Origin: a virus
Taxonomy: Duplodnaviria > Heunggongvirae > Uroviricota > Caudoviricetes
DNA length: 64,000 nt
Direction: 5' to 3' (one strand)
Virus record (IMG/VR): IMGVR_UViG_2713896899_000007
Location: 7,041 to 71,040 of that record
Shown: in pieces, positions 1 to 64,000 of the stretch
Position numbering within the stretch: the first letter of the stretch is position 1
Layout of the letters: every line of letters starts with the position of its first letter
Notes under the pieces: generated by a model
What the model saw: the letters and a program-made list of their open reading frames with translations, nothing else
What the model was told of the DNA's origin: nothing
The model's database searches: none
Translations under genes and position numbers: made by a program

Positions 1-1448
1 TCCGACTCCATTCTGGCGGTATACAAAAGCCACAAACCAACTCGGTGAGCCTGGCCTCGGCTTGTACATCCAAATGCTACGACTTCTGTTTTACGCTCAC
101 CATAACGGCGCATTGCGTCCTGATCTTCAACGTACTCGATATTTTGCTTATAACCGTCCTCCTTGTTGTTGTAGGTTACGAGCGCAACGGATGGGCGATC
201 TTTACGCGCAGAACCTTTATAGGTAAACAGTCCATCTTTGACGTTGGAGTTGGTAAACATCATTACCGGATCTGATGGGCTATCCTGCATGATGTTAACC
301 ATGCCACCAGCCCAAAACACCATGCCGCGGAATGCACCGGCAATATCCTGAATTAATCGGTATGCGTCTTGTCGACTGGTGATCTGCGTATTGATTGCAA
401 AGCGTTTCTCTTTACCCCCAAAGCCATCATCGACCTCTTCGTCACAATATCGACCAATCTGGTAGAGCTGGCCGAGGTCAATCATGGATTCCGACACAAA
501 TTGCCCAAGACCATACCGAGTATTGGTAAGCAAATCGTAGAGAATCCACGCAGGGTTTGAAGAAGACAACAGCTTAAAAGTACCGTCCCATACGCCGACA
601 TAAGTATTGGTGTATTCGTTGTAGTTTGACGGTACTCGGATTTTGATACCGCGCACCAAATACGAACGGGAAGGCATTGTGCTACCAAACTGCTCTGAAT
701 TGACCTTCAAGCCAACAAGAGCAGAGTTAGGGTAGTTCATTGGCGTGTCGACAATCTCACCGATGGAATCAACCCATGTGTCGTTGTAGAGGTACTGGCT
801 ACTGTTATCATCTGTAAGACGAATTACCCTAACCTTGTATGCACGACCAGGCTTAGGCAGTTTCAGCTCATAGCTACGGTAATACACGCCGGTTTTCTTT
901 GCCGTTAGCGTGATATCAACGCTTTTCTCACCTTCTGCCACTACATCAGAAAATGTTGCGTCTCCGTTGGCGATCTGGAATTTGTACTTCACCGTAGTGC
1001 CGTTTGTATCGCCAGAGCTTTTATCAACGCTACGTAAAGAGGGGAATTTCATGATGACACGAACGCGATCAGCTTCATCGTTATCGATTGAAACCGTAAC
1101 GTCGTGTGTTTTTTTAAGCTGAATATTTACGGACTTAGGCGTTTCGACAAAATCAAAACCAGCCATTGGCGTCTGGTCTTGTGAGCCGTCACGAAAATCC
1201 CATGTAATACCGCTGAAGTTGGAAGAGCCATCTTCATTCAAGATCGGTAAATCGTCGATGAAGATCGACTTTGCGCCATTTACCAGGCCACCGATAACCC
1301 CCTCGCCAAGAAGGTCGAGGATGGCTGCCATAGCACGAGAATTGACAGTATCATCAGCTTCAACCGGTGTACGGCTGGAGCTTTTACTTTTCTTGCCACC
1401 AGCACCGGCAATAAGAAGCGGTAATTTTTTCTTCTTGAACTGTTCCAT
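1..1448 (-). CDS. Host-specificity / central tail fiber protein (lambda gpJ-like), N-terminal 482 codons; gene continues past window start
   Basis: ATG at 1446-1448 (minus); open frame to position 1, not in ORF track because it is truncated; translation MEQFKKKKLPLL...NYPNSALVGLKVNSEQFGS...FGCTSRGQAHRVGLW matches the conserved N-terminal region of lambda J as I recall it. Confidence 0.85.
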   Translation of the reverse strand, partial: MEQFKKKKLPLLIAGAGGKKSKSSSRTPVEADDTVNSRAMAAILDLLGEGVIGGLVNGAKSIFIDDLPILNEDGSSNFSGITWDFRDGSQDQTPMAGFDFVETPKSVNIQLKKTHDVTVSIDNDEADRVRVIMKFPSLRSVDKSSGDTNGTTVKYKFQIANGDATFSDVVAEGEKSVDITLTAKKTGVYYRSYELKLPKPGRAYKVRVIRLTDDNSSQYLYNDTWVDSIGEIVDTPMNYPNSALVGLKVNSEQFGSTMPSRSYLVRGIKIRVPSNYNEYTNTYVGVWDGTFKLLSSSNPAWILYDLLTNTRYGLGQFVSESMIDLGQLYQIGRYCDEEVDDGFGGKEKRFAINTQITSRQDAYRLIQDIAGAFRGMVFWAGGMVNIMQDSPSDPVMMFTNSNVKDGLFTYKGSARKDRPSVALVTYNNKEDGYKQNIEYVEDQDAMRRYGERKTEVVAFGCTSRGQAHRVGLWLLYTARMES

Positions 1449-1465
1449 GTCCAAAAAATCCTTGA

Positions 1466-2059
1466 TTACATAAGCTGGTCGATGGTGATAGAAGAACTCA
1501 CGACCTGTGAGCCAACTAAAATTTCCTCGCCATAGATAAGCTGTACAGGGTTCCCCTGGTTTGTTGTGTTTTGAGGTCCATCAAAGTAATAAGAGTTCGA
1601 GTTATCCGCCTGCCTCACACTTTCGTTAGTGGCTTGCGGAGATATGATTTGCGCTATACCGCCCATCATCAGTGACAAACCGAGAGGCGCAAGAGCGGGC
1701 AAGCCAAAAAAAGATGCCACCAATAAAGTGGCTCCAACAACCGTCTGAAACCACCCAAAAGCAGATCCGCCGCTTCCTCGCGGAACAGGGGTAATGCGAA
1801 TTTTGGCAATGTTTTCAGACTGCCCCATCATCTGATATTCACTCTCGTCCACAGACCACTTGTGGCCTTGTTTATTGGTGATCTGGATGTGGTATCTGTC
1901 ATAGGTTTTGATGTTGCGCTTCATCCATGCTTTAAACCCAGGCTTGTTGGCCTCAATTAAATCCAGAGCCTGTTTTGTATTGCGCACCTTTAGATGCCAG
2001 TGGCGGCCAAAATGTTTGGCCATAGGGCCGCCAAGCTGCACATGAACTAACTCAGACAC
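1466..2059 (-). CDS. Tail assembly protein (lambda gpI-like)
   Basis: 197-aa ORF between K-like and J-like genes; hydrophobic C-terminal half; assignment by synteny in a J-I-K-L-M block. Confidence 0.55.
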   Translation of the reverse strand: MSELVHVQLGGPMAKHFGRHWHLKVRNTKQALDLIEANKPGFKAWMKRNIKTYDRYHIQITNKQGHKWSVDESEYQMMGQSENIAKIRITPVPRGSGGSAFGWFQTVVGATLLVASFFGLPALAPLGLSLMMGGIAQIISPQATNESVRQADNSNSYYFDGPQNTTNQGNPVQLIYGEEILVGSQVVSSSITIDQLM

Positions 2060-2871
2060 GTCTCATCTCCCTTGAGCAAGTCTCTGTGACGCAAGTGATG
2101 CGTCGTATGTTTCTGATACATCCCGCCGTAATAAGCACGACAACTTAGGCGGTCGATCTGGTGATGAAGAATCATTCCATCGCCGATATAAACCGCGCAG
2201 TGGTCAGGCATTTTCCCGTATTGGATAAAGAAGATGTCCCCACGTTGAGGCTCTGTTCCGGGCGCAAGACGCACCAATCCCTCGTTACGGTAGTTCTGAT
2301 CGAGAATGTCGTTATCGCCGGTGTACCACGATGGAATATGCAGGTGTGCGTTCGGGTTTAGTTCGACGTTAAACTCACGCTTCAAATAGTCCCGACACAA
2401 CATCCAGCAATCGAATACGCCAAATACATACGGTCTGCCCAGGTATGGCATTTCGAAACCATCAGGTGTGATCACATTCATCTCGCTAAAATGGAAAGGG
2501 GCATCTCCCTCAACATTCTTGCGAATAGCCAGAATCATCCACGGAACTTCCGTCGCTTCGCAGCCTGCACGATCGGCATCAGATGCTTCTGCTGATTCAT
2601 CAGTATGTGAATGCCAGATTGCGATAACATCACCCGCATCCTCTGCCGCCATAATGTCGTCAACGTGCATTACAAAAGTGTTCTGCGGGTTCTCCGAAAC
2701 ATTCCGCGCTTCCATAAAGCGATATTTGTCGCCATTAGTTCTAACCAGAAAGCCACACGCTTCATTAGGGTAGCGATTTATGGCGCAGAGATAGATTTGC
2801 TGCATAACGTCAGAGCCAAGCTCAGGGATTGCTTTATTACCCATACCGCGTAGCTCCAATAAATCCGCCAA
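2047..2871 (-). CDS. Tail tip assembly protein (lambda gpK-like; MPN/JAMM plus NlpC/P60-like)
   Basis: Motifs EACGF, AIWHSHTDESAEASDADR and DHCAVYIGDGMILHH resemble lambda K; start may be the internal Met at 2805. Confidence 0.7.
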   Translation of the reverse strand: MADLLELRGMGNKAIPELGSDVMQQIYLCAINRYPNEACGFLVRTNGDKYRFMEARNVSENPQNTFVMHVDDIMAAEDAGDVIAIWHSHTDESAEASDADRAGCEATEVPWMILAIRKNVEGDAPFHFSEMNVITPDGFEMPYLGRPYVFGVFDCWMLCRDYLKREFNVELNPNAHLHIPSWYTGDNDILDQNYRNEGLVRLAPGTEPQRGDIFFIQYGKMPDHCAVYIGDGMILHHQIDRLSCRAYYGGMYQKHTTHHLRHRDLLKGDETCLS

Positions 2872-3568
2872 AATGGATCACACCGTCGGCAAAATAATTC
2901 CGACGCGCATTACAGGCGTCATAACGTTTTGTGCAGTAATCCGCACCAGACATAGACGTCTGCTGGTTATTTTTGTCGAAATATGGACCGGTATAGCCGC
3001 ATTCTGGCCCTCGGTATTTCCACGGGCAGGTGTTTTTAATGATCTGACGATACGGCAGTTGCACCCCCATCAAATCGAACACACTGGACAATTCAAACTC
3101 GACAACCTGATGAGTTTCGAGAGTTTTCTGTTCGATAAACCACATTTCATCCGGGAAATGTTGGTTTGGATCTGCTGTTGGGTTGCCGTCTTTAAAATTA
3201 ACGGCATCGAGGAAGCGAGCCAGCGTCATCTTGCGAATAATGCGGCAGCCAACAAGATCGTCGTTTGCCTGAACTTCCGCAGAGACGGTTCCGGCAAAGT
3301 TCGACACCTGAATTTTTGGACGTGGCAACGTTCCCTGGCCAGTTTTGTCAAAGCCTGATGCTTTGATTGGCCACGGCTCGTATGTCACTCCTTGCCAGAC
3401 GACCGGTTGCATCAGTTCGTTTGTTCCGGCATGGAAGAATAGCTTCCCCCCTGAAGTTGTGTTCGACATATCCAGTACGAACAACTCAATGAGTGCAGAG
3501 GGAGATAAGCTCTGAATATCAGCTTTAATTCCCATTGTTTCATCCTTGAAATAAGTAGGCGCTAACAT
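2837..3568 (-). CDS. Minor tail protein (lambda gpL-like)
   Basis: 243 aa; VVWQGVTYEPWPIKASGFD, ARFLDAVNF and TCPWKYRGPECGYTGP match conserved lambda L blocks. Confidence 0.8.
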   Translation of the reverse strand: MLAPTYFKDETMGIKADIQSLSPSALIELFVLDMSNTTSGGKLFFHAGTNELMQPVVWQGVTYEPWPIKASGFDKTGQGTLPRPKIQVSNFAGTVSAEVQANDDLVGCRIIRKMTLARFLDAVNFKDGNPTADPNQHFPDEMWFIEQKTLETHQVVEFELSSVFDLMGVQLPYRQIIKNTCPWKYRGPECGYTGPYFDKNNQQTSMSGADYCTKRYDACNARRNYFADGVIHFGGFIGATRYG

Positions 3569-3617
3569 CCTGTCAGCGCCACAATAATAGTAAATTAGTA
3601 CTTACTTATCCAGATAC

Positions 3618-3953
3618 TTAAGCCTCAAATACTTGTCTGAATGGAGCGGTTAATACTGCGTACCCTTGATATCGCTTGACCGTATGACTGTCGCATACAA
3701 CTACAATCCGTTTTCCTCTTGGATTAACCCAATAGAACGACTCAACACCTGCTCGCTCAGTCAGGAAGTCATCGATTGCATTAATTTCGTTGTATGATCT
3801 GGTAAAGGTTAACGACCATTCTTCTTTAATACGATTAAGACCTTGAGCCTGTCGCTGCTCGTAGTCATCACCAAAATTAAGTACCGTTACATTCGGTTTT
3901 ACGCTTTTTTCAGATTCGTAATCTGGATACCAATTAAACGTTTGTCTTTCCAT
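3618..3953 (-). CDS. Minor tail protein (lambda gpM-like)
   Basis: 111 aa; FGDDYEQRQAQGLN resembles lambda M FGDGYSQRAPAGLN; position between TMP and L. Confidence 0.7.
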   Translation of the reverse strand: MERQTFNWYPDYESEKSVKPNVTVLNFGDDYEQRQAQGLNRIKEEWSLTFTRSYNEINAIDDFLTERAGVESFYWVNPRGKRIVVVCDSHTVKRYQGYAVLTAPFRQVFEA

Positions 3954-3995
3954 CTCACATCCTTGTGAGACAGCCCCGACCGGGGCAGTCGATAG

Positions 3996-6900
3996 TTAGT
4001 TACGTTGAGTGTTTGGGTTGAGTGATCCGCCAGGGCGTTTTTCTTGAGCGATAGTCTCAAGTACGACGGCTTTCACCCGTTTAGCAGCATTGTTCCATAT
4101 GCTTTCTGTATCGCCGGATTCTGTCGTGCTACCGTCACTATGGACGTTGATCTCAATTGATACAGGAGAAAGAACATTTCCGCCTCCACTCATACCATCG
4201 GTACTGAGCGTTACAGGGATTGTTCGGCCATCAGGCAATGGAACATACGCCTCATTCATAGAACCTTCCCCAAACAACGCTAATTGAGGTGAGTTAGCAA
4301 TACCGCCTTTCTGGTATGCCCGGAGCGGGATCACGCCGTCTTTTCCGAATATTCCTCCATTTGCAAACTTCGGGATTGCAGGAATGCCTTTAGTTCCGTC
4401 AGCCACACTGCTAGTTGCGGTTTTAGCAGAGCTTGATGTCACACTGTCGAAACCACCACCTGCCCATACTGAAACCAACCCAGATGCAACTGTCGCGCCG
4501 AAATTCAACCACTTATTACCAGAGCCGGAAGCATTAGCTCCAAGCATTGCAAACGCGGCAGACAGAGCACCGGTAACAGAGCTGAGGTTCTGCATCGAGA
4601 AGATGGAATCCTTCACTGCTTTTGTCTCAGCATCTTTGGCTTCGGTGCTATCAAATAGCCCTGATACCCAGCTACCAATCGCATTTGTTGCTGTGCCAAT
4701 TGCGCTGGTGGTCTGCTGTGTCGTTTGCCCCAATCCAGTTACCGAACTGGACGTCTCCTTCGTGGCTTCTCCTACCGACTTGTCGCCGTTAACAGTGTTG
4801 CCCATTCGTACCCCTTGATTGGCAACGGCGGAAGCAACCCCGGTCAGCAAATTACCACTCTGTGAACTACCAGCTGCGGTGGTTCCCATCCCCAACATGT
4901 TCATTAGAGGCAGCGTGATCTGCGACTTCACGACCATATTGGTGATATCTTTCAAAATGGACTGAGACAGGCTGGAGAAGCTCATCTTCCCGTTAATAAC
5001 GAAATCAGTCAGGACATCAGTTAAGCCACTAAACAAATCAGTCCAGGTGCTTTCGATCTGCTCTGCCAGGTTTTCGTATTCCAGTGCCAACTTCTGCGTC
5101 GCAGTCCCCGTCTCTTTAATAAGCGCGGTATTGCCAGCAGCAATAAGTTGATTGATTTTCTTTGTATAAAGCGCCACGACTTTAGGATCAGACGCCTTAT
5201 CACGAAGTTCTATCAACGCTTTGAGATTGCGGTTGTAGGTGTCTTCGAAATCAGCAACTTTCTCTTCACGAGACGGCGTATAGCCAGCACTAATAATGGA
5301 ATCCGCCTCCGGTGCCCAAGTGGAGATCATCTGCTCAACATTGCGGCGATTAAACATCTCGCGATATTCAGGTGTCGCATTTTTGAGGTCCTCAAGACGT
5401 TTTTTCGCCTTGTCGATCATCTCTTGAGTGATGAACTCGTTAGGAACCGCATTAGCCAAATCTGTCAGCGATTTCGTTGTATCGCGAAGAGACTGATCAA
5501 ACGATACCGTAGCCTTAGAGCTTTCACCCATTTGCCCCATAAGCTGATCGGCTTTGTCCAGAGCCTTCTGGTATCCGGCTGCCAGTTTCTGTTGCGCTGC
5601 CTGTTCCTTCTTGGCCGCACGCTGCGAGGCGTTAGCTGATCGTTGGGCTGCTTTCTCGGCAGCTGCTGCATCCTGTTCACGAGCTTTAGTCAGTGCAGCA
5701 ATGGCTGCGGCACGCTCTTCATCGCTCATTTTCTCCAGAGAGCTGGCACTGGATGCTTTCTGCAAATTAAGCTGCGTCTTGAGTTGTTTAGGCCCAATAA
5801 TCGGCTTACCTTCGAAGTCCATCATCGGAGTGCCGTCAGGCAAAGTACGTTGATAAGTCGCAGAATCCATCTGGTTTCGCATATATTGCGCCAGCGCCTT
5901 CTGAGCTGCTTTATCAGTTGTACCTAACCCCAGAACAGTCCCCTGGTTTGACATTACGCCCTTACCAGTTTTGGCAGCGTTATCTCTCTCGAACTCTGCC
6001 TGAGTCAGTTCCTGAGCGACGACTTCCAAATTCTCCTGATAACCACGAATACTGCCTTGCAGTTTCTTGATCTGCTCGGTGTTTCCTTCCTTTTTCGCTT
6101 TTTCAAGCTGATCATTAAGAGTGGCTATTTGCCCCTCGACAGCATTCTTACGAGAAGAAAGTGAATCAACCAGTTTTTGCGCAGGCTCCAGATAGCTTTT
6201 GTTTACCGTTTCACGTAACGGTGCCAATAGTTTGTTCTTTTCGTCATCAGAAAGTGAATCGTCATCATTGATTTTTTGGATCTTCTCCAGAGCCTCTTGA
6301 CGAGCTTTAGCGAATGTTGCCGCAAAGTCTCTATTCTCTTCCCGTATTTTCTCTATCTGTGATTCTGCCGCATCTTTTGCAAGACGTTTGGCTACAGCAA
6401 TGTCTCCGCGTTCAATTGCCCCAGTAGTTTTATCGCGTTTCTTACGAAGGTCATTTAGCTCATTTTCTATACGCTTACGTTCATCCTGATTAATCTTTAC
6501 TGTAGTTCCGGCCATACCCGGCCCATAAACCACCTTTTCGCCAGATTTTAACTCTTGTTCCTTTTGCGTGATTTGTTGCTCAAGACGCGCTTTATACTCC
6601 GCCATCTGTGCACGTTTGGCCGCTGTCATCGCCTCTGGTATTTTCCTAATCTCGTCAACGACCTTTGAAGTTTCGCTGCGGAGCATGGTCATGTACGTGA
6701 TTAGGCCAGCAACAGCTACAGTGGCAACTGTAAATGCTGCCCCTATAGGGTTTGCTGCAATGAACGCCGTTAATCCAGCAAAAGCGCCTTTAAGCCCCGT
6801 AATCGCCCCACGGATGGCGAAAATAAGAGAGGGGATCGGAGCCAGCCCCATACGTGCCGCACGATTGAATCGAGTTACTGCTGTAGCGCCGAGGTTAAAT

Positions 6901-8582
6901 GGAGTCTGTATGGCGGTCGCCATCGTGGCAAAGGTGCTAACCATCTGGCTGCCAGCGCCAACTCCCCCCATGATCCCTGCTCGCATCAGTTTGAACGCAA
7001 CCATCGCGGCCACGACCTTACCGAGATTAATTACCAGCTCTTGGTTCTTTGCTAACCATTGAGCAAGCTGACGCAACCCATCGATTGCCGTCGTTAACCC
7101 CGAACCTAAAGAATTGGCAAACGAAATCCCTTCGGCGCTATTCATGATTGAAGCCAGTTCTTTCATCCCCTTTGATAGAGAATCCAGATATCCGGCCTGA
7201 CCAACTCGATCAGCAAATAACGTGAATGACGTCTGAAGTTGCGCCAGCGCACCTGTGTAGGTTTGCATCATGTCTTTCGCTGCGTTCTCGTTCTCCGCAC
7301 GCAGACCAACAAACATCAGAGACAACGCCTGCTTTGCCTCAACCGTACCGCTGGCAACGGCTTTAGTTAGTTCCCCCATAGTGATGCCTGCGGCGTCTGC
7401 CATTGCCTGCATCGCGTTAGGAACGGCTTCACCTAATTGCTGACGTAGCTCTTCCATTGACACGACGCCCTTACCGGACATCTGCTGAACGGCCACAGCC
7501 GCACGTTTCAACAGCTCACTATCACCACCAAAACGAGCAACGGAGTCCACCAGCGCCTTCAGAGAACCATCGGTTGGATCTAAGCCAGCAGAACGAAACT
7601 TCACGAAGGAGTCTGTTAACGCCTGCATCGCGAACGGCGCATTTTGAGCCATGTCTACGATGTACTTCATATCATCAGCGGCAGCCTGGCCAGGGTTGGA
7701 CTTCTCCTTATTCAACCCTCGAAGCATCACCCGCATACGTTCCATTTCGGCCGCAGCTTCAACAATAGGCTTCTGCCACCCAAACATGATGTCAGTAACC
7801 GTTCTGGCTGCATCTCCGATCTCGCCAAGCAGGAAAATGTTGCCACGAAGGCCAGAGAACATACCTCCTTCGTTATTTTTACCGCTGTGGCCAGAAGCGC
7901 CGCTACGCTGCCTGCTACCGCTACCACCATCGCCACTTCCAGATGTACGAACGCGTACCGGCTTGCTAATCAGTTGCTGACGTCCGATAACTTCGTCCAT
8001 CTGCTCACGAACCTTTTTCAGTCCCTCGGCAGCCTGACTCGTTGTGACACCCCAATTACTGAGTCGCTTCGTCGTGGTATTAAGGCGCGTATTCATGCCA
8101 CTCACGGACGCAGAGGCTTCTTTGACCTCCGTACCAAAGCGGCTTGCGCTTTTGCTTGCATAGGTCGCCCAATCAGAGAAATCATTTAGCTCTGATTGCA
8201 CTTTACGTAATGACGCGGTGAGTTTATCTACTGAAGAAGTTGTCGTATCGACGCGCTCAATCAGGGCTTTAAGACCAGAATTGAGGCTGGTGATGTTGCC
8301 ACGCATTTTACGCGTAGCATCTGAAGCAAGCTCAAAACCGGCAGCTACATCCTGTAGTTTATCTGCCGTAGAATCGAGCTTGCTTTCCAGAACGCCAATG
8401 ATACGGGCGACCGAACCCAAAGAGCGTTCAAAGGTTTGGATTTTTTGAGCAGGCTTTGTTACCTGCTCACCAAATCGAGTAAGCAGTTTCCCCGCACGAT
8501 CGATTGACGCTGTAAACTGTTTGTCTTCCAGCGACAGGATAAACTCTACGTTTTGTGACATTCCCTTGTCATCCTCTGCCAA
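3996..8582 (-). CDS. Tail tape measure protein
   Basis: 1528-aa ORF, long coiled-coil-rich centre, Gly/Ala/Ser-rich hydrophobic segments, directly upstream of the tail tip genes. Confidence 0.85.
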   Translation of the reverse strand: MAEDDKGMSQNVEFILSLEDKQFTASIDRAGKLLTRFGEQVTKPAQKIQTFERSLGSVARIIGVLESKLDSTADKLQDVAAGFELASDATRKMRGNITSLNSGLKALIERVDTTTSSVDKLTASLRKVQSELNDFSDWATYASKSASRFGTEVKEASASVSGMNTRLNTTTKRLSNWGVTTSQAAEGLKKVREQMDEVIGRQQLISKPVRVRTSGSGDGGSGSRQRSGASGHSGKNNEGGMFSGLRGNIFLLGEIGDAARTVTDIMFGWQKPIVEAAAEMERMRVMLRGLNKEKSNPGQAAADDMKYIVDMAQNAPFAMQALTDSFVKFRSAGLDPTDGSLKALVDSVARFGGDSELLKRAAVAVQQMSGKGVVSMEELRQQLGEAVPNAMQAMADAAGITMGELTKAVASGTVEAKQALSLMFVGLRAENENAAKDMMQTYTGALAQLQTSFTLFADRVGQAGYLDSLSKGMKELASIMNSAEGISFANSLGSGLTTAIDGLRQLAQWLAKNQELVINLGKVVAAMVAFKLMRAGIMGGVGAGSQMVSTFATMATAIQTPFNLGATAVTRFNRAARMGLAPIPSLIFAIRGAITGLKGAFAGLTAFIAANPIGAAFTVATVAVAGLITYMTMLRSETSKVVDEIRKIPEAMTAAKRAQMAEYKARLEQQITQKEQELKSGEKVVYGPGMAGTTVKINQDERKRIENELNDLRKKRDKTTGAIERGDIAVAKRLAKDAAESQIEKIREENRDFAATFAKARQEALEKIQKINDDDSLSDDEKNKLLAPLRETVNKSYLEPAQKLVDSLSSRKNAVEGQIATLNDQLEKAKKEGNTEQIKKLQGSIRGYQENLEVVAQELTQAEFERDNAAKTGKGVMSNQGTVLGLGTTDKAAQKALAQYMRNQMDSATYQRTLPDGTPMMDFEGKPIIGPKQLKTQLNLQKASSASSLEKMSDEERAAAIAALTKAREQDAAAAEKAAQRSANASQRAAKKEQAAQQKLAAGYQKALDKADQLMGQMGESSKATVSFDQSLRDTTKSLTDLANAVPNEFITQEMIDKAKKRLEDLKNATPEYREMFNRRNVEQMISTWAPEADSIISAGYTPSREEKVADFEDTYNRNLKALIELRDKASDPKVVALYTKKINQLIAAGNTALIKETGTATQKLALEYENLAEQIESTWTDLFSGLTDVLTDFVINGKMSFSSLSQSILKDITNMVVKSQITLPLMNMLGMGTTAAGSSQSGNLLTGVASAVANQGVRMGNTVNGDKSVGEATKETSSSVTGLGQTTQQTTSAIGTATNAIGSWVSGLFDSTEAKDAETKAVKDSIFSMQNLSSVTGALSAAFAMLGANASGSGNKWLNFGATVASGLVSVWAGGGFDSVTSSSAKTATSSVADGTKGIPAIPKFANGGIFGKDGVIPLRAYQKGGIANSPQLALFGEGSMNEAYVPLPDGRTIPVTLSTDGMSGGGNVLSPVSIEINVHSDGSTTESGDTESIWNNAAKRVKAVVLETIAQEKRPGGSLNPNTQRN

Positions 8583-8838
8583 ATATTTGCATCAGTTGCT
8601 CTTTGGCGTCAGGGTCTGCCTTATCCTGGCTTGGATCGTAGACTTTATCTGTTACGACTGGTCTTCCAATCCTGAGTTGCAAACCCTCCATGAACGCCTT
8701 CACAGCCTCGCCATCCGCCTGGGACGCACGGGCGACTTGTAAGTTGCGGACATCCTCTTCCGCACGCAGACGGTCTATATTGCGACTGAGCATCCAGAAC
8801 ATCGTGAGAGGTATGTTCAATAGCTCTAATGGCGACAC
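8569..8838 (-). CDS. Tail assembly chaperone extension segment (gpT-like, probable frameshift product)
   Basis: Short ORF in a different frame between the gpG-like chaperone and TMP, overlapping the TMP start; canonical position for a G/GT frameshift. Confidence 0.4.
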   Translation of the reverse strand: MSPLELLNIPLTMFWMLSRNIDRLRAEEDVRNLQVARASQADGEAVKAFMEGLQLRIGRPVVTDKVYDPSQDKADPDAKEQLMQIFGRG

Positions 8839-8918
8839 GGCGTAGTGAGCAACTACACGACTGAAATAGAATCCGAGATCTATTGAGACGGTCCTTGTCC
8901 CGGATTCATCACGGGAAA

Positions 8919-9236
8919 TTACTTTGCCCCTTCGCCAGCCGCTTTTTCGTTTTCTTCATCAATCACTTCCATAGCGAAGGTGAAGATCTGCTGGAGTTGC
9001 GGAACAGTCAGTTTTTCAAGAATTTCGTCAGGTACTGAAGGGATAACCTTACGAACCAGATCTGCATAAGCTGTCACTTGCTCAACAGGAGACATGTTCA
9101 TGAGATCTTTTCCTTCCATCTGCTTGATGGAAACGAACAGACCTACCGTCATTTCAACGATGGGATATTCCTGACCGCCAAATTTGATGCTTTTCTTCGG
9201 AGGCAGAATGGAATCTAGATCGAGTAATTTGGTCAT
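8919..9236 (-). CDS. Tail assembly chaperone (gpG-like)
   Basis: 105-aa acidic protein between major tail protein and TMP. Confidence 0.55.
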   Translation of the reverse strand: MTKLLDLDSILPPKKSIKFGGQEYPIVEMTVGLFVSIKQMEGKDLMNMSPVEQVTAYADLVRKVIPSVPDEILEKLTVPQLQQIFTFAMEVIDEENEKAAGEGAK

Positions 9237-9291
9237 TGGTTAAAATCCTTTTAAAAGAGAGGCCCATCCTGAGCCTCTGCTTAATTACTGA

Positions 9292-10074
9292 TTAATCTGC
9301 GGGGTTAATCGTTACTGACTTAGTTGCCTTCTTACCACCGCTATTGCTGGTGAAGGAGATATTTGTAGAACCCTGCGCCACACCACGTACCAGACCCGTT
9401 TGATCTACCGTGGCCTTTTCCTGGTCTTCGGATTCCCAAACACCGGTTTTGTCTGCGGCATCAGCTGGAGTGATTTCGGCTGTCAGTTGCACAGTTTCTC
9501 CAGCTTTTACGGTTGGAGATTCCGGTGAGATCGACACAGTTTTTACCGGTTTAGGGCCGCTCATTCTTCCCAGAACGCCTTCGTCATCAGGGTACGCACT
9601 GAACTGAACAGAGAACACACGAACATCATCAGACTGGTAAGTCATGGTGAAGTTACCTGCGGTCGCAGCTTTCGGGATAGTCAGAACGTAGTCGGTAGTG
9701 TCCTGCGGAGTCAGAACCAGCTCTTTGGCTACGTCGATCAGGTTGACACCCTGTGCGGAAGTGATGGTCACCGCATTGTCGTCTTCGTTCAGAGTAGACC
9801 CCGGCATCAGATCGACCATATTTTTCAACACAGACTCGGCCAGCGGCGCAGTAATGGTAATGTTACGACCCTGCACCAGCTCGGACATAATTGTCTGGCC
9901 GTGCTGGTCGACGGTGACTTTCAGCGTTTCAGTGGCTACTTCAACCTGAACACCACCTTTGGTGTAACCCAAATCCACACCACCAAACGACACCTTACAG
10001 GCACCAAGTTTGATGTTTTTTACATGGGTATTAGACATTGATGGAAAACTCCTTTTTCCGTTAATTCTACGCAT
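9292..10074 (-). CDS. Major tail tube protein with C-terminal Ig-like (Big_2) domain
   Basis: Position upstream of the chaperones; C-terminal segment PTVKAGETVQLTAEI...ATVDQTGLVRGVAQGSTNISF is a bacterial Ig-like fold as in lambda gpV C-terminus; likely start at internal Met 10038. Confidence 0.6.
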   Translation of the reverse strand: MRRINGKRSFPSMSNTHVKNIKLGACKVSFGGVDLGYTKGGVQVEVATETLKVTVDQHGQTIMSELVQGRNITITAPLAESVLKNMVDLMPGSTLNEDDNAVTITSAQGVNLIDVAKELVLTPQDTTDYVLTIPKAATAGNFTMTYQSDDVRVFSVQFSAYPDDEGVLGRMSGPKPVKTVSISPESPTVKAGETVQLTAEITPADAADKTGVWESEDQEKATVDQTGLVRGVAQGSTNISFTSNSGGKKATKSVTINPAD

Positions 10075-10112
10075 TCATTGCGCTAATGGTAAGTATATAC
10101 TTACCGATTAAC

Positions 10113-10469
10113 TTAATTCAATAAATAGCCAGCAAATTCAACAGGAATGCCTGCTTCTATTAATGCCCCATCATTTTTGGGATAAATGATTGGCATCGCC
10201 ATCGGTCGTACAAGTCGAAAATAAACACCACCAGATTCCGTTTCCTCTACTGGAAGCATCTCAATGATTTTATTGGCTTTCTCAACCGTCGTAGTGATTG
10301 ACGAACCACGCACAATGATTGTGAATGATTCGTGATAAAAGCCCTGTAGCTCATGATCGATGCTGATGCCGGTATTTGGGTTAATAAGCAGGACGCCAGA
10401 TTTCACATTGGCAGGCAAGTAGTGACAGAAAATGTCAGTCCCGACCGTGCCAATCTTTGCCTTCTGCAT
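10113..10469 (-). CDS. Hypothetical tail completion / terminator protein
   Basis: Track ORF 10113..10619 overlaps the upstream gene by 122 bp; internal Met (MQKAKIG) at 10469 removes the overlap; function by synteny only. Confidence 0.35.
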   Translation of the reverse strand: MQKAKIGTVGTDIFCHYLPANVKSGVLLINPNTGISIDHELQGFYHESFTIIVRGSSITTTVEKANKIIEMLPVEETESGGVYFRLVRPMAMPIIYPKNDGALIEAGIPVEFAGYLLN

Positions 10470-10497
10470 CAAACTTGCAAACGCTTCGATAAACACA

Positions 10498-10971
10498 TTA
10501 ACCTCTCGTAAAACCGGCTTTTCTGGCAGCCTCAAGAATCGCTTCTGAGAACTGCTTCTCGCTAATTTCCACCGCTCTTTCCAGAAAGTGTGGCCCAACA
10601 CGGGGTTTAACACCGGCAATTGGTGGGTTTGTCACGTTCTTCATTCGAGAAAGATAACCGAGTCGGTATTTACCCAGCTCCATGTACTTAGCATAGTCAC
10701 CTACTTCTACGCCCGGATGCCCCTGACGTGGTTTTGCTCCAGACACAGAAAGCTCAATACGCAGCCCTGAATAACCTTCTTTAATCACCCTGGCAAAGAT
10801 GGCTGTCTCCAGAGATCCGGTTTCCAGCGGGGCCATTGCACGGCTGAGACGCTCAACCAAACGCGCCAGCTTTTCCATGTCCCGAATAAGATATCGCTTA
10901 AATGCTTTCTGGCTGTTGTTGAGTCGATTCCCCGCACGTTTGAACTGATGCGCATCGTATTTCAGACCCAT
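10498..10971 (-). CDS. Hypothetical head-tail joining protein
   Basis: 157-aa ORF in the head-to-tail connector block; no motif recognised. Confidence 0.4.
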   Translation of the reverse strand: MGLKYDAHQFKRAGNRLNNSQKAFKRYLIRDMEKLARLVERLSRAMAPLETGSLETAIFARVIKEGYSGLRIELSVSGAKPRQGHPGVEVGDYAKYMELGKYRLGYLSRMKNVTNPPIAGVKPRVGPHFLERAVEISEKQFSEAILEAARKAGFTRG

Positions 10972-11402
10972 ATATTCGCCCCTACTTCAAGATGCCCTGG
11001 TCTTCCTCGTAGTCCCCAGCGGCGATGAACACTGGACACCTTTAATTTTTGACCTTCAAGGATCAGTACATCATCAAGTTGTACAGCCGCTCCCAAAGGG
11101 ACAACTAACACAGCATCAAACAGCTCCAGACTCGCCTTACCACGACTACCAGAGCTATCAGCACGAACTGACGATTTCTCATTACTCTGTTCGAACTTAA
11201 CCACGCCGACATTCGTCTTCCTGACGAATTGTAATTGCGCCTCACCGTAAACGTTCTTTGCGCCAAAGCGGTAGATCGCAATTTCTGTTTGCCATGAAAT
11301 ATTCATGCTCTCTCCCTGTTGTTGTCGGTCGCTCTCATTACTGGCCAAAAAACCTTTCGACCAAAAGTAAATAATGCGACTGGCGTTACGCACGGCGAAC
11401 AA
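10962..11402 (-). CDS. Hypothetical virion protein (head completion)
   Basis: 146-aa ORF in structural operon; synteny only. Confidence 0.4.
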   Translation of the reverse strand: MFAVRNASRIIYFWSKGFLASNESDRQQQGESMNISWQTEIAIYRFGAKNVYGEAQLQFVRKTNVGVVKFEQSNEKSSVRADSSGSRGKASLELFDAVLVVPLGAAVQLDDVLILEGQKLKVSSVHRRWGLRGRPGHLEVGANIWV

Positions 11403-12219
11403 TCATACGGTTGTTGATGTAACTGACCAGCAAGCGCCAGGTACTGCGAGCCACATGCACGTTTGCAGCTTTGCCGGTACGGTACATGTTGGTTGTTTCA
11501 CCGATGGACTCTGACAAAATGCCATCTTCTCGTGCTGCGGCAACATCATTGCCATTTGCGATCTCACACGCTTCGTTGACAACGGCAAGCATCAACGCTT
11601 CTTTGAAGTAGTCAGGGAACTCTTCAAACTTCTCCTGCGTCATCTTTTCCCAATCGACTAAATCATGCCGGTACGCTCCATCTGCTCCCCACGGAATGTC
11701 ATACACATTCAGCATATTTTGAGGGCGATCGTATCGGTCAAAGTCGATACGTAGAATTTTGCGGATTGAGAACGGTAAAGTTTTAATTCGTCTGGTAGCC
11801 TCAATGAGACGCTTGCGCATTAAGCCTTCACCATCCGACAGCAAAGTGTCCCCATTCAGCATATCGATCGCCTGCATTTGAGCATCAGCGACAGTTGCAA
11901 ACGACTGTTCTGGTATCGACAGTTCAAAACTATTCAGCAGAACATACATTTGCCGCTCTTCATGCGTCAGACCCGATGCAACAGCCTTCACAATGACGTA
12001 CCGCAGATCGCGTTCTTTCTCAGAGAGCTGGTTATATTCAGCCGACACGACAACCGGAATCGACATTTGACCGCTGGTAATTTCTAGCGGCTCGCCATCA
12101 ACGAGAATAGCCCCGGTGCTGTCCTTTACTGTGTAGGTGGCAGATTCGATATCCAGCACGTTGAAGGCAAATGAAAGAGAAACAGCTTCACCGCTACGAT
12201 ACGAGTCGATCTGCGCCAT
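11386..12219 (-). CDS. Hypothetical virion structural protein
   Basis: 277-aa ORF, tightly packed in structural operon. Confidence 0.4.
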   Translation of the reverse strand: MAQIDSYRSGEAVSLSFAFNVLDIESATYTVKDSTGAILVDGEPLEITSGQMSIPVVVSAEYNQLSEKERDLRYVIVKAVASGLTHEERQMYVLLNSFELSIPEQSFATVADAQMQAIDMLNGDTLLSDGEGLMRKRLIEATRRIKTLPFSIRKILRIDFDRYDRPQNMLNVYDIPWGADGAYRHDLVDWEKMTQEKFEEFPDYFKEALMLAVVNEACEIANGNDVAAAREDGILSESIGETTNMYRTGKAANVHVARSTWRLLVSYINNRMIVRRA

Positions 12220-12653
12220 TACTCACCGCCTTGTGCTTTCAGGATGCCTTCAATCATCTCGACAATTCCTTTCGCTTTGACACCAACCTGATTACCAATC
12301 ACACGTAGACCGGCAATGCCTTCATTGTCTGCAATTGACTCCAACTCTTCTCGTGTGAAAGTCTGGATCTGTTTGGCCGGTTCATCTGGTGTCCCACGTT
12401 TCATTGGCACAATGTCAGGTGCTGCTGGCTCGGTAATCAGGTCTGCGGTCAACTCGCCACGATCACTGTATGCGGCAGACGGAGAAACATTTTTGCCCTC
12501 GACTGTTGATGCTCGCATTGAGGCACAAATCCTTTGCTGATCGATAAAAGGCAACTCCGCTACGGACACCCCGTTCTCGAACTGAACGCCGCACAACATT
12601 CCCGAATAACCGGAAAATTGCGGTTCTAATAAAACAATTTTTGCTGGTTTCAT
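12219..12653 (-). CDS. Hypothetical virion protein
   Basis: 144-aa ORF; stop/start juxtaposed with neighbours. Confidence 0.4.
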   Translation of the reverse strand: MKPAKIVLLEPQFSGYSGMLCGVQFENGVSVAELPFIDQQRICASMRASTVEGKNVSPSAAYSDRGELTADLITEPAAPDIVPMKRGTPDEPAKQIQTFTREELESIADNEGIAGLRVIGNQVGVKAKGIVEMIEGILKAQGGE

Positions 12654-12697
12654 AACGCATTCTCTCTACATGGGCGGCTTTCGCCGCCCAATATTGA

Positions 12698-13618
12698 TTA
12701 TTCCTTTGCAGCAGTGACTTCTACGGTCGCTGTCGCTTTGTGGCTACCATCTTGGGTAGTAACCTCGATTGTGGCAGTACCAGCCGCAACGCCAGTTACA
12801 ACACCGGTTTCGCTATCCACCGTTGCAAATTCGGTATTTTTGGATTCCCAAGTAACGGTTTTATTTGTTGCTCCTGCCGGCTCGACATTTGCGGTCAGCT
12901 GAACAGTTTTGTTTGCCTCAACGGTTGTGCTATTTGGGTCGATTTCGACGCCGGTAACAGCCACAACAGGCGCAGTTACTTCCACCGTTGCAGTTGCCTT
13001 TTTGCTGCCATCTTGGGAAACGATCTCAATCGTCGCAGTGCCAACTTCTACACCAGTAACGTTCCCGCTCTGGTCTACCGTTGCCTTATCTTCATTTTTG
13101 GAAGACCAGGTAACAGTCTTATTCGTCGCATTTGACGGCTGAACATTCGCTTTCAGACTGACTGATTTCCCTTTCTCAACAGAGGTTGAGTCTGGCGTTA
13201 CCGTTACGGATTGAACGGCTACCGGATTTACGGTGACTTCCACTGAAGCGGAAAGCTGGGTTTCCTGATCAGTTGCAGTAATTTTTACTTTGCCTGGGGC
13301 TACGCCAGTTACTAATCCAGTGCCGTTAACGGTTGCAATTTGATCATTGGCTGACTTCCAGGTGAATGAACTGGCACTCTTACCCATACTAATACCTGCA
13401 CTAAGTTGAACAGTTTTCCCAACCAAAACTGATGGTGAAGCCGGAGTTATGTTTACGGATTGGGAGAGGGGAACCGCCTGCAAACAAGCAGATAGCTGAC
13501 TTTGTTGCCGCTCGGTTAAAGGTTCATCGGAGATAGAATTGGTAAATCCGGCACGGCACATATGCCCCGTAAAATCCGAAAATGCCTCTTCCGTAATCTT
13601 CATCTTTTGTTCTGGCAT
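12698..13618 (-). CDS. Ig-like (Big_2) tandem-domain protein, probable capsid decoration protein
   Basis: Three tandem about 90-aa repeats (e.g. KTVTWSSKNEDKATVDQSGNVTGVEVGTATIEIVSQDGSKKATATVEVTA); immediately downstream of major capsid gene. Confidence 0.65.
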   Translation of the reverse strand: MPEQKMKITEEAFSDFTGHMCRAGFTNSISDEPLTERQQSQLSACLQAVPLSQSVNITPASPSVLVGKTVQLSAGISMGKSASSFTWKSANDQIATVNGTGLVTGVAPGKVKITATDQETQLSASVEVTVNPVAVQSVTVTPDSTSVEKGKSVSLKANVQPSNATNKTVTWSSKNEDKATVDQSGNVTGVEVGTATIEIVSQDGSKKATATVEVTAPVVAVTGVEIDPNSTTVEANKTVQLTANVEPAGATNKTVTWESKNTEFATVDSETGVVTGVAAGTATIEVTTQDGSHKATATVEVTAAKE

Positions 13619-13691
13619 TTCTCGCTCCTACAAAAAGGGTGGGCGTATAGCCCACCCTTTAACATAGATAACTACCTATCTACTACACTGA

Positions 13692-14567
13692 TTAAATTTT
13701 TACATTGGTCAGTGCAGCGATAGCCTTATCGTGCTTATTCGCCAGAGAGCAGTACCACTTCACACGGGTACGTACTGCGTCTTTGTTCTGTACAGTACCA
13801 ATGTTTTCAACAACGATACCTGCGTTGTCGCCGCCATACAGACCAGTAACGCCGTTCTCTTCTGACAGATGCAGGCAGTAGATGCTTGCTTTGCCAGCAT
13901 CGGTCGGGATGAAGTCGTTGATGATGAACGGAACGCCGTTATGACACAGCATCGGACGACCGAAGTTCTCCATCATGATTTCAGACGGACCTACGTTTAC
14001 TGTACGCAGCAGCGCACGGTAAGCACGAAGGTGCTCTGAACGCATCATGATGCAGTCAGCACCAAGATCTTTCACCGCATCGACCAGTTCGTCGAACATA
14101 GAGAAAGTCATAGATGCACCGGCGATATCGATCTTCTGATCTGCGTGCATCAGGCGTGGAATGCCGTCAAACGCTTTGTTGTTGGTGCTGGAGTCACCCA
14201 AAATCAGATTGCGACGGAACGCACGAGCCAGACCTTTAACTTTCTGACGAACCTGAATAGCCAACTGGTTATTGGTGTCGGCCATAGTGGTCGCCAGGAA
14301 TTTATCAACGTCTACGTCACCAGCCAGAATACGCAGTTTCGCAACGCATTCTTCGAAGGTTGCTGCACCTTCCGGGATGGTGTCGTTAACGTCGATGAAG
14401 GTAGCTTCACTCAGCGTTTTTTCACGGTTGTACAGATATGCCTTTGAATTAATTTTCATAAAAGGCAGGATGGCAAACAGGTCATCGCGATCAATGATAG
14501 TTTCGATCACACCCTGTTCGAGTTCGTTGTTAGACAGCTTTTCAGCTTCTTCACGCAGTAATGGCAT
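13692..14567 (-). CDS. Major capsid protein (lambda gpE-like)
   Basis: 291 aa between scaffold-like and decoration genes; C-terminal GLYGGDNAGIVVENIGTVQNKDA resembles the lambda E C-terminal block. Confidence 0.6.
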   Translation of the reverse strand: MPLLREEAEKLSNNELEQGVIETIIDRDDLFAILPFMKINSKAYLYNREKTLSEATFIDVNDTIPEGAATFEECVAKLRILAGDVDVDKFLATTMADTNNQLAIQVRQKVKGLARAFRRNLILGDSSTNNKAFDGIPRLMHADQKIDIAGASMTFSMFDELVDAVKDLGADCIMMRSEHLRAYRALLRTVNVGPSEIMMENFGRPMLCHNGVPFIINDFIPTDAGKASIYCLHLSEENGVTGLYGGDNAGIVVENIGTVQNKDAVRTRVKWYCSLANKHDKAIAALTNVKI

Positions 14568-14592
14568 CTATCAATTCCCTTTGATTTAGATG

Positions 14593-15480
14593 TTACTTAA
14601 GTCCAATTTTCCCCAGACCGGAGGCCAACTTATCCATAGTCGACTTGTTCTTCGGTTGGGATATTGTGTAGGTCGATTTGGAATGTGAGCCTACACCCTG
14701 CTTGGCTTCGCTACGCATCAATGCGTCAGCTTCCGGATCTGCCCGCACAATGCGTTCAATCGCGGATTCAAACGGCAACGGCTTACCTTCACCGTCAACC
14801 AGAACAGCTCGTTCTTTATGACCTGCCGGTTTGTCATAACCCACTACGCTACCGTCTTCACCCACTTCAAAATGAGAACCGTAGATCACGCGGGCTTTTG
14901 CCGGAGTCATCAGAACTTTGTCACGTAGGAAGAGAGAGTTACTGAAGGAAGCGCCCACGGTCATCTCGACTAATTGAGATTTCAGTGATGCGTTTTCACT
15001 TTCCAGTGCTGCATAACGTTCGTCACGCTGTGCCAGCTCTGCCTGGTGTGCTTCGATCATCTGTTTTTTAACAGCATCGAACTCACCACGACGCTCCAGT
15101 TCAGCTTGCTCCGCCTCACGACGTGCGTTTTCTGCGGCCTGTTCAGCTTCTAAAAGCTGGCGAGCACGCGCCGGATCGATATCACCGTACTGAGCAAGCT
15201 GATCGGCCAATGTGCGCTCTTTCTCTTTGCGCTTCATGTTCTCCTTCAGCAGTTCAGCACCAGCTTTCTTGGTTTTACGAAGTTCGGCCAGTAACTCTTC
15301 CTGAGTCATGCCAGCGTATTCGTCATCGCCCTTCGGCTGCTCTTTTTGTTCACCCTGTTTGTCAGGATCTTGTGTACTCTGCTCATTATCAGCAGCTACA
15401 CCGCCAGCGCCTCCACGCTCATGCGCCTCAGCGACATCCATCAGACCACGACGGGCCAAAAGCATTTGCCACAGATTCAT
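14593..15480 (-). CDS. Scaffolding protein (putative)
   Basis: 295-aa highly charged, Ala/Glu/Gln-rich helical protein between portal and capsid genes. Confidence 0.45.
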   Translation of the reverse strand: MNLWQMLLARRGLMDVAEAHERGGAGGVAADNEQSTQDPDKQGEQKEQPKGDDEYAGMTQEELLAELRKTKKAGAELLKENMKRKEKERTLADQLAQYGDIDPARARQLLEAEQAAENARREAEQAELERRGEFDAVKKQMIEAHQAELAQRDERYAALESENASLKSQLVEMTVGASFSNSLFLRDKVLMTPAKARVIYGSHFEVGEDGSVVGYDKPAGHKERAVLVDGEGKPLPFESAIERIVRADPEADALMRSEAKQGVGSHSKSTYTISQPKNKSTMDKLASGLGKIGLK

Positions 15481-15501
15481 AAAAATTCCTTTTGTTACTT
15501 A

Positions 15502-17076
15502 TCACTCGTTCTCTTGAGTAGATGAGTCCCCATTCCCTCGGGGTTGATCTTGCCCGCTTTCTTGGGCTGCACCACGATCATAAGTAAGTGCTGACTTATT
15601 TTCAAGGGTATTTAGATCATTTTTTGGCGGAAAATTCAAGAGATCTTTATCAAATTCCTTTTTCATCGCCTCAGTAATGTTCGGGAAAATCTTCTCAATA
15701 AGCATTTCCATCTGGTGACGACGTACAGAGTCCGGTGCCTGAAGTAATGACAGTTTCTCGGCAACAGAAAATTCATCTGTAAGGCCACGAATATCGAAAC
15801 TTTCTGGATACGCTATTAAAGAGTGGTCTTCGTCCAGATCTACCCCCATCCATTTCGCAACCAGTAGCATGATTTGGCGTTCAGCCCTTTCCAGACGCTC
15901 TGCTTTTGTGACAAGCAAGCTATTTACACGCTGGAAGTCATACATTTTTGCGGCACCAGATGAGTTATCGATTCCCTGTGCGTTGTCCTGCTTCGTTCGC
16001 TCACCAGCTACACCAACTGAATGGTAGATTTCGTTAATCACCGTCTTAATCGTAGTGATGATCATCTGAGCTTGTTTCGGGTCTGGTGACAGATAAAACG
16101 GCTGGTTTCCACCTTCAGAATCGTAGGTGAAGACTCGCTTTGTGCCCATTTCAAGCACTTTAGTGTGGTTTTCATCACCAGGTAAAAGCGACTGTACCGG
16201 TATAGCCAACTGGCTAAATGTCTGATCCTGAATAATGGCATCAAGGTTTGACAGATAGTTTGCAACCGCACGATCAAGATAAGCGATATCATCGATCAAC
16301 GATGGGCTGAAATACGGTGATTCACTTTCTCCAATACAATCAACAGGAAACACAGGAACTACGCCGAGATTATGCTCACCGCTATCCTCTAAAATAACTT
16401 TTGCCTGACGGCGACCTGCTCCACCAGCGCCCTTCTTCACTTCCTCACGGAACAGATACCACTCGTTTTGTGTCCACAGACGATAACGTTGGTATTCCTG
16501 ACCTGTAGAAGTAAAAGGATCTGCGTCATCACGAGCGACTTCCACAATTAACGCCCACAACATATTCCCGTCGTCGTCCCATGCCACATCCAGCATTTGC
16601 TGAGGTGAAATCCAGTAGGCGTAGGCGCGAGCATCTTTCTTTTTCTCGTCAGCTACTGACTCAACATCACCACTCATCGTGCTATCGACAACAACCCATA
16701 TGCGACCGTAAATAGACGACTGCAAATCAATAGCGGCCATAAATGAGTCAATAGAGGCATTCTGGCGAGTCGCACGTTTCCAGAAATTGCGGATCTGCTC
16801 TGGTGCCTCTTCGATATTTCTATGAATGTCTTCTTTAAAGAGATATTTGTTGATGAGGTTTACCACCTCACGAGTGTGGTTGAAGCGATAAGCACGCTCA
16901 ACTCGCTCCTTAAACTCCTGATCTCCCTCTTTAAAGTAACGAAAGATATTGTCTGTAAACCAACCACGCCCGCCAGCGTAAGTGCTGGCGAGGAAGTCCC
17001 AATGTTCTTTTTTCTTTTCGTATTCCGGGTGGCGTCGCGCCACCAGATCCTTAATTTGTTTGTCGTTCAATTCCAT
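15502..17076 (-). CDS. Portal protein
   Basis: 524-aa ORF immediately downstream of large terminase. Confidence 0.6.
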   Translation of the reverse strand: MELNDKQIKDLVARRHPEYEKKKEHWDFLASTYAGGRGWFTDNIFRYFKEGDQEFKERVERAYRFNHTREVVNLINKYLFKEDIHRNIEEAPEQIRNFWKRATRQNASIDSFMAAIDLQSSIYGRIWVVVDSTMSGDVESVADEKKKDARAYAYWISPQQMLDVAWDDDGNMLWALIVEVARDDADPFTSTGQEYQRYRLWTQNEWYLFREEVKKGAGGAGRRQAKVILEDSGEHNLGVVPVFPVDCIGESESPYFSPSLIDDIAYLDRAVANYLSNLDAIIQDQTFSQLAIPVQSLLPGDENHTKVLEMGTKRVFTYDSEGGNQPFYLSPDPKQAQMIITTIKTVINEIYHSVGVAGERTKQDNAQGIDNSSGAAKMYDFQRVNSLLVTKAERLERAERQIMLLVAKWMGVDLDEDHSLIAYPESFDIRGLTDEFSVAEKLSLLQAPDSVRRHQMEMLIEKIFPNITEAMKKEFDKDLLNFPPKNDLNTLENKSALTYDRGAAQESGQDQPRGNGDSSTQENE

Positions 17077-17102
17077 TTGAATAACCTTAGATAATTACTT
17101 AC

Positions 17103-18359
17103 CTATCTAGAACCACCAAGAATAACACGGTTTTTGACTGGATACCTACGATGTACTGGATAGCCCAATGCGTCTGCACTATGCTCAATGCCACCTGTCT
17201 TATCCATATCTCGTGTTCCAGGCTTGTAGATGACTTTTTCCAGTGAATCAATCAAATGCTTGCACTTCGGATCGATATACAACCGGATATCTCCAGATGC
17301 GGTCATCAGCATTCGGTTAACAGCATTAACACGATCCGCAATTGGCGGGTGCTTTTTCGAATAATCGACACGTAAGAATCCCTTCTCTTTGAAAATGTCG
17401 ACGTCAGACTCCCCGCGAGCATGTTGGCGATAAGCACCTGCCGGATCTGGAAATACCGTTATCTGTGATTTCCAGCGCCAGAAGCGTCTCTCAAGCTCAT
17501 CACAAACCTCTGCCGTGTTAGAGGAAAAGAGCACCAATTCATCAATTGCCCATAGCTCACCATTTGGCTGAGGTTGCAAAATTACTGAAGACATCGGGTC
17601 AATGTTGAAGTCCTGCCCTACCCATATAGGCAACCGAGGGTTGAACTGAAGCGGTTTTACATGCACGTTACGATCGAACGGGTAGTAAACGCGCCCGGAC
17701 ATGTTCTCAAAGCTCGCCAGGTACTCCTGAGCGAACGATTTCGGGTCCATATCGTTCTTAGCAGCTTCAATTTCCGCCGTAGGTACAAACGGAGAATCGG
17801 CAGTTACAAACTGCCAGCTCTTCCACTGTCCCTTTCTTTGCAGCTCTACGTTCTGGCCTATAGTCCACAGTTTGTGAAATTCCGAGAAGCCTTTTGGCGT
17901 ACCAATGATCAGTGCACCGCCGCGTGTCGATGAAAGAGTAGGTCGTAACACCTTGTACCAGGTGTCAGCCTTCATATCCTGAAATTCATCAAGCACTACA
18001 AAATGCAACGCTACGCCGCGCAGAGTGTCAGGCTTATCAGCACCTTTGAGGGCGATCTCCGAACCGTTCTTCAACACGATTGTCATCGTGGTGTCGTTCT
18101 TTTTCCTAACCCACTTACGAGGCAGAACTTCCTGTAGATCGTCCCACAAAATCTGGCGAGCCATCTGGTAAGTAGGAGCGACATACCAGACTCTTTGCTT
18201 TTTTTCCTTTGCCGCCGCACGAATAATAGTGGAGATCGACAACCGGGATTTTCCCCAGCGTCGACCAGCACAAACAACTTTAAATCGATGCGGAGACTGG
18301 AAGACTTTCATCTGTCCAGAATGCAGTTGCACAAGACTGAGCGAGGACGGGATTGCCAT
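17103..18359 (-). CDS. Terminase large subunit
   Basis: Walker A-like VCAGRRWGKS, Walker B-like FVVLDEF, C-terminal nuclease-like region; follows small terminase. Confidence 0.8.
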   Translation of the reverse strand: MAIPSSLSLVQLHSGQMKVFQSPHRFKVVCAGRRWGKSRLSISTIIRAAAKEKKQRVWYVAPTYQMARQILWDDLQEVLPRKWVRKKNDTTMTIVLKNGSEIALKGADKPDTLRGVALHFVVLDEFQDMKADTWYKVLRPTLSSTRGGALIIGTPKGFSEFHKLWTIGQNVELQRKGQWKSWQFVTADSPFVPTAEIEAAKNDMDPKSFAQEYLASFENMSGRVYYPFDRNVHVKPLQFNPRLPIWVGQDFNIDPMSSVILQPQPNGELWAIDELVLFSSNTAEVCDELERRFWRWKSQITVFPDPAGAYRQHARGESDVDIFKEKGFLRVDYSKKHPPIADRVNAVNRMLMTASGDIRLYIDPKCKHLIDSLEKVIYKPGTRDMDKTGGIEHSADALGYPVHRRYPVKNRVILGGSR

Positions 18360-18991
18360 TATTCGTCCTCCCCTTCACTTCCATCATCTGTCGCATCAAA
18401 TTCGCTTAGAGCTTCTTCTTCCAACGTCTCAAGCAATTCGTCATCGATGATTTCAGGCTCGTCGTCTTCCTGACGTAATTTCGCCACCTGGGAAGGCGTA
18501 AGCTCACCAAATACCAGGTTCGGAATTTCTTCCTCGTCATTTTCAGCATGATCCATGCCCAATGCTTTGGACGAAACTTCAAAGCATTTTGCAAGGGTAT
18601 TACTGGCTCTCTGTAAGCTCTTGAGAGAATCCTCAATCGCCCCTAAAGGCTTACCATCACGTTTGGCCGTAGTGACTTCGACCATCACCATCTGCCCCAA
18701 CGCATACGCCCAGCCGTCATAACGTGTACGACGTTCTTCTATCTTTTCCGCACGGGCTTTAGCGCGAAGCTCTGCGTCAGATTTAAGAGACTCACGAACC
18801 ATCTTCCCAACAGAGTCCGCGCCTTTCTCTAATCCTCGCTTTTTGAAATGTCTGGAGAGTGTTTCACGACGAATGCCGTACTCTTCCTCCAGCTTTGAGA
18901 GTGTATATTCGCCTGACGTCCATTTGGCTTCAGCTTCGGCCCACTCCGCTGGTGTCAGGCGAGTTTTTACCTCGTCTTTTTCGACCGTCAT
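18359..18991 (-). CDS. Terminase small subunit (putative)
   Basis: 210 aa, N-terminal HTH-like segment, very acidic C-terminus, first gene of late operon; ATG at 18989-18991. Confidence 0.55.
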   Translation of the reverse strand: MTVEKDEVKTRLTPAEWAEAEAKWTSGEYTLSKLEEEYGIRRETLSRHFKKRGLEKGADSVGKMVRESLKSDAELRAKARAEKIEERRTRYDGWAYALGQMVMVEVTTAKRDGKPLGAIEDSLKSLQRASNTLAKCFEVSSKALGMDHAENDEEEIPNLVFGELTPSQVAKLRQEDDEPEIIDDELLETLEEEALSEFDATDDGSEGEDE

Positions 18992-19086
18992 AGATCCCTC
19001 TAAAACACACAGAGCGCGTCCATGCGCTCTAAAACAACTTGTTTACTGCGTATGCTAACCAACTTGTTTTCTGGGGTGTTTAATTA

Positions 19087-19185
19087 GGTCTGGGCATGTC
19101 TTACTAAGCCTGCTTCCGTATATATTTAATAAGTTACTTATTATTTATATATACGGAAGCAGGTCTTTAAATAAGCTCCCAGACC
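19087..19185. repeat. Long palindromic element, copy 1
   Basis: Inner 16-bp perfect inverted repeat CCTGCTTCCGTATATA (19109-19124 / 19148-19163) with 23-nt AT-rich loop; outer arms GGTCTGGG / CCCAGACC. Confidence 0.7.
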
Positions 19186-19187
19186 GA

Positions 19188-19454
19188 TTACATCACCAGT
19201 AACTTCGCTTTGGCTCGACCTAAAGTGGTTAACCCAAGAGTCCGGCGGTGATAGCGATTGTCACTGCGTTGGCGCGTATGCCCTTTCTCCACCAGCCCCT
19301 TTTTTATCAGAGCGCGAATTGAGAACTGAATACTTTGCTTGGTTGTCTTGTACGGCAAAACTTCAAGCAATTCGTCCAGATCAAGTAGATGACCTCGCTC
19401 ATAACCGAGATTGAGCGTTTTGATGATGTCCTTTTGTTTATCGGTTAACGTCAT
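19188..19454 (-). CDS. Small winged-helix-like DNA-binding protein (putative regulator)
   Basis: 88 aa, basic; predicted helix-turn-helix region. Confidence 0.35.
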   Translation of the reverse strand: MTLTDKQKDIIKTLNLGYERGHLLDLDELLEVLPYKTTKQSIQFSIRALIKKGLVEKGHTRQRSDNRYHRRTLGLTTLGRAKAKLLVM

Positions 19455-19463
19455 GGCAAATCC

Positions 19464-20354
19464 TTATGCCGGTAAAGCAATTTCTAACGGTTTATCCAAA
19501 GGTTGTTTGTCGAATGCCAGCAGTGGCAGCGTGTCAGGCAGTCGACGACCAAAGTCAGGGTTTCGATACACACCATACAACGGAGACGTAAAGCTCAGGT
19601 TGTGAATGTCCTTGAGCAGCTTCACAATGCTGGCCTCGTCCACCAGACTGTCGGCAATGTCCTGAATCGTCGTGCCACGATTCCGCCCAGCTTTTGCCAG
19701 GGAACTGTTCTTGTGGTAGTCCGCCACCAGATCACGCAGTGCACGGCGACGACGAGACTCGCTCATTGCGAACAACTCTTTGACGATCGCCTCGTTATCA
19801 CCCGGGTCAGAACGGAAATGGCGCTGGAATACACGCAGTGCACTTTCATAGCTCTTCGGTCGCTCAGGGCGGATGAACTTAAACCCCGCTTTCATGGCGA
19901 AGGGATTGTATTTGCTCATCGAGGACTGGATCTCAATGATTGGCCGGTCATGCATCCTGCTAACCAGGTTAATCATTCGATAAGAGACGCCTACGCCACG
20001 ATACTGAGTATCCACAACTGAGCGACTGATCACCGCAAAGTTGTTATTCACGTACCGACCCCAGTACTGGTTAGCCACGGTGGTATTAGTGGTTGGTTTC
20101 AACTTAGGAAACATGCGGTGGCGAGGTGCCAACAGTAGTTTCGGGTAAGCCATAACCACGACGCCCACCAGACGGTCATCAAGTTCGCAGCGATAGTAAG
20201 TTGGCGCGAAAGGTTTGCCGTCTGTTTTGTAGTGAAGCGACTTAAGAGCGTGCCAGTCCTCTACAGTTCCCTTTGTAACAGTCATTCGCTCCAGAAAGTC
20301 CAGATGACGCGGAAACTCTTCAGGGCGGTAGCGTTTAATGATGATGTCCGTCAT
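19464..20354 (-). CDS. GNAT-fold acetyltransferase-like protein with C-terminal extension
   Basis: GNAT motif A-like VVDTQYRGVGVSYRMINLV and motif B-like NPFAMKAGFKFI; 296 aa. Confidence 0.5.
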   Translation of the reverse strand: MTDIIIKRYRPEEFPRHLDFLERMTVTKGTVEDWHALKSLHYKTDGKPFAPTYYRCELDDRLVGVVVMAYPKLLLAPRHRMFPKLKPTTNTTVANQYWGRYVNNNFAVISRSVVDTQYRGVGVSYRMINLVSRMHDRPIIEIQSSMSKYNPFAMKAGFKFIRPERPKSYESALRVFQRHFRSDPGDNEAIVKELFAMSESRRRRALRDLVADYHKNSSLAKAGRNRGTTIQDIADSLVDEASIVKLLKDIHNLSFTSPLYGVYRNPDFGRRLPDTLPLLAFDKQPLDKPLEIALPA

Positions 20355-21016
20355 GAATGGACCTCATCGTGACTACCATTGTGATATTCCACCTTCACGC
20401 GTTCTTTGTAGTGCTTGGTGATCTGCATATCCGGGCGCAGCGCGTTCTTCAGGTCTTCGTGAGTCGTCGCCACCATTACCGTCGCACCAACCTTTCGAGC
20501 GGCACGCTGGAGGTTAGACGCCACAACCTGAGCGGTTACACGGTCGAGAACAGCGCCGAACTCGTCAGCAGCCCACACTTTAGCGTCTGACTCAATCAGT
20601 TTGGCAATCTTGAGACGATATTTCTGGCCGTCTGACATTTCAGAAGGCTTGCGAACAAACAGATATGCATCGTTCAGACCAGCCATAGATAACAACCCAA
20701 GCGCATCACTGGTCGTTTTGCCCAACTGATCGATGACGTTAACCTCATTATCGAAGGTAAAATCATCGATGGAGGCTACAGACAGCCCTTCATCCTTCAT
20801 CTGTCGTTGCAACTCGCGCAGCACAACGGATTTGCCGGAACCGGATTGGCCGGTGATGTACACCACATCGCCCTGCTTCACTTCCAGCTCCAGATTGTCG
20901 TAAAGCGTCCACTCTTTTTCGTCCAGGCCAAGCCCGAACGACTCAGCGATTTCCAATGTGCGCGTGGTTTTATTTACGCGTGTCTGAAACGATACGTTGA
21001 TGATGTATTTGCTCAT
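20351..21016 (-). CDS. Soluble ABC-type ATPase
   Basis: Walker A GQSGSGKS, ABC signature-like SDGQKYRL, Walker B VWAADEF, H-loop TTHE; no transmembrane domain; stop overlaps GNAT start. Confidence 0.65.
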   Translation of the reverse strand: MSKYIINVSFQTRVNKTTRTLEIAESFGLGLDEKEWTLYDNLELEVKQGDVVYITGQSGSGKSVVLRELQRQMKDEGLSVASIDDFTFDNEVNVIDQLGKTTSDALGLLSMAGLNDAYLFVRKPSEMSDGQKYRLKIAKLIESDAKVWAADEFGAVLDRVTAQVVASNLQRAARKVGATVMVATTHEDLKNALRPDMQITKHYKERVKVEYHNGSHDEVHS

Positions 21017-21681
21017 GCAGCCATCTCCCCGGAAGAGATCTTCTCCGCATATGCCACAAATGCGTCTACCCCGCTTTCTCCCGTCATTTCTTCCATGTGG
21101 GCAAGCAAATCACCAACAACAATGGCAGAGCCAGCAGGGAGCGTTTTAAAGCCCAATACGTCGACAACACGTACTTCTTCCGCTGCAACTTCACGACTGA
21201 TCTCGGTGTGTTCATCCTTCTGTCGTTTAGTTTCTTCGCCAAGATCGATAACTAGCGAGTCGGTGTCCATTTCTTCTGTCATACTGCCAACGAGAACATT
21301 CAACTCACGCTCTTCAAAGCCGAAAACCTCGATATCGTCCAGAACAAGCGACTCAAGCTCTTTCTGTAGCTTAATTGCATCGTAATCAATGCTGGCAAGT
21401 CGGTTATCTTCAAGGCGCTTCGCACGAACCTCGTCATCACTGAGATCATCGCGAACAATAACCGGTACGCGCTCAAGTCCAGCAAAAATTGCAGCCTCAC
21501 GGCGGCCGTGGCCAGTAATAATTACGTCGTTCTTATCGACCGTAATTGGCTGGTCAAATCCGCGCTTTTTAATGGCTGCGGCTAGATCTCGGATCTGCTG
21601 TTCATCATGCTTTTTGGCATTCATCTCATAGGGAATAAGATCTGCCGGGTCGCGATATACGATTTCAAACTTTTTGGTCAT
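21013..21681 (-). CDS. ParB/Srx-fold nuclease-domain protein 1
   Basis: ParB box-like ITGHGRREAAIFAGLERVPV; start set to ATG 21679-21681 (MTKKFEIVYR), which overlaps the stop of the upstream paralog. Confidence 0.6.
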   Translation of the reverse strand: MTKKFEIVYRDPADLIPYEMNAKKHDEQQIRDLAAAIKKRGFDQPITVDKNDVIITGHGRREAAIFAGLERVPVIVRDDLSDDEVRAKRLEDNRLASIDYDAIKLQKELESLVLDDIEVFGFEERELNVLVGSMTEEMDTDSLVIDLGEETKRQKDEHTEISREVAAEEVRVVDVLGFKTLPAGSAIVVGDLLAHMEEMTGESGVDAFVAYAEKISSGEMAA

Positions 21682-22361
21682 TACATACGCTCCTTGTAGT
21701 AGTCGACCAGCCACACCAGAGCCTCACCAGCGTTCTCCATTTCATTACCGGTGTTAATAGCCTGCTCTTTGATGATGTTTTTTATGGTTTCTGCAACACG
21801 ATCTGACGCATCGAAAGTTACTTTGAAGCGCATGGTCTGATGTTCCGCACCCACACGTTCGGTTTTCTCCCGTTTGTCGGTATCGACAGGCTCATCACTA
21901 CCACGAGACAACGCCTCCAGTGCTTCAAGGTCGATTGCCGCCTCTTTTGCTAAAACCATCGAGATTTCGTCGTCATACGGGGCGATTTCAGACAGTTGAT
22001 AGTCAAGTTCTGACTGAATTTCTTCAATGAAGCGTTGCAATGCGATTTGGTCGTCTTCACCGTATCGCTCGTTGTCCACCAGTGACATCTGTTTTGCCAC
22101 GACATCGCTAATTTTGCCCACAGAAAGCACCGGAACCGTTGAAATTCCTTGCTCAATAGCAGCACGCCAGCGATGTTCGCCGCCGAGGATTTCAAAAAAT
22201 CCATCTTCAAGTTCACGAGCCAAAATTGGCTTAAAAAAGCCCAATTTTTCGATAGAACCTTTCAGTTTTTCAAAATTCTGCGCACCAACCGAATTGGTGT
22301 TCCAGGTATTCGGGCGAAGGTTGGCAACATCAACCTGCAAAATCGTGATTTTTACATCCAT
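21681..22361 (-). CDS. ParB/Srx-fold nuclease-domain protein 2
   Basis: ILGGEHRWRAAIEQGISTVPVL ParB box; track start at 22379 is a GTG, the ATG at 22359-22361 is preferred. Confidence 0.55.
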   Translation of the reverse strand: MDVKITILQVDVANLRPNTWNTNSVGAQNFEKLKGSIEKLGFFKPILARELEDGFFEILGGEHRWRAAIEQGISTVPVLSVGKISDVVAKQMSLVDNERYGEDDQIALQRFIEEIQSELDYQLSEIAPYDDEISMVLAKEAAIDLEALEALSRGSDEPVDTDKREKTERVGAEHQTMRFKVTFDASDRVAETIKNIIKEQAINTGNEMENAGEALVWLVDYYKERM

Positions 22362-22443
22362 TTTATTGCTACAATCCACTAAGTAACTGCTTACTTATTA
22401 TAATAGCCAAATAACATACAAAAGGCACTAAGGAAAGAGGTTT

Positions 22444-24003
22444 ATGACTGTTCGGATTGTATCTAACGCAGTTAATGCGCTTATTTCTGGCGCAGATGAC
22501 AAGGTAAAGCAACTGGTGCAGCAAATGTTGAGCTACGAAGTCGAGACTGGCGACTGGAAGGGCACAAGCACGATGTTCAACTGGAGTAAAAACTCGTTCC
22601 CTGCTGGCTTTGCCAAGCCTGTAGCGGCGAACTTGAACAAGGCGGGCATCAAATGTGTTCATATCCGCAAAGACAAAGCCCCGGCGCTTGGTAAACCAAA
22701 TCCGGCGGTTAACCCATTCCCATACAATCCTGATTATGCGTATCAGGATCAGACTGTGGAAACACTGGTTCGAGAGGGAATGATGATTGCGCAGATCGCT
22801 ACTGGTGGCGGGAAATCTAACGTTGCCTGCAAAGCAGCTGCACGTATCGGTCGAATGACATTATTTTTAACAACCCGCTCTGTTCTGATGTTTCAAATGG
22901 CCGAAAACTTCCAGAGATCCATCGACTACCGCGCCGAAAATGGCGAACCGTGGTTAAAAGACCAAAAGGTTGGAGTCATTGGCTCGGGTGAGTTCCAGGT
23001 ATCACGACATATCAACGTCGCTACAGTTCAAACTCTTGCAAGTTTCCTCGAAGAACCACCACGCGATGCAACACCAGATAAGAAAAGCTACCACCTCAAA
23101 CGTCGGGAGTTGGTGAAACGCTTCCTTTCAAGTGTCTCTCTTCTTATTCTGGAAGAGGCGCATGAGTCTTCAGGCTCAAATTTCTATGACATCGCCAGAT
23201 TATGTGTGAACGCAGACTATCGTCTGGCGCTTACAGCCACGCCGTTCATGAAGGATTCGACGGAAGCCAACATGCGCCTGATGGCGGTGGCCGGGCGAAT
23301 TGAAATTAAAGTCACAGAAAAGTACCTGATTGATCGAGGCATTCTGGCAAAGCCGTACTTCCTTTATCATAAAGTTGCCTACAAACCAGACGAGGCCAGA
23401 ATCAAGGCAGAACTTGCCAACAAACACCTCAATTTTAGAGTAGGTATGAGTACTGCCTACCAAAAGGCTTATCAGTTGGGGATCGTGTATAATTTGGGAC
23501 GTAACGAGGCCATTGTTCGCGAAGCATTGCTCTATAAGCAACATTCTCTCAATTGTATGACTCTGGTTCGCCTTAAACGCCACGGGCAAATCCTGATGGA
23601 AATGATGAAAGAGTCCGGCCTTAGAGTTGACTTCATCTATGGGGAATCTAACCAGGCGACAAGGCAAGCAAAGCTGAACAGTTTAGCGTCTGGAGAAATA
23701 GATGTTTTAATAGGCTCGACTATTCTGGATGTCGGTGTTGATGTGCCAAGCGTTGGTGCGGTCATTCTTGCTGGTGGTGGGAAAGCAGAAGTTGAAATGA
23801 GGCAGCGTGTCGGTCGTGGCTTACGAGCCAAGAAGAATCAGGCAAACGTGTGTTTTATCACTGATTTCATTGACACTAGCAACAAATACCTGTTGTCTCA
23901 CTCTTATGAGCGAAAACACATCATCGACACCACACCTGGCTTTGCAGAAGGTGTATTGCCTATTGATGGCGCATTCGATTTTGGAGTTCTGAAACGAGAT
24001 TAG
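22444..24003 (+). CDS. Superfamily II DNA/RNA helicase
   Basis: Motif I ATGGGKS, motif II ILEEAHE, motif III TATP, motif VI QRVGRGLR. Confidence 0.8.
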   Translation: MTVRIVSNAVNALISGADDKVKQLVQQMLSYEVETGDWKGTSTMFNWSKNSFPAGFAKPVAANLNKAGIKCVHIRKDKAPALGKPNPAVNPFPYNPDYAYQDQTVETLVREGMMIAQIATGGGKSNVACKAAARIGRMTLFLTTRSVLMFQMAENFQRSIDYRAENGEPWLKDQKVGVIGSGEFQVSRHINVATVQTLASFLEEPPRDATPDKKSYHLKRRELVKRFLSSVSLLILEEAHESSGSNFYDIARLCVNADYRLALTATPFMKDSTEANMRLMAVAGRIEIKVTEKYLIDRGILAKPYFLYHKVAYKPDEARIKAELANKHLNFRVGMSTAYQKAYQLGIVYNLGRNEAIVREALLYKQHSLNCMTLVRLKRHGQILMEMMKESGLRVDFIYGESNQATRQAKLNSLASGEIDVLIGSTILDVGVDVPSVGAVILAGGGKAEVEMRQRVGRGLRAKKNQANVCFITDFIDTSNKYLLSHSYERKHIIDTTPGFAEGVLPIDGAFDFGVLKRD

Positions 24004-24005
24004 TT

Positions 24006-24284
24006 ATGAGCGAAAAGAAAACAACTTATTGCCAAGTGGCATTGTCTGATAAGGCCAATGAAAAACTTGGAAAATTTCAAATAAAACTCAAAGAGAAAAA
24101 AATCAAGATGTCTAAGGCTGAAGTTATCAATGCCATTCTGGAGACGATGACTATGGCTGAATTTGACAAAGTCACATCTGCCGTTGGGGTTTCCGCTAAG
24201 ACGCGTGAGAAAATCATGCGCATCTATGAAAACTCCAATATGACAAAAAAAGATCTAGAGGAAATACTGAGCAGGTTGCCGTAA
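24006..24284 (+). CDS. Hypothetical small protein (possible RHH-type DNA binder)
   Basis: 92 aa, starts 3 bp after helicase stop; Lys-rich. Confidence 0.4.
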   Translation: MSEKKTTYCQVALSDKANEKLGKFQIKLKEKKIKMSKAEVINAILETMTMAEFDKVTSAVGVSAKTREKIMRIYENSNMTKKDLEEILSRLP

Positions 24285-24316
24285 CATTTCATATTTACCC
24301 CCTATCAACTAATTCT

Positions 24317-24351
24317 ATGATGTGCTCACTTGTTAGAAAGGAGCACATCAT
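24317..24351 (+). promoter_or_regulatory. 11-bp perfect inverted repeat occluding RBS and start codon
   Basis: ATGATGTGCTC (24317-24327) pairs with GAGCACATCAT (24341-24351); AAGGAG RBS and the ATG at 24350 lie in loop and stem. Confidence 0.4.
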
Positions 24352-24916
24352 GAGTTGGTTAAAAGAATTATCATTTGTTGACACCACTGGCGCTAAGAAA
24401 AATCATTCTTTCTGGAAAGTCAGCGATCCTTCTGATTTTCTTGTTGGTGCTAATGCTGCTTTTGAATTGCTTAACTTTTATCAACGTTATCCTGAAATGA
24501 AACACAGTCCACTCCTGTACAGAATAACAAACGATATGAATAGGTCTGGTTTATTATCAAGTGAGTCAGCGAAAGGCTTTTTTAGCAAAATTACGCCACA
24601 CATATCATTCGATGCAGCAAACGAAATTGATTGTCTATCCACGAAACCTCAAGAACAATTATCTGTACCACCTGAGAAAAAACAAAGACGAATTGCCAGC
24701 ATTGAAAATATATCGAAAGAGCTTCGCACAACAACGTTGAGGCTGCTGAACTTTCTTACGCTACTTAATTGGATAGATGATCAAACATTGATTCCATCAA
24801 CCGATGCGTTGGATAACAGAGTACTTAGGCTGAACAAAAAATCGCAATTTGGTTTTGTGTTCACCAAAAAAGGTGAAGATTTAATCAAAAGAAAATATAG
24901 ATTATTGAATGATTAA
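24350..24916 (+). CDS. Hypothetical protein (AT-rich island)
   Basis: RBS AAGGAG 8 bp upstream of ATG 24350; track start 24317 lies inside an 11-bp inverted repeat. Confidence 0.45.
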   Translation: MSWLKELSFVDTTGAKKNHSFWKVSDPSDFLVGANAAFELLNFYQRYPEMKHSPLLYRITNDMNRSGLLSSESAKGFFSKITPHISFDAANEIDCLSTKPQEQLSVPPEKKQRRIASIENISKELRTTTLRLLNFLTLLNWIDDQTLIPSTDALDNRVLRLNKKSQFGFVFTKKGEDLIKRKYRLLND

Positions 24917-24923
24917 TAGTCTA

Positions 24924-24970
24924 CATGCAGGTGTATGAGAGCACCTGCATGTGATATTCATCACATTTTT
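24924..24970 (+). terminator. Hairpin(s) plus T-run after gene 24350..24916
   Basis: 10-bp stem CATGCAGGTG/CACCTGCATG followed by short stem GTGAT/ATCAC and T6. Confidence 0.4.
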
Positions 24971-25061
24971 TGAAGTACACACCTCCGGCTGAAAAAATTT
25001 CTTGATTGGCAGAACGATATTTGTAGGCTTTTCAATTGATAACTAAGGTCGGATACTGTAG

Positions 25062-25550
25062 ATGAGTATTTCCATAAACAAAATAATTAACTCTTTACGA
25101 CATAAAATATCACATGGAAAAGATGTTCTTTTTAAAGACAAATATTATCTATTCAACCTAGAGTTGTACAAATGCACAAAATTTTATATCACTCGGAACC
25201 GTAAATATTCAGCTTCAATCACAAAAGACATGAAGAAAATCTCTTCAGAAGAGTACTTCATATCACATATTTATATCTACCCATTTAAATTAGAACCATT
25301 AAATATAATTCTTCCAACAATAAAAGGGGTTGAACTTGAAGGTTATACTTTAAGCTCTAACTTTAATGATATGGGTGTACAAAAACCAGGGACAAGGTCA
25401 TACTACGCCTACAAAGTAAAATGCAATAACTACAACGCACTTAACATGCTAATCAGCAAACTTGAAACGGAGATAGTCGAAGGAAATCTAAATGATGATC
25501 ATGAAAAATTAGAACAAATAGAAAAACTTAGAAAGTGTGATGTTAAATAA
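25062..25550 (+). CDS. Hypothetical protein (AT-rich island)
   Basis: 162-aa ORF, very low GC, Lys/Asn/Ile-rich. Confidence 0.4.
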   Translation: MSISINKIINSLRHKISHGKDVLFKDKYYLFNLELYKCTKFYITRNRKYSASITKDMKKISSEEYFISHIYIYPFKLEPLNIILPTIKGVELEGYTLSSNFNDMGVQKPGTRSYYAYKVKCNNYNALNMLISKLETEIVEGNLNDDHEKLEQIEKLRKCDVK

Positions 25551-26165
25551 TTGGATTATCATGATATGAAAATGAAAATTTCGTTACTCCTTGCTTGTAT
25601 ATGCCTCCCGGCGTTTTCCGCCAACGCATTATCAGATTTCGTCTCTGACATGCAAAAAACGTACAGCATGTTTACCTCCGAAGACGTAGTAGAATACAAA
25701 TCACGAGGTCTGAATCAGCCAGTTTGGTTCAGATTCTCAGACAACGCAGAAGAAACAATACTTAATGGAGGAAAAGAAAGATTACGGTTGCAAATTAACG
25801 GGACCGCTGTACCAGAAAACGTTAATGTAAACTCTGACGAAGCCATGAAGCCATCTGGAATTGTTTTAGAAGTTCAAGACGGCACACTTTACTGTGATGA
25901 AATGGCTACAACAGGTTGCCAAGTAAACATTAGGGTTGGCAATGAAGAGCCTATCGTTACTTACGCCAAGGCTGAAGGGAATACAAGTGGAAAGGTATTG
26001 TTTATCGATGAAAATATCTCAAAACGTATCGTTCGTGACATACAGAAAACAGCTAACTCTAAATCCGTCGATAAAAAAATCTATGTTGAGGTTCCCTTCT
26101 TTGTCGTTGGTAACAAAGAATTTAAATTTGGGTTGCTGAAAACACCTCTAAGAGTATCAGAATGA
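25551..26165 (+). CDS. Secreted/periplasmic protein of unknown function
   Basis: Signal-peptide-like MKMKISLLLACICLPAFSANA (probable start 25566); two Cys in mature part. Confidence 0.5.
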   Translation: MDYHDMKMKISLLLACICLPAFSANALSDFVSDMQKTYSMFTSEDVVEYKSRGLNQPVWFRFSDNAEETILNGGKERLRLQINGTAVPENVNVNSDEAMKPSGIVLEVQDGTLYCDEMATTGCQVNIRVGNEEPIVTYAKAEGNTSGKVLFIDENISKRIVRDIQKTANSKSVDKKIYVEVPFFVVGNKEFKFGLLKTPLRVSE

Positions 26166-26686
26166 GAACATTGGACATCACCTACGGCATACCGGCTGAA
26201 GTCTGGCCGCGAGACTACGAACATGCTGAAAACATACTTATGTTCTGGCGGAAGAACAACATTCCTGTAAGAGTCACGCTTGAAGACGGTCAGGTGTTTT
26301 GCATGTACGTTCAGGGGACAATGCCTTCCCGCAATAAGCTAGATTTATGCCCGCTTCCATATGATAAAGAAAATCGTATAAGACTCCCACTTGAGCGCAT
26401 TAGCACAATTGAATCAGGTGTAATCGATGGCATTGCTCGCGAGTTCAAAGGTAGGCTAACAATACATCCAGACTATGTTGACAATCAGCCATCACGCCGT
26501 GACTTTTTTGCGATATGTCGCAAGGCTTATCAAAACGACCAATCTATAAGGGTCTACATGGCAGACGGTCGTGAAATTGAAGGGGTGTCAAGAGGCGTTG
26601 ATGCTTGCCAGGTCACTCTTAAGTTAGAAGACGGCAGAAAAATACTTGTTTTCTTCGATTGGGTTGAACGAATCCTTCCATTTTAA
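26162..26686 (+). CDS. Hypothetical protein with internal duplicated segment
   Basis: Repeated VRVTLEDGQVFCMYVQG / IRVYMADGREIEG / VTLKLEDGRKILVFF units; ATGA overlap with upstream gene. Confidence 0.45.
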   Translation: MRTLDITYGIPAEVWPRDYEHAENILMFWRKNNIPVRVTLEDGQVFCMYVQGTMPSRNKLDLCPLPYDKENRIRLPLERISTIESGVIDGIAREFKGRLTIHPDYVDNQPSRRDFFAICRKAYQNDQSIRVYMADGREIEGVSRGVDACQVTLKLEDGRKILVFFDWVERILPF

Positions 26687-26878
26687 ATCTATAAGGGTAA
26701 TAACCGGCTAAGCCCGGTTATTATTTTACATGCCATTCATTTAAAACTCTTTCAATGCCACTCTGTATAAATATATAAGGTTAAAGGCCCGAATTGATTA
26801 TTTATTTAGGGAACACCTTCGACGATCTCGCTTTTATTTCTAGGACTTTCACCCCTGCAAAAAATTTAAAAAAAACAC

Positions 26879-26906
26879 TTGCAATCTTTTTTCACGTATC
26901 GATAAT
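26879..26906 (+). promoter_or_regulatory. Sigma70-like promoter with A-tract UP-like element for AT-rich island genes
   Basis: -35 TTGCAA (26879-26884), 16-bp spacer, -10 GATAAT (26901-26906); A-rich tract 26859-26876. Confidence 0.5.
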
Positions 26907-26981
26907 TGAACTCGTCGAAAGCGAGCTGGCTAACGACAGTAAAAAATAAATTCATTTTAATTTTTCGTAAGGATGTCCATC

Positions 26982-27632
26982 ATGGCTAACATTATCATTT
27001 CTAAAAAATCCATCATTGAAGCTGCTTCCATTGTATCCGATGAACTGCGCGAAAAAGCAGATCTGGCAACTCAAACATATAACGAACATTATAAAAATGG
27101 TACGCACACTAAAGCAGACAAAGCAAATATGCAAGCTGCGACCACTAAACTTGCTTACTTCATCAACAACGTCGTAAACGCAGTAGAAGACGAAAAATTA
27201 TGCTCTGTTTTCTACTATGCGATTAAAGCAAGCAAACAAGCGCCAGAAGTATTTTTCCGTGATGCTATGACTAATAGTTATTCACTGGAAAAACTGGTTT
27301 ATCTGGTTAAATCCATTAAAGCTGGTAAATGCGTTTATTCCGTCGCTGATATGTCAGGATCTCGTGTATTCGCTTTAATCGATATGATTAACGACGAGAT
27401 CGACACGTTCACCAATGGCGCTGTTTTCGATTTAATGAATGAAGCTAAAAAAGCGTGCGAAATTAAATTGGACGCTGGCTATACTCAAGCCAACCAGTTG
27501 ATCAATCTTTGCGAACGTCTCGGACTTGTTGAAAAAGTCAAAGGAGCTGGGAGCGCCAAAGCTGGTACGCAGCAATATCGCTTCATTAAAAATGATTTCT
27601 ACAATTATTTAGCTGATGCTTTTAAAGCGTAA
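26982..27632 (+). CDS. Hypothetical protein (AT-rich island)
   Basis: RBS AAGGA 9 bp upstream of ATG 26982; preceded by sigma70-like promoter at 26879-26906. Confidence 0.5.
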   Translation: MANIIISKKSIIEAASIVSDELREKADLATQTYNEHYKNGTHTKADKANMQAATTKLAYFINNVVNAVEDEKLCSVFYYAIKASKQAPEVFFRDAMTNSYSLEKLVYLVKSIKAGKCVYSVADMSGSRVFALIDMINDEIDTFTNGAVFDLMNEAKKACEIKLDAGYTQANQLINLCERLGLVEKVKGAGSAKAGTQQYRFIKNDFYNYLADAFKA

Positions 27633-27644
27633 TTAATGAAATCA

Positions 27645-27663
27645 AGCGCCCACTATGGGCGCT
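27645..27663 (+). terminator. Hairpin AGCGCCCACTATGGGCGCT (internal attenuator-like)
   Basis: Same stem sequence as terminator at 28141; weak T-run. Confidence 0.35.
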
Positions 27664-27681
27664 TTAAAGGAGCTTTCAAAA

Positions 27682-27885
27682 ATGGTCAGCTATGACAAGA
27701 TCCGCGCGGAATATCGCGCAAAGTATCGCGCTTATAAACTGGAATTAATCGACGATTTGATCGCGCAACGCGACCAATTAAATTTTACGTTTTCTGATTT
27801 GCTTAACAGTAAACGAGATTGTAAGCGTAAGCGTGAATATTTACGTTTAAGCGCATTAATCGGAAAACTTCAAAATTCTATTTAA
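27682..27885 (+). CDS. Hypothetical small basic protein
   Basis: RBS AAGGAG at 27669-27674 then ATG 27682; track start 27655 lies inside a terminator hairpin. Confidence 0.4.
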   Translation: MVSYDKIRAEYRAKYRAYKLELIDDLIAQRDQLNFTFSDLLNSKRDCKRKREYLRLSALIGKLQNSI

Positions 27886-27905
27886 TTTTTTTAAGGAGCT
27901 TAATC

Positions 27906-28133
27906 ATGGTTATTTTCATCTCTGGCGTAAATATCAATAATCATACTCTTGTTTATGATATTGCTGGTTTAGCTGGATATGCTCTAAGTTCTGAAGTGGT
28001 TGATGAAACAACGTTTAAAATAAACATCAATGACGTAGAACATAGAGCGCGCGTAGGAATCAATGAAGCTGATGTTACTTTAATGCTTCAAGAATTTTTA
28101 AACGCTGGCTTTAATATTCACTTAGAAAAATAA
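27906..28133 (+). CDS. Hypothetical small protein
   Basis: RBS AAGGAG at 27890-27895, ATG 27906; followed by strong terminator. Confidence 0.4.
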   Translation: MVIFISGVNINNHTLVYDIAGLAGYALSSEVVDETTFKININDVEHRARVGINEADVTLMLQEFLNAGFNIHLEK

Positions 28134-28140
28134 AAACAAT

Positions 28141-28165
28141 AGCGCCCACTATGGGCGCTTTTTTC
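28141..28165 (+). terminator. Rho-independent terminator closing the AT-rich island
   Basis: AGCGCCCACTATGGGCGCT followed by TTTTT. Confidence 0.7.
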
Positions 28166-28187
28166 GTTTACAATACACCCACCATAA

Positions 28188-28210
28188 CGCGCCAATAATG
28201 GCGCTTTTTT
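28188..28210 (+). terminator. Second stacked rho-independent terminator
   Basis: GCGCCAATAATGGCGC followed by TTTTTT. Confidence 0.65.
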
Positions 28211-28623
28211 ATTGTCTTTAACTCACTCCAACAACATAAAAATAAGCGCCAAAATAACGCCATAGACGCGCTTTTATATCCTTGTCAGTACATACCCATT
28301 ACTTAACACATTAACGCGCTTAAAATGCGTTATATTGCGCTATAACGTATGGCTAATCATTAATTTTTATTCTTGCTATGTGATCCGCGTTTAATTGTCG
28401 GCGCGGATCGGCATTTTGTTTTGTTCCGTATCCGCTCGCGTATTATGTGCGCGTGATTTTTCACATAATCACACCACTTAATCACGTATGTGATTATGCT
28501 ACGAAAGAAATCTGGATGTCTCAGGCGACGAAAGTCATCATAATTTTCCCCGCTCACCTGTCCGACAACCGCTGGTTGGATTCCACCAGCTTCCCGATGT
28601 TTTTTCTACATAAAGGCGAATGC

Positions 28624-28745
28624 AGCCGTTTCCCGAAAAAATCCTGGCCGTTTCCCGTCGGCTCATGAATGCGTTCCTTGCCGTTTCTGAAAATTTCCCT
28701 GCGGCAGCTGGTGGCTATAGAGAAAGGGCCGTTTCTGGCCCTCTT
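28624..28745. repeat. Array of GCCGTTTCCC/GCCGTTTCT repeats (4 copies) plus CCCTGCGGC-TATAGAGAAA box
   Basis: GCAGCCGTTTCCCGAAAAAATCC, GGCCGTTTCCCGTCGG, TGCCGTTTCTGAAAAT, GGGCCGTTTCTGGCCC. Confidence 0.6.
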
Positions 28746-28750
28746 CTCAG

Positions 28751-29233
28751 TTACACGCCATCAAGGATGTGGATGCGGTTGCTTGCGTATACATTCAGCA
28801 TAAAGTTAGCGCAAAACAGTTTCCATGTATCAACGCCAGCGGTATACGTAATGTTTTTGCATTTAATTGCATTGTTGGCGATCTGCGTAGCCAGTGATAT
28901 GGCTTCATGGTCAGTAAAGCCGTATGACGTTTGGGTCTTCATCCAGACAGAAATCTGCGTAGCGAACTCAATCAGCTTGGACTGGCAGAATCGCCCGGAG
29001 CGCACCGGAAAGACGAACGTTCCGAATCCAGAATTTACCACATACGCTTTCTCAAATACCCGAGAGTAACGACGATTGCCAATGATGTCGCGTGCAATAA
29101 TGCATTTTTCTTGTTCTGACAGTTCTACCGTCTCATTGTGACGCCAGGCACCAAGTACTCGTTTTTCAATGTCAGAGAACGTTACAGCGATATTGCCATG
29201 TGCGGGTGCGTTTACAGTAGCGATAAAATTCAT
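28751..29233 (-). CDS. Hypothetical early protein
   Basis: 160-aa ORF preceded by conserved leader motif at 29253-29275. Confidence 0.45.
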   Translation of the reverse strand: MNFIATVNAPAHGNIAVTFSDIEKRVLGAWRHNETVELSEQEKCIIARDIIGNRRYSRVFEKAYVVNSGFGTFVFPVRSGRFCQSKLIEFATQISVWMKTQTSYGFTDHEAISLATQIANNAIKCKNITYTAGVDTWKLFCANFMLNVYASNRIHILDGV

Positions 29234-29438
29234 GATTAATTCCTTATCGTAAATAACAAATTGTTTTCTTGTTGGCGTTAATTATCGTTGTACGAATAAG
29301 GCGTCAAAGTGGAAAGTTGCGGTAGCCGGACGGGAACAGGTGGGTTTGTCGGTTGCCTGGAGGTAAGAGGTTGGTGTTTTTAGCCTGCGGGGAACAGGAT
29401 GGTCATTTAAGGCCACCAGCGTTAACTGGTGGCGTTTG

Positions 29439-30137
29439 TCATGCTGGAATCATATCTAATTGAAAAGATTCCATTATATATGTTGGTTCATCGATGTAGT
29501 CCTTCAGCCTATTGTCAAATGACTCAAGCGGATTGTATGGCGGATGATGCCGCTCCGAGTATTCATTTAAAAGATGCCCCATTATCAGTTCGATACCCAT
29601 CTCTACTCCTGAAACTCCGAACCATACATTGTGCGTTAGTTGCTGGGCGTCTGTATCCAGTACGCGAACGCCATCAACAAGATTTATTAGATTCCTGTGG
29701 TTTTCGTGTACTGTAACCTCTCCGCTGGTTAAGTCTATTTCAGCGAGAAAATATGGTCTTTTGCTTCCGTCGGACTTTTTGAAATGACCGTCATAAGCGA
29801 TAGCAAACCACGCTTTACTAAAGTCCTTGTTGGCGTAAGTGGTGCACATACAACTAGGATAATCATCAATGTTAAACCAATCAGGAAACGGATCATCTTT
29901 AGACGAGCCAGCAAAATCATCAGCTAGTTCGTAGCTAATGTCTGGGTTGTACTTGCTGACAAAATCATCTACATCCTCTACATCCTCAACACCTTTCCAA
30001 ACTTTACATCTCTCCGACCAAAAGAATCTCGCAATATCCGAAATGACTGGGAAACGTTTTTCAATTGAATTTATCAACTCTGCATGTTCTTTAAGAGATT
30101 TACGCTTGTTGATAAGCTTCTGAAGATGCGTACTCAT
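29439..30137 (-). CDS. Hypothetical early protein
   Basis: 232-aa ORF; conserved promoter motif plus GATAAT at 30150-30211 upstream. Confidence 0.45.
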   Translation of the reverse strand: MSTHLQKLINKRKSLKEHAELINSIEKRFPVISDIARFFWSERCKVWKGVEDVEDVDDFVSKYNPDISYELADDFAGSSKDDPFPDWFNIDDYPSCMCTTYANKDFSKAWFAIAYDGHFKKSDGSKRPYFLAEIDLTSGEVTVHENHRNLINLVDGVRVLDTDAQQLTHNVWFGVSGVEMGIELIMGHLLNEYSERHHPPYNPLESFDNRLKDYIDEPTYIMESFQLDMIPA

Positions 30138-30188
30138 TTTTAATTCCTCGTTTGTTTTTGATGTGATAATTATCGCAGTCAGATTAAG

Positions 30189-30211
30189 GCAGAAAACAAA
30201 TTGTTATCGGG
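30189..30211 (-). promoter_or_regulatory. Early promoter/operator motif instance
   Basis: GCAGAAAACAAATTGTTATCGGG, with GATAAT-like hexamer downstream in the transcription direction. Confidence 0.45.
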
Positions 30212-30251
30212 CATAAGAAAATGGCGCGGTTTACGCGCCATTTAAAGAGGA

Positions 30252-30647
30252 TTAAGCGAATACGCTTTCAGGGATTAAGGTGTCAGCAGGAATGCCGGAG
30301 GTAATACGCAGACCGTACTGACCAATCCAGGTGGTGCTGGTGTTCAGGCTGGAGGTGAATACGGAATTAACCATATTCATCATGGTTTCAAACACCTCTT
30401 CATCAACCTGGCGGAAGTAGTTCTCGATTTTCAGCAGCAGCGGGTCAGTTGCATCGAGAATGGACTGGTATTGCGTCGCGTACTCGCCGCCGGAGGCATC
30501 ACCTTTACGCACGATCGTACTGGCCTGTACTTCGGCACCAGTTTCGGTGTTGTACGTAACAACGGTGATTTTTGCCACATTCTTACCTTCGGCGGTTTCA
30601 GAGGCATAGTAAACATCAACTGTCAGTTTTTCGCGTTTAACGGTCAT
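30252..30647 (-). CDS. Hypothetical early protein
   Basis: 131-aa ORF following terminator 30712-30739. Confidence 0.45.
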   Translation of the reverse strand: MTVKREKLTVDVYYASETAEGKNVAKITVVTYNTETGAEVQASTIVRKGDASGGEYATQYQSILDATDPLLLKIENYFRQVDEEVFETMMNMVNSVFTSSLNTSTTWIGQYGLRITSGIPADTLIPESVFA

Positions 30648-30711
30648 TTCACTCTCCGTAGTGTCTTGGTTATTTTTCTATTTTATAGCCGTAAGTATGT
30701 ACTTACAATAC

Positions 30712-30739
30712 AAAAAAGCCCCGTAAGGATGGCGGGGCT
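30712..30739 (-). terminator. Rho-independent terminator after gene 30774..31085
   Basis: minus-strand GCCCCGCCATCCTTACGGGGC followed by U6. Confidence 0.6.
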
Positions 30740-30773
30740 GTCGTACTGTCGACTAATTACCACTTGCACATTA

Positions 30774-31085
30774 TCAGGCTATTGCCATCACTGATGCTCT
30801 CTGAATTTCTTGTTGGGCCACGCGGTTAACTTCCATCAAAGCCAGTTCGAGCTGATGTTCCGGCCACATTCTTTGAAATGCCACCCAGCCTTTTCCACGC
30901 TGGCGACGAACATTCATTACATAACGAGTAAAGGTGTTTTTATCGAAAGACACCGCTGTTTCACGGAACAGACGAATAGAGGTTCCATTGGCAACGATGT
31001 CCAGCAAAGTTAATTGAGCAACTAGCGCAGGCTTCTCTTTTCGCTTCTGGTCTTTGTCCAGACCAAGAACCAATGATTTTTTCAT
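30774..31085 (-). CDS. Hypothetical early protein
   Basis: Start moved to ATG 31083-31085 (MKKSLVL) so the gene follows leader motif 31095-31120 and an ACGGAG RBS. Confidence 0.4.
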   Translation of the reverse strand: MKKSLVLGLDKDQKRKEKPALVAQLTLLDIVANGTSIRLFRETAVSFDKNTFTRYVMNVRRQRGKGWVAFQRMWPEHQLELALMEVNRVAQQEIQRASVMAIA

Positions 31086-31238
31086 CACAACTCCGTAAAC
31101 AACTTGTTTTCTCAATGGCGTAAATAATACCAGTAAGAAAACGGCTACAAAGCATAATGATCAGGTGCATGATCGATATGCAGGTTCCTCCCTGCGGCTA
31201 TAGAGAAATTAAGCCAGCATTGCTGGCTTTGGTTGAGG

Positions 31239-31568
31239 TTACGCGAATACTTCAAGAAACTCCTGAACGTCCCAATGCTGGACAAGGTGAAGATAGACCT
31301 TAGAAATCACGTCATTCTCGCTATCGCATGTGAAGTAGTACTTCTGGCTGCGGTTGTATGTGTCCACACAAAATTCGCTCATATCCATAAAGTCAGCATC
31401 TTCTCCCATGTCGCAAATCATCAAAGCAGGTGCGTCATCACGAGTCATCAGCTCAAGCACCCACCGCGAATTGATCAGAGTGGAAGACCAACCTTCCAGC
31501 TCACAGAACTGGTCAAACTCTTTTTGAGTCAATTTCTTAATTTGGTTGATGTCGATATGTGCAAACAT
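31239..31568 (-). CDS. Hypothetical early protein
   Basis: Start set to ATG 31566-31568 (MFAHID) with AAGGA RBS; the track start ATG lies inside the promoter motif. Confidence 0.4.
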   Translation of the reverse strand: MFAHIDINQIKKLTQKEFDQFCELEGWSSTLINSRWVLELMTRDDAPALMICDMGEDADFMDMSEFCVDTYNRSQKYYFTCDSENDVISKVYLHLVQHWDVQEFLEVFA

Positions 31569-31580
31569 AAAGCAATCCTT

Positions 31581-31614
31581 AAACAACATGTTTTCTTATT
31601 GGTGTTATTATCGC
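31581..31614 (-). promoter_or_regulatory. Early promoter/leader motif instance
   Basis: minus-strand GCGATAATAACACCAATAAGAAAACATGTTGTTT then AAGGA RBS. Confidence 0.45.
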
Positions 31615-31926
31615 AATAACGCACAGGCGAAAAAGGATTTTATTCCGGTGAATGTGGTTTTGGCAGTGAGTTTTCAGGTTCAGTACCGAGTACACTTTTT
31701 ACATTATTCTGATTTAGTGGCCGAAGATGGCTGGTGGGCAGAATAATCCTCTCCCCGAAAACCTACTGAAATCGATTGTGACCCGCTGGCTGTCTGGCAC
31801 AATTACGCTGTAGCTGGGCATTCAGAGGGAATCCAGCGGTAAGTTCGCCTGCACGTGAGCGCCTCTCTTCTTACCGCACATTACAGGTGGGTAGCCGCAA
31901 CTCTCCCTCACGCTATACCGGTACGC

Positions 31927-32060
31927 CACCGTTCCTGAACCGGCATCGAGCCTTTTCCCGAAATCCACACAGGCAACTCTACCGTTTCCCTGAAAATCCC
32001 CAGCCGTTCCCCGAAGGCAACCCAGCCGTTTCTGTAGCGGGATGCAGCCTTTCCCTGTAT
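31927..32060. repeat. Second array of CCGTTTCCC-type repeats (6 copies)
   Basis: ACCGTTCCTGAA, GCCTTTTCCCGAAATCC, ACCGTTTCCCTGAAAATCC, AGCCGTTCCCCGAAGG, AGCCGTTTCTG, AGCCTTTCCCTG. Confidence 0.6.
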
Positions 32061-32169
32061 GGACCGAAGGCTGACCGTAGGGGTGTTACGGGGGATAAAA
32101 TCAGGAGTTGAATAAATACGAAAAAGGAGGCGACACCCCTACTTCCCTCTCCACTTATACATACCAGGC

Positions 32170-32950
32170 TTCTTCGCTATACATGTTGTGTTTTCTTCGT
32201 GTTTTATCTGTCTCAACCTCTCTATAGGCGTTAATGCTCACTCCTACCAGAACGTTCTATACGGCGACTATTTCTGTTGGTGGATTAGGTGTGTTGTTTT
32301 CTCTGTCGGTGTATGTGGTTTCGTTCGTTTTGCGGTGGTTCTTCTATGGGGTGTTCTCGTCGTTTTGGTGATTGTTCTTCTCCGTATATGGAGTAATGGC
32401 AGGTGGGCGATTGCTTTCGTTATTGTGTTTGAGTTGTTTGTCTGGAGTGTGTGAAAGGCTTTTGTAGTTATTCGTGTATTGGGTAATGGCGTTTCCCGTG
32501 ATTGTTATGTTTCGTGTCTTTTGGGATTGAGAGAAACCTTGCGGTTACAGGCTTCGTTGGGGTTTCAGTGATTCTGGTGTTTCTTCGCTGTTTGGGGAAT
32601 GGCGTGTCGTGGGTATCGCGCGTGTGAATGTTTTCGGATTGCCTGTGAAAGTTAGGTTGGTTATCCGGTAGCCTGGGAAGAAGAGGTGGGTCTTTTCGGT
32701 AGCCTGCCATAAAGAGGTTGGTTGTTTTTGGGAATGGCATGTGTGTTATTTAGTTGTTTTGTTATGCCTGAAAATAAGTTGTTTATATGGTTGTGTAACG
32801 CAACGGGAGCGATTTTGAGCGTGTGTTTTTGTTGGTAGTGTGTTGAGTCGTCTGTGGTGAAAATTGGACGCTGTGGAGCTGTCTGCTGCGTAGGATTACG
32901 GGTATAAGAAGTGATGTGTGAAAACGTCAATTTTTTAGACCAAATCGGGA
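32170..32950. other. ORF-poor, strongly G+T-skewed repeat-rich region (candidate origin, centromere-like site or noncoding RNA locus)
   Basis: Top strand about 80-85 percent G+T in spot counts; at least 10 same-orientation GTTGTTTT(C) half-sites; four GGnAATGGC repeats at about 100-bp spacing (about 32395, 32485, 32598, 32730); only low-complexity ORFs. Confidence 0.5.
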
Positions 32951-33136
32951 GAAAGCGTTGATGTTTCGTTGATCTGTTATTTAGTTGTTTTCTTATTGGT
33001 ATAAACAACTGTAACCTATTGATATTTAAGGATGTGATTGCAGGCATGGAAGGGGAGTAGTGGCGATCAACGGATTCTTATAGAAAAGAATCAAATTGTG
33101 ACCGCCATTATCAACGGTTTGAATATGTTTGCAGAT

Positions 33137-33445
33137 TTACCAGTTCCAGCACTCAAGCCCTTCAACGACCGGCGCACCACAATCAAAATGTACAGAGTCA
33201 AAGCCTACATCAAGTACTTTCTGAATGTTAGCAATCGCGCCTTCGGATATACCATATCGACGCAAGTCGTCTTTCCAGACATCATCCTGTAACCCGGCGT
33301 GGACAATACAACCGCCATCAATTTGTGAAACCCAATCCAGCTCATTGCTTGCGATCATGAATCGGCGAGCATCTTCCTCTGATGTATGAGATGAACTGAT
33401 CAATGCCACCTGGTAGGCTTGGGTAATGTTCAACATTTCAACCAC
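33137..33445 (-). CDS. Hypothetical early protein
   Basis: 102-aa ORF; upstream both motif variants and a GATAAT hexamer (33448-33510). Confidence 0.4.
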   Translation of the reverse strand: MVEMLNITQAYQVALISSSHTSEEDARRFMIASNELDWVSQIDGGCIVHAGLQDDVWKDDLRRYGISEGAIANIQKVLDVGFDSVHFDCGAPVVEGLECWNW

Positions 33446-33496
33446 TCCAAAACAAGTTGTTTTCTTATGTGGCTTATTATCTCTAACAACAAAAGG

Positions 33497-33636
33497 CAGA
33501 AAACAAATTGTTTTAGGTACTGTGTAAATCAGAAGGGATTGTGTCTATATGAAAATGCCCGGCGTGTTGCCGGGCATTGCGAAGAGAGGTTGTTTAATTA
33601 CTTAACCTGGTGGCCAGGTTTAGCACCGGCATCCGG
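33497..33636. repeat. metG 3'-end repeat copy 1 (promoter motif + terminator + last 13 codons of metG)
   Basis: 140 bp, about 88 percent identical to 34367-34506; carries [12 protein letters not shown]-stop in frame. Confidence 0.8.
33554..33578 (-). terminator. Terminator hairpin within metG-end repeat copy 1 (serves the degenerate HD gene)
   Basis: AATGCCCGGC...GCCGGGCATT stem with U-run on minus strand. Confidence 0.5.
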
Positions 33637-34327
33637 CTGCAGGATGGGAGGTTACGTTCGCGCTATGTTGATATTCTGATTGACGCCATTTGTGCCAAAT
33701 CATCTCCTTATAGGATTCATATTGCGTTCGGTACTCTGGCTTCAAGTCAGATATGCCTTTATTCACTACCGCTCGTACGTTTACTAATAATTCGTGCTCA
33801 ATGCCTTTACTCTCTAAATATTCTACAACACCAGCATCGGGGCCAATTGCCCTGCCGTTAAAGACCATTTCCAGCATAAGCTCTGTTTCAGCAAAATAGA
33901 TAGGTGAGGAACCAGGTGCACACAGCTTAATAGCAGTAAGATTGTCCAACAGGTCGGCCAATTTAATCATTCGCGTCTGCATATCCAACGTCTTTTGCAA
34001 TTCGCGAACATTAATAATGAATCTCGCAAGACTATCGCCGTCGTCTGGTTTGGCAACGTTTGCCAGCGCCAGTACCATCTCAGCTACACGATTCCCGAAA
34101 TACTCGCGTACCATTTCGATAGTGATATGGGTATCTTCAATAACACCATGTAATAATGCAGCAGCCTGCATTTCGACAGTGCCTCCGTGCCAAGCAACAA
34201 TCTCACGCACAGAAACTGGGTGTGTAACGTAGTCTTCCCCCGTATATCTACGCTTCTTACCTACACCACCATACACTCCAACGGCAAACATATGAGCTTT
34301 ATCAACAATCGACATAATTTGCTCCAT
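33620..34327 (-). CDS. RelA/SpoT-type HD hydrolase paralog with substituted catalytic residues (probable pseudo-enzyme)
   Basis: About 65-70 percent identical to the hydrolase at 42687..43328, but AH-GQ became VY-GK and both HD became HG (WHGG, LLHGVIEDT); C-terminus runs into the duplicated metG 3' fragment in another frame. Confidence 0.6.
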   Translation of the reverse strand: MEQIMSIVDKAHMFAVGVYGGVGKKRRYTGEDYVTHPVSVREIVAWHGGTVEMQAAALLHGVIEDTHITIEMVREYFGNRVAEMVLALANVAKPDDGDSLARFIINVRELQKTLDMQTRMIKLADLLDNLTAIKLCAPGSSPIYFAETELMLEMVFNGRAIGPDAGVVEYLESKGIEHELLVNVRAVVNKGISDLKPEYRTQYESYKEMIWHKWRQSEYQHSANVTSHPAAGCRC

Positions 34328-34366
34328 TATTTTGTTAATACTGTTACTCTAACTGATAATAGAACG

Positions 34367-34506
34367 CAGAAAACAAATTGTTTTAGGGGCTGAGTAAATC
34401 AGAAGGGATTGCGTCTATATGAAAATGCCCAGCAATACGCTGGGCATTGTGAAGAATGGTTGTTTAGTTACTTAACTTGGTGGCCTGGTTTAGCACCAGC
34501 ATCCGG
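34367..34506. repeat. metG 3'-end repeat copy 2 (authentic metG terminus and terminator)
   Basis: Direct repeat of 33497-33636, offset 870 bp. Confidence 0.8.
34420..34448 (-). terminator. metG rho-independent terminator (within repeat copy 2)
   Basis: AATGCCCAGC...GCTGGGCATT stem followed by UUUU on minus strand, 20 bp after metG stop. Confidence 0.6.
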
Positions 34507-36501
34507 GCTTAACAGGAAGATATCTTTCCCGCCGGGGCCAGCAGCCATCACCATGCCTTCGGAGATACCGAAGCGCATTTTACGCGGAGCCAGGTTAGCC
34601 ACCATAATTGTGTGACGACCAATCAGTGCCTGTGGGTCTGGATAAGCAGAACGGATGCCTGAGAAGACATTACGCTTTTCACCACCGAGATCCAGTGTCA
34701 GGCGCAACAGTTTGTCAGAACCTTCAACAAACTCCGCGTTTTCAATCAGCGCCACACGCAGGTCAACTTTGGCGAAGTCGTCAAAGGTGATGGTTTCCTG
34801 AATCGGGTCGTCAGCCAGTGGGCCAGTAACTGGCGCGGCAGTAGCTTTCACTTCTTCTTTGGATGCTTCCACCAGTGCTTCCACCTGTTTCATATCGATA
34901 CGGTTATACAGTGCCTTGAACGGATTCACTTTATGGCCCAGCAGCGGTTGCTGGATACCATCCCAGGTCAGTTCTGTATTCAGGAATGCTTCTGCACGTT
35001 CAGTCAGTTTCGGCAGTACCGGTTTCAGATACGTCATCAGCACGCGGAACAGGTTAATGCCCATAGAGCAAATCGCCTGCAGATCTGCATCGCGACCTTC
35101 CTGCTTCGCCACCACCCACGGAGCCTGTTCATCGACATAGCGGTTAGCCAGGTCAGCCAATGCCATGATTTCACGGATAGCTTTACCAAATTCGCGGCTT
35201 TCCCATGCTTCGCCAATCACTTCAGCGGCATCAGTAAAGGTTTTGTACAGTTGCGGGTCAGCCAGTTCGCTTGCCAGCACGCCGTCAAAACGCTTGTTGA
35301 TAAAGCCTGCATTACGGGAGGCCAGGTTAACCACTTTGTTAACAATATCGGCATTCACTCGCTGAACGAAATCCTCCAGGTTGAGATCGATATCATCAAT
35401 GCGCGAAGAGAGTTTCGCAGTGTAGTAGTAACGCAGGCTGTCAGCGTCAAAATGATTCAGCCAGGTGCTGGCTTTAATAAAGGTGCCGCGAGACTTGGAC
35501 ATCTTCGCACCGTTCACCGTCACATAGCCATGAACAAACAGGTTGGTCGGCTTGCGGAAGTTGCTGCCTTCCAGCATGGCAGGCCAGAACAGACTGTGGA
35601 AGTAAACGATATCTTTACCGATGAAGTGGTACAGCTCGGCGGTGGAGTCTTTCTTCCAGTATTCATCGAAGCTGGTGGTATCGCCGCGCTTGTCGCACAG
35701 ATTCTTGAAGGAACCCATGTAGCCAATCGGTGCGTCCAGCCAGACGTAGAAATATTTACCCGGCGCGTTCGGAATTTCAAAACCGAAGTAAGGTGCGTCG
35801 CGGGAGATATCCCACTGTTGCAGACCAGATTCAAACCACTCCTGCATTTTGTTTGCCACCTGCTCCTGCAACGCACCGCTGCGGGTCCATGCCTGCAACA
35901 TTTCGCTGAAAGAGGGCAGATCAAAGAAGAAGTGTTCAGAATCACGCATTACCGGGGTAGCACCAGAAACCACCGATTTCGGCTCGATCAGTTCAGTCGG
36001 GCTGTAGGTCGCGCCACAAACTTCACAGTTATCGCCGTATTGATCTGGCGCTTTACATTTCGGGCAGGTGCCTTTCACAAAACGATCCGGCAGGAACATG
36101 CCTTTTTCCGGGTCGTACAACTGAGAGATAGTGCGGTTTTTAATAAAACCGTTCTCTTTCAGGCGAGTATAAATAAGCTCAGACAGCTGGCGGTTCTCTT
36201 CGCTGTGCGTCGAGTGATAGTTGTCATAGCTGATGTTAAAGCCTGCGAAATCAGTCTGGTGTTCCTGACTCATTTCGCCAATCATCTGCTCCGGTGTGAT
36301 ACCAAGTTGCTGTGCTTTCAGCATGATCGGCGTACCGTGGGCATCGTCGGCACAGATGAAATTAACCTCGTGGCCGCGCATTCGCTGGTAACGAACCCAG
36401 ACATCAGCCTGGATGTGCTCCAGCATATGGCCGAGGTGGATTGAGCCGTTAGCGTACGGCAGCGCGCACGTCACCAGAATTTTCTTCGCGACTTGGGTCA
36501 T
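34468..36501 (-). CDS. metG: Methionine--tRNA ligase
   Basis: 677 aa from ATG 36499-36501 ([26 protein letters not shown]...KMSKS...[10 protein letters not shown]); near-identical to E. coli MetG over full length as I recall it; the track ORF is extended upstream. Confidence 0.95.
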
Positions 36502-36658
36502 AGTAGGCATTACTTCTTTGTAGTGAAAAGGGGCTTGATAGTAACAAAATGGCCTTATGTCTGCCATGTGATAACAGCATTTCTCATAAATGATTAAATG
36601 TCGTAGCTGGAGTACACTACAAGGCGACAATTGCGCAAATTAAAATAAAGGAGACGGG

Positions 36659-37759
36659 ATGAGCGAGTCCAAATCGCCGGATGCCCTGAGAGCAATGGTA
36701 GCCGGTACGCTGGCTAATTTTCAGCACCCAACCCTGAAACACAACCTGACTACGCTTAAAGCGTTACACCATGTTGCGTTGATGGATGACACACTGCATG
36801 TCGAACTAATCATGCCTTTCGTGTGGAATAAGCCTTTTGAAGACCTGAAAGAGCAATGTAGTGGTGATCTGCTCCGTATCACTGGCGCAAAGGCTATTGA
36901 CTGGAAGCTGTCGTACAACATTGCCACGCTTAAGCGCGTCAAAAACCAACCAGGCATTAATGGTGTTAAGAATATTATCGCCGTAAGCTCAGGCAAGGGC
37001 GGTGTAGGCAAATCGTCCACAGCAGTAAACTTGGCACTGGCGTTGGCTGCTGAAGGTGCGAAAGTTGGTATTTTGGATGCCGATATCTACGGGCCATCAA
37101 TACCAACCATGCTGGGCGCGGAAAACCAACGTCCAACCTCACCGGACGGTACTCACATGGCACCTATCATGTCTCATGGCCTGGCAACCAATTCAATTGG
37201 CTATCTGGTCACCGACGACAATGCAATGGTGTGGCGTGGACCGATGGCCAGCAAGGCGCTGATGCAGATGTTGCAGGAAACACTGTGGCCTGATCTGGAC
37301 TATCTCGTTCTCGATATGCCGCCGGGCACTGGTGATATTCAGTTGACGCTGGCGCAGAACATTCCTGTAACTGGTGCGGTTGTGGTAACTACGCCGCAAG
37401 ACATCGCGCTGATCGATGCGAAGAAAGGCATTGTGATGTTCGAAAAAGTCGAAGTGCCAGTACTGGGTATCGTTGAAAACATGAGTGTGCATATTTGCAG
37501 TAACTGCGGTCATCACGAGCCAATTTTTGGCACCGGTGGCGCACAGAAACTGGCCGAGAAATACAACACGCAGTTGTTAGGCCAAATGCCACTTCATATC
37601 TCTCTTCGTGAAGATCTGGATAACGGAACACCAACCGTTATTAGTCGTCCAGATAGTGAATTTACGGCTATTTATCGTGACCTCGCAGATCGCGTTGCTG
37701 CCCAAATGTATTGGCAAGGTGAAGTAATACCTGGCGAAATCGCATTCCGCGCAGTGTGA
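36659..37759 (+). CDS. apbC: Fe-S cluster carrier ATPase Mrp/ApbC
   Basis: 366 aa, SGKGGVGKS P-loop, CxxC motif; near-identical to E. coli Mrp; divergent from metG as in Escherichia chromosomes. Confidence 0.95.
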   Translation: MSESKSPDALRAMVAGTLANFQHPTLKHNLTTLKALHHVALMDDTLHVELIMPFVWNKPFEDLKEQCSGDLLRITGAKAIDWKLSYNIATLKRVKNQPGINGVKNIIAVSSGKGGVGKSSTAVNLALALAAEGAKVGILDADIYGPSIPTMLGAENQRPTSPDGTHMAPIMSHGLATNSIGYLVTDDNAMVWRGPMASKALMQMLQETLWPDLDYLVLDMPPGTGDIQLTLAQNIPVTGAVVVTTPQDIALIDAKKGIVMFEKVEVPVLGIVENMSVHICSNCGHHEPIFGTGGAQKLAEKYNTQLLGQMPLHISLREDLDNGTPTVISRPDSEFTAIYRDLADRVAAQMYWQGEVIPGEIAFRAV

Positions 37760-37764
37760 TAAAA

Positions 37765-37785
37765 AGGTGGTGCATTGCACCACCT
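37765..37785. terminator. Bidirectional hairpin between apbC and the UmuD'-like gene
   Basis: Perfect 9-bp stem AGGTGGTGC/GCACCACCT with 3-nt loop; A5 tract on plus side gives U5 for the minus-strand transcript. Confidence 0.55.
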
Positions 37786-37796
37786 AAACAGTTCTC

Positions 37797-38186
37797 CTAC
37801 ATCACAGGACAATCATCAAACTCGCCACTTCTTGCGTCGTTGATAATGTGAGTGATCACACCAAACACGGCATTGCTGCCCGTGCATCCATCGTCATCCT
37901 TTGGCAATGCTTCCTTCTTACCAGTTCTTAAATCCTCCAGATGCTGACGTGGATACTTCCGGTATCTTTTTACGCGATATTCCCCATCCAGAGCGCATAC
38001 AAGCAGAGAACCATCAACCGGGGTAAGTGAGGAATCGACCACCAGCAATGCGCCCTGCAATATTCCCTCACGATGATGGCTGTCAGCCGCTCTCATGAAG
38101 TAGGTCGCTGAAGGATGTCTAATTATCTGCTGATCAAGAGAAATACGGCTCTCAGCATAATCCGCCGCAGGAGAAGGGAAGCCCAT
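37797..38186 (-). CDS. UmuD'-like S24 peptidase (begins at the position equivalent to the UmuD Cys24-Gly25 cleavage site)
   Basis: MGFPSPAADY... aligns with UmuD from Gly25; Ser (AADS) and Lys (RVKR) of the catalytic dyad retained; in-frame stop 5 codons upstream of ATG; LexA box 20 bp upstream. Confidence 0.75.
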   Translation of the reverse strand: MGFPSPAADYAESRISLDQQIIRHPSATYFMRAADSHHREGILQGALLVVDSSLTPVDGSLLVCALDGEYRVKRYRKYPRQHLEDLRTGKKEALPKDDDGCTGSNAVFGVITHIINDARSGEFDDCPVM

Positions 38187-38202
38187 AGCGTTTTGCCCTC
38201 AA

Positions 38203-38222
38203 TACTGTTCATTTATACAGTA
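38203..38222 (-). promoter_or_regulatory. LexA operator (SOS box) upstream of UmuD'-like gene
   Basis: TACTGTTCATTTATACAGTA = CTGT-N8-ACAG palindrome, 16/20 match to E. coli LexA consensus; about 20 bp upstream of ATG 38186. Confidence 0.75.
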
Positions 38223-38358
38223 TACATGAAAGAAGCTCACTCAGTGCAACTGATCGGTACATAGCACCAGACAAAGGAACATTATTTTCTCGAACAAGAA
38301 AAGGTAGAAAACAAATTGTTTAAGGCCACAGCTAGTGGCCTTAATGGAGAAGGGATGC

Positions 38359-38922
38359 TTATTGGCTATGGCTAAAAATCAAATGAGACACTTCATTTGG
38401 TTGTAGCTCGTCAAGATCCGGGGCCACAAAACCTTTTCCGAAAGACTTCACAAGTGATTCACCTGCCGCATCATTGTCACCTATTACGCGAAAGTCATAC
38501 GGCAGCATTGCCAGTTGACGACGTAATCCTGCTGAGAAAGTCGAACCTAACAGCGCCCACGAATTTCCGCCCGCGTTGTGCACTGCTGCACTTTTAAAAA
38601 TCGACTCAGTTATCCATATCGGTCCATCTTTTAAAGGAAGATAGGTTCCCCATAGTAGCTGTCTGCCGTGCGCACGTGTGAAATACCGGGCCATCTTCGG
38701 ATTGCTATGCTGCTTAGGAGCGCCTGGTCTGTATGTCTGATACCCGGCCAACATCCCATCAAACCTGTATAGAGGGAATGTAACAACTCCTTCGCTTTCA
38801 TCGATCCACTGTCTATATGGATGCACATCATGGCGGTAGTTACGAGTTAGCAAATGAGCTTCCAGCTTTCCAAATTTAGTCATAACTTCGCATCCCTCAT
38901 AACACTTCCCATTTATCACCAT
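38359..38922 (-). CDS. Toprim-domain protein (primase C-terminal-like)
   Basis: DxDxAG-type Toprim motif VIGDNDAAGE and upstream ITES acidic motif. Confidence 0.5.
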   Translation of the reverse strand: MVINGKCYEGCEVMTKFGKLEAHLLTRNYRHDVHPYRQWIDESEGVVTFPLYRFDGMLAGYQTYRPGAPKQHSNPKMARYFTRAHGRQLLWGTYLPLKDGPIWITESIFKSAAVHNAGGNSWALLGSTFSAGLRRQLAMLPYDFRVIGDNDAAGESLVKSFGKGFVAPDLDELQPNEVSHLIFSHSQ

Positions 38923-39751
38923 ATTTCTCCATAGCTCTTAGCCAATAAACATGGCCACTAGGCATAGTGATGTGAGGCTCGCCAAACTCTTCTCCATGCA
39001 CATCAAAGATGTCCCCAACAGAGAATTGGGGGATTTCTGTGCCGTTTTCACCTATATGCGTAATTCGTATACGTTTCGGTTGAGATTCGCCCCCTTTGAG
39101 CGAGTTGTTCACGGCTCTTGCAATCTTCTCCCGCAATTGCTGCGTTCCGTGATACGTAACCGCAATATCCCTCAACTCGTTCACCAGTTCTCGAATCTGG
39201 TGATCTTTAAGCTCATTATTTGAGTGATTGGCAACAACTCTGGTTAATTCACCCTTGTCTTTTGCTCTTACGTATGCAGCTCTTGTGCATTCGACCCATG
39301 TATTACCGCCTACATTAACTTCGTAGATTAGGCTGGACTTATCTGTCAATTCGGAACAAATACGGGCCGTGGTCTGGCAACTAGAGCATTCGCAGTTATC
39401 GCGGAAACCGTGGTCTACTGGCTTCGGTTTCACATCATCAACTTTTTCTACCCTATTGGAATTTAAATACTTCGAAGCCTTGCTATGCCAATCGCTGGTT
39501 TTAGGATCTTGTCCATCCATCAAACGCCAGGCTTCAGCGATTAACTCATAACTAGTGACTGTAGCTTCCTGAGCATCACCAATAAGTCGTGTAATCTCTC
39601 TTTCAAGCCGACCGCCTAACTCCGTTTTAGTGCAATGTTCTGACCAATCGCCAGCCTCAAGAAGCGCGAGAATGTTTAAAATATCGTCCAATAGAACGGT
39701 AGTATTTTCGACTTCCTTCTGAAGCTCTCCGGCTGCTGATTTATGCGTCAT
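38897..39751 (-). CDS. Zinc-binding protein, possible primase N-terminal module
   Basis: Cys cluster DNCECSSCQTTARIC; overlaps the Toprim ORF by 26 bp in another frame. Confidence 0.35.
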   Translation of the reverse strand: MTHKSAAGELQKEVENTTVLLDDILNILALLEAGDWSEHCTKTELGGRLEREITRLIGDAQEATVTSYELIAEAWRLMDGQDPKTSDWHSKASKYLNSNRVEKVDDVKPKPVDHGFRDNCECSSCQTTARICSELTDKSSLIYEVNVGGNTWVECTRAAYVRAKDKGELTRVVANHSNNELKDHQIRELVNELRDIAVTYHGTQQLREKIARAVNNSLKGGESQPKRIRITHIGENGTEIPQFSVGDIFDVHGEEFGEPHITMPSGHVYWLRAMEKYGDKWEVL

Positions 39752-40002
39752 TCATCATCCTCATCACAGGTTGAGAGTAGTGGGTTAGTCATTCGTCCTA
39801 CTTGAGTGGCGTAGCCACGCCGACAGAGATTGCGCAGCACACTGTATATTTCGAACATCTCGGTTCGTTCATCGCCAACATCAAGCTCAGATGCCATAGC
39901 GTGGCATTCAGCCGCGAGAGCCGATATTTTCTGAAATAACTCTGCTTTATTCACTGTTCGACTCCTGCGGCGGTTCTGGTAGTGGCATCCAGTGTGTGAC
40001 AT
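39748..40002 (-). CDS. Hypothetical small protein
   Basis: 84-aa ORF in tightly packed minus-strand early operon. Confidence 0.3.
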   Translation of the reverse strand: MSHTGCHYQNRRRSRTVNKAELFQKISALAAECHAMASELDVGDERTEMFEIYSVLRNLCRRGYATQVGRMTNPLLSTCDEDDE

Positions 40003-40246
40003 TGCTAATCAGACCATATTCATTAGTTTGAGGATGATTGCCGTTATCGTCTCCGTATTTAAGACTCTCCATAAAGCCATAATGCCTATCACCATTAACG
40101 CTCACAAAGCCGTAATAAGCAGGTATAACGCCGATCTCACACGTAACCAGCAAAGGAAAACTAGTTCTCCAATTTAGCTCGCCGATTACAGGCATCTGCT
40201 CACTACAGCTTATCCAACCATCAGGAGTAACCGGATAGTTGCGCAT
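39947..40246 (-). CDS. Hypothetical small protein
   Basis: 99-aa ORF, overlapping neighbours. Confidence 0.3.
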   Translation of the reverse strand: MRNYPVTPDGWISCSEQMPVIGELNWRTSFPLLVTCEIGVIPAYYGFVSVNGDRHYGFMESLKYGDDNGNHPQTNEYGLISNVTHWMPLPEPPQESNSE

Positions 40247-40596
40247 TGCGACCTTAAATGCCTCATTTTCAGATTATTGAACTGACGCCCGTTTAGAGGG
40301 CCATGTTCTGTCAACATGTTGTGTAATTTCCATGCCGCGTCGTTAACTTCGTTGGATGATCTGGGAGGCAACTTGCAAGTTTGGCTTACAGGTTCTGCAC
40401 TATCAGCTTCGCGCCGCTTCTGTAGCTCTGCTGCCATCGCTCTCACGACTTCAACTGGTGCCCTTGCAGCAAACTCTATGTTGGTGATCAGCTCATTAAG
40501 ATATTGCTCGCCTGGATACTGTTTCTTATCGGTTATAGTAGTCATATCACTCTCCTTTTCCCTGAAGCATAGCGGCACGGCAGGCGTTCCATCCAT
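40210..40596 (-). CDS. Hypothetical protein
   Basis: 128-aa ORF in early operon. Confidence 0.35.
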   Translation of the reverse strand: MDGTPAVPLCFREKESDMTTITDKKQYPGEQYLNELITNIEFAARAPVEVVRAMAAELQKRREADSAEPVSQTCKLPPRSSNEVNDAAWKLHNMLTEHGPLNGRQFNNLKMRHLRSQCATIRLLLMVG

Positions 40597-40969
40597 CTGC
40601 GTAACAATCTCTGTGCGTCTTGAAATTTGTCACCGCTCTTGGTACATCCTTTACATCTATTTCATCAGGCACAATCGGCGCTGGAGGGGCTGCGTAGACC
40701 TCAATAACTCCATTATCAATAGGCCACTCCCCATCCTTGATGTAGTCACTTGTGCCGTCAACTTGCTGTTCTGCAATGTGGAATGCACCTATTGGTTTTG
40801 CTTCCAGCGAGGCCAGTGCAATTCGTGCCAGTTTTAGATCTCGTTCAACCATCTCAATAACAACTTTGCAGTCCGCACCTTCTTTACTAACACGTCCTTT
40901 CAAGTCTTCCAGATAACTAACGCTTTCGCGTGCATGGGAGATTAACTGTTCTTTGGTTAAGGTGGTCAT
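40547..40969 (-). CDS. Hypothetical protein
   Basis: 140-aa ORF in early operon. Confidence 0.35.
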   Translation of the reverse strand: MTTLTKEQLISHARESVSYLEDLKGRVSKEGADCKVVIEMVERDLKLARIALASLEAKPIGAFHIAEQQVDGTSDYIKDGEWPIDNGVIEVYAAPPAPIVPDEIDVKDVPRAVTNFKTHRDCYADGWNACRAAMLQGKGE

Positions 40970-41154
40970 TAGGCAGCTCTCTCAACAACAAGCAATTCGT
41001 CGTAGTCATAATCAGTTTCGGAACCATCCGTACCGAACAGAGTCACTTTGTCATCTTCCATCCAAAAAGATTTAACCGCACATTGTTGACCTTTAGATGT
41101 TATGAGCACATCACCAGGGATTACGTCTTCAGCGCGAACTTCTAGTGTTCTCAT
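40969..41154 (-). CDS. Hypothetical small protein
   Basis: 61-aa ORF with start/stop juxtaposed to neighbours. Confidence 0.3.
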   Translation of the reverse strand: MRTLEVRAEDVIPGDVLITSKGQQCAVKSFWMEDDKVTLFGTDGSETDYDYDELLVVERAA

Positions 41155-41696
41155 CGTGCTGACCCCTCTTTGGTTAAAATGCCTGCTGCAATGCTGTTTA
41201 TGATGCTGTCAGTGCATGGAGTAGAAAGCTGGGCATCTCCAGCAATTTTCATGACTTCGACATCCGCATATCGAATACCGAGGTGTATCAGACCTGCTAT
41301 ACCTGACTTAAGTCGAACATTTTCCATAAACAGATCCTTTTCCCGCTGTTTAACGGTCTCCAGCTCAACACGCAGTTTCTCAAGCGTTAGGGCCATCTCT
41401 ACGTTCTCCTGCTCAAGACGTCGGATGTGTTGCTGTCTTTTATCCATTTCGTCCAGCAGTGCAATCACATCGGGATCACTATCATCAACTACTGTTACGC
41501 GTGATTTTTCATAATGTTCGTCTGCAAAAGTACGCCCTATCTTAAAATATCCGTCATCACCCTCACCGGAACAGGCATAAACAACATGTGCTCCAGATAT
41601 GCGCTGTATTGACATTTCCTCGCCACAAACAGAGCATTTAGGCGCTGGTTTTGGTGAATAACGTTCACGTAACGTCAGGTAGTAAATCTCGCTCAC
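41151..41696 (-). CDS. Hypothetical zinc-ribbon / coiled-coil protein
   Basis: CSVCGEEM...YACSG zinc-ribbon-like N-terminus, central coiled coil. Confidence 0.4.
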   Translation of the reverse strand: MSEIYYLTLRERYSPKPAPKCSVCGEEMSIQRISGAHVVYACSGEGDDGYFKIGRTFADEHYEKSRVTVVDDSDPDVIALLDEMDKRQQHIRRLEQENVEMALTLEKLRVELETVKQREKDLFMENVRLKSGIAGLIHLGIRYADVEVMKIAGDAQLSTPCTDSIINSIAAGILTKEGSAR

Positions 41697-42148
41697 TGTT
41701 TATTTCCTTTGCGAAGATCAGCGGCGAAGGCTACTGCGTGATCATGATGTTCAAGTGTGTATGCACACTCAGCAAACATCTCCACGCCCTGCGCACGTAC
41801 TTCAGCCAGAAAAGCATCGGTGGCTGGAGTCTCCGTTAATTCGCTAACCCAATTATCTCCGTGTTCCTCGGCACACATCGCATCGAATGCTCGCTCAGAT
41901 TCTTTCAGGGCTGCATTCTCCGCCGCTAATGCGTCTCTCTGCGCCCGCAACTTCTCAATTTCGGCAGCCATGTAGTAACCAACCATAGCGAAAGTGGCGA
42001 AAGGGTAGTCCGAATCATCAGGAGATACGGAGGCCATTAGCAGACCATCGTGCATGTTCTGGCTTCCATCAGTGATAGATACCGCATAAGAATCGCTGGT
42101 TTCCCGCTTATACAATACGACGACCGGGTTCTTGATTTTCTCTCTCAT
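41693..42148 (-). CDS. Hypothetical protein
   Basis: 151-aa ORF, Ala/Glu-rich helical. Confidence 0.4.
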   Translation of the reverse strand: MREKIKNPVVVLYKRETSDSYAVSITDGSQNMHDGLLMASVSPDDSDYPFATFAMVGYYMAAEIEKLRAQRDALAAENAALKESERAFDAMCAEEHGDNWVSELTETPATDAFLAEVRAQGVEMFAECAYTLEHHDHAVAFAADLRKGNKQ

Positions 42149-42702
42149 TACGATGCCTCTAACTTGTCTAACTCTTTCAGCCCTTCACGTACCGCGTTCA
42201 CAATGCGTTCCAGATACTGGTATTTCGGGTTTGGTACCGTTGGCCAGTCGGCATACCACGGATCATCACCAAAGAGATTCAGTAGTTTGTTACCGACGCC
42301 GAAACAGCAGCAGCTTTCTTTTACGTCATCGGCGTTTTCCGCCTCGTCCCACATTTCGCGAGCCAGTACGGCGTCTATTTCTCTCTCTCTTCGTAACTTT
42401 ATGATTTCTGACTTCACGAAAAGCAGATTTGCATCGTTGTCATCGTCGACCGTGCTTCGCAGTTGAGGGTCGAAATAGCCGATTAGATACTCGTTGCTGA
42501 CCCGCTTAATGAACGTCTGCACATCATCACCGCCCATAGCAAACCAAGCCGCAGTCCACGCTTTTCCGTAGCAGGTGATGGTGATTCTTCCCTTACCAGG
42601 TTCGTAGTTTTCAATCATCACTCGAACCGGATCGAGGCGTTCCAGATCCGTCAGCACAAAGGAAAGAACATCTATTTTTTCGATCTTCATGCAGCCTCCC
42701 AC
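42148..42702 (-). CDS. Hypothetical protein
   Basis: 184-aa ORF; probable start at internal Met (MKIEKIDV). Confidence 0.4.
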   Translation of the reverse strand: MGGCMKIEKIDVLSFVLTDLERLDPVRVMIENYEPGKGRITITCYGKAWTAAWFAMGGDDVQTFIKRVSNEYLIGYFDPQLRSTVDDDNDANLLFVKSEIIKLRREREIDAVLAREMWDEAENADDVKESCCCFGVGNKLLNLFGDDPWYADWPTVPNPKYQYLERIVNAVREGLKELDKLEAS

Positions 42703-43328
42703 GCGCTCCAGATCAGCGATTTGTGTTTTTCATAACGTTTGATGTGTACCGGTTTCAGAAGCGCAATACCTTCAGTGACTTTCGCCATTGCGCTTAATAA
42801 CAACGGGTGTTCTATACCTATCCTCTCCATGTACTCGACAACATCAGCGTTGGCACCAATCTCCTTCCCGTTAAAAAGTACGTCCAGCATCAGCTCTTTC
42901 TCTGCAAGGTAGATAGCTGAAAACTCAGGATCGCGACTCACGATAGAAGAGGTATTGTCGAGCAGGTCAGCCAGCTTGATCATGCGCGTCTGCATGTCGA
43001 GATTTTGCTCCAGCTCCCGGACATTGATGATGAAACGCTGTATTCGATTGCCGTCTTCTGGCCTTGCGATGTTGGTCAGAGCCTGAACCATTTCAGCTAC
43101 GCGCTCACCGAAGTGATCACGAACCATCTCTATGGTTACATTGGTGTCTTCGACCACATCATGCAGAAGCGCCGCGATTTGCATCTCCACGGTTCCGTCA
43201 TGCAATGCAACAATCTCTCGGACAGCAACCGGGTGGTTGATGTAGTCTTCGCCGGTATATTTTCTTTTCTGACCAACGCCACCATGAGCGCCAGCGGCGA
43301 ACATATGTGCTTCGGAAATACTAGACAT
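42687..43328 (-). CDS. Small alarmone hydrolase (RelA/SpoT-type HD-domain (p)ppGpp/(p)ppApp hydrolase)
   Basis: Complete RSH hydrolase motifs AHGGVGQKRKYTGEDYINHP, ALHDG, LLHDVVEDT; single-domain 213 aa. Confidence 0.7.
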   Translation of the reverse strand: MSSISEAHMFAAGAHGGVGQKRKYTGEDYINHPVAVREIVALHDGTVEMQIAALLHDVVEDTNVTIEMVRDHFGERVAEMVQALTNIARPEDGNRIQRFIINVRELEQNLDMQTRMIKLADLLDNTSSIVSRDPEFSAIYLAEKELMLDVLFNGKEIGANADVVEYMERIGIEHPLLLSAMAKVTEGIALLKPVHIKRYEKHKSLIWSAWEAA

Positions 43329-43447
43329 TCTTAACTCCGTTGTTTTCTAGTTGTGGTTATTTTCACAAATAAGAAAAGGTAGAAAACAATTTATTTAAGG
43401 CCACAACTTATGGCCTTTATTTATTCATGCAGAAGAATTTGTAGCGT

Positions 43448-43828
43448 CTAATTGCCGGATAAAATGGGGTGAGGTGCTTGCCAGTAGGCTCCACCGTTCC
43501 ATGTGAACCCCATGCGAATAAGAGTGTTTATTGCGGCTTTGGTAGACTCCGATTCGACACTGGCTTTTCGAAACTCTTGAACCTCTTTCGCCAACTTGTA
43601 TGTAATTGTGCAGGGTACGATTGCAGCCCAGCCTTTCTCATGACTGTTAATGACCATCTGGATGTGACCATCCAGAATAGGTTGATCAGGCATGTTATTG
43701 AAAACGTCTGCCTGTTTTTGAATGTGAAGAAAAAGCCTTGCCAGCTCCATTTGCTCACTACGAGACAAGGGATTATCAAGAGGGCTTTTTGCAAAAGCGG
43801 CTATACGCTGTGCGTCAATGCCAAACAT
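43448..43828 (-). CDS. Hypothetical protein
   Basis: 126-aa ORF. Confidence 0.4.
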   Translation of the reverse strand: MFGIDAQRIAAFAKSPLDNPLSRSEQMELARLFLHIQKQADVFNNMPDQPILDGHIQMVINSHEKGWAAIVPCTITYKLAKEVQEFRKASVESESTKAAINTLIRMGFTWNGGAYWQAPHPILSGN

Positions 43829-44532
43829 CAGCGCACCTCACCATCTTTATGGCTGGAGTTAACTTCCGCCATTAAATGTCTGACGTAATCGACAAGAGAG
43901 CCACCTGGTGGAATCTGGCATTCCTCAACTAACTGGAAGTAGATATCCGCTGCATTACGTGTATTGCTACCCGCGCATATTCTTTCTTCCCGAAGTGCAT
44001 GAAGCTCGTTGACCAAACGGTCACACTCTCCGTTACGCTGATCCACAACGGCCTCAAGCTCTGCGACGCGTTCACCTGGCGTCTTACCTTCTTTGCGTTG
44101 GATGGTAACGACGAAATCGCCAATTGCAGGGACGTTGTAATCCAGCTCAAGGTAGTTTTTGGCACCGCTGCGGACGAACTCACCCGCGAACATGGTGGCG
44201 AACATCGCAGAGGCCACTTCGCCGTTGAAAAGTGACTCCAGATCTAACGGAGTCCCGGCAGCAATAGCCTCTTTTGCTGTATCCATTGCATCCATGAACC
44301 GATCAAACTCACTAGCGCGCTTTTCCAGGTCTTTCCATTGCTCGCTCCAACGTTTGGCAACGAAGTCTATGAATGTTTTCGCGGATTCATCAAAATTCCC
44401 CTCAAACTTAACGATGCCTTTATCAATAATGATCTGGCCTACCGCATCCTCTGCATAACCTTTCAATGTAAACTTGAAAGGAAAATCAGAATGGCCTGTG
44501 ACGTTAAAATGCTCTAACTGGAGGTCGTTCAT
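43828..44532 (-). CDS. Hypothetical protein
   Basis: 234-aa ORF. Confidence 0.4.
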   Translation of the reverse strand: MNDLQLEHFNVTGHSDFPFKFTLKGYAEDAVGQIIIDKGIVKFEGNFDESAKTFIDFVAKRWSEQWKDLEKRASEFDRFMDAMDTAKEAIAAGTPLDLESLFNGEVASAMFATMFAGEFVRSGAKNYLELDYNVPAIGDFVVTIQRKEGKTPGERVAELEAVVDQRNGECDRLVNELHALREERICAGSNTRNAADIYFQLVEECQIPPGGSLVDYVRHLMAEVNSSHKDGEVR

Positions 44533-44593
44533 GTGTTTTTCTCTTATCGTTTAGTTACTACATTCTTACACAAATTAAGTAAGTATTTACCTA

Positions 44594-46279
44594 TCATTTA
44601 ACGCGTTTGAAAACGTATACGCTGACTGTGATCCCTGTGTCTTCAAACTCGTTGGTAAACGACTTCCCTCTGGCATAAACGTAATTATCCATCGTCATCC
44701 AGTCCAGTATTGGCGCAGTGCCCGGCAATACTGCTACAAGACGCCCGCCGACTTTCAGATGCCCCAGCGCAGCCATCGTGTGCTCTCTATGACGACCAAG
44801 CGAGTACGGCGGGTTCATAACGATTTTGTCGAACTGATAACCTGCGTTGTCCTCAGACCACTTTATGAAGTCGCAGCAAATCGTGTTCGTATACCCTTTT
44901 CCACGCAGGATATCAGCGAAGAGAGGTGCGATTTCTATGCAGGTAACATCTTCCAGATCGGCGTTAATATAGGCCAGAAGATCCCCACGTCCGGCTTGAG
45001 GCTCCAGCAGCTTCTCACCAGGCTTCAATTCAGTGGCTCTGGCAACGTACTCAGCAATCAAGCGTGGGGTAGGGTAGAACTGGTGTGATTTTGTATCCGG
45101 TATTAAACCGGTAGCCACAATCGTATTTAGCGTATGGCCGATGTCATACGGGAACTGCCAGTGCTTTTTCTCCTGCACGCCGCCAATGAAGCTCAGTGTG
45201 CGCTCAAGCTCTTCCACCTGCGACTTCTGGAGAGCTGAATCAGAGAAGTACCATACGCCTTTGTCTTTGCTCAATCGCCCGTCACGAAGCGCAGTGCGAA
45301 CCGGCACGGAGATCGTCTTCTGGATTAACCCGAACTGCTTTGGTGCCCGTGTTTTTGGCGCAGTGCGGCATGGCGCGGGGATTGCAGCAGGCATACTGTA
45401 AGCCAGCACCTCATTCAACTTCCAGGCCACGTCAGGATGTATTTCAAAGTGAACGTTGCCGTTCTTGAACATCTTCACGCGCATCAGATTTCCATCGACG
45501 TTCATCCAGTCACCGGTCTGGCAGTCGTTTGCCCGATACGCAGCTGATAGCACCTCAGCAGTGCGGTTGATGGTAATAAATTCTTTGTGCGCGAAGAAAT
45601 GAAGCAAGACACGCAGATCGTCGATGTAGTCCTCTTTGCGATAGTTCACGCTAACGCTGTCCCGCCAGAAATCAGAAATGCAGTCAGCGATTATCAGCCG
45701 CTCGCTGAAACCGTTTGTCTTATTCGTCTTGTGCGCAGGACTCAGCGCCTTAAACAAGCCATACACGCGCTCAGAGAGATATTTGTGCCTGTCATTCAGC
45801 AAATTAAGCATCGTGGGTATGACCGTTTCTGCTTTGAACTCCGGTACACCAACGAACTCTTTAACCTTCATCTGGTAGCCGGTTCTGTCAGTTTTGATGA
45901 CTTCCTGTTTGCCCTCTATAAACTGCTCGCGCCACTCATCTCGACGGGAAGCTGGCATGATCAGCAAAACGTTAGTCATGTCCGTGACCTTCCTCCAGTA
46001 CTCGGCCCAAATATTCTGTTTCACCCATTCCAGATCGACTTTATCCAACCAACCTCGATTTAAACGCGAGCGATCTTCATCTGGTCGATGGTTTAGTCGC
46101 AGCAGGCGATTAATCATGTTGTGGCGTTCGTCGCCATAAACGAAGTCGTGTACCTGATACATGAAGGCGATCTCTTTCTCGCACTCGGCCACGATTTCGT
46201 GGATGACATTCATTTCCTGACGATAGTCGATAGCCGTGTTTGAGCTGGCATCGTCGATGATGGAAAGGGCTGTATTCAT
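44594..46279 (-). CDS. Large protein with C-terminal gamma-class N6-adenine DNA methyltransferase domain
   Basis: FYPTP motif, AdoMet motif I LLEPQAGRGDLL, catalytic motif IV NPPY in the C-terminal 180 aa; about 380-aa N-terminal region of unknown function. Confidence 0.6.
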   Translation of the reverse strand: MNTALSIIDDASSNTAIDYRQEMNVIHEIVAECEKEIAFMYQVHDFVYGDERHNMINRLLRLNHRPDEDRSRLNRGWLDKVDLEWVKQNIWAEYWRKVTDMTNVLLIMPASRRDEWREQFIEGKQEVIKTDRTGYQMKVKEFVGVPEFKAETVIPTMLNLLNDRHKYLSERVYGLFKALSPAHKTNKTNGFSERLIIADCISDFWRDSVSVNYRKEDYIDDLRVLLHFFAHKEFITINRTAEVLSAAYRANDCQTGDWMNVDGNLMRVKMFKNGNVHFEIHPDVAWKLNEVLAYSMPAAIPAPCRTAPKTRAPKQFGLIQKTISVPVRTALRDGRLSKDKGVWYFSDSALQKSQVEELERTLSFIGGVQEKKHWQFPYDIGHTLNTIVATGLIPDTKSHQFYPTPRLIAEYVARATELKPGEKLLEPQAGRGDLLAYINADLEDVTCIEIAPLFADILRGKGYTNTICCDFIKWSEDNAGYQFDKIVMNPPYSLGRHREHTMAALGHLKVGGRLVAVLPGTAPILDWMTMDNYVYARGKSFTNEFEDTGITVSVYVFKRVK

Positions 46280-46292
46280 AATTACACCATTA

Positions 46293-46326
46293 AATAATTT
46301 GTTTTCTTATTGGTGTAATTATCGCA
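46293..46326 (-). promoter_or_regulatory. Early promoter/leader motif instance upstream of methyltransferase gene
   Basis: minus-strand GCGATAATTACACCAATAAGAAAACAAATTATTT, near-identical to 31581-31614. Confidence 0.45.
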
Positions 46327-46420
46327 AACTTGAAAAGGCATAAAAGCTGCATTCATAGGCGTTACAGCAGATTTAAGGCGTAAAAATGGGGGCTTTCGCC
46401 CCCTGTCGACTGGTGCAGTA

Positions 46421-46987
46421 TTAGAGTGCGTATTGCGTTTTGTGCGGCTGCTTATTCAAGTCATGGCGATGCGTGAGCTCCCGCATCATGTCTTCAAGGC
46501 GACTCTTTGTGTCGTCGAGCTGGTCGGCCATTGCACCTAAAAGCTGGCGAACGGCCATCGGATTGTCGCTGTTTAGTGATGGCATTTTATAACCTGCTTT
46601 AGAAGACATAAGGTTAATTGCAGACATCAACATCGTTAGAGAGGATTTAAGCCCGGCAATTTCACGATCTTTGCTGGCAATAATCGTCTCACTTTTGTTA
46701 CCGTCATGAGTTCCTTGAGTCTCGCTCACCATATCCAAAGTCGCTTGCAACTTATCGGCTCTCTCTTTTTCAGCAAGGTAATGAACGCCGAAATGATGTG
46801 CTAAAGCTACAACCTGAGTTGGTTCTTCAAAGGTGGAATTAAAATTAAGTACTGTAAACAGTCTCTCAAATATGGAAACGTCTTCTGTTCCCCGAACAAT
46901 GCCTAACATTTTGACAAGTTCATTAGCATCCATTTCTTCGAATAGGGCGTTTTGTTCATCAGCTATTGCTTTGCATTTCTCGCACAT
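46421..46987 (-). CDS. Hypothetical early protein
   Basis: 188-aa ORF with conserved leader (motif 47003-47028, AAGGAAAACAC before ATG). Confidence 0.4.
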   Translation of the reverse strand: MCEKCKAIADEQNALFEEMDANELVKMLGIVRGTEDVSIFERLFTVLNFNSTFEEPTQVVALAHHFGVHYLAEKERADKLQATLDMVSETQGTHDGNKSETIIASKDREIAGLKSSLTMLMSAINLMSSKAGYKMPSLNSDNPMAVRQLLGAMADQLDDTKSRLEDMMRELTHRHDLNKQPHKTQYAL

Positions 46988-47002
46988 GTGTTTTCCTTAA
47001 TG

Positions 47003-47028
47003 CTTAAACAAGTTGTTTTCTTATTGGC
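47003..47028 (-). promoter_or_regulatory. Early promoter/leader motif instance
   Basis: CTTAAACAAGTTGTTTTCTTATTGGC, followed in the gene direction by AAGGAAAACAC-ATG. Confidence 0.45.
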
Positions 47029-47284
47029 TTTATTGTGATGTGGCATATAAGGGGAGCAAGCTAAACGTAAAGGTGCAAACTCTCTATTTTGGTCAACGAA
47101 ACACAAGGGCCATTTGGCCCTTGTCATTAACACTTTGCTTTACGGACTAGCGGATAGGCGAAGTAGATCGCCAAACCAATGAGGACGCCATCAGAAATGA
47201 CAGACATCATCTTTCCCGTAAAATCCACCAACACCGCCATCACCAGAAGAGCAATGACGGTCACAAGCCGGAATCTCTCAAGCA

Positions 47285-47710
47285 TTAGAGATAAGCATCC
47301 AGTGACAACTGAAGCGCCTGGGCGATCTTTTTCAGTGCCTGCTCTTCTTGTTCACCAATGCCGTCCTGGTCGGCAATATCAAGGCACAGACACAGAACAT
47401 CGACCGCCTCTGGAGTGCCCGCAATATCAGCCAGCTCACGCATAGCCTGTGCATTAGCGGAACGAGGGGACGCTTCGTAACGAGCACGGATATTGGCGCT
47501 CATTTGGGCAATCTCACCAGCAAACGGAGAAAACGCAGGCAGAGCTGCAATTGTCTTCTCAAGAATGGCAATTTCTTTTGCGTCACATGTGCCGTCGGCA
47601 TAGGAGATCATGTACGCGCCCCACACGGTGGCCTCAACCGCATCACGGTTCTCCATTTTTTTGACTTCGATAACTGCTTTACGAGTTTTCTTTTTGAAGA
47701 AACCTAACAT
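47285..47710 (-). CDS. TerB-like domain protein (putative)
   Basis: 141 aa; helical with YADGTCDAKEIAILE and DQDGIGEQEEQALKKIA segments typical of TerB-fold proteins; conserved leader upstream. Confidence 0.35.
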   Translation of the reverse strand: MLGFFKKKTRKAVIEVKKMENRDAVEATVWGAYMISYADGTCDAKEIAILEKTIAALPAFSPFAGEIAQMSANIRARYEASPRSANAQAMRELADIAGTPEAVDVLCLCLDIADQDGIGEQEEQALKKIAQALQLSLDAYL

Positions 47711-47765
47711 GTGTTTTCCTTTTGTTATTTGTCAAAACAAGTTGTTTTCTAGTTAAATAAATTGC

Positions 47766-47996
47766 TTACGCAAAGACGGTCAATGCATATGCACTAACAA
47801 CCGTCAGAAGTAACCAAGTACCGAACCGACTGGAAAAATAAAAATCCCAACTACACGAGCCAAGGTCATGCCAGCCTGAAACTGGAGATCGCCAGAGCAA
47901 ACAAGTTTTATAATGTTCGATACCCAACCGGCGGCCATGAGGGCCAGAATTGCCAGCCAAATTTTTCCAAAGTGATTTGAAAACCAGTTCATACAA
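47766..47996 (-). CDS. Small membrane protein (putative)
   Basis: 76 aa with two hydrophobic stretches. Confidence 0.3.
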   Translation of the reverse strand: MYELVFKSLWKNLAGNSGPHGRRLGIEHYKTCLLWRSPVSGWHDLGSCSWDFYFSSRFGTWLLLTVVSAYALTVFA

Positions 47997-48001
47997 CCGC
48001 C

Positions 48002-48496
48002 TTAGTCACAGCATGATCCTGAGTAACTGGATGAATTTGAGGTATCGCATCCACCGCCATCCCATCCAGAGTGACAGGACGCTCCACTGGAGTGGTGGTA
48101 ATTGTCGTCGACGAAGGTGTGGTGATGGATGAATCCGGCATCAAAAGGCTCTGACCGGCTGGAACTGCTACCGTCGCCAGTGAAACTATAATGAGAACGT
48201 AGGCCATTGGTTTCAGCCTCTTTCTTTGAAAATTTTCCATTCGAACTGTCCTTGTTGTTTTTCTCCTTCACTAAAGGCCGTGCATTTTTCGCTTCGCGTG
48301 AAGAACCAGAGGCAACAATCGCCCCCACGTTCGCAACAACTGACGCTTGATTATCTAAACGTTCATTCAGCAACCGAACGGTAGTCTCTAGTTCATCAAG
48401 ACGTGACATAACACGACCGCTAAATAATTCGGCCAAAATTTGACGTAAAGAACGAGGACGTTTAGTTGCAGAAGTGAAATAGGTTTGACGTGCCAT
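48002..48496 (-). CDS. Hypothetical protein (alternative: embedded secreted peptide 47989..48240 is the real product)
   Basis: 164-aa ORF whose C-terminal half is low complexity; a second ORF in another frame has a convincing signal peptide MAYVLIIVSLATVAVPAG. Confidence 0.3.
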   Translation of the reverse strand: MARQTYFTSATKRPRSLRQILAELFSGRVMSRLDELETTVRLLNERLDNQASVVANVGAIVASGSSREAKNARPLVKEKNNKDSSNGKFSKKEAETNGLRSHYSFTGDGSSSSRSEPFDAGFIHHHTFVDDNYHHSSGASCHSGWDGGGCDTSNSSSYSGSCCD

Positions 48497-48644
48497 GTGG
48501 ACTCCATCCAGTGTCAGAAAGAGTTGCGGCTGGCGATTGCCAGCCGCCTTTCTCGTTCCATCCTGGAACTGTGTCTTACCGACACATTGTCATCCTGACG
48601 CCGATAAGATACATGATTTAAAATAATAGGTAAATACTTACTTA

Positions 48645-49289
48645 CTAATTGTTATAAACAAAACCAATATCTTTCTTGTGAGGCATATCTGCTGCTGAAA
48701 AAGCTGCGATCTTCGCGAGTCGATCACATATTTCATTTTCACGATGCCCGGCGTGACCTTTAACCCACTTCCAGCGAACATTATGTCGACTTGCGGCCTC
48801 ATCCAGACGCTTCCACAGATCAACATTCTTTACCGGTTTTTTGTCAGAAGTCATCCATCCATTGCGTTTCCACCATTTCATCCACTGTGTCATGCCGTTT
48901 TTCAGATACTGGCTATCAGAGTGCAAAATAACGTTGCATGGATATTTCAAACGCTCCAGCCCGATAAGTGCCCCCATCATCTCCATGCGGTTATTGGTGG
49001 TGCTATGAAAACCATCTGAGAACTCGCGTTCCTCACCACGATACTGGAGAACTATACCGTAACCGCCCGGGCCACCCGGATTTTTAAGGCAAGAGCCATC
49101 ACTGAAGATTTTCACGGTTTTAAGCTGGGGATTGAACTCTACGACAGGCGTTGTGGGATTGGTGCGGGGAGAATTTTTGTTTTTGTCTTTTTTGCGAGTT
49201 TTTGCTTGCGATCGGGCTGGTGTCTTCGACGTCATATAAACTCCTGAATCAAGCGCCGCGCCGATTTTTTTCCTCGCGCGTGCGCACAC
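48645..49289 (-). CDS. rnhA: Ribonuclease HI with basic N-terminal extension
   Basis: [27 protein letters not shown]...[16 protein letters not shown]...HSDSQY...[18 protein letters not shown] matches RNase HI catalytic core; about 45-aa Lys/Thr/Pro-rich N-terminal extension. Confidence 0.8.
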
Positions 49290-49817
49290 GCGTGCGTGTA
49301 ATAATTATTAAAATAAACAAATTACTTCCCAGTACAGGTTTTTATAAACCTGAACTGAACGAACGAAGTGAGTGAAGTTCACCTCGAACGAAGTGAGAGG
49401 TTGTCTTTTCAGGTAATACTCTCCCAGGGAGGTGAGTATAAAATTCCTCACCAACCTGGTCGTTTCATAACCTGAAAAGCTATGGTCTAAGTCTACTGCC
49501 AGCTTAGACTTGGGAAGTTATGGATGACAGCACCCCAGAACCGAGATCTTCCCACACTTTATGAAGGGGAGTACTGGATTCAACCTCTCGAAACACCCCA
49601 GACTCGACAATCATAAAGTGACCCTTGTCTCTGCTCACTTTGGTTCCCCCTTCCCCGACACCTAAACGGCACCGGTTCTACGCTGGTAGTGAGCTTTTTT
49701 AAACCTGACGCCAGTGACGCTTACCCCCACCCATCAGGTCGAGTCTCCAGTCTATGACTGGAAACTATCAGATCTTAGCACTTACAATTCATCTTATGAA
49801 TAGTTTGTACTTATCTA

Positions 49818-50048
49818 TCATTTCGATTGATTATTTTCTCGACCATGTAGTTGAACATTCAAGGCAAACACCTCGTTGATCAACTCACCTAAAAGCTGTT
49901 CAACAAGTTCGCGATGCTCCCCAAGATGCAAGCACTTAATTGCCCATTCGTACAAGTTGAAAGCCTGCTCGCGATCTTTCATCATTTCACGAGCCTTAGC
50001 CAGAAAATCGCTCTCTACGAGCGCAACAACATTGGTCGGGTATGACAT
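49818..50048 (-). CDS. Hypothetical small protein
   Basis: 76-aa ORF. Confidence 0.35.
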   Translation of the reverse strand: MSYPTNVVALVESDFLAKAREMMKDREQAFNLYEWAIKCLHLGEHRELVEQLLGELINEVFALNVQLHGRENNQSK

Positions 50049-50130
50049 GTTAGTTTTCCTTAAAGTGGTTCATAAAATCGATTTTAAAGCGTCTGAGAAG
50101 GGGTTCTAGTGGATTCTGTAGTGGTGTTCA

Positions 50131-50210
50131 GGTCTGGGAGTCTCTGATACAAAACAGCCTGCTTCCGTATATTAATAATTAATATGTAGTTATTTATATA
50201 CAGAAGCAGG
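50131..50210. repeat. Long palindromic element, copy 2
   Basis: GGTCTGGG then CCTGCTTCCGTATAT (50158-50172) / ATATACAGAAGCAGG (50196-50210), one mismatch, AT-rich loop. Confidence 0.65.
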
Positions 50211-50233
50211 TTAATTACACTCGCCAGAACAAA

Positions 50234-50827
50234 CTAAGCAGCCTTCTTTGATGGTCTTTTTTTCCTGACCACATTCGCAGGATCATACCCTCCCAGACTT
50301 TTCATTACGTCCAAAGGGATCTTGCTTATAGAGTGCCCAGCGTCCTGACAGAATCCTCGAAAAACAACGAGCATACTGCCACCGGGGTTGATGTTTACTT
50401 CTACCTGACCCAAATTGACGTCAGGCTCGACAAACGCTACGCGGCCACCAGACAGAATAATCGTCTCATTCGCATACTCTGTTGCACGCTCATACCACTT
50501 TGTATCGAGGGATTGAGGAATTAGCATCACTGTTGTAACTCCGCGAGCCTGCTCACGTATAGCAGCATCAATCCAGGGGGAGATTTTGGAGTAGGGTGGA
50601 TTGAGGAAGGCAATTGTACCTGGCTGTCCCCATTCAGATTTCAAAGCATCGCGCTCAACGCCTATGAAATTAGGCAGCTTTGCATTGTCCTTGTTGCAGG
50701 CAACGTCAACATCAAATGTCACTCCAAGATAACGTTGAATGGCAGAAAACAGCCAATCAGGTGTTCTCCAGAGGTCACGAAGAGAGTTGTCGCGCTTTCG
50801 CTGTTTGATTTTTTCGGCTGCAATCAT
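50234..50827 (-). CDS. Phage-type DNA N6-adenine methyltransferase (Dam family)
   Basis: LWRTPDWLF, FLNPPYS catalytic motif, 197 aa. Confidence 0.65.
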   Translation of the reverse strand: MIAAEKIKQRKRDNSLRDLWRTPDWLFSAIQRYLGVTFDVDVACNKDNAKLPNFIGVERDALKSEWGQPGTIAFLNPPYSKISPWIDAAIREQARGVTTVMLIPQSLDTKWYERATEYANETIILSGGRVAFVEPDVNLGQVEVNINPGGSMLVVFRGFCQDAGHSISKIPLDVMKSLGGYDPANVVRKKRPSKKAA

Positions 50828-51009
50828 CTTCTTTCTCGATAGGTAAGTGATTACCTATTTTTGCATTTGATTTTATGTATGGCAATCAAATAAAACACGC
50901 CAGAAATGCGAACAAGAAGCTCTCTGGCGCGTTTTTGTGGTGCTGGGTATGGGTTAGCTTACCCAGCACTATAAAGCTCTCTATGGGCTTTATTTTCAGT
51001 AGGGGAACG

Positions 51010-51819
51010 TCATCCAATAGTGTACTCCGCGACAAACTTCTTAACGATCGGTGATTCTTCGTTCAATGTTAGATTTCCACCGTCTCTAACAGCAATTCCT
51101 GTAGCTGGAAATACAGCCATCATTTGCCCAGCCTGAGTTGACGCAGTGTTAAGCGGATACGGTTTTTCTGGATTGCTCATTAAAGCAATCTTAATACTAT
51201 TACTTGTAGCCTTCCTTTCTGTGAGAAGGTGTCTCATGGAAATTACCGTGTAAACACTAATATCTGGACCTCCGCTAAACCAATTAAGAAGGTTTAATAT
51301 CTTATCCTTTGCTTTGACAGGCGCGTTTTCGTAAGCGTCTAAGAAAATATCTTTTTCTAAGCCTGCTTTATTGAAAAACGAATCATCTTTATCACTTAAA
51401 GTAAAACGAGGACCTCTTGCAGTACGAGCTTTTTTATTTGTATTGCTATCATTTGACTGTTGAACTTTTAATTCATCATTAACCTCAACACAATCTTCAA
51501 CCTCAATAAATCCCAATTGTTCTGGCTCGTTTTCGGCAGCTTCACCACTTTCAGTGTTAATTACGTTTATAGGCTCATGCGCTAACTCCAACTCATTTAA
51601 AGCGGAGCTGAAATCACCTGCTTTTTCTTCATTGAACAGTTCTTCGGCAACATCATCAGAACTCATGGCTACGCCAGCATCGAGGCCTAGAAGCAGATCG
51701 TCAATATCATCAGTATTCTCAACCTGTGCAGCTTTTTTTACCGGTTCATCAAGTGATTGCAACATAGCTGTCAGTTCGTCCAGATCATCATTTGTCATTA
51801 CATTTTCAACCGAACTCAT
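51010..51819 (-). CDS. Acidic protein of unknown function
   Basis: N-terminal about 120 aa with very high Asp/Glu content; C-terminal basic/hydrophobic domain. Confidence 0.4.
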   Translation of the reverse strand: MSSVENVMTNDDLDELTAMLQSLDEPVKKAAQVENTDDIDDLLLGLDAGVAMSSDDVAEELFNEEKAGDFSSALNELELAHEPINVINTESGEAAENEPEQLGFIEVEDCVEVNDELKVQQSNDSNTNKKARTARGPRFTLSDKDDSFFNKAGLEKDIFLDAYENAPVKAKDKILNLLNWFSGGPDISVYTVISMRHLLTERKATSNSIKIALMSNPEKPYPLNTASTQAGQMMAVFPATGIAVRDGGNLTLNEESPIVKKFVAEYTIG

Positions 51820-51979
51820 GTAAGTCTCCTTCTGTTTGGTTACATTTGCGTTTCGATGGCTACATTTTGACTAAACCTATCAGGCGGAAAAGTATTAAAT
51901 ACAGGCAGGAAATGATTGAAAGGCGACTGTTCTTTAAAAGAAAGCCTACTTTAAACTCTCTTTAAAGTAGGCTTTTGCT

Positions 51980-52537
51980 TTACACAATTTCAGAGGGTAA
52001 TTTAAAAAATCCGTACTTATTACGTGCCTTAAAGAAGCATTGCATCATTAAGTTTGTGTCATATAAGGCACTATGTGCTTTGGCATGATCGTATATAAAG
52101 CCAAGAGAGAAGGCCAACTCTTCAAGGCGGGGACGTTTACCGTCTTCTGTGGCCCACAATCCCGATAACATAGTATCTATAACAGGAACGTCTGGCAGTC
52201 TTACTCCATACCCTGAAAACTCGTGTCGAATAAATGGTATATCAAACGCTTCACCGTTATGAGCAATCCACGCACTACATGCCCCCATATAAGCGCCAAT
52301 TTCGCTGGCATGATTTGACAACAAAGGTTCAGCTGCGAGCTGTTCCAATGAAATGCCATGAACGGCTTGAGCTTTCGGATCTATGTTTCTGCGAGGGTTA
52401 AAACGCATCTCCAGACTATCAATATGTCTCTGTGTCTCCAGTTCATAGCGGGTAATTGCGATTTCAATAATTTTATGACCAGCAAGGAAATCCAGTCCCG
52501 TAGACTCGATATCGATGCCTGCAACAATCGTTGTCAT
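51980..52537 (-). CDS. DEDDh 3'-5' exonuclease (DnaQ-like)
   Basis: Exo I AGIDIESTG, Exo II HNGEAFDIPFI, Exo III HSALYDT. Confidence 0.7.
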   Translation of the reverse strand: MTTIVAGIDIESTGLDFLAGHKIIEIAITRYELETQRHIDSLEMRFNPRRNIDPKAQAVHGISLEQLAAEPLLSNHASEIGAYMGACSAWIAHNGEAFDIPFIRHEFSGYGVRLPDVPVIDTMLSGLWATEDGKRPRLEELAFSLGFIYDHAKAHSALYDTNLMMQCFFKARNKYGFFKLPSEIV

Positions 52538-52546
52538 CAGAACTCC

Positions 52547-52966
52547 TTACAACTTCTTAGCGCCCTTAAGTAGTGCGCTACGTACAAATTGAGCCGCTTT
52601 TTTCAAAGTTTCTTCACTGGTTTCACAGACAATCGGATCTTTCCACTTACCTGACGCAGTGTTGAGAATATTGATTTGGTTGCTATCCAGACAAACAGAG
52701 ATATAAAGCACCGTGCCACCAGCCAGCATCAAATGCATAGGAAACAGAGGCTTTTTACTGTCTTCACTGAACTGAGACATGGCGATGTTAATGGCTTCAC
52801 CTACTTGTGCGCCAACAAGCCCCTGCGCAGTTTCGAATATGGCACGAATAGCCAGACGAGCCTCTCGATCGGTCATAAGCGACCGGGAATGTTCGTCCGC
52901 TACACGAATCAAAGCCTCTGTTGTTTTCCGATCCAGTTCATCTTCAAGCAACATTTCACTAAACAT
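52547..52966 (-). CDS. Hypothetical protein
   Basis: 139-aa ORF. Confidence 0.4.
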   Translation of the reverse strand: MFSEMLLEDELDRKTTEALIRVADEHSRSLMTDREARLAIRAIFETAQGLVGAQVGEAINIAMSQFSEDSKKPLFPMHLMLAGGTVLYISVCLDSNQINILNTASGKWKDPIVCETSEETLKKAAQFVRSALLKGAKKL

Positions 52967-53027
52967 TTTTTATCCTTAACCCATTTTGAGAGTTTTATTG
53001 TCGCAATGTCGAAGAGGCGAACAATTT

Positions 53028-53672
53028 CTAATGAACGGTTACTCGGCCACAGAACCGGTTTTCTATCTTTTCTACAGCGTTATCTAGCATTCTCATCACT
53101 GATCTGGCTCTTGCTTCAACCGTGCGATATCGGTTGGAAACGACGAAGGTTTGCAGATCTCCCCTTTGCGGATGCAGGTGAATTTTTGTCAGTTCCCCGC
53201 ACATCAACGCATCAATACGAGCGACATACAGACGGTCTAATGATGCTCGTTGTGATCGCAAGTAATCTCGCTCTGAGAGAGCGACTCCCGGGCGTAAGCC
53301 AGCAATGGCGTTAAAGTTTGAAATAGCAGTTTTGTGGCAAAACTTTTCGATATCGAGGGCTAACTCAATACACCGATCTTCATTTGTATGGCCGACCAAA
53401 TCCAACGTGTAGGCCATAACATCAGCAGGTGTGCGATCGATAACAAAGCCTTCAACACCACGCGTAAGTAGCTCTATATGCTTTGCTATTTCCATTTGAA
53501 TCTGAAGCCGCTCATATAGAGGCATAGACTCACCTACTCGAACACCGAGGCGGCTCATCAAACTTCCGACACCAGCATCCACGTAAGGGATTCCGTAATG
53601 TTTGTCGATATATTTAGCCAGGGTTGTTTTCCCACTGCCCTGAGCACCAGTGATCCCAATCCGGTAATCCAT
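53028..53672 (-). CDS. P-loop nucleotide kinase (deoxynucleoside monophosphate kinase-like)
   Basis: Walker A GITGAQGSGKTT at N-terminus; 214 aa; sits in nucleotide-metabolism block. Confidence 0.5.
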   Translation of the reverse strand: MDYRIGITGAQGSGKTTLAKYIDKHYGIPYVDAGVGSLMSRLGVRVGESMPLYERLQIQMEIAKHIELLTRGVEGFVIDRTPADVMAYTLDLVGHTNEDRCIELALDIEKFCHKTAISNFNAIAGLRPGVALSERDYLRSQRASLDRLYVARIDALMCGELTKIHLHPQRGDLQTFVVSNRYRTVEARARSVMRMLDNAVEKIENRFCGRVTVH

Positions 53673-54148
53673 TACGACCTTCTGTATACGATCTGCGAAA
53701 AGCCAGGCTCTTCCTCGCTGGCTCGTTGGGTATAAGCTGTTTCAACAGGCACAAAGCCTAAGTTACGCATCATGCTTGCCGGGAAGAATGCATCGGCGTT
53801 TGGTACATCAACGCCGATGTGGGAGAGCCAAATCTCTTCAACATGCGGCATGAATAGCGAGTAAATTTGTTCCCCGCCAATCACCCACACAGGCTCTGGT
53901 AATCGCAACACATCATCCACACCAGCAGGGTAGAATCCATTTGGTACAAAGCCATGAGAGCGCGTCAAAACGAGGTTATGACGCTCTGGAAGAGGGCGTT
54001 TGAGACTTTCCATCGTTTTACGCCCCATAACGACAGTGGCGTTTTTGGTGAGTCTCTTAAATAGCTTCAGATCGGTAGAACAACGCCAGGGCAGTTCGTT
54101 CGCTATGCCGATCTCATAGTTACGGCCAACAGCAGCTATCATCTTCAT
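53672..54148 (-). CDS. folA: Dihydrofolate reductase
   Basis: MIAAVGRNYEIG...LPWR...VVMGRKT...VIGGEQIY pattern typical of DHFR; 158 aa. Confidence 0.85.
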   Translation of the reverse strand: MKMIAAVGRNYEIGIANELPWRCSTDLKLFKRLTKNATVVMGRKTMESLKRPLPERHNLVLTRSHGFVPNGFYPAGVDDVLRLPEPVWVIGGEQIYSLFMPHVEEIWLSHIGVDVPNADAFFPASMMRNLGFVPVETAYTQRASEEEPGFSQIVYRRS

Positions 54149-54558
54149 TTGCTCACCTCATAGATGACCGGTCTATGATGAGAGTCAGCTAAAGCGGCAC
54201 GGAGTCGAGGATCGTGCACCAGCGCAGCGATAAGCAGATCGCCTTTATGCTCCGCTAATGTGCGCTTAATATGCTTCTCATAACTGGTGCCATTCGGTAC
54301 AAGATGAAGCCAGTCGTAATCAACGCCAAAATCTTTCAGCCATCGTTTAGTGGGCGCTTCAAGAGTTTCAGAGCGGCTACTGATAAGCACCACTTCAGCC
54401 CCTGAGCGAGCAAAACCACGCAACATACGGCTGGTGGGGAAAATGAGTTCATCACCGGCAATGAGCTGGCCTGCATCCGCGTCAGATACAGATTTACGAT
54501 GGCTGGTATTTGCCAGCACACCTTCAATTTCGCATAAGACATACATACCTCTTGCCAT
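54145..54558 (-). CDS. Hypothetical protein (possible HAD-like phosphatase)
   Basis: Start set to internal Met 54558 to avoid a 47-bp overlap with thyA; no canonical DxD motif seen. Confidence 0.35.
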   Translation of the reverse strand: MARGMYVLCEIEGVLANTSHRKSVSDADAGQLIAGDELIFPTSRMLRGFARSGAEVVLISSRSETLEAPTKRWLKDFGVDYDWLHLVPNGTSYEKHIKRTLAEHKGDLLIAALVHDPRLRAALADSHHRPVIYEVSK

Positions 54559-54559
54559 A

Positions 54560-55690
54560 TCACACCGCCACTGGAACCTTGATCCACGGTAGAGGGTCAT
54601 AGCCAAGAATCAGAATATCGTCCCATTTGAAATCATCCAGCTCAGACCATTCATGAGGGAAAATAACGACCGGATCTGAATGCTCTGGAGCCTGTCGTTT
54701 CATTAGCTCACACACACTTTCCATGTGGTTATTGTATAAATGCACGTCAAAGCCAAAATGCACAAATGCACCGGCCATGTGACCCGTAATCTTCGCGAGA
54801 AAATGAGTGAGAATGCCATAGCCAGCAATATTGAATGGCATACCAACAAAAGTGTCTACGCTACGCTGTACGAGGCAGGAGTTGAGGATGCGTTTGGGGA
54901 TTCCAAGTTCATCCAGTTCAGTTTCAGTAACACTGCCGTCCATCTCCAGATCGTATAGCATCTTGGTGTAGATAGACTCGTAACCGAGGCGACTGTGTTG
55001 AAGACCAATGTCTGTTGCCATCGTTAAACGAGTTTCAAAATCAAGCTCACGACTCCACAAAGAGAAGGCAAAGTGGCAAGGTGGCAGTTTCATATCCTCA
55101 AGCTCGCCTACGTTCCATGCGTTAAGCATGATGCGACGATCGGTAGGGTTCGTGCGCAGTGTATCGACAATACGCTGTAGCTGATCGATTTCACGGGACA
55201 GCACTACGCGATCTTCACTGATACCCAGGTATCCCTCGACTTTGTACCCGCGTTCACGGAAAGTATCGATCTTGCTCAGATATTCACTATGGCTCACGAT
55301 GCGGGTATCTTCCCATCGACGCCACTGCTTACCGTAAACCGGCCCCAAATCGCCATTCTCATCGGCCCATGCATCCCAAATTTTAACGCCGTTATCCTTG
55401 AGAAATTGGATGTTGCCCGTGCCTTTCAGATACCACTCAAGTTCGACAAGTAGTGGCTTAAGATTTACCGCCTTTCCAGAAATAAGCGGCACAGTCCCAC
55501 CAGTAAGCATGTAGTAAGAGGGAACGTAGCAGGTGCTTAAAGTACCAGTGCCTGTGCGATCATCAGCCTGCACGCCGCTTTTAAGCACCGTCTCAATAAC
55601 TTTTGCATACGATGCGTTTGTTACCTGACCGTTCGTATGCTCACGATTCAAAAGGAGTGACACAAAAACCTCACAAAGATAAGTAACCAC
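54560..55690 (-). CDS. thyA: Thymidylate synthase with two large insertions
   Basis: DRTGTGTLS, DENGDLGPVYGKQWR, catalytic PPCH, FNIAGY, HLYNNH, GYDPLPWIKVPVAV all aligned to ThyA; about 35-aa and 50-aa insertions relative to E. coli ThyA. Confidence 0.8.
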   Translation of the reverse strand: MVTYLCEVFVSLLLNREHTNGQVTNASYAKVIETVLKSGVQADDRTGTGTLSTCYVPSYYMLTGGTVPLISGKAVNLKPLLVELEWYLKGTGNIQFLKDNGVKIWDAWADENGDLGPVYGKQWRRWEDTRIVSHSEYLSKIDTFRERGYKVEGYLGISEDRVVLSREIDQLQRIVDTLRTNPTDRRIMLNAWNVGELEDMKLPPCHFAFSLWSRELDFETRLTMATDIGLQHSRLGYESIYTKMLYDLEMDGSVTETELDELGIPKRILNSCLVQRSVDTFVGMPFNIAGYGILTHFLAKITGHMAGAFVHFGFDVHLYNNHMESVCELMKRQAPEHSDPVVIFPHEWSELDDFKWDDILILGYDPLPWIKVPVAV

Positions 55691-55834
55691 TTATTCATTG
55701 CGTGAGTTTACATTCATTGAGAGAACAAGACCAGACAGATAAAAAAATGGTGGCCATAGGCCACCAAAAACGAATAGTTGTTTCAGAAATTTAACGCGCC
55801 AACGCAATATACACAGATAGATAACTACCTACAA

Positions 55835-56704
55835 TTATTTTTTGATCATTCCGTACATTGCTGAGGCTTTAGCTTGCTCAACAAAGGAGGATAAATCGAC
55901 ATCACTATAGGTTGGAGACTTCAGAATCTTTCCATCGGAAATTCGAAAACCGATCATCTTATCGGTGCCATCAGCATGGCGAAATCCCAGGTCAGAAGAG
56001 TCGTATTTGCAGTTGGCCACAGCATGGCGACGCTCTTCGGCATCTGCAGGCCATAATTTTGTCATGTTGGACCGATGAATTTCGCCAACCAGCTCGACGA
56101 CATTGATACCGAGGAAATCAGCCAGTCGATAGGTCATCATGCACGCCACATAGATTTTGTTCATTACACGGCGCAGTTCCTGAATCAGCTCAGAATCCTT
56201 AACAGTCTTGTTCTCAAGTTTATCTGCCAGCTCTTCGAGCATACATGACGCCTCACGAGCTTCCTGAAATGGCATTGCCATATCATCGAAAACAGTGTTA
56301 CCAGGCACAAAAATTGTCTGCATAAAGCGATCAATGCTCTGTTCCTGCGTGTAATAGGTCATGCCGGTAGAAATACCACCTTTGATGGCGACCATCGTAC
56401 CAACACCAACGTATAAAAAGTCGGCCATTGCATCCAGCAGTTGCTCAATATCCCCATTCATTGCGGCTGGAATACCTTCCACTACAGCTTCTTCATGAAT
56501 CAGGCTTGCACGGAGACGAAGCAGCTCTGGTGTCGGCATAACGCGTCTCGGATGCTGGAAGAGTTCATGAAACTGATCGACCATCTTGTAAATACTTTCA
56601 GTGGCTACACCATGGCCTTCATGCAACTCATATGGTTCTGGCTTAAATCCAATGAGTCGATCGGTGGCAAGTTTCAGGTGGTCAGTCAGTTTGGTAAAGT
56701 TCAT
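55835..56704 (-). CDS. Hypothetical protein
   Basis: 289-aa ORF between thyA and nrdB. Confidence 0.4.
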   Translation of the reverse strand: MNFTKLTDHLKLATDRLIGFKPEPYELHEGHGVATESIYKMVDQFHELFQHPRRVMPTPELLRLRASLIHEEAVVEGIPAAMNGDIEQLLDAMADFLYVGVGTMVAIKGGISTGMTYYTQEQSIDRFMQTIFVPGNTVFDDMAMPFQEAREASCMLEELADKLENKTVKDSELIQELRRVMNKIYVACMMTYRLADFLGINVVELVGEIHRSNMTKLWPADAEERRHAVANCKYDSSDLGFRHADGTDKMIGFRISDGKILKSPTYSDVDLSSFVEQAKASAMYGMIKK

Positions 56705-56781
56705 GCTAGTTTTGTTCCTTCTTAATTCTTGTGATCCATTGTGGCCCAGCGTTGCCAGGCCACATAATGCTTTGTATCGGT

Positions 56782-57924
56782 TTACAGGTCTGCAAACTGG
56801 CTTAGAGAAGCCTTATCCACAGTAGAATCGATCTGACCTACCAGATATGTGCTTTGCTCTGCCTCTTGTGGTGCAATTTGCAGTGTGTCGGTTAACAACC
56901 ACTTGTTCATCCAGACCAGCGGATCGGTGGTAACCTCTGGAAATAAAGCCTTCAGGCCAAGACGATTCATAGCCAGATTGGTGCGGTATTTTACATAGGT
57001 CTTCAGAATATCCGCGTTTAAACCAATCATCGAACCGTCTTTGAAGAGATAGTCTGCCCAGTTCATTTCTTGTTCGGCGACTGATTTCATGGTGTCGTAA
57101 ATGACGTTTTCTTCATCAGCAGCAATCTCTTTCCACAATAAACCTTCGCGACCGGTACGCATGAAGCGGATCATGCGTTCAGTTCCTTCGCAATGCAGAG
57201 CTTCATCACGGGCAATAAAGCGCATAATTTTGGTGTTACCCTCAAGCAACTTCCGTTCGCCAAAGGCAAACGTACATGCAAAACTTACATAGAAACGGAT
57301 CGCCTCAAGCGCATTAATGGACACCAACGTGCGGAAAAGCTGACGGTGCAAAGGGTATGGCTCCCAGCCATATTCATTTACGTACAGACGTTCAAACTCC
57401 TTCTCACCTAACGACTGGCGCTCGCAGGTCATCCCATAAAGCCTGTCATATTCAGCAGAGATACTGATCGCTCGGTTGATGATTTCTTCATCCGTAACAA
57501 TACCGTCAAAAACAATGCTCGGATCGTCCACCATGCCACGAATAATGTGGGTGTAGCTGCGGCTATGGATAGTCTCAGAGAAAGACCATGTTTCAACCCA
57601 CGTTTCCAGTTCAGGAATAGAGATAAGCGGCAGCAACGTTGCATTTGGGCTACGTCCCTGAACTGAATCGAGTAACGTTTGATAACGGAGATTGCTCAGA
57701 AAAATGTGACGTTCGTGGTCCCGCAGCTTCGTGTTGAAGTCGATACGATCGCTCGAAATATCAACTTCTTCCGGCCGCCAGAAGAAAGACAATTGACGTT
57801 CAATCAACTTTTCAAAATCACGGTATTTTTGCTGATCGTAACGTGCCACGTTGACAGATTGTCCGAGGAACATAGGCTCTTTGGTTGCATCATTAGCACC
57901 CAAACGGAACGTTGAATATGACAT
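56782..57924 (-). CDS. nrdB: Ribonucleotide reductase class Ia beta subunit
   Basis: [34 protein letters not shown]...FFWRPEEVD closely parallels E. coli NrdB; start set to ATG 57922-57924. Confidence 0.9.
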
Positions 57925-57950
57925 GTGTTTTTCCTTTTGCTTTTTGATGT

Positions 57951-57976
57951 GTTTAAACAAGTTGTTATCTTATTTG
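57951..57976 (-). promoter_or_regulatory. Early promoter/leader motif instance upstream of nrdB
   Basis: GTTTAAACAAGTTGTTATCTTATTTG, followed by AAGGAAAAACAC-ATG. Confidence 0.45.
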
Positions 57977-58029
57977 TTTAAACAAGGCTTACAAATCAAA
58001 GAGAAGGTGGGGATATACCCCACCATATG

Positions 58030-60345
58030 TCAGATTTTGCAGGCTCCGTCGCACTCATCTTCTGGCTCGACGGCAACAGCTTGCGTAAGTGGATTCTTCG
58101 GTTCGTCGTCATCACGCTTTCCTGCCCCATCTCTGGTGTTGTGGTAGTAAAGCGTTTTAACTCCCATCTTGTAGGCGAGAAGCAAATCTGACAGTAGCGT
58201 CATCATTGGGACTTTATCGCCTTCAAAGCGAGAAGGGTCATAGTTGGTATTGGCTGAAATAGCCTGGTCAAAGAACTTCTGGATGATCGCCACCTTTGTC
58301 AGATAGCCGCGGTTGTCCGGCATATCCCACAGGTATTCATACTGTTCCTTCAGTTTTTCAAACTCAGGCACGACCATCTTAACGATGCCGTCCTTAGAAG
58401 ATTTCACCGACACCGGTCCACGAGGCGGTTCGATGCCGTTGGTGGAATTAGTGATCTGGCTGGAAGTCTCGCATGGCATTTGTGCCGTCAGTGTGGAGTT
58501 GCGAAGACCGTATTTTGCAATACGTTCACGCAGTTCTTCCCACGGCATCTTTAACTCAAAGTTGGTTTCGCCACTTTCGTCTAATGAAGAACGGTAATGG
58601 TCGATCGGCAACTGACCAATTGCGTACTTGGTCTGCTCAAACCAGTCACACTCACCTTTTGCTTCAGCAAGTCGGCAGCTGGCATCAAGAAGGTAATACT
58701 GGATAGCTTCGAACGTTTCATGCACCAGTTTATTGCCAGCGGTATCAGAATAACGAACGCCATTCTTTGCCAGGTAATAAGCAAAGTTGGTTACACCGAT
58801 TCCCAGGCTACGACGAGCTTTGGCAGGCACTTCAGCTGCCTCCATCGGATAGTCTTGATAATCCAGTAACGAATCCAGTGCAGCAACGGCATAGAACGCC
58901 ACCTCTTTAAGAGACTCCAGTGAACGGATGGCTCCGAGGTTAAAAGCAGATAGAGTACACAACGCGATCTCACCGTTCGGGTCGTCGGTAAATGTCAGTG
59001 GACGGGTGGGTAGGGTGATCTCCATACACAGGTTTGACTGGCGGACAGGTGCAAGAGCAGGAATGAAAGCGCCATGCTCGTTAATATGATCGACGTTCGC
59101 AATATAAATTCGGCCCGTGGACGCTCGTTCCTGCATCAGAGATGAGAACAGCTCAATGGCAGGTACTGACTTCTTGCGAATTGAATCATCGGCTTCGTAT
59201 TTATGGTACAGCTTTTCAAACAGATCCTGGTCTGTGAAGAAGGCTTCGTACATATCAGGCACATCATGCGGGCTGAACAGAGTGATGTTCTCGCTTCTGA
59301 CGAGTCGACGGTACATTAGACGGTTACTCATGACGCCGTAATCAAGATGGCGAACGCGGTTTTCATCAATACCACGGTTATTTTTCACCACCAGCAGACT
59401 TTCAACTTCAAGATGCCAGATCGGGTAAAACGCTGTTGCTGCGCCACCACGAACACCACCTTGCGAACAAGATTTAACAGCAGTCTGGAAATGCTTCAGG
59501 AATGGAATAACTCCGGTATGGGTGGCTTCACCATTGCGGATCTCGCTGCCAAGCGCACGGATACGGCCAAAACCAATACCAATTCCAGCACGACGTGAAA
59601 CGTAGTCGATAATTGCGGCTGAAGCTGCACTAATACCTTTCAGACTATCGCCAGACTCAATCAGCACACAACTGGAGAACTGACGGGTTGGAGTACGGAC
59701 GCCGGCCATGATTGGTGTGGGCAGAGACAGTTTGAACGTACTTGTAATGTCATAGAAACCTTTGACCATCTCCATACGTGTTTTGCCCGCGCAGTCGTCT
59801 TCCCAATTCTGGAACAGACACATGCCAACCAGCATATAGATATGTTGCGGACCTTCGTGAATCTCACCAGTAACACGGTTTTGTACGAGATATTTGCTTT
59901 GCAGCTGCACCGTAGCCGCATAGCCAAAAAGATCGTCACGTTTAGGCTTAATGTAATTGCCGAGTTCTTCGATCTCTTCAAACGAATAATGTGTCAGCAA
60001 ATCCTTGTCATAAACGCCCTTGTTAACGTTCTTGACAATGTGTTGGTAGAAGTTCGGATAGTCGTAACGACCGAAGGCATCTTTGCGGATTTTAAAAATG
60101 TTCAGGCGGGCAGCCACCTGTGAGTAATTTGGTGCTTCTGGTGAGATCAAATCAGCGGCAGATTTAACCAAAGCCTCATGCAACTGGCTGGTGGTCATCC
60201 CATCAAAAATGCTGGCCACAGCTCCCATTGCTACAGCGGATGCGCTTACGCCACGAATGCCTTCTACGCCATACATTACGACGCGGTTGTATTTTTCTTC
60301 GGATAACGGCTCTGTTTGGCCGTTACGTTTTACGATGCTTATCAT
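58030..60345 (-). CDS. nrdA: Ribonucleotide reductase class Ia alpha subunit
   Basis: 771 aa; conserved blocks LPTPIMAGVRTPTRQFSSCVLIE, NLCMEI, C-terminal GACKI. Confidence 0.9.
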   Translation of the reverse strand: MISIVKRNGQTEPLSEEKYNRVVMYGVEGIRGVSASAVAMGAVASIFDGMTTSQLHEALVKSAADLISPEAPNYSQVAARLNIFKIRKDAFGRYDYPNFYQHIVKNVNKGVYDKDLLTHYSFEEIEELGNYIKPKRDDLFGYAATVQLQSKYLVQNRVTGEIHEGPQHIYMLVGMCLFQNWEDDCAGKTRMEMVKGFYDITSTFKLSLPTPIMAGVRTPTRQFSSCVLIESGDSLKGISAASAAIIDYVSRRAGIGIGFGRIRALGSEIRNGEATHTGVIPFLKHFQTAVKSCSQGGVRGGAATAFYPIWHLEVESLLVVKNNRGIDENRVRHLDYGVMSNRLMYRRLVRSENITLFSPHDVPDMYEAFFTDQDLFEKLYHKYEADDSIRKKSVPAIELFSSLMQERASTGRIYIANVDHINEHGAFIPALAPVRQSNLCMEITLPTRPLTFTDDPNGEIALCTLSAFNLGAIRSLESLKEVAFYAVAALDSLLDYQDYPMEAAEVPAKARRSLGIGVTNFAYYLAKNGVRYSDTAGNKLVHETFEAIQYYLLDASCRLAEAKGECDWFEQTKYAIGQLPIDHYRSSLDESGETNFELKMPWEELRERIAKYGLRNSTLTAQMPCETSSQITNSTNGIEPPRGPVSVKSSKDGIVKMVVPEFEKLKEQYEYLWDMPDNRGYLTKVAIIQKFFDQAISANTNYDPSRFEGDKVPMMTLLSDLLLAYKMGVKTLYYHNTRDGAGKRDDDEPKNPLTQAVAVEPEDECDGACKI

Positions 60346-60418
60346 GTATCACCAAATAAAGAGGGCCACTAAATATAGTGGCCCATGTTAATAGATAAGC
60401 ACTTACCTATCAATGAAA

Positions 60419-60988
60419 TCAAATGAGAGACTTAAGAACATCGCGCACCTGGCGGAACTGATCCGTTTGCATACCGGTATGGATGGCAGCCACCGCATCA
60501 GCCAAATGTTCGTTTTTGTTCACGAGAACATCCTGTCCAGATTGCTTACGACGCAGCCACGGTGCTTTAGGGTGTTTTTTCGTAGCCCACTGGATAATCT
60601 CTTCTTTCGATGTAGTAAGTTTATTGCCGACAAAATGCTTAATTTCGTTTGGAGTAACCTGGATCAATGGCTTATCCACACACGCAAGTACACCGATACA
60701 AATACCGTAAGACGTCTGCGAACGAGAGTTTTGGCTCCCAACCGGTAGCTCACAAAAAACCATATTTGCCTTATCAATGATTGGCTTCGCAACACGCCAT
60801 ATTTCACTGGCCCGGCGCAGATCGTCACTGTTCACACGAACGGTCTTTTTGTTACTCCCCGCTTTAGTCTCAACAAGAGTAAGGCCGTTAATCTCAAGTT
60901 CGTCCGTCTCAAGGTCTAAAGTGCCCACAGCAAGCCCAAAGTTGCTCATTGAGGGATCAACACCAACTACGCTGATTTTTTTACTCAT
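60419..60988 (-). CDS. RuvC-like Holliday junction resolvase (putative)
   Basis: N-terminal VVGVDPSMSNFGLAV and C-terminal EHLADAVAAIH resemble RuvC-fold catalytic motifs. Confidence 0.55.
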   Translation of the reverse strand: MSKKISVVGVDPSMSNFGLAVGTLDLETDELEINGLTLVETKAGSNKKTVRVNSDDLRRASEIWRVAKPIIDKANMVFCELPVGSQNSRSQTSYGICIGVLACVDKPLIQVTPNEIKHFVGNKLTTSKEEIIQWATKKHPKAPWLRRKQSGQDVLVNKNEHLADAVAAIHTGMQTDQFRQVRDVLKSLI

Positions 60989-60997
60989 ATAGTCTCC

Positions 60998-61741
60998 TTA
61001 CCATGTTCCCCATATAGGGTTTTCCAATAATCTCGCCTCCAACGAATTGGCTACTATTGCCGTTTGCAACGTTGGTTGGGGATAGTTTGTAAAACCTGAA
61101 TACTCATTTTCCTGCGTGACAAGTTTATCTGCGGCATGTTTAACGCCACTTGCTATGAAATGACGCATGATACCCAACAGCCTCCGACTGTCTGCACTAT
61201 CGTTTGCTAAAACATGAGGGAGCTGAAGTTCGATTTCTACCATTTCTCCATACTTACCAATAAACTGTAGTTTGTCCGCACTGTACTTTTTATCCCTCCT
61301 TTGGATAAGGAAATCAGTAAAAGCATCACCTGGCGATGCCAAACTATCCACCCGCTTATTGGCAAGTCGAATAAGGTTCGTGAAAGCCATACAGTGATGC
61401 GCCCCCATTCCCCCAAAGAACCCTTCGCTATTAATGTTAAGATCTTCAGTTTCATGGGATGCAATAAACCCAGGCCCGACGTTGGGAAGATATCCCCCCT
61501 CAACAAAAGGATTAATCAGGATCGGCGCAATACATCCAGGTGGTAGTGATTTCAAACTTTGCATCAATGGTGTCTCGGATATTAGACCAAGCAACGCGGC
61601 GAATTGTACTCCGTCAATATTGTTGCTGCCCCACAGAATACGTGGAGCCGCACCATTGGAAGTATGCCCATTGATCAGTTTTATCGACTGCATCACTGCA
61701 AATACCTGCAAAAACTGCGAGCGGCTTAATTTAAACGACAT
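60998..61741 (-). CDS. Hypothetical protein (possible partner of SbcC-like ATPase)
   Basis: 247-aa ORF immediately downstream of the SbcC-like gene; no Mre11/SbcD phosphoesterase motifs seen. Confidence 0.35.
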   Translation of the reverse strand: MSFKLSRSQFLQVFAVMQSIKLINGHTSNGAAPRILWGSNNIDGVQFAALLGLISETPLMQSLKSLPPGCIAPILINPFVEGGYLPNVGPGFIASHETEDLNINSEGFFGGMGAHHCMAFTNLIRLANKRVDSLASPGDAFTDFLIQRRDKKYSADKLQFIGKYGEMVEIELQLPHVLANDSADSRRLLGIMRHFIASGVKHAADKLVTQENEYSGFTNYPQPTLQTAIVANSLEARLLENPIWGTW

Positions 61742-63647
61742 AGCTGCGCCCCTCTTTAACTTCCAGCGTAATAGTTTCCCGGAACCATGACTTCATCTCT
61801 TTATGGGAGATAATCAGCACAGTACCTCGCTCGCGAGCTTTGGACTCCAGAATACCCATGAGGCGTTCAAGACCGGCTGTATCGAGTGCATCGTCAATTT
61901 CGTCGCCGATAAACAAATCGATGTTTTTACTCGCCCGGTTACTAACCAGATCCTGCAATGCCAAAGAACACGCAATGCGAACCTTCCGCTTCTCACCACC
62001 AGAGAGGGTCTGGAACGACTTACTTGAACCTTTCTTCTGCACACTAATGTTGAATTTGTCGCGATACTCACCTTTTTTAGTGACATCCATCGTCGACCAC
62101 TCAGCAGTAATATTCCCGTCAGACAACGTATTGAGATACTCAGCTGTACGTGTATTCAGGAAAGGCGTAACAGACGTCAAAATATGAGAACGCCCCCCGG
62201 CAGGAGAGTAGACCTGACGAGCTTTTTCCAATAGCAACGTTTGTTCCTGAATAGCCTTCAACTCATCTTTTAAGGACTTGAAGGTAGACTTACTGGATGC
62301 CAGGTTATCTTCGTGTCTGGCGATAAGTGCAATAAACGGATTAACCTCTTTTGAGATACGATCTACCTCTGCACGAGCACGAGTAACAAGAGACTCAATA
62401 GCAACAACCTCCTTCTCACGATGACGCAAAGATGAGAGTTGTTTAGTAAGCTCCTCAATCCGGGCAATGATAGCCGTTACATCAGGTGTCGTTTTAACAA
62501 GGGCAGACTCAATGCTTAACGCTTTCTCAAGATTCGTTTTGTGTTTAGCCATTGCCTCTGCAAGTGTCTTCGCCTGACCAATTTCCTGACGTGCTTGTTC
62601 AATGAAATTCTCCTTCACCGTTGATAGATCTTCTTCGCAGTAGGCTTTGCCACAAGTAGGGCATGGCGATCCCACTTTAGTGCCAACCTCTTCTGCTTTA
62701 GTCTTAAAATTGCGCGCGCGGCTCATTGCATCAGCCTGACTATTTTCTGTAGCTTTGATGCTTGCCCGAATATCAGTTATCGCACCACGCACTTTGAGCA
62801 ACTTGGCGTCATGTTCTTCTTTTGAGGCTAACTTTTTGCGCTCACTTTCGATTGCCTTCTCGGTATCACGGATCTGTTCGGGAAGAGTGCGGATCTCAAG
62901 TTCAACTTCCGTTAACTCAACTTCGGCACTTGCCAGCCCAGCCAAGGCATCGTCATAACGTTTAGAACGCTCTTGTTCCCATGATTCAGAGGAGGCTTTC
63001 GCGGACTCAATTTCTGACTGTGTTGCCTCAATGGTCGAGATTGTCGACTCCAATTTGGTTTTAACCACATCCATACGTGCGGCAGCTGCATTAGCTCGCT
63101 CACGAGCAATAGCGTAGGCGCGTGTCAGTCTGTCAACGCCAGCGGCTTCTTCTACGATGGTTTTGAGGTTTTTGTCGGACATTCCAGGTAAATCTGGCAT
63201 AGCTTCTTGGCTCGCATAGATGGAAGCCATGAAAACCTCTTTAGATGCACCGATCAGACGCTCGACGAACTCCTGCGTCAGCGCATCTTTGCCTTTCGTC
63301 ATATCGCCATCTTCACCACGAACGATAAGACGATTTTTGAACTCTTTGTGTTTACGGTGACGAATGATCGCATATCTCTTGCCTTCATCCTCGATGGTTA
63401 CTGCAACACGACAGTTCTTTTCATGGTCGGTAGACAACACATCGTCACCCTTCACACTATGAGCTGTTTCGCCATAAAGACACCACATCAGGCTATTCAT
63501 TAGAGTTGACTTTCCAGAGCCATTACTTGATGCGGAACTATCATCACTATTAACGCCCTGAATTAGCACTAAACCACGCTGATCTAACTCGACCTCCGCG
63601 CTGGCGATAGCCATAAAATTCTCAACCTGGAGCTTTAAAAACTTCAT
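61731..63647 (-). CDS. SbcC/Rad50-like recombination ATPase
   Basis: N-terminal Walker A NGSGKST, long coiled coil with CPTC zinc-hook-like motif, C-terminal signature SGGEKRK and Walker B LFIGDEIDDALD. Confidence 0.75.
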   Translation of the reverse strand: MKFLKLQVENFMAIASAEVELDQRGLVLIQGVNSDDSSASSNGSGKSTLMNSLMWCLYGETAHSVKGDDVLSTDHEKNCRVAVTIEDEGKRYAIIRHRKHKEFKNRLIVRGEDGDMTKGKDALTQEFVERLIGASKEVFMASIYASQEAMPDLPGMSDKNLKTIVEEAAGVDRLTRAYAIARERANAAAARMDVVKTKLESTISTIEATQSEIESAKASSESWEQERSKRYDDALAGLASAEVELTEVELEIRTLPEQIRDTEKAIESERKKLASKEEHDAKLLKVRGAITDIRASIKATENSQADAMSRARNFKTKAEEVGTKVGSPCPTCGKAYCEEDLSTVKENFIEQARQEIGQAKTLAEAMAKHKTNLEKALSIESALVKTTPDVTAIIARIEELTKQLSSLRHREKEVVAIESLVTRARAEVDRISKEVNPFIALIARHEDNLASSKSTFKSLKDELKAIQEQTLLLEKARQVYSPAGGRSHILTSVTPFLNTRTAEYLNTLSDGNITAEWSTMDVTKKGEYRDKFNISVQKKGSSKSFQTLSGGEKRKVRIACSLALQDLVSNRASKNIDLFIGDEIDDALDTAGLERLMGILESKARERGTVLIISHKEMKSWFRETITLEVKEGRSYVV

Positions 63648-63922
63648 ATAACACCTTTGATACCGTGTGTTAGCTTTTGACCTTCTTTCAATCTGAACTC
63701 CGTATGCGCCGGGAAGGATCTGCGTCTCAATACGCCTTTTCTTGTTAACCTTCCAAGATAAAACGCTACGGGATTTCCTTGTGGCGGGTAGGGCTTGTGA
63801 AACATCACCGTCTGGCCTCGTTCAAGTCTTTTCATCGTGATGGCAAAGTCTCGAAAGCTCCCATAACGACTTTGCCTCACACAGCCTCCGAACTCTCCGC
63901 TTCGGTGAGGATTTCCTGACAC
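63644..63922 (-). CDS. Hypothetical small basic protein
   Basis: 92-aa ORF overlapping the SbcC-like start by 4 bp. Confidence 0.3.
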   Translation of the reverse strand: MSGNPHRSGEFGGCVRQSRYGSFRDFAITMKRLERGQTVMFHKPYPPQGNPVAFYLGRLTRKGVLRRRSFPAHTEFRLKEGQKLTHGIKGVI

Positions 63923-64000
63923 AAAATGGATTTGCCCCTATATTTCCAGACACCTGTTATCACTTAACCCATTACTGGCCTGCTGCCGCAGATATTCCCG

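Follow-up and report, generated by a model that had tools for sequence, protein, structure and literature searches.

We propose that the five minus-strand genes at positions 19188-22379 of the window (the whole stretch of 64,000 nucleotides that was analysed) encode a system that uses ATP to modify phage DNA with an acyl or aminoacyl group, with help from ParB-like proteins and in connection with packaging, and in our opinion the probability of this reading is about 0.5. Judged by its genes, the SSU5-type module matches a kind of locus, the "ParB-terminase locus" (ParB-Tls) or "ABC ATPase-GNAT nucleobase acylation system", which was predicted computationally by Iyer, Zhang, Burroughs and Aravind (NAR 2013, as represented in PMC7824862 and PMC4738411). 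We favour DNA modification because ABC-GNAT and ParB-ABC-GNAT fusions exist, because loci of the order ParB, ABC-GNAT, terminase recur in unrelated viruses, and because there are published predictions as well as experimental precedents for ParB-dependent and GNAT-catalysed modification of DNA. The original prediction had named several functions for this module; DNA modification is the one that we retain, whereas plasmid partition and a dedicated defence system find no support.

The locus and its surroundings

The source element is an SSU5-like phage-plasmid of E. coli, and the window is 100% identical to plasmid p009_B. All five open reading frames are present and agree with the genes that RefSeq annotates on plasmid NZ_CP048306.1, which is 100% identical. 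They form a translationally coupled set that encodes, in this order, ParB-like protein 1, ParB-like protein 2, a soluble ABC ATPase, a GNAT-fold protein and a small winged-helix (wHTH) protein. The two ParB genes overlap by 1 nt, and the ABC gene overlaps the second ParB gene and the GNAT gene by 4 nt each; the GNAT and wHTH genes are 9 nt apart, and 196 nt separate the wHTH gene from the putative small terminase gene (terS).

On one side the module is flanked by a divergent SF2 (DEAD/ResIII) helicase gene (22444..24003, plus strand; ResIII, DEAD and Helicase_C with E about 1e-14; phrog_16). The region between helicase and ParB1 measures 64-82 nt, and in every complete related locus the helicase and ParB1 genes diverge. 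On the other side lie TerS, the large terminase (TerL) and the portal protein, all on the minus strand. The putative TerS (210 aa, 18359..18991) matches phrog_867 (E=1e-100, annotated "DNA binding domain") and gave zero matches in a Pfam search; it is assigned from its position only, its stop codon overlapping the TerL start and its gene lying directly upstream of TerL in all related loci. TerL (17103..18359), three genes downstream of the GNAT gene, matches Terminase_6N (E=3e-9), Terminase_6C, phrog_2 and phrog_10250. The final gene of this nine-gene block encodes the portal protein (15502..17076), identified by its RefSeq name "phage portal protein" and by its conserved position.

The original prediction had described two ParB/Srx paralogs, a soluble ABC ATPase, a GNAT protein with an extension and a small wHTH protein, placed between TerS and a divergent SF2 helicase. 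Our analysis bore out every one of these domain calls, with weak matches for the wHTH protein, and the position was right too. It was also correct to set the arrangement apart from standard ParA/ParB systems and from standard packaging loci.

Conservation among related phages and phage-plasmids

The order helicase (divergent), ParB1, ParB2, ABC, GNAT, wHTH, TerS, TerL, portal was found in 85 of the 85 related loci examined, which comprise 80 diverse IMG/VR contigs and the phages nickie, RHEph10, BUCTxx99, JGB6 and SSU5. Because the gene order is identical in all 85, the arrangement is far beyond chance. The order holds down to roughly 40% protein identity; at these invariant loci the ABC and GNAT proteins fall to about 36-50% and the ParB-like proteins to about 23%. 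A whole clade, which includes siphoviruses of about 105-120 kb and SSU5-type phage-plasmids, has the block as a core feature. Isolated phages that possess it include those of Pseudomonas, Rhizobium, Stenotrophomonas and Xanthomonas, and the module is carried by 772 PLSDB plasmid records (Klebsiella, E. coli, Enterobacter, Yersinia, Salmonella).

This constancy has consequences for more than one reading. Genes for anti-restriction modification are usually accessory and variable, and the behaviour of the module as a core gene set thus counts against the modification that we propose. It also bears on the idea that the module serves host takeover or anti-defence, in which the enzyme would acylate a host protein, a tRNA or a small molecule, with the ParB-like proteins and the ABC ATPase as NTP-sensing regulators. 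Counter-defence genes do not usually behave as a core set that keeps its position across such deep divergence.

The two ParB-like proteins

ParB-like protein 1 (21681..22379, minus strand) has 232 aa from a GTG start, or 226 aa from the ATG at 22361 that RefSeq uses. It matches Pfam ParB_N (E=3.3e-13) and phrog_723 (E=2e-79), and among PDB sequences Spo0J (1vz0, E=2.6e-9). An N-terminal ParB/Srx domain is followed by an acidic linker and a small conserved C-terminal domain, and the motifs GG.HR and DN.RyG.DD are conserved throughout the clade. Where the protein aligns to the helix-turn-helix (HTH) of Spo0J, a convincing HTH appears to be absent. In the same alignment the box-I arginine seems to be replaced, and because of this NTP binding by ParB-like protein 1 is uncertain.

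ParB-like protein 2 (222 aa, 21013..21681, minus strand) starts at M12 of the longest open reading frame and not at 21714. It matches ParB_N (E=1.5e-8), phrog_930 (E=1e-112) and phrog_498, a ParB-methylase family (E=5e-32), and has a conserved GHGRr motif. The two proteins are 33% identical across their N-terminal 116 aa. ParB-like protein 2 is of the type most frequent beside ABC-GNAT genes in other phages: in Streptococcus phage Javan517, Gordonia phage Shatter and Leptospira phage LE3 its profile matches the gene located upstream of ABC, with E=2.8e-39, 4.8e-11 and 1.7e-7 respectively. The closest relatives of the ParB domains of the module are those of ParB-methyltransferase fusions.

Two ParB-family proteins with an ATPase, and a palindrome nearby, would suit a non-canonical partition system, in which the ParB-like proteins are centromere binders and the ABC ATPase takes the place of ParA. 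The related phage-plasmid Cyrano is indeed maintained as a low-copy plasmid, with a copy number of 5.5 (PMC9928086). In our opinion, partition is nevertheless very improbable. The likeness to ParABS consists in the common N-terminal domain family (PF02195) with its matches to the Spo0J and Noc structures, which span the N-terminal domain only; the score for TIGR00180 (parB_part) is 43 bits against a cut-off of 58.45, and the cut-off for Noc is likewise missed by far. The proteins have neither a recognisable HTH nor a context for interaction with ParA. Plasmid p009_B does have a gene for a ParA/MinD/MipZ-type ATPase, but it lies about 30 kb from the module, and no ParA gene is adjacent to the module, whose setting is packaging and not replication or maintenance. 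In the isolated phages named above, in Gordonia, Leptospira and Streptococcus phages and in archaeal proviruses the module always lies beside packaging genes, and partition leaves the GNAT partner unexplained. The genes listed as expressed in the Cyrano lysogen include a ParA-like ("septum site-determining") gene but not CYRAN_119-123, the genes of the module (PMC9928086).

The ABC ATPase, the GNAT-fold protein and the wHTH protein

The ABC-type ATPase (221 aa, 20351..21016, minus strand) matches ABC_tran (E=3.3e-13) and phrog_293 and has no membrane domain. In 75 clade members, with a median identity of 54%, the motifs are conserved: Walker A (GQSGSGK62S), the signature (S128-D-G-Q), Walker B (D151-E152) and the H-loop (H186). 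The GNAT-fold, acyltransferase-like protein (296 aa, 19464..20354, minus strand) has a GNAT core at about residues 20-165, with motifs A and B conserved, and a conserved helical C-terminal domain of some 130 aa (about residues 165-296). The small winged-helix-like protein (88 aa, 19188..19454, minus strand) belongs to phrog_900 (E=2e-45); its wHTH-type matches are all weak (LexA_DNA_bind E=0.07, CARF-wHTH E=4.5e-5, Lrs14/Sta1 E about 0.003). It is specific to the clade, where its median identity is only 25%, and all related loci that extend far enough have it in the same place, with GNAT on one side and TerS on the other.

Profile searches gave 876 matches, mostly proteins of 450-500 aa in which ABC_tran lies directly N-terminal to a GNAT-like part. 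By homology, the ABC ATPase corresponds to the N-terminal half of these fused proteins (COG2401) and the GNAT-fold protein to their C-terminal half. The ABC motifs FGLG, ELSDGQKYR and DEF..LDR.TA are common to the fused archaeal proteins, and the profile made from the phage GNAT protein matches the C-terminal part of the fused proteins, with common motifs that include a C-terminal Y..W.NP. Motifs are shared over the full length, and the two genes are a split version of the fused ABC-GNAT proteins. The complete ABC motifs, a GNAT gene directly after the ABC gene and the full-length homology all agree with COG2401, while a single polypeptide, which is typical of that family, is replaced by two separate genes in the SSU5-type clade; we infer that the split pair works like the fused form.

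These components by themselves would also suit host takeover. Transporter-NBD-type ABC proteins include ribosome- and tRNA-binding factors. PHROGs places the ABC and GNAT families in the class "moron / host takeover", which it does only via "ABC transporter" names. Modification of host proteins is known for many phage GNATs, such as Rac of phiKMV, and there are GNAT toxins that acetylate charged tRNA (PMC7824862, PMC13219725). On the other side, the fusion to a ParB domain and the linkage to TerL, described below, point to DNA, and the existence of PolB-ABC-GNAT fusion proteins also counts against host takeover. PADLOC returned generic ParB-methyltransferase, ABC and P-loop matches only, with nothing specific and nothing for the GNAT protein; this speaks also against the dedicated defence system that the original prediction had allowed for. 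We regard host takeover as rather improbable.

Fusions and terminase linkage in distant viruses

Fusion of ParB, ABC and GNAT in one protein was found in three archaeal open reading frames and four independent cluster representatives, and in some relatives a P-loop ATPase and a PD-(D/E)xK-like segment are fused to ABC-GNAT. In archaeal tailed proviruses TerL lies at most two genes upstream of the fused gene in 39 of the 63 loci with enough upstream DNA, and these TerL genes are homologous to the TerL of the window (phmmer, down to E=6.5e-12). Tail and HK97-gp10-like genes are found in the same neighbourhood. Because most archaeal loci have ABC-GNAT without ParB, ParB is not obligatory. In bacterial phages, the first four genes of Gordonia phage Shatter encode ParB (g1), an ABC(-GNAT-type) protein (g2), a methyltransferase (g3) and the terminase (g4); Leptospira phage LE3 and Streptococcus phage Javan517 have the order ParB, ABC(-GNAT), TerL. 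Tenacibaculum phage pT24 matches the same ABC profile, its ABC gene adjoining a helicase gene and not a terminase gene. The original prediction would have been contradicted by relatives in which the ATPase and GNAT genes are unlinked; they are always linked, and often fused.

As represented in the papers that cite it, the ParB-Tls prediction concerns ParB/Srx genes near the large terminase in phages and prophages (pT24 among them), with a putative DNA-modifying GNAT and an ABC ATPase between. The SSU5-type locus likewise has ParB_N proteins, two of them, and physical linkage to TerL. The place of the modifying enzyme, on the way from the ParB genes to the terminase genes, is taken by an ABC ATPase and a GNAT protein with intact motifs, for which DNA is a predicted substrate. 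Compared with that description, the SSU5-type module differs in having ABC and GNAT as separate, translationally coupled genes, in adding two ParB paralogs, a clade-specific wHTH protein and a divergent helicase, and in being a core feature of a whole clade.

Palindromes between the module and terS

The gap between the wHTH gene and TerS contains a long palindrome (19075..19197) with perfect 17-bp arms, CCTGCTTCCGTATATAT, at 19109-19125 and 19147-19163 and an AT-rich centre near 19135; its DNA fold has -30.9 kcal/mol (z=-9.3). The arms are identical in SSU5, and the cut that gives the linear SSU5 record falls on the inner edge of the right arm; relative to the wHTH gene, the end of the Cyrano record has an equal offset. 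Of 71 related loci, 41 have in this gap a perfect inverted repeat longer than that of any shuffle, with arms of up to 27 nt. The structurally conserved palindrome may be a cos/pac site or a site of protein loading. Immediately upstream of the TerS start codon, within 19010..19073 on the minus strand, there are two AAACAACTTGTTT palindromic sites (19032-19048 and 19057-19073) and a terminator-like hairpin (19031-19010), all of which are consensus or pattern matches only.

A palindrome at the junction of module and terS, possibly cos, would also suit a module that assists packaging and leaves the DNA unmodified. In that case the ParB-like proteins would be nickases or DNA organisers, and ABC-GNAT would act on the packaging machinery or on concatemer processing, for example by acylating terminase, portal or a host nucleoid protein, or by ATP-dependent recognition and preparation of the cos/pac region. 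The module strictly adjoins TerS and TerL in the bacterial phages, as it does TerL in the archaeal proviruses, and the P-loop and PD-(D/E)xK-like fusions fit this possibility, as does the fact that ParB/Srx domains can be NTP-regulated nickases (PMC5512222). To our knowledge, none of the characterised packaging systems needs such factors. Against this reading stand also the relationship of the ParB domains to ParB-methyltransferase fusions, the presence of bona fide DNA-modifying enzymes at the same position in other ParB-terminase loci, such as the methyltransferase of Shatter, and the ABC gene of jumbo phage pT24, which is not beside the terminase. We consider an accessory role of this kind unlikely. 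For the DNA modification that we favour there is likewise a counter-argument, in that the adjacency to terminase could in part be inherited genome architecture and not shared function.

Precedents and proposed mechanism

Mom of phage Mu (PDB 8bv8), a GNAT-fold, tRNA-dependent DNA aminoacyltransferase, aminoacylates adenine in double-stranded DNA (PMC13219725). Its similarity to the GNAT protein of the module is at the level of the fold only, with about 10% identity, and at the thresholds used neither Pfam nor PHROGs gave a Mom-type match. Mom acts by itself and needs no ABC ATPase and no ParB. The SSU5-type GNAT has its additional C-terminal domain. A precedent for the ParB-like proteins is the 5mYOX system, where experiments showed that a post-replicative thymine dioxygenase needs a phage ParB-like protein without a DNA-binding domain for its activation; dioxygenases of this kind occur together with ParB and terminase genes (PMC13229309). 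There too a short ParB (an N-terminal NTP-binding domain and a C-terminal domain, no HTH) lies beside a DNA-modifying enzyme and frequently near terminase genes, although the enzyme is an Fe/2-oxoglutarate dioxygenase with one ParB, and here we have ABC-GNAT with two. DpdB is likewise a ParB-like ATPase, the partner of the DNA transglycosylase DpdA (PMC12839542), which modifies DNA with 7-deazaguanine; the chemistry is transglycosylation, the system is bacterial and of the defence type, and it has neither GNAT nor ABC ATPase. The RNA cytidine acetyltransferases TmcA/Kre33, mentioned in PMC13219725 and otherwise described here from general background, combine an NTPase with a GNAT that acetylates the exocyclic amine of a nucleobase in folded nucleic acid; they differ in their helicase-like ATPase, their tRNA or rRNA substrate, their cellular nature and the lack of any link to ParB or terminase.

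The modification that we propose would take place after replication. With their ParB/Srx N-domains of the NTP-binding type and no obvious HTH, the two ParB-like proteins may be DNA-associated adaptors or activators of the enzyme. The ABC ATPase would form an ATP-sandwich dimer and use its ATP cycle to engage DNA or to present the base, and the GNAT protein would take an acyl group from acyl-CoA or, like Mom, an aminoacyl group from charged tRNA, and attach it to a nucleobase of double-stranded phage DNA. The wHTH protein may be a regulator or recognise a site, perhaps the conserved palindrome beside terS. The adjacent terminase would then package the modified DNA, and the modification could be a protection from host nucleases or a mark for packaging. 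It counts against this proposal that the papers searched contained no report of a modified base in SSU5-like phages.

Implications

It is tempting to generalise. SSU5/pHCM2/pMT1-type phage-plasmids, the clade of ~110 kb siphoviruses and many archaeal tailed viruses might all carry an acyl or aminoacyl nucleobase modification that has so far escaped detection. An ATP-driven ABC-GNAT enzyme, activated or guided by ParB-like proteins, would place it on double-stranded DNA, in coordination with terminase at a palindromic cos-like site; we put this forward as a tentative proposal, with a good deal of doubt. If true, the known machineries of DNA hypermodification would gain a new enzymatic class, and ABC ATPases a new role. 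If the DNA is modified, there would be a new modification chemistry, a first function for the COG2401 ABC-GNAT proteins and a second experimentally tractable case of ParB-like cofactors for DNA-modifying enzymes, and the finding would be relevant to restriction evasion by phage-plasmids that spread resistance genes. The terminase linkage in both bacterial and archaeal viruses suggests an ancient coupling of genome marking and genome packaging.

The module and its neighbours

The five genes of the module are consecutive on the minus strand in the ORF listing. The first two encode ParB_N-domain proteins, ParB-like 1 (ParB1; 21681-22379; ORF listing, Pfam, PHROGs) and ParB-like 2 (ParB2; 21013-21681), with the start of the latter placed at M12 of the longest ORF according to its PHROG profile and RefSeq; the N-terminal domains of the two are 33% identical. 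They are followed by an ABC-type ATPase (20351-21016; ABC_tran, without any membrane domain in Pfam or PHROGs), a GNAT-like protein of 296 aa (19464-20354) and a wHTH protein of 88 aa (19188-19454). The junctions, in this order, are overlaps of 1 nt, 4 nt and 4 nt and finally a 9-nt gap. A divergent SF2 helicase gene (22444-24003, plus strand; Pfam, PHROGs) lies upstream, 64-82 nt away. Downstream, also on the minus strand, a 196-nt gap separates the wHTH gene from a TerS-like gene (18359-18991), after which come TerL (17103-18359), whose terminase identity Pfam and PHROGs confirm, and the portal gene (15502-17076). NCBIfam gave no match for the GNAT or the TerS-like protein. The five-gene module of the original prediction is real, and its parts had been correctly identified. 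The operon boundaries are only presumed, since promoter-like and terminator-like sites in 18300-22700 are no commoner than in shuffled sequences.

Conservation across the phage clade

By tblastn, phages of Pseudomonas (nickie), Rhizobium (RHEph10), Stenotrophomonas and Xanthomonas encode the GNAT-like protein with about 34-43% identity; their genomes measure 105-122 kb, and their annotations show the same gene neighbourhood. A first scan of viral contigs returned close relatives only; a scan with a divergent alignment yielded 80 divergent IMG/VR loci. All ORFs of the related loci were labelled by jackhmmer seeded with the window proteins. Exactly the same arrangement, divergent helicase, ParB1, ParB2, ABC, GNAT, wHTH, TerS, TerL and portal, occurs in 55 loci, and nearly all the others have this order interrupted by a contig end; the few irregular ones have labels duplicated or locally swapped, or fragmented genes (JGB6). 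No locus labelled in this way lacks a module member or has the genes separated, although small extra ORFs occasionally sit between them. It had been proposed to look at relatives for unlinked ATPase and GNAT genes, and the linkage is kept throughout. Relative to the window, identity has a median of 54% (ABC), 41% (GNAT), 35% (each ParB) and 25% (wHTH), and the ABC Walker A, signature, Walker B and H-loop motifs as well as the GNAT motifs are all retained in the clade. The module genes are core genes of this clade, not an accessory island.

ABC and GNAT as probable parts of one enzyme

An exhaustive search with a GNAT-alignment profile returned 876 cluster representatives. Most of these are proteins of 450-500 aa in which the GNAT match begins near residue 200, directly preceded by ABC_tran (Pfam), and about 15 clusters are stand-alone. 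Sources label this family (COG2401/MK0520) as an 'ABC-type ATPase fused to a predicted acetyltransferase domain'. The phage pair and the fused proteins have motifs in common from end to end, the C-terminal extension included (FGLG, GD.VYITG.SGSGKS, ELSDGQKYR, DEF..LDR.TA, ATTH.DL, FHY, R.SRVV..P.YRG.G, YNPF..AG, Y..W.NP). Judged from sequence, ABC and GNAT are thus probably one enzyme.

Some relatives among the database representatives (P0326, P0297, P0275, P0285, P0313, P0325, P0354) have odd domain architectures, among them a family-B DNA polymerase (PolB) in front, a TFIIB repeat behind and an intein within the ABC domain. Relatives of about 900 aa carry an N-terminal P-loop ATPase (weak Pox_A32, E=0.016) and a PD-(D/E)xK-like segment ahead of ABC-GNAT.

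ParB and terminase outside the clade

A genome scan for the fused family gave 486 confirmed loci, of which 80 were kept; almost all of these are archaeal (Bathyarchaeia, Nitrososphaeria, Methanocella). Neighbour clustering identified a protein of 450-480 aa as the immediate same-strand upstream gene in 42 loci (46 with position -2 counted), and it is present in 39 of the 63 archaeal loci whose upstream sequence covers 1.6 kb or more. By its Terminase_6N match (E=2.5e-14) it is a large terminase, and the window TerL directly matches 24 of these archaeal terminases, at best with E=6.5e-12. Ahead of the archaeal TerL lie HK97-gp10-like, tape-measure-like and other tail genes. These loci are tailed (pro)viruses in which ABC-GNAT adjoins TerL. 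The archaeal gene order runs tail genes, small genes, TerL, ABC-GNAT and then a variable region. Within the archaeal set (loci L087-L166), several Bathyarchaeia genomes or MAGs (CAYRSV01, JAAZBP01, JAOZHU01 etc.) have two or three separate fused ABC-GNAT loci beside tailed-virus genes, as if each such genome harboured more than one related provirus.

A ParB domain precedes ABC-GNAT in three archaeal ORFs of about 640 aa (phmmer with ParB1, E=5e-11 to 4e-7) and likewise in four independent database representatives (P0349, P0341, P0315, P0338); the Pfam ParB_N matches of these triple fusions are borderline or fall short of the threshold (E=2e-5 with 24.9 bits, the cut-off being 26.3 bits; E=0.002). 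Among isolated phages, 95 records match the fused query by tblastn. The genome of Gordonia phage Shatter begins with ParB-like (g1), ABC(-GNAT-type, 401 aa; g2), methyltransferase (g3) and terminase (g4) genes; Leptospira LE3 has ParB-like gp16 and ABC-GNAT gp17, with TerL four genes on; in Streptococcus prophage Javan517 the order is a ParB2-type gene (E=2.8e-39), ABC and TerL; and jumbo phage pT24 has an ABC gene near a helicase. Shatter, LE3, Javan517, the archaeal loci and the triple fusions together mean that the association of ParB, ABC-GNAT and terminase is recurrent in distant viruses. It also outlives rearrangement: in bacteria ABC-GNAT is found upstream of TerS, in archaea downstream of TerL.

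The terminase linkage would also fit an accessory role in packaging, with proteins or concatemer ends as targets, as would the relatives with an extra P-loop ATPase and nuclease-like segment; we consider this unlikely, though it is the alternative that we take most seriously.

The source element and the question of partition

The 3.2-kb module block matches E. coli plasmid p009_B (NZ_CP048306.1) at 100% identity, the phage-plasmid Cyrano of E. coli LF82 at 99% and Salmonella phage SSU5 at 85%, and 772 PLSDB plasmids match it (Klebsiella, Escherichia, Enterobacter, Yersinia, Salmonella; mostly non-mobilizable). Therefore the window derives from an SSU5-supergroup phage-plasmid. A homologue search seeded with the ABC protein found near-identical plasmid copies only.

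It had been suggested that the module might be a non-canonical partition system. This is not supported: the module is present in free phages and archaeal proviruses, and a ParA/MinD-type ATPase is encoded on the same plasmid about 30 kb away. Both ParB proteins score far under partition-family cut-offs, and the Cyrano lysogen transcriptome lists a gene of the ParA/MinD type as expressed, whereas the module genes (CYRAN_119-123) are not listed. In our opinion a partition role is very improbable. On p009_B, outside the window (31877-32904), the gene of a ParA/MinD/MipZ-type ATPase of 222 aa precedes an ORF of 117 aa; by its look this is a type Ib pair and probably the real partition system of the phage-plasmid. 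A role in defence, also among the earlier options, is likewise not supported, as a PADLOC search of the module proteins gave nothing specific. The module is most likely neither a partition nor a defence system.

The element also carries two chromosome-type genes, metG (methionyl-tRNA synthetase) and apbC/mrp, at 34468-37759. They are divergent, as on the E. coli chromosome, and have an HD-domain gene and an S24 peptidase gene as neighbours; this segment occurs in about 208 plasmid records, mainly E. coli SSU5-like elements, a subset of the family. The idea that this metG supplies a charged-tRNA donor was dropped, with 208 records having metG against 772 having the module. RefSeq annotation of the identical plasmid further lists a Dam-like N6-adenine methyltransferase, dihydrofolate reductase, thymidylate synthase and class Ia ribonucleotide reductase (together 50234-50827, 53672-54148, 54560-55690 and 56782-60345). 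Besides a second DNA-modification function, of a conventional kind, the element thus has a dNTP supply of its own.

A palindrome where the module meets terS

A large palindrome (19075-19197) lies in the gap that separates the wHTH gene from terS, with perfect 17-bp arms CCTGCTTCCGTATATAT (19109-19125 and 19147-19163) and an AT-rich centre; its DNA fold has -30.9 kcal/mol (z=-9.3). The arms are the same in SSU5, where the flanks differ. The break of the linear SSU5 record falls precisely on the right arm's inner edge, and the end of the Cyrano record has an identical offset from the wHTH gene. A perfect inverted repeat that exceeds in length those of all 30 shuffles occupies this gap in 41 of 71 distinct related loci, with arms of up to 27 nt and a usually TATA-rich centre; compared between lineages, the repeats show no conservation of sequence. 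The palindrome is a candidate cos/pac site, its two-fold symmetry just upstream of terS being what is expected of cos by analogy with lambda cosN, but it may just as well serve to load the wHTH or ParB proteins. Between it and the terS start, within 19010-19073, lie two small palindromes AAACAACTTGTTT, 25 nt apart, and, directly upstream of the start codon, a terminator-like hairpin TAGAGCGC...GCGCTCTG followed by a T-run. Jointly, these elements might regulate read-through out of the module into the packaging genes.

Proposed function

We propose, with a probability of about 0.5, that the module carries out ATP-dependent acyl or aminoacyl modification of phage DNA, ParB-assisted and coordinated with packaging; of the functions considered originally, DNA modification is thus the one that we favour. 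The ABC ATPase and GNAT would be an ATP-dependent acyl or aminoacyl transferase acting on replicated phage DNA, the ParB-like proteins its DNA-associated activators or adaptors, and the wHTH protein would regulate or target the enzyme; modification would be coordinated with packaging by the neighbouring terminase. The basis in hand is domain identities, motif integrity, fusions, synteny and TerL linkage, all read from sequence. DNA as the acceptor, acyl-CoA or charged tRNA as the donor, the role of ATP hydrolysis and the dependence on ParB are what we infer from it, and the benefit may be anti-restriction or a packaging mark. Acylation directed at the host is a more doubtful reading than a packaging accessory.

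A prediction of nucleobase modification by ParB-terminase / ABC-GNAT systems is said in later papers to originate with Iyer et al., NAR 2013, and the module is best filed as a putative member of these computationally predicted systems. Our literature search, including the names COG2401 and MK0520, found no experimental work on the ABC-GNAT family, and a search for Bathyarchaeia virus with terminase and acetyltransferase found nothing. Three precedents from experiments lend the prediction more credibility. A phage ParB-like protein with an NTP-binding and a C-terminal domain, and without a DNA-binding domain, is needed to activate a post-replicative thymine dioxygenase, and ParB and terminase domains are among the commonest neighbours of such enzymes (PMC13229309). 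Mom of phage Mu has a GNAT fold and aminoacylates adenine in dsDNA with Gly-tRNA as donor (PMC13219725), while DpdB is a ParB-like ATPase and the partner of the DNA transglycosylase DpdA (PMC12839542). Fusions of ParB with an acetyltransferase also came to light in a survey of the ParB-CTPase fold, and one of them bound GTP (PMC12704722).

Certain points speak against DNA modification. The majority of archaeal ABC-GNAT loci are without ParB, the box-I arginine appears to be absent from ParB1, and the core-gene behaviour of the module differs from that of typical anti-restriction genes. The literature searched gives no report of a modified base, and, to our knowledge, structure does not predict GNAT substrates.

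Compared with the literature found, several things are new: a split-gene version of the ABC-GNAT system with two ParB proteins and a wHTH protein; its standing as an unvarying core block in a large clade of phages and phage-plasmids; the triple fusions of ParB, ABC and GNAT; the adjacency to TerL in archaeal proviruses; and a structurally conserved palindrome where the module meets terS.

Follow-up and report, generated by a model that had tools for sequence, protein, structure and literature searches.

Positions 24006–28280 of the window (the whole 64-kb stretch of DNA that was analysed) hold a long-conserved block of phage-plasmids of the SSU5/pHCM2/pMT1 type, and not a freshly acquired one. 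Its anatomy and evolution can be described with high confidence. We favour, somewhat less firmly and as a blended judgement, the reading that it is a composite of regulatory and accessory genes, with two halves that differ in behaviour. The source element is an SSU5-like phage-plasmid: the window is 100% identical to the E. coli plasmid p009_B over 24006–28280, and the Escherichia phages CMS-2020a, Cyrano and PhiR41_1 are ~95% identical to the window. Blocks of this kind are nothing unusual; what sets this one apart is a single regulator, O5, that has yet to be characterised. Its eight open reading frames, named O1 to O8, and the other features are given in Table 1.

Table 1. Features of the plus-strand block, by position in the window
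Feature	Position	Strand	Basis and remarks
Helicase, DEAD/ResIII superfamily-2	22444..24003	+	Pfam ResIII, DEAD, Helicase_C
O1, 92-aa basic protein, pI 9.5	24006..24284	+	phrog_1466
Hairpin, O1–O2 spacer	24311..24356	+	RNA fold dG -22.9 kcal/mol, z -5.9, reached by 0/200 shuffles
O2, 188 aa	24350..24916	+	phrog_13473; possible ORF start 24317
Twelve-base-pair hairpin after O2	24919..24955	+	RNA fold dG -23.3 kcal/mol, z -5.3
O3, 162 aa, slot gene	25062..25550	+	phrog_25050; GC 0.29, block minimum
O4, 197-aa Sec-exported slot protein (predicted periplasmic)	25572..26165	+	phrog_18942
O5, 174-aa FljA-family protein	26162..26686	+	PF03614; two tandem Sm/Hfq-like domains in model
Intrinsic terminator after O5	26694..26727	+	Core stem TAATAACCGG/CCGGTTATTA, then TTTT; dG -15.5 kcal/mol, z -3.6
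Sigma-70-type promoter-like site, O6 operon	26861..26906	+	A-tract; -35 TTGCAA 26879-26884; 16-nt spacer; -10 GATAAT 26901-26906
O6, 216 aa	26982..27632	+	phrog_1513; N-terminal helical domain, small winged-helix-like C-terminal domain
Hairpin AGCGCCCACTATGGGCGCTTT between O6 and O7	27645..27665	+	Exact copy of first terminal terminator
O7, 67-aa basic protein, pI 9.7	27682..27885	+	phrog_6145; possible ORF start 27655
O8, 75-aa acidic protein, pI 4.7	27906..28133	+	phrog_1585; GC 0.33
Two stacked intrinsic terminators, block end	28141-28165, 28189-28210	+	Terminator scan and RNA fold

The sequence-only reading had described an AT-rich island of eight genes, starting right after the helicase, in a backbone of about 50% GC. 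The low GC is real, although the backbone lies at about 47%: GC was 0.373 at 24006–28280 against 0.471 in the remaining window, and no other 4275-bp stretch of the 64 kb is as low, the next non-overlapping one having 0.432. The compositional break is a sharp dip, reaching 0.29–0.32 (300-nt windows) at 24850–25600. Gene GC within the block rises from the minimum in O3 to 0.45 in O5, the mean for backbone genes being 0.477 (sd 0.024, n = 47). In every relative the block was 0.04–0.08 below its flanks. O6, O7/O8 and the O5–O6 spacer were AT-rich in every lineage examined, and O5 and the slot lipoprotein had backbone-like GC in pMT1, SSU5 and Klebsiella. Since the O6 operon and the promoter region before it are AT-rich in every lineage examined, this composition is an old family trait and no mark of recent import.

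All eight plus-strand frames are present. The identical public record is likewise annotated with eight CDS, those of O2, O3, O4, O6 and O7 starting later (for O3, at 25230, which gives 106 aa). O1 begins 2 nt past the helicase stop codon, directly after the helicase as had been claimed. The block is not, as supposed, the only one on the plus strand and does not begin with O1: the helicase belongs to it and opens it, divergent from two ParB-like genes, and apbC (~36660–37760) is also on the plus strand.

The gene order helicase–O1–[slot]–O5–O6–(O7 and/or O8)–160-aa gene was found in 12 of the 12 relatives examined. DNA of O5–O8 matched 819 plasmids, pHCM2 and Y. pestis pMT1 among them (Klebsiella 345, Escherichia 226, Enterobacter 92, Yersinia 62, Salmonella 49), at 75–78% nucleotide identity in other genera. 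Even a distant Klebsiella clade, whose helicase is 67% identical, has O1, O5, O6 and O7/O8, without the slot genes. The core genes of the block are under purifying selection (dN/dS 0.01–0.14). O1, O5, O6 and O7/O8 proved to be syntenic core genes of the family, while O2–O4 vary.

The helicase is 90–93% identical across genera. O1 occurs in every relative, as divergent alleles (52–58% identity in SSU5, pMT1, pHCM2 and Klebsiella; 34% in the distant Klebsiella clade), with a dN/dS of 0.03–0.08; it had no match in Pfam or PDB. Its Cyrano orthologue, CYRAN_117, is 100% identical. In the stable hairpin that follows O1, the Shine-Dalgarno sequence of O2 is enclosed together with its ATG. O2 is an accessory, lineage-restricted gene, 98% identical in Cyrano and PhiR41_1, and 36–42% identical in plasmids of S. 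Anatum and K. pneumoniae DD521; SSU5, pMT1 and pHCM2 lack it.

O2–O4 (~24350–26165) form a variable slot, the gene content of which differs between close relatives. Its left edge is marked by the hairpin after O2, which is not a canonical terminator because the T-run lies 13 nt downstream. The 114 nt directly 3′ of O2 are kept in many E. coli phage-plasmids, with divergence beyond. O3 is distantly related (26–33% over 73–80 aa) to slot proteins of 191 and 199 aa in PhiR41_1 and the K. pneumoniae DD521 plasmid. Of 5426 complete E. coli genomes, 35 had both O3 and O4, and this slot content was confined to phage-plasmids of ~105–120 kb. The O4 family comprises 15 clusters, found exclusively on contigs of ~100–113 kb. 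O4 is the secreted product that had been predicted; its signal peptide, MKISLLLACICLPAFSANA followed by LS (cleavage FSANA/LS, as read from the sequence), is kept in homologues, and its stop codon overlaps the start of O5 (ATGA). Each slot variant has at least one exported protein or lipoprotein, from at least five unrelated families overall; the slot proteins may have a role at the cell envelope. The interval between O1 and O5 is a recombination slot, i.e., a site of gene exchange.

Variable content at a fixed position, atypical composition and prophage expression make the slot similar to the moron hotspots of phages (lambda bor/lom; the LF82 prophage 'morons', PMC9928086). CYRAN_117, the O1 orthologue, was itself listed as a moron (PMC9928086). 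Moron-like behaviour is limited to O2–O4; O1, O5 and O6–O8 are always present, O1 and O5 as divergent exchangeable alleles. Prophage-encoded exported proteins and lipoproteins are known to block superinfection, as do T5 Llp and Cor of phi80/N15. The slot products resemble these in category only, as small Sec-exported proteins or lipoproteins of a temperate phage that are expressed in the lysogen, and no sequence or profile similarity to T5 Llp or Cor was found.

None of the products had been credited with a recognisable motif. This does not hold for O5, which matched PF03614 (Repressor of phase-1 flagellin) over its full length (E 5.4e-81, 270.9 bits) and keeps all residues that are invariant in the FljA family. 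The supposed internal duplication is found in O5 at the level of the fold, as two alpha+5-beta units of Hfq/Sm-like type in the model; by sequence it is weak (hhalign E 0.04). Hfq and Sm/LSm proteins have a single domain and form hexamers, whereas O5 would carry two Sm-like domains in one chain; its sequence similarity to Hfq was not significant. O5 resembles FljA (of the Salmonella fljBA operon and of the linear plasmid pBSSB1, with fljB(z66)-fljA) in length (174 against 179 aa) and predicted two-domain layout, and since family and layout are shared, post-transcriptional action through binding to an mRNA leader is expected of it. Unlike FljA, it has no linked flagellin gene or Hin-type invertible promoter, lies at a fixed phage-plasmid position between the variable slot and O6, and is kept in hosts that lack flagella. 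Klebsiella is classically non-flagellated, and the Klebsiella and Y. pestis hosts are classically non-flagellated or non-motile. By analogy with FljA, O5 is fairly likely to be a sequence-specific, mRNA-binding translational repressor. The sole characterised members of the FljA family repress flagellin, so that in E. coli or Salmonella hosts O5 may still have a flagellin target. In the literature searched, the FljA-like gene of SSU5-type phage-plasmids was the subject of no paper.

The terminator hairpin after O5 is essentially invariant in eight phage-plasmids from different genera. The promoter that had been proposed next to it was found as TTGCAA-16-GATAAT behind an A-tract; the -10 element, the TTG of the -35 and the A-tract were likewise invariant in eight phage-plasmids from different genera. 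The site gave a 9/12 scan match, and such sites overall were in no excess (18 against 16.3 in shuffled sequence). O6 is better conserved than any other gene of the block (84–87% identity across genera, 53% in the distant Klebsiella clade; dN/dS 0.01–0.10), with a GC of 0.39 in all lineages, and its family is restricted to the SSU5/pHCM2/pMT1-type phage-plasmid group. It is probably a winged-helix DNA-binding protein: the AF2 model had a pLDDT of 83, and the Foldseek matches in PDB, weak as they were (E 0.03–0.2), were all winged-helix DNA binders.

The hairpin between O6 and O7 is one copy of a 21-nt exact direct repeat (27645–27665 and 28141–28161); since only three T follow its stem, it would cause partial termination at most. 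O7 occurs in some relatives only; those that have it show 90–97% identity, and the distant clade 44%. The label of its phrog as a 'metal ion transporter' is implausible for a soluble protein of 67 aa. Relatives carry O8 in place of O7 or beside it, at 81–83% identity in pMT1 and pHCM2 and 42–46% in Cyrano and PhiR41_1. Several small basic proteins had been noted, which is right for O1 and O7 but not for the acidic O8. The two strong terminators claimed for the end of the block are present, each a hairpin with a T-run, and both are kept across genera, with changes mainly in the loop of the second hairpin.

Expression was taken from RNA-seq of lysogens of Cyrano (S1 Table of PMC9928086, 50 genes tabulated; values in fpkm, in the order BLB/B1/B6/MB1/MB6), a 95–99% identical relative whose slot content differs from that of p009_B. 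The helicase had 39/177/224/319/151, O1 104/509/950/476/407 (ranking fourth or higher of the 50 genes in every condition), the slot lipoprotein 23/255/575/641/418 and the FljA-like gene 13/145/120/267/255. O2 RNA was 9–42-fold below O1 RNA. O6 (1/2/4/8/43) and the O8-like gene (0/3/6/16/19) were near-silent, the fall from O5 to O6 being ~6-fold (MB6) to 70-fold (B1) (PMC9928086). Since the O6 operon is near-silent in these lysogens, repression or silencing of the promoter-like site is probable while the element persists as a plasmid.

The composite reading distinguishes two units. The left half, which runs from the helicase through O1, O2 and the slot pair O3–O4 to O5, is transcribed in the plasmid-prophage state, judged by Cyrano. 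O5, which closes this unit, should, as with FljA, bind a specific mRNA 5′ leader and stop translation. In the right half, a conserved promoter-like site after the terminator is followed by three genes, O6–O7–O8, and the double terminator. Being AT-rich in every lineage and near-silent in the prophage, O6–O8 behaves as a repressed (lytic or conditional) operon.

A further claim of the sequence-only reading was that the whole 4.3-kb AT-rich block is a recent foreign cassette for anti-defence, host interaction or superinfection exclusion. The real and sharp GC dip, the promoter and terminators, the variation of O2–O4 (an exported protein included) between close relatives and the strong expression of the Cyrano slot lipoprotein in lysogens all agree with it, and the variable slot does fit such a description. 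The block as a whole does not: five of its eight genes are family core, syntenic across at least eight genera, the low GC of O6–O8 is common to all lineages, no integrase, transposase or flanking repeats were found bounding 24006–28280, and PADLOC defence-system models matched none of the eight block proteins. Moreover, the unit with its own promoter and terminators, O6–O8, is the conserved, silent part and not the variable one. For the block as a whole, this very improbable explanation is largely refuted.

Two alternatives concern the target of O5. It could be a working FljA that binds the host fliC leader and shuts off flagellin, lysogenic conversion then lowering motility and the display of flagellin. 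Besides the family match, this is favoured by the action of characterised FljA proteins, which block fliC translation, and by a linear plasmid with fljA(z66), which made motile E. coli non-motile when moved into it (PMC2652032). The Cyrano FljA-like RNA is also ~9–20-fold up, relative to LB, in cell-culture medium and inside macrophages (PMC9928086), where hiding flagellin could pay. However, O5 shares just 34% identity with Salmonella FljA, against ~67% among functional FljA variants (PMC2652032), and the element has no partner flagellin gene or invertase. Purifying selection conserves O5 (dN/dS 0.11) in Y. pestis pMT1, the 345 Klebsiella plasmids and the divergent Klebsiella clade. Cyrano has its natural host in LF82, which is flagellated (H1), with flagella that have phenotypic effects, despite the same O5 allele (99% identical). 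The diversity of O5 alleles in E. coli (dS 1.3 between plasmids with a helicase dS of 0.04) would be odd for the regulator of one conserved host leader. We consider this alternative unlikely. From the presence of O5 in Klebsiella and the flagellation of LF82, its conserved target is probably not flagellin, a view that we hold at about even strength. Even less likely is that O5 made by the prophage binds the 5′ leader of O6 mRNA, so that O6–O8 stay untranslated and unstable. The order O5-then-O6 is invariant, the minimal module of the distant clade included, and lysogens express O5 yet have almost no O6 RNA, although the promoter of O6 is conserved and consensus-like. Over 17 loci, comparison of phage-plasmids whose O6 proteins share at least 95% identity showed a 72-nt O6 leader that was 96–100% identical where O5 was at least 96% identical and 61–79% where O5 was 66–79%; the promoter segment between O5 and the leader stayed at 84–93% in O5-divergent pairs. 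Linkage explains this co-variation equally well, with one recombination tract from O5 to the O6 start codon and a promoter under stronger constraint. Near-complete loss of transcript is rare with translational repression, conserved RNA structure was not seen in the O6 leader, and a transcriptional repressor or H-NS-type silencing of an AT-rich promoter is a simpler account.

For the composite reading, purifying selection on O5 in Klebsiella and its fixed place beside O6 point to a target among the phage-plasmid's own transcripts, or else to a host mRNA common to all Enterobacterales; as phage-plasmids may switch hosts, selection in Klebsiella plasmids is no strict proof of function there. Against this reading, a search for a target RNA yielded no candidate, and the K-12 fliC leader had only chance-level matches in the window. 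If O5 did silence flagellin, the lysogen could be protected from flagellotropic phages, stimulate TLR5/NLRC4 less or save energy, and the exported slot proteins would likewise act at the cell surface. If it held back the O6 mRNA, lifting of the O5 block would contribute to the passage from plasmid maintenance to lytic growth.

The block formed by the eight genes O1 to O8 was found to be 100% identical to the plasmid p009_B of E. coli strain 9 (NZ_CP048306.1, 110 kb). The wider region is about 95% identical to the Escherichia phages CMS-2020a, Cyrano (an SSU5-like prophage-plasmid of E. coli LF82) and PhiR41_1, and 79% identical to Salmonella phage SSU5. Therefore, the window is part of a phage-plasmid of the SSU5/pHCM2 type. 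Phage-plasmids of the SSU5/pHCM2/pMT1 type are common in clinical Enterobacterales, and were also met here in S. Typhi (pHCM2) and Y. pestis (pMT1). Left of the block, the minus strand encodes tail, head and terminase proteins, an ABC-type ATPase and two ParB-like proteins; right of the block, the same strand encodes proteins for replication and nucleotide metabolism. Beyond about 36 kb, the gene coordinates of NZ_CP048306.1 are offset by 6 and then 16 nt from the ORFs of the window, which is therefore not identical to p009_B over its full length, the block itself excepted. It may be noted that full-length metG (methionine-tRNA ligase), the iron-sulfur carrier gene apbC and a gene for an S24 LexA-like peptidase are also found to the right of the block. 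A nearby stretch without annotated gene shows extreme strand skew and holds many degenerate direct repeats of 14-31 nt, a regular tandem array being absent; this region may be related to replication or packaging.

Coordinates of the block, its signals and neighbouring features in the window
Feature	Position	Strand	Remarks
Helicase gene	22444-24003	+	
Block (O1-O8)	24006-28280	+	O1 starts 2 nt past the helicase stop codon
Mosaic interval	24006-26981		helicase stop to O6 start codon
Hairpin at O2 start	24311-24356		dG -22.9 kcal/mol, z -5.9; encloses O2 ribosome-binding site and ATG
O5	26162-26686	+	FljA-like protein
Terminator past O5	26694-26727		
Promoter-like site of O6	26879-26906		TTGCAA-16-GATAAT; 9/12 match, 16-nt spacer
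21-nt hairpin, first copy	27645-27665		
O8	27906-28133	+	
21-nt hairpin, second copy	28141-28161		
First terminal terminator	28141-28165		
Third, related hairpin	28189-28204		
Second terminal terminator	28189-28210		
GCCGTTTCY cluster	28625-28736	+	4 of 5 window copies; spacings 22, 33, 48 nt
Stretch without annotated gene	31570-33142		about 1.6 kb
Part of this stretch	32001-33000		GC skew +0.31, AT skew -0.35; plus strand G/T-rich
metG, apbC, S24 peptidase genes	about 34470-37770 and 37800-38190		apbC at about 36.7 kb, plus strand

The sequence-only reading had taken the block for an AT-rich acquired cassette, the only one on the plus strand. The compositional break was borne out: GC content is 0.373 over the block against 0.471 elsewhere, the most extreme value in the window, and the next non-overlapping stretch of 4275 bp falls only to 0.432. 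Eight plus-strand ORFs were also recovered, the number called by public annotation. Their common orientation is real, but the plus-strand run begins with the helicase gene and is not the only one, since apbC is also on the plus strand.

When related loci were compared by tblastn, the order helicase, O1, a variable part, O5, O6, O7 and/or O8, and a gene for a 160-aa protein was found in all 12 (Cyrano, PhiR41_1, SSU5, pHCM2, pMT1, Klebsiella, Kluyvera and Buttiauxella elements being among them). DNA of O5-O8 occurs in 819 PLSDB plasmids (Klebsiella 345, Escherichia 226, Enterobacter 92, Yersinia 62, Salmonella 49) and in 238 of 5426 complete E. coli genomes, in every case on a plasmid and never on the chromosome. 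A distant clade of Klebsiella phage-plasmids (67% identity for the helicase, 29% for the FljA-like protein, 53% for O6) has the bare module of helicase, O1, FljA-like, O6 and O7-like genes, from which the genes of the variable part are absent. The block does not have the marks of a recent genomic island, as all relatives examined have it, with no presence/absence polymorphism of the whole; no integrase, transposase or repeats were found at its borders.

The variable part, or slot, consists of O2, O3 and O4. Among the 238 E. coli genomes, O3 and O4 occur together in 35, and O4 occurs alone in others. The 22 slot proteins compared fall into two cytoplasmic families and no fewer than five unrelated families whose members are exported proteins or lipoproteins, and every slot variant has at least one exported protein; the secreted protein predicted earlier for the block is O4, which has a typical Sec signal peptide. 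Searches of these families gave no assignable function for the slot proteins. Judged by these sequence comparisons, it is only the O2-O4 interval that is a phage accessory-gene hotspot (moron slot), with unrelated genes between conserved flanks. In two related loci (L011, 6523-6822; L016, 2815-3111), an extra signal-peptide protein of 98-99 aa is encoded between O5 and O6; therefore, a second, minor insertion point exists within the block. Acquisition thus describes the slot but not the block as a whole, which, in a well-known family of phage-plasmids, forms a conserved module of mixed regulatory and accessory character.

The GC content of the block lay 0.04-0.08 below that of its flanks in every relative. 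In pMT1, SSU5 and the Klebsiella elements, O5 and the slot lipoprotein gene are backbone-like (0.47-0.54), and the AT-rich parts are the O5-O6 spacer (0.31 in pMT1 and SSU5), O6 (0.39-0.40) and O7/O8 (0.36-0.44). In the distant clade, the values are 0.39 for O6 and 0.35 for the O7-like gene, and the DNA beyond the block has 0.525. The slot genes of the window have 0.36 (O2), 0.29 (O3) and 0.40 (O4). As the O6 operon (O6-O8) is AT-rich in all lineages and slot GC is lineage-specific, the dip has two sources, namely an O6 operon whose AT-richness is old and has been maintained, and slot genes that are AT-rich in a lineage-specific way. Low GC, common to all lineages in the O6 operon, is thus no mark of recent import there.

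The dN/dS ratios were 0.11 for O5, 0.03-0.08 for O1 and 0.01-0.10 for O6, comparisons with Klebsiella and pMT1 included. Between p009_B and plasmid CT01, dS was 0.04 for the helicase and 0.06 for O6, beside 0.94 for O1 and 1.3 for O5; thus, O1 and O5 were always there, as divergent exchanged alleles. Compared with loci L001, L003 and L016, the interval between the helicase stop and the O6 start codon is a mosaic, in which helicase and O6 are near-identical (dS 0.04-0.06), yet the O1/O5 alleles stand at dS 0.9-1.3. Cyrano, PhiR41_1 and p009_B have three sub-blocks (O1-O2, the slot, and O5 with the O6 leader) in reassorted combinations.

An anti-defence role had been proposed for the block, but none of the eight proteins matched a PADLOC-DB 2.0 family at E up to 0.1. 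An NCBIfam scan of all eight gave nothing useful, and Rfam had no match anywhere in the window. O1 was considered as a ribbon-helix-helix protein; this was dropped, as Pfam scans of six orthologues gave no support. The proposal that no product carries a recognisable motif fails for O5, a full-length member of PF03614 (Repressor of phase-1 flagellin; 270.9 bits against a Pfam cut-off of 24, E 5.4e-81), residues 5-171 of which match profile positions 1-170 of 170. In an alignment of 27 sequences that included Salmonella FljA and two further clades, the residues invariant in the family (P35, P110, D114, F116, D166, W167, V168 and I171) are kept in O5.

Authentic Salmonella FljA was identified by a representative search and cluster look-up. 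O5 is 34% identical to it over the full length (E 8e-33), short of orthologue-level similarity to a characterised FljA, functional variants of which share about 67% (PMC2652032); the two proteins fall in separate clusters at 50% identity. FljA proteins block the translation of fliC mRNA, and a plasmid with fljA(z66) turns motile E. coli non-motile (PMC2652032). Unlike FljA in the fljBA arrangement, where it is co-transcribed with the alternative flagellin, usually from an invertase-controlled promoter, O5 has an exported protein as its upstream neighbour, and no flagellin or invertase gene was found in the window or in the examined part of p009_B (record positions 43985-110182). Public records label O5 as 'transcriptional regulator' or 'repressor of phase-1 flagellin'; literature searches turned up no published work, functional or other, on the FljA-like genes that SSU5, pHCM2 and pMT1 carry.

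The FljA family is tiny, with 28 clusters in a profile search of 1.84 billion representative proteins. Its few full-length clusters comprise the phage-plasmid clade, one singleton, Salmonella FljA and a divergent clade of 164-166 aa, a member of which (P0203), whose context was examined, lies on Klebsiella phage-plasmids. A scan of genome contigs with the FljA alignment yielded five loci, all phage-plasmid-like, the scan not reaching chromosomal fljA; the plasmid collection searched did not include pBSSB1 (AM419040). No solved structure for the family was found in the PDB, and no significant match came from searching PDB sequences with O5 and O6 or with O1, O6 and O8 profiles. In the predicted model, O5 has the Sm/Hfq-like arrangement of an N-terminal alpha-helix followed by a bent five-stranded beta-sheet. 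Its N- and C-terminal halves align with an hhalign E of only 0.04, the duplication being clear in the predicted structure alone. O5 is an FljA-family protein with a predicted double Hfq-like fold, and plausibly a post-transcriptional regulator, which would suit the translational block reported for FljA proteins.

Expression was followed in a published re-analysis of LF82 RNA-seq data (PMC9928086), in which CYRAN_117, identical to O1, is among the prophage genes well above background.

Expression of Cyrano genes in E. coli LF82 (fpkm, S1 Table; BLB, LB overnight; B1 and B6, bacteria only; MB1 and MB6, macrophage 1 h and 6 h)
Gene	BLB	B1	B6	MB1	MB6
Helicase	39	177	224	319	151
O1	104	509	950	476	407
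O2	3	12	48	46	53
Slot lipoprotein (different gene from O3/O4)	23	255	575	641	418
FljA-like	13	145	120	267	255
O6	1	2	4	8	43
O8-like	0	3	6	16	19

Among the 50 genes tabulated, the FljA-like gene ranked 5th-11th and O6 25th-48th. It follows from these values and ranks that the left half of the module (helicase to O5) is expressed from the plasmid prophage; its level in stationary LB is far below that in the four other samples, those from macrophages included. Hardly any RNA was seen from the O6 operon, although its promoter-like site is conserved. This silence is consistent with efficient termination at the conserved hairpin past O5, and we infer that an O6 promoter repressed or silenced in the prophage would fit as well. 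O2 RNA was 9-42-fold below O1 RNA, and a stable hairpin spans the O2 start, which suggests attenuation or translational control between the two genes. The top position among the 50 genes in all conditions was held by CYRAN_98, the orthologue of the S24 LexA-like peptidase (log2 11.3-12.3 in macrophages).

The sigma70-like promoter proposed upstream of O6 corresponds to a promoter-like site, and its -10, the TTG of its -35 and the upstream A-tract are invariant in eight elements of different genera; such sites are, however, no commoner than in shuffled sequence, and the genes downstream are near-silent in Cyrano lysogens. The palindrome TATCGATAAT, overlapping the O6 -10, shows no enrichment across the window, and an operator regulon is therefore not indicated. 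The two terminators said to close the block are indeed strong. Like the one past O5, they consist of a stable GC-containing hairpin directly followed by a T-run (scan and folds); all three are conserved across genera, and RNA falls after O5 in Cyrano. An exact 21-nt hairpin, AGCGCCCACTATGGGCGCTTT, flanks O7 and O8 on both sides, with a third, related hairpin beyond. As O7 and O8 occur separately or together among relatives, these hairpins may be cassette-exchange junctions as well as terminators. In the roughly 600-nt non-coding stretch from the terminators to the 160-aa minus-strand gene, the motif GCCGTTTCY is clustered and conserved across genera. About 0.9 copies are expected per 64 kb, and five were reached by 0 of 100 shuffles; the cluster may represent protein-binding sites. 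The O8 N-terminus (IAGVNI..H..V..IAG..G) weakly resembles that of ribosomal protein uS13 (profile against PDB, E 0.13, not significant), a likeness that may be due to chance.

Where O6 proteins are at least 95% identical, the identity of the 72-nt O6 leader is 96-100% for O5 proteins at or above 96%. With O5 at 66-79%, the leader falls to 61-79%, the promoter segment between O5 and the leader remaining at 84-93%. As the leader follows the O5 allele, O5 could recognise it. The co-variation could equally reflect one recombination tract whose end is the O6 start codon, the promoter being more strongly constrained. Two further E. coli plasmids (annotated O5 WP_000208379.1), sought as O5/leader recombinants, proved to be of the CT01 type already sampled. 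As for flagellin, several observations argue that it is not the conserved target of O5. The element has no flagellin or invertase gene of its own. Hundreds of Klebsiella plasmids and Y. pestis pMT1, whose hosts are classically non-flagellated or non-motile, retain an intact copy of the gene that is under purifying selection. The Cyrano element of LF82 encodes a 99% identical O5, yet this H1 strain is flagellated and its flagella influence adhesion and invasion. Moreover, O5 alleles are very diverse within one host species, and a search of the window for the K-12 fliC leader, as a mimic of an O5 target, gave only chance-level 10-12-mers. Retention in non-motile hosts, and the same allele in a flagellated one, argue against an obligatory flagellin target; by analogy with characterised FljA proteins, O5 may still affect flagellin in E. 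coli or Salmonella.

A broader proposal, which we consider rather improbable, is that the FljA family primarily consists of allele-specific translational repressors of phage-plasmids with a tandem Hfq fold. These would be made in the prophage state, with more in macrophages and cell-culture medium, and perhaps matched to the leader of the silent O6 operon or another non-flagellin mRNA; Salmonella FljA would then be a domesticated offshoot of a phage regulator. Most of the few clusters of the family are at the fixed SSU5-type position, and Hin, which is related to phage invertases, offers a parallel.

The AT-rich block is thus shared across the family as a module, one half of which is expressed in the prophage while the other is silent. 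As a phage accessory and regulatory region it is of an ordinary kind, already in public records though unannotated there; the analysis also locates the slot where exported accessory proteins are swapped. The double Hfq-like fold of the FljA-like protein and the expression of its gene in lysogens and macrophages deserve attention, as do the silence of the AT-rich O6 operon and the exported-protein slot. If O5 represses flagellin in E. coli or Salmonella, carriage of the element would alter motility, the expression of H antigen and recognition by innate immunity; if O5 controls genes of the phage-plasmid, prophage switches would gain a component of a new type.

What the first reader, a model, noticed from the sequence alone, without database searches (positions are those of the whole stretch)
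28624..32060. Two arrays of a CCGTTTCCC-type repeat with an associated CCCTGCGGC-TATAGAGAAA box
Four copies at 28624-28745 and six at 31927-32060 of (G/A)CCGTTTCC(C/T)(G)AAAA-like units, each array next to a shared box (28694-28727, 31190-31208) and a terminator hairpin. The second array directly abuts the G+T-skewed region. These look like clustered protein-binding sites (iterons, parS-like or terminase-binding sites) rather than coding sequence.
Basis: seen in the sequence. Interest (0 to 1): 0.4.

Follow-up and report, generated by a model that had tools for sequence, protein, structure and literature searches.

The report
Phased repeat arrays in SSU5-type phage-plasmid
Two non-coding clusters of an 11-base motif (AGCCGTTTCCC), spaced about every two or three turns of the DNA helix, are conserved in all SSU5/pHCM2-type phage-plasmids of enterobacteria; they look like docking sites for an unidentified phage protein, are not the plasmid's known replication repeats, and have not been described before.

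Summary
The window is an SSU5/pHCM2-type phage-plasmid of E. coli, 99.3% identical to p009_B. Both arrays are real. Ten of 25 matches to CCKTTYCY in 64 kb fall in them, all on the + strand, in clusters of 4 and 6 against at most 2 in simulations. They are the only two arrays in the 110-kb genome.

The 11-bp cores and their spacing (22, 31-34, 44 bp, close to multiples of 11) are conserved from E. coli to Salmonella, Enterobacter, Cronobacter and Klebsiella. The spacers and the 1.5-4 kb gene cassette between the arrays vary.

They are not coding and not structured RNA. They are not RepA iterons, because two different RepA replicons carry the same arrays. They lie 40 kb from the par operon and 10 kb from terminase.

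The 'box' is not an independent element. Its CCCTGCGGC half is a variant repeat unit. Its TATAGAGAAA half is a terminator tail found only in the E. coli lineage. The second copy lies 720 bp from array 2.

Best reading: iteron-type DNA sites for an unidentified phage protein, probably part of a lytic-origin or control region next to a 1.2-kb conserved, strand-skewed non-coding block. The main rival is RNA sites for the neighbouring Hfq-like FljA homologue. Function remains unproven.

The parts
28624..28634 (+). array 1, unit a1 core AGCCGTTTCCC (followed by GAAAAAA)
   Evidence: invariant in 18 non-redundant relatives
28646..28656 (+). array 1, unit a2 core GGCCGTTTCCC, 22 bp after a1
28679..28689 (+). 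array 1, unit a3 core TGCCGTTTCTG, 33 bp after a2
   Evidence: the same sequence is unit 3 of array 2 in Salmonella, Enterobacter and Klebsiella relatives
28714..28748 (-). Terminator of gene 28751-29233. Stem 28726-30/28737-41, loop GTTTCT. The loop and stem edge carry unit a4 (GGCCGTTTCTG, 28727-28737). The T-tract TTTCTCTATA (28716-28725 on the minus strand) is the second half of the 'box'.
   Evidence: the stem covaries (GGGCC/GGCCC, GGGGC/GCCCC, AGCG/CGCT) while the loop CGTTTCC is kept
31183..31208 (+). Solitary degenerate unit plus box copy (GGTTCCTCCCTGCGGC-TATAGAGAAA). It lies beside the minus-strand terminator 31211-31229 of gene 31239-31589. E. coli lineage only.
31911..31919 (+). 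CGCTATACC, a CTCT(A/G)TAC-type box 7-8 nt before array 2. Related boxes precede array 1 in relatives and recur at 32256-32262.
31927..32056 (+). Array 2: six cores (31927-37 CACCGTTCCTG, 31949-59 AGCCTTTTCCC, 31980-90 TACCGTTTCCC, 32002-12 AGCCGTTCCCC, 32024-34 AGCCGTTTCTG, 32046-56 AGCCTTTCCCT). Spacing 22, 31, 22, 22, 22.
32057..32200 (+). Conserved spacer block between array 2 and the skewed region: GTTACGGGGGAT..TTGAAT..TACG..GCGA.CCCCT, a polypyrimidine run, then CTTATAC.
   Evidence: invariant columns
32200..33125 (.). Context: conserved G+T-skewed non-coding block with internal repeats and operator-bearing promoters on both strands. Array 2 forms its left edge.
26162..26686 (+). Context and candidate partner for the RNA rival only: FljA-family protein with a tandem Sm/Hfq-like fold.

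Best explanation
MECHANISM PROPOSED. The two arrays are iteron-type arrays of binding sites on duplex DNA for one sequence-specific protein of the phage, not yet identified. Monomers would bind head-to-tail to the 11-bp core RGCC(G/T)TT(T/C)C(C/T)C. The cores sit on one face of the helix, every two turns (22 bp) or three turns (31-34 bp), so a polar nucleoprotein complex forms.

ROLE OF EACH ARRAY. Array 2 (six sites) is the left edge of a 1.2-kb conserved non-coding block with extreme strand asymmetry and repressor-type operators. I take this block as the cis-acting control region of the phage's own (lytic) replication. Array 1 (three to five sites, 1.5-4 kb away, same orientation) would be an auxiliary site that communicates with array 2 by looping. 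This is how P4 crr works with P4 ori, and how the distant iterons of R6K and P1 incA work.

SHOWN: the repeats, their clustering, strand polarity, phasing, deep conservation and uniqueness in the genome; that they are non-coding; that they lack RNA structure; that they are independent of RepA, par and terminase.

INFERRED: that a protein binds them, that binding is to DNA rather than RNA, the origin function, and the looping.
For: CLUSTERING far above chance, with a single orientation. There are only two arrays in 110 kb.

CONSERVATION. The cores are invariant while the spacers diverge across five genera.

SPACING over 39 non-redundant arrays: 22 bp (71 times), 21/23/24 (5), 31 (10), 33-34 (15), 44 (2), 55 (1). 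These are close to multiples of 11. A 9-nt deletion in Klebsiella turns a 31-bp spacing into 22 bp.

NO STABLE RNA FOLD on either strand in three lineages (z between -1.5 and +0.95). There is no consensus structure for array 2 and no Rfam hit.

CONTEXT OF ARRAY 2. It is contiguous with a non-coding block conserved at 65-74% in 835 plasmids. That block has GC skew +0.45 and operator-bearing promoters like those of the neighbouring repressor-type genes.

THE PHAGE HAS ITS OWN REPLISOME and T4-like helpers (DnaB-like helicase, primase, Pol III alpha, RNase H, UvsW, UvsY, gp32-like), but no lytic origin is annotated.

ARRAYS ARE INDEPENDENT OF THE PLASMID REPLICON, which has been swapped between otherwise 96%-identical genomes.
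Against: No binding protein was identified.

No initiator gene is adjacent. The two genes always found between the arrays gave no recognisable DNA-binding fold: the phrog_5125 model is a 4-strand sheet plus a helix, and phrog_1641 was not modelled.

There is no clear AT-rich unwinding element or DnaA box.

The genome-wide GC skew is transcription-driven and shows no origin signature.

One unit sits in a terminator loop whose stem covaries. An Hfq-like RNA-binding protein is encoded 2 kb away. Both facts fit an RNA reading equally well.

The phasing counts are not phylogenetically independent. The a3-a4 spacing of 48 bp is off-phase.
Confidence: 0.35

Rival explanations
1. RNA-level sites. The arrays are transcribed and act as multi-site, unstructured RNA targets or sponges for the phage's FljA-family protein (26162-26686). 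That protein is a tandem Sm/Hfq-like RNA binder. The arrangement would be analogous to FljA on the fliC leader, or to CsrB/CrcZ-type multi-site RNAs.
For: The FljA-like protein belongs to PF03614 (E 5e-81). Its model has two helix + 5-strand Sm domains that match Hfq (TM-score on the target 0.7-0.84, rmsd 1.1-1.5 A).

The gene is kept in Klebsiella phage-plasmids although that host lacks flagellin (my own knowledge of K. pneumoniae; gene presence). This argues for a target inside the phage.

All units share one strand and are unstructured.

Unit a4 is displayed in a hairpin loop with a covarying stem.

The minus strand of unit a2 shares the 12-mer TGAGCCGACGGG with the E. coli fliC 5'UTR. This is the best leader match in the whole window.

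The array 2 region is weakly transcribed in Cyrano lysogens, about 14 against a background of 5 (PMC9928086, S1 table).
Against: The 12-mer has blastn E = 0.2 against the window, and 11-mers occur elsewhere. It is confined to the E. coli lineage.

No credible sigma-70 promoter drives either array. Array 1 lies behind terminators in both directions.

Spacing in multiples of about 11 has no rationale for RNA.

FljA and the arrays co-occur in 59/60 and 61/61 loci, but that is only synteny within one family.

G.U pairs in the a2 mini-hairpin favour the + strand, while the fliC similarity is on the minus strand.
Confidence: 0.2
2. Transcriptional control or boundary elements. A phage DNA-binding regulator coats the arrays. 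It would act as a polar roadblock, silencer or insulator at the two ends of the variable early-gene cassette (28751-31589). This would keep the convergent + operon and the leftward genes apart, or co-regulate the cassette.
For: The arrays bracket a cassette whose content and length vary (1.5-4.2 kb), while the arrays themselves stay fixed.

Array 1 lies exactly at the convergent junction of the + operon and the minus-strand genes, next to several terminators.

The sites are phased and in a single orientation.
Against: Every cassette gene already has its own promoter, palindromic operator and terminator. No regulator is known. A boundary role does not explain why array 2 is welded to a 1.2-kb conserved non-coding block.
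Confidence: 0.2
3. Centromere-like (parS-type) sites for plasmid partition. They would be bound by the partner of the ParA ATPase or by the two ParB_N-domain proteins (21013-22361), and dispersed as in phage N15.
For: Direct-repeat arrays in pairs are typical of RHH-type centromeres (R1 parC, pB171 parC1/parC2; my own knowledge). No repeat array lies upstream of parA. Two ParB_N proteins are encoded 6-7 kb to the left.
Against: The parA operon is about 40 kb away and is followed by a perfect 18-bp inverted repeat (a 57-bp palindrome), which is a better centromere candidate. The motif is not palindromic, as HTH-ParB sites are. The ParB_N genes sit beside terminase, not beside the arrays.
Confidence: 0.08
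4. Packaging recognition sites (pac/cosB-like) bound by the small terminase.
For: Small terminases bind arrays of direct repeats (lambda cosB, SPP1 pacL/pacR; my own knowledge).
Against: The arrays are 10-13 kb from terS/terL (17103-18991), with a ParB-like cluster and a whole operon in between. Two arrays 3 kb apart that flank variable genes are not a known pac layout.
Confidence: 0.03

Closest known systems
Iterons of theta-replicating plasmids and phage-plasmids (P1 incC/incA, F ori2/incC, RepFIB, R6K gamma ori)
   Same: Tandem head-to-tail repeats with a conserved core and a variable spacer. The period is about 22 bp, so sites share one helix face. A main array is paired with a second array a few kb away.
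   Different: No rep gene lies between or beside the arrays. The genome's real RepA iterons are elsewhere and unrelated in sequence. There are no DnaA boxes or AT-rich 13-mers.
Satellite phage P4 ori / crr
   Same: Two separate clusters of one short repeat in the same genome, kilobases apart. Both serve one replication protein, and the distance between them is flexible.
   Different: The P4 repeat is an octamer (TGTTCACC) bound by the alpha primase-helicase. No alpha homologue or binding data exist here. This comparison rests on my memory of the P4 literature and was not tested.
R-loop or transcription-activated lytic origins (T4 oriF/oriG/oriE, ColE1, herpesvirus oriLyt)
   Same: A repeat cluster sits next to a transcribed non-coding stretch with strong G skew. 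The phage encodes UvsW, RNase H, UvsY and a gp32-like protein, as T4 does.
   Different: No mapped promoter reads in the G-rich sense. No experimental origin data exist. The skewed block is not transcribed in lysogens.
Multi-site protein-binding RNAs (CsrB/RsmZ, CrcZ, TRAP leader) and the FljA-fliC leader interaction
   Same: Many copies of a short single-stranded motif on one strand. An Sm/Hfq-like RNA-binding protein is encoded nearby.
   Different: No promoter or terminator frames array 2. The motif is neither GGA, ARN nor UAG. The spacing is helical rather than arbitrary.

Membership tests
Plasmid Rep iterons (RepA/RepFIB-type origin) | Tandem direct repeats of 17-22 bp with about 21-22 bp phasing | tested here: met
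   Spacing of 22 bp in 71 of 109 intervals; 11-bp core and 11-bp spacer
Plasmid Rep iterons (RepA/RepFIB-type origin) | Cognate rep gene adjacent to or flanked by the repeats, and the repeats co-vary with the Rep type | tested here: not met
   RepA (CYRAN_63) is about 33 kb away with its own iterons. p009_B and Cyrano have different RepA iterons but the same arrays.
Plasmid Rep iterons (RepA/RepFIB-type origin) | AT-rich unwinding element and DnaA boxes next to the repeats | tested here: inconclusive
   Only a 7/9 DnaA-like match inside a spacer, not conserved. GC content next to the array is 0.42-0.52.
parS / plasmid centromere | Located within or beside the par operon | tested here: not met
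   The parA operon is at Cyrano 29307-31134, about 40 kb from the arrays. A 57-bp palindrome lies just downstream of it.
parS / plasmid centromere | Inverted-repeat site for HTH-ParB, or arrays of direct repeats for RHH-type binders | tested here: inconclusive
   The units are direct repeats, not palindromes. This is compatible only with the RHH-type class.
pac / cos terminase recognition site | Lies in or next to the small-terminase gene; genome termini map there | tested here: not met
   terS/terL are at 17103-18991, 10 kb away. Termini cannot be tested with these tools.
Structured non-coding RNA | Fold more stable than shuffled sequence, and covariation-supported helices | tested here: not met
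   z between -1.55 and +0.95 on both strands in three lineages. RNAalifold gives -5 kcal/mol with 8 pairs for array 2. No Rfam match. Only the terminator hairpin at a4 is real.
Protein-coding sequence | Open frame conserved between relatives | tested here: not met
   Array lengths are 164/165/166/142/169/146/144/112 nt in relatives, including a 1-nt indel between 96%-identical genomes. No frame is kept.
Multi-site protein-binding RNA (CsrB/CrcZ-like; FljA target) | Own promoter and terminator; repeated single-stranded motif matching the known site of the binding protein | tested here: inconclusive
   The repeated unstructured motif is present. There is no sigma-70 promoter. The similarity to the fliC leader is weak (E 0.2). 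The FljA binding site is not defined in the papers I could read.
P4 ori/crr-type two-site origin | Two clusters of one repeat, both bound by the replication initiator | not testable with these tools
   The two-cluster layout is present. Binding cannot be tested.

The most novel reading that the evidence does not exclude
The arrays, the 1.2-kb strand-skewed conserved non-coding block and the tandem-Sm (Hfq-like) FljA homologue form one previously unrecognised module of SSU5-type phage-plasmids. It could take either of two forms. (a) A dedicated RNA-protein regulatory system in which a phage Hfq-like protein is titrated or guided by its own multi-site RNA. (b) An iteron-plus-R-loop lytic origin of a type not described in enterobacterial phages.
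Probability: 0.2. Interest if true: 0.75.

Novelty: new member of a known kind. Interest (0 to 1): 0.45.

Why it matters
SSU5/pHCM2-type phage-plasmids are common in clinical E. coli, Salmonella (including Typhi), Klebsiella, Enterobacter and Cronobacter. More than 800 plasmid records carry this region.

How they switch from plasmid maintenance to lytic replication is unknown, and no lytic origin or cis-regulatory site has been mapped.

These arrays and the adjoining block are the most conserved non-coding DNA found in this part of the genome. They are unannotated, or mis-annotated as ORFs in phage Cyrano.

They give a precise, testable target: 11-bp cores that can be mutated, and a bait for DNA or RNA pull-downs. 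They also mark the fixed borders of a hypervariable accessory-gene cassette.

Tried and rejected
NO RESULT
- Rfam at E<=1 over 27-35 kb and a tRNA scan found nothing relevant.
- Pfam, PHROGs, NCBIfam and PADLOC on 20 neighbouring proteins gave only FljA (PF03614), ParB_N, ABC_tran and DUF5983.
- PDB sequence searches for phrog_1641, phrog_5125 and a phrog_1513 profile gave nothing.
- The AF2 model of phrog_5125 has no DNA-binding fold.
- Literature searches on SSU5/pHCM2 origins, iterons and sRNAs found nothing on this region.

REJECTED
- Structured RNA: fold z-scores and RNAalifold do not support it.
- RepA iterons. The TCTCTATAG box matches the first half of Cyrano's RepA iteron (CTCTCTATAGTGGATA). 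The window's own plasmid has a different RepA and iteron yet keeps the box, so I treat the match as coincidence.
- parS next to parA: no array there, only a palindrome downstream.
- sigma-70 or sigma-S promoter reading of the CTCTATAC boxes: there is no T at position -7, and the box is not found upstream of other genes.
- boxA/nut-like and RfaH-ops-like resemblances (CGCTCT.., CGGTAGCCTG): each is short and not conserved in all lineages. Noted only.

UNINFORMATIVE OR DEAD END
- Cumulative GC skew for an origin signal is monotonic and transcription-driven.
- The genome-contig scan for three phased CCGTTTCC copies returned only low-complexity tandem and coding repeats from unrelated phyla.
- The viral-contig scan returned only SSU5-type elements plus chance hits.
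- FljA-array co-occurrence is complete, but all loci are one syntenic family.
- The fliC-leader 12-mer is suggestive but E = 0.2.


Full report
WHAT THE WINDOW IS

The 4.2 kb around the finding is 99.3% identical to E. coli plasmid p009_B (NZ_CP048306.1). It is 93-96% identical, over the 82% of the region that matches, to Escherichia phages Cyrano, CMS-2020a and PhiR41_1. The window is therefore an SSU5/pHCM2-type phage-plasmid. Window coordinate equals p009_B coordinate minus 43984.

Annotation of p009_B and Cyrano gives this layout:
- terminase at 17.1-19.0 kb (minus strand);
- two ParB_N proteins and an ABC ATPase at 19.5-22.4 kb;
- a + strand operon from 22.4 to 28.1 kb, starting with a UvsW-like helicase;
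- small minus-strand genes from 28751 to 31589;
- 1.5 kb without a credible gene (31590-33140);
- then more minus-strand genes.

CHECKING THE OBSERVATION

The sequence reads as described. Array 1 holds AGCCGTTTCCC (28624), GGCCGTTTCCC (28646), TGCCGTTTCTG (28679), a variant TTTCCCTGCGGC (28694) and GGCCGTTTCTG (28727). Array 2 holds six units starting at 31927, 31949, 31980, 32002, 32024 and 32046.

With the degenerate core CCKTTYCY the window has 25 hits (14.9 +/- 3.8 expected). Ten of them are in the two arrays, all on the + strand. The clusters of 4 and 6 per 150 bp compare with at most 2 in 200 first-order Markov simulations. The 9-mer with one mismatch is not enriched window-wide, so the signal is the clustering. 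The full 110-kb plasmid contains no other cluster.

The 'box' exists at both places, but its description needs correcting.
- Its first half, (T)TTCCCTGCGGC, is a form of the repeat unit itself. It is unit 3 of array 2 in Salmonella, Enterobacter and Klebsiella, and it occurs twice in array 1 of the distant relative L082.
- Its second half is the T-tract (TTTCTCTATA on the minus strand) that follows minus-strand terminator hairpins. It occurs only in the E. coli lineage; relatives have GGACGAAAAGAAA there.
- The second copy (31190-31208) sits 720 bp from array 2, on the far side of gene 31239-31589.

CONSERVATION

Both arrays are present, in the same order and orientation, in every relative examined:
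- Salmonella Saintpaul and Typhi pHCM2-type plasmids, Enterobacter and Klebsiella plasmids;
- dozens of IMG/VR contigs;
- an integrated or chromosomal copy at about 70% identity;
- for array 1, the most distant relative found, L082, where no array 2 cluster was detected.

In 18 non-redundant copies of array 1 the stretch GCCGTTTC-CGAAAA is invariant apart from one column that differs in a single sequence, and most of the core of unit a2 (CGTT-CCC) is also invariant. In 21 copies of array 2 the cores are at least 90% conserved while the spacers change.

Pooled over 39 arrays, the unit is an 11-bp core (A/G)GCC(G/T)TT(T/C)C(C/T)C followed by a low-information spacer. The start-to-start distances are 22 bp (71 times), 21/23/24 (5), 31 (10), 33-34 (15), 44 (2), 48 (4) and 55 (1). 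Klebsiella has lost 9 nt from the one long spacer of array 2, which turns 31 into 22.

The distance between the two arrays ranges from 1.5 to 4.2 kb. The genes between them are exchanged. Only the phrog_1641 gene (28751-29233) and the phrog_5125 gene (30774-31085) are always there.

WHAT THE ARRAYS ARE NOT

Not coding. The 22-nt period is not a multiple of three. Array lengths differ by 1, 2, 9, 10 and 22 nt among relatives. A 1-nt indel separates the window from Cyrano, whose annotated ORF CYRAN_104 on array 2 is therefore unlikely to be a gene.

Not a known RNA family and not a structured RNA. Minimum free energies of both strands of both arrays in three lineages are indistinguishable from dinucleotide shuffles (z -1.55 to +0.95). 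RNAalifold finds essentially nothing in array 2. In array 1 it finds only short hairpins with little covariation.

Not the plasmid's Rep iterons. Cyrano's RepA (CYRAN_63) lies about 33 kb away between arrays of CTCTCTATAGTGGATA. p009_B has a different replicon with GTATGCTGYCAGCGGT iterons on both sides of the record origin. The two plasmids share the CCGTTTCCC arrays at 96% identity. The overlap of the TCTCTATAG box with the Cyrano iteron is therefore taken as chance.

Probably not the centromere. The parA operon is about 40 kb away and is followed by a perfect 18-bp inverted repeat.

Probably not pac or cos. Terminase is 10 kb away.

CONTEXT OF ARRAY 2

Window 31895-33125 is conserved at 65-74% identity in Salmonella, Enterobacter, Cronobacter and Klebsiella plasmids. 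It is unannotated or only sporadically annotated there.

After array 2 comes a 100-bp block with long invariant runs. Next is an 800-bp stretch with GC skew about +0.45 and AT skew -0.3 to -0.6. This stretch contains:
- four repeats of about 90-135 nt ending in GGGTAATGGCG;
- two 31-nt CGGTAGCCTG..AAGAGGTGGGT repeats, with three more copies at 29317-29404;
- copies, on both strands, of the promoter-plus-palindrome (AAACAAnTTGTTT) module that precedes each small minus-strand gene.

Indels in the alignment rule out a conserved ORF.

In published lysogen RNA-seq for Cyrano, the skewed block is at background, the array 2 region is about three-fold above it, and the FljA-like gene is expressed (PMC9928086, S1 table). 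Strandedness is not stated.

Whole-genome cumulative GC skew simply follows gene orientation and gives no origin signal.

CANDIDATE PARTNERS

The gene at 26162-26686 belongs to the FljA family (PF03614). Its AlphaFold model (pLDDT 83) is two tandem Sm domains that superpose on Hfq. This fits FljA's published post-transcriptional action on fliC mRNA (as cited in PMC2652032).

The gene is kept in Klebsiella elements. The minus strand of unit a2 shares a 12-mer with the E. coli fliC leader. This is the best leader match in the window, but only E = 0.2, and it is lineage-specific. Co-occurrence of the gene and the arrays is complete but reflects synteny only.

The conserved between-array protein phrog_5125 models as a four-stranded sheet plus a long helix, with no DNA-binding relatives. 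The other neighbours have no detectable family.

INTERPRETATION

The data fit a phased array of protein-binding sites on duplex DNA, that is, iterons in the broad sense:
- an invariant 11-bp core;
- free spacers;
- a single orientation;
- spacing in near-multiples of 11 bp that is restored after a deletion;
- no RNA fold and no promoter.

The arrays are independent of the plasmid replicon. The phage has its own helicase, primase and polymerase plus T4-like UvsW, UvsY, gp32 and RNase H. Array 2 is fused to a large conserved, strand-asymmetric, operator-controlled non-coding block.

I therefore rank a lytic-replication control region (a main array plus a looping auxiliary array, as in P4 ori/crr or R6K) first, at about 0.35.

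The RNA reading (targets of the Hfq-like FljA homologue) and a transcriptional boundary or regulator reading follow at about 0.2 each. Centromere and pac readings are unlikely. None of these functions is shown. What is shown is the anatomy, the conservation and the exclusions.

NOVELTY

I found no description of these repeats or of the adjoining block in the searchable literature. In kind they resemble iterons, so I file them as a new member of a known kind. There is roughly a one-in-five chance that, together with the skewed block and the Hfq-like protein, they belong to something less familiar.

Noticed in passing
window 26162-26686 (+): FljA-family 'transcriptional regulator' (PF03614). Its predicted structure is two tandem Sm/Hfq-like domains. 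It is conserved in all SSU5-type phage-plasmids, including those of non-flagellated Klebsiella, and is expressed in Cyrano lysogens.
   Followed up: partly
window 31895-33125, skew strongest at 32200-33000: About 1.2 kb of non-coding block conserved across five genera, with GC skew about +0.45 and strongly negative AT skew. It has four repeats of about 90-135 nt ending in GGGTAATGGCG (32378-32405, 32468-32495, 32581-32608, 32726-32742). No conserved ORF, no Rfam match. At background in lysogen RNA-seq.
   Followed up: partly
window 29317-29404 and 32663-32723 (+ strand as written): A second repeat family of about 30 nt, CGGTAGCCTG..AAGAGGTGGGT. Three copies lie upstream of gene 28751-29233 and two lie inside the skewed block; these two are nearly invariant in relatives. 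The first 10 nt resemble the RfaH ops element (GGCGGTAGCGTG) with one mismatch. Not tested.
   Followed up: no
window 29249-29283, 30191-30220, 31092-31126, 31576-31610, 32744-32765, 32770-32795, 32973-33007, 33445-33479: A shared promoter/5'-leader module with the palindrome (G)AAAACAAnTTGTTT(A) in front of each small minus-strand gene. It also occurs on both strands inside the non-coding block. It looks like the operator of one repressor.
   Followed up: no
L180 10100-12500 (Cyrano 60.1-62.5 kb); L003 1-1700 and L178 10057-10162 (p009_B): The plasmid replicon has been swapped between otherwise 96%-identical phage-plasmids. Cyrano's RepA is flanked by CTCTCTATAGTGGATA iterons. p009_B has GTATGCTGYCAGCGGT iterons (at least 15 copies).
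   Followed up: yes
L002 9761-10165 and 10655-11011 (Cyrano CYRAN_104, CYRAN_103): Annotated hypothetical ORFs that lie on array 2 and on the skewed block. Their frames are not preserved in near-identical genomes, so they are probably not genes.
   Followed up: partly
L179 31157-31213 (Cyrano): A perfect 18-bp inverted repeat (57-bp palindrome) just downstream of the parA operon (CYRAN_28-30). Candidate centromere or terminator.
   Followed up: no
window 28141-28460: Several terminator-like hairpins stacked in the 600-bp convergent gap before array 1 (28141-28159 bidirectional, 28189-28204, 28381-28410, 28437-28453). The GCGC/ACGT-rich sequence around them is conserved. Possible small RNA(s) or binding sites.
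   Followed up: no
window 34468-37765: A divergent metG and apbC/mrp pair, arranged as on the E. coli chromosome. It looks like a captured host locus inside the phage-plasmid.
   Followed up: no
window 28654-28665 (minus strand): The 12-mer TGAGCCGACGGG is identical to part of the E. coli fliC 5'UTR. It is the best leader match in the window, but E = 0.2 and it is present only in the E. coli lineage.
   Followed up: yes
window 26973-27632 (+): phrog_1513 protein (219 aa), conserved at 83-86% between E. coli, Salmonella and Enterobacter lineages, which is more than its neighbours. Its C-terminus (LINLCERLGLVEKVKG...QQYRFIKN) looks like a winged helix by eye. No family or PDB match.
   Followed up: partly
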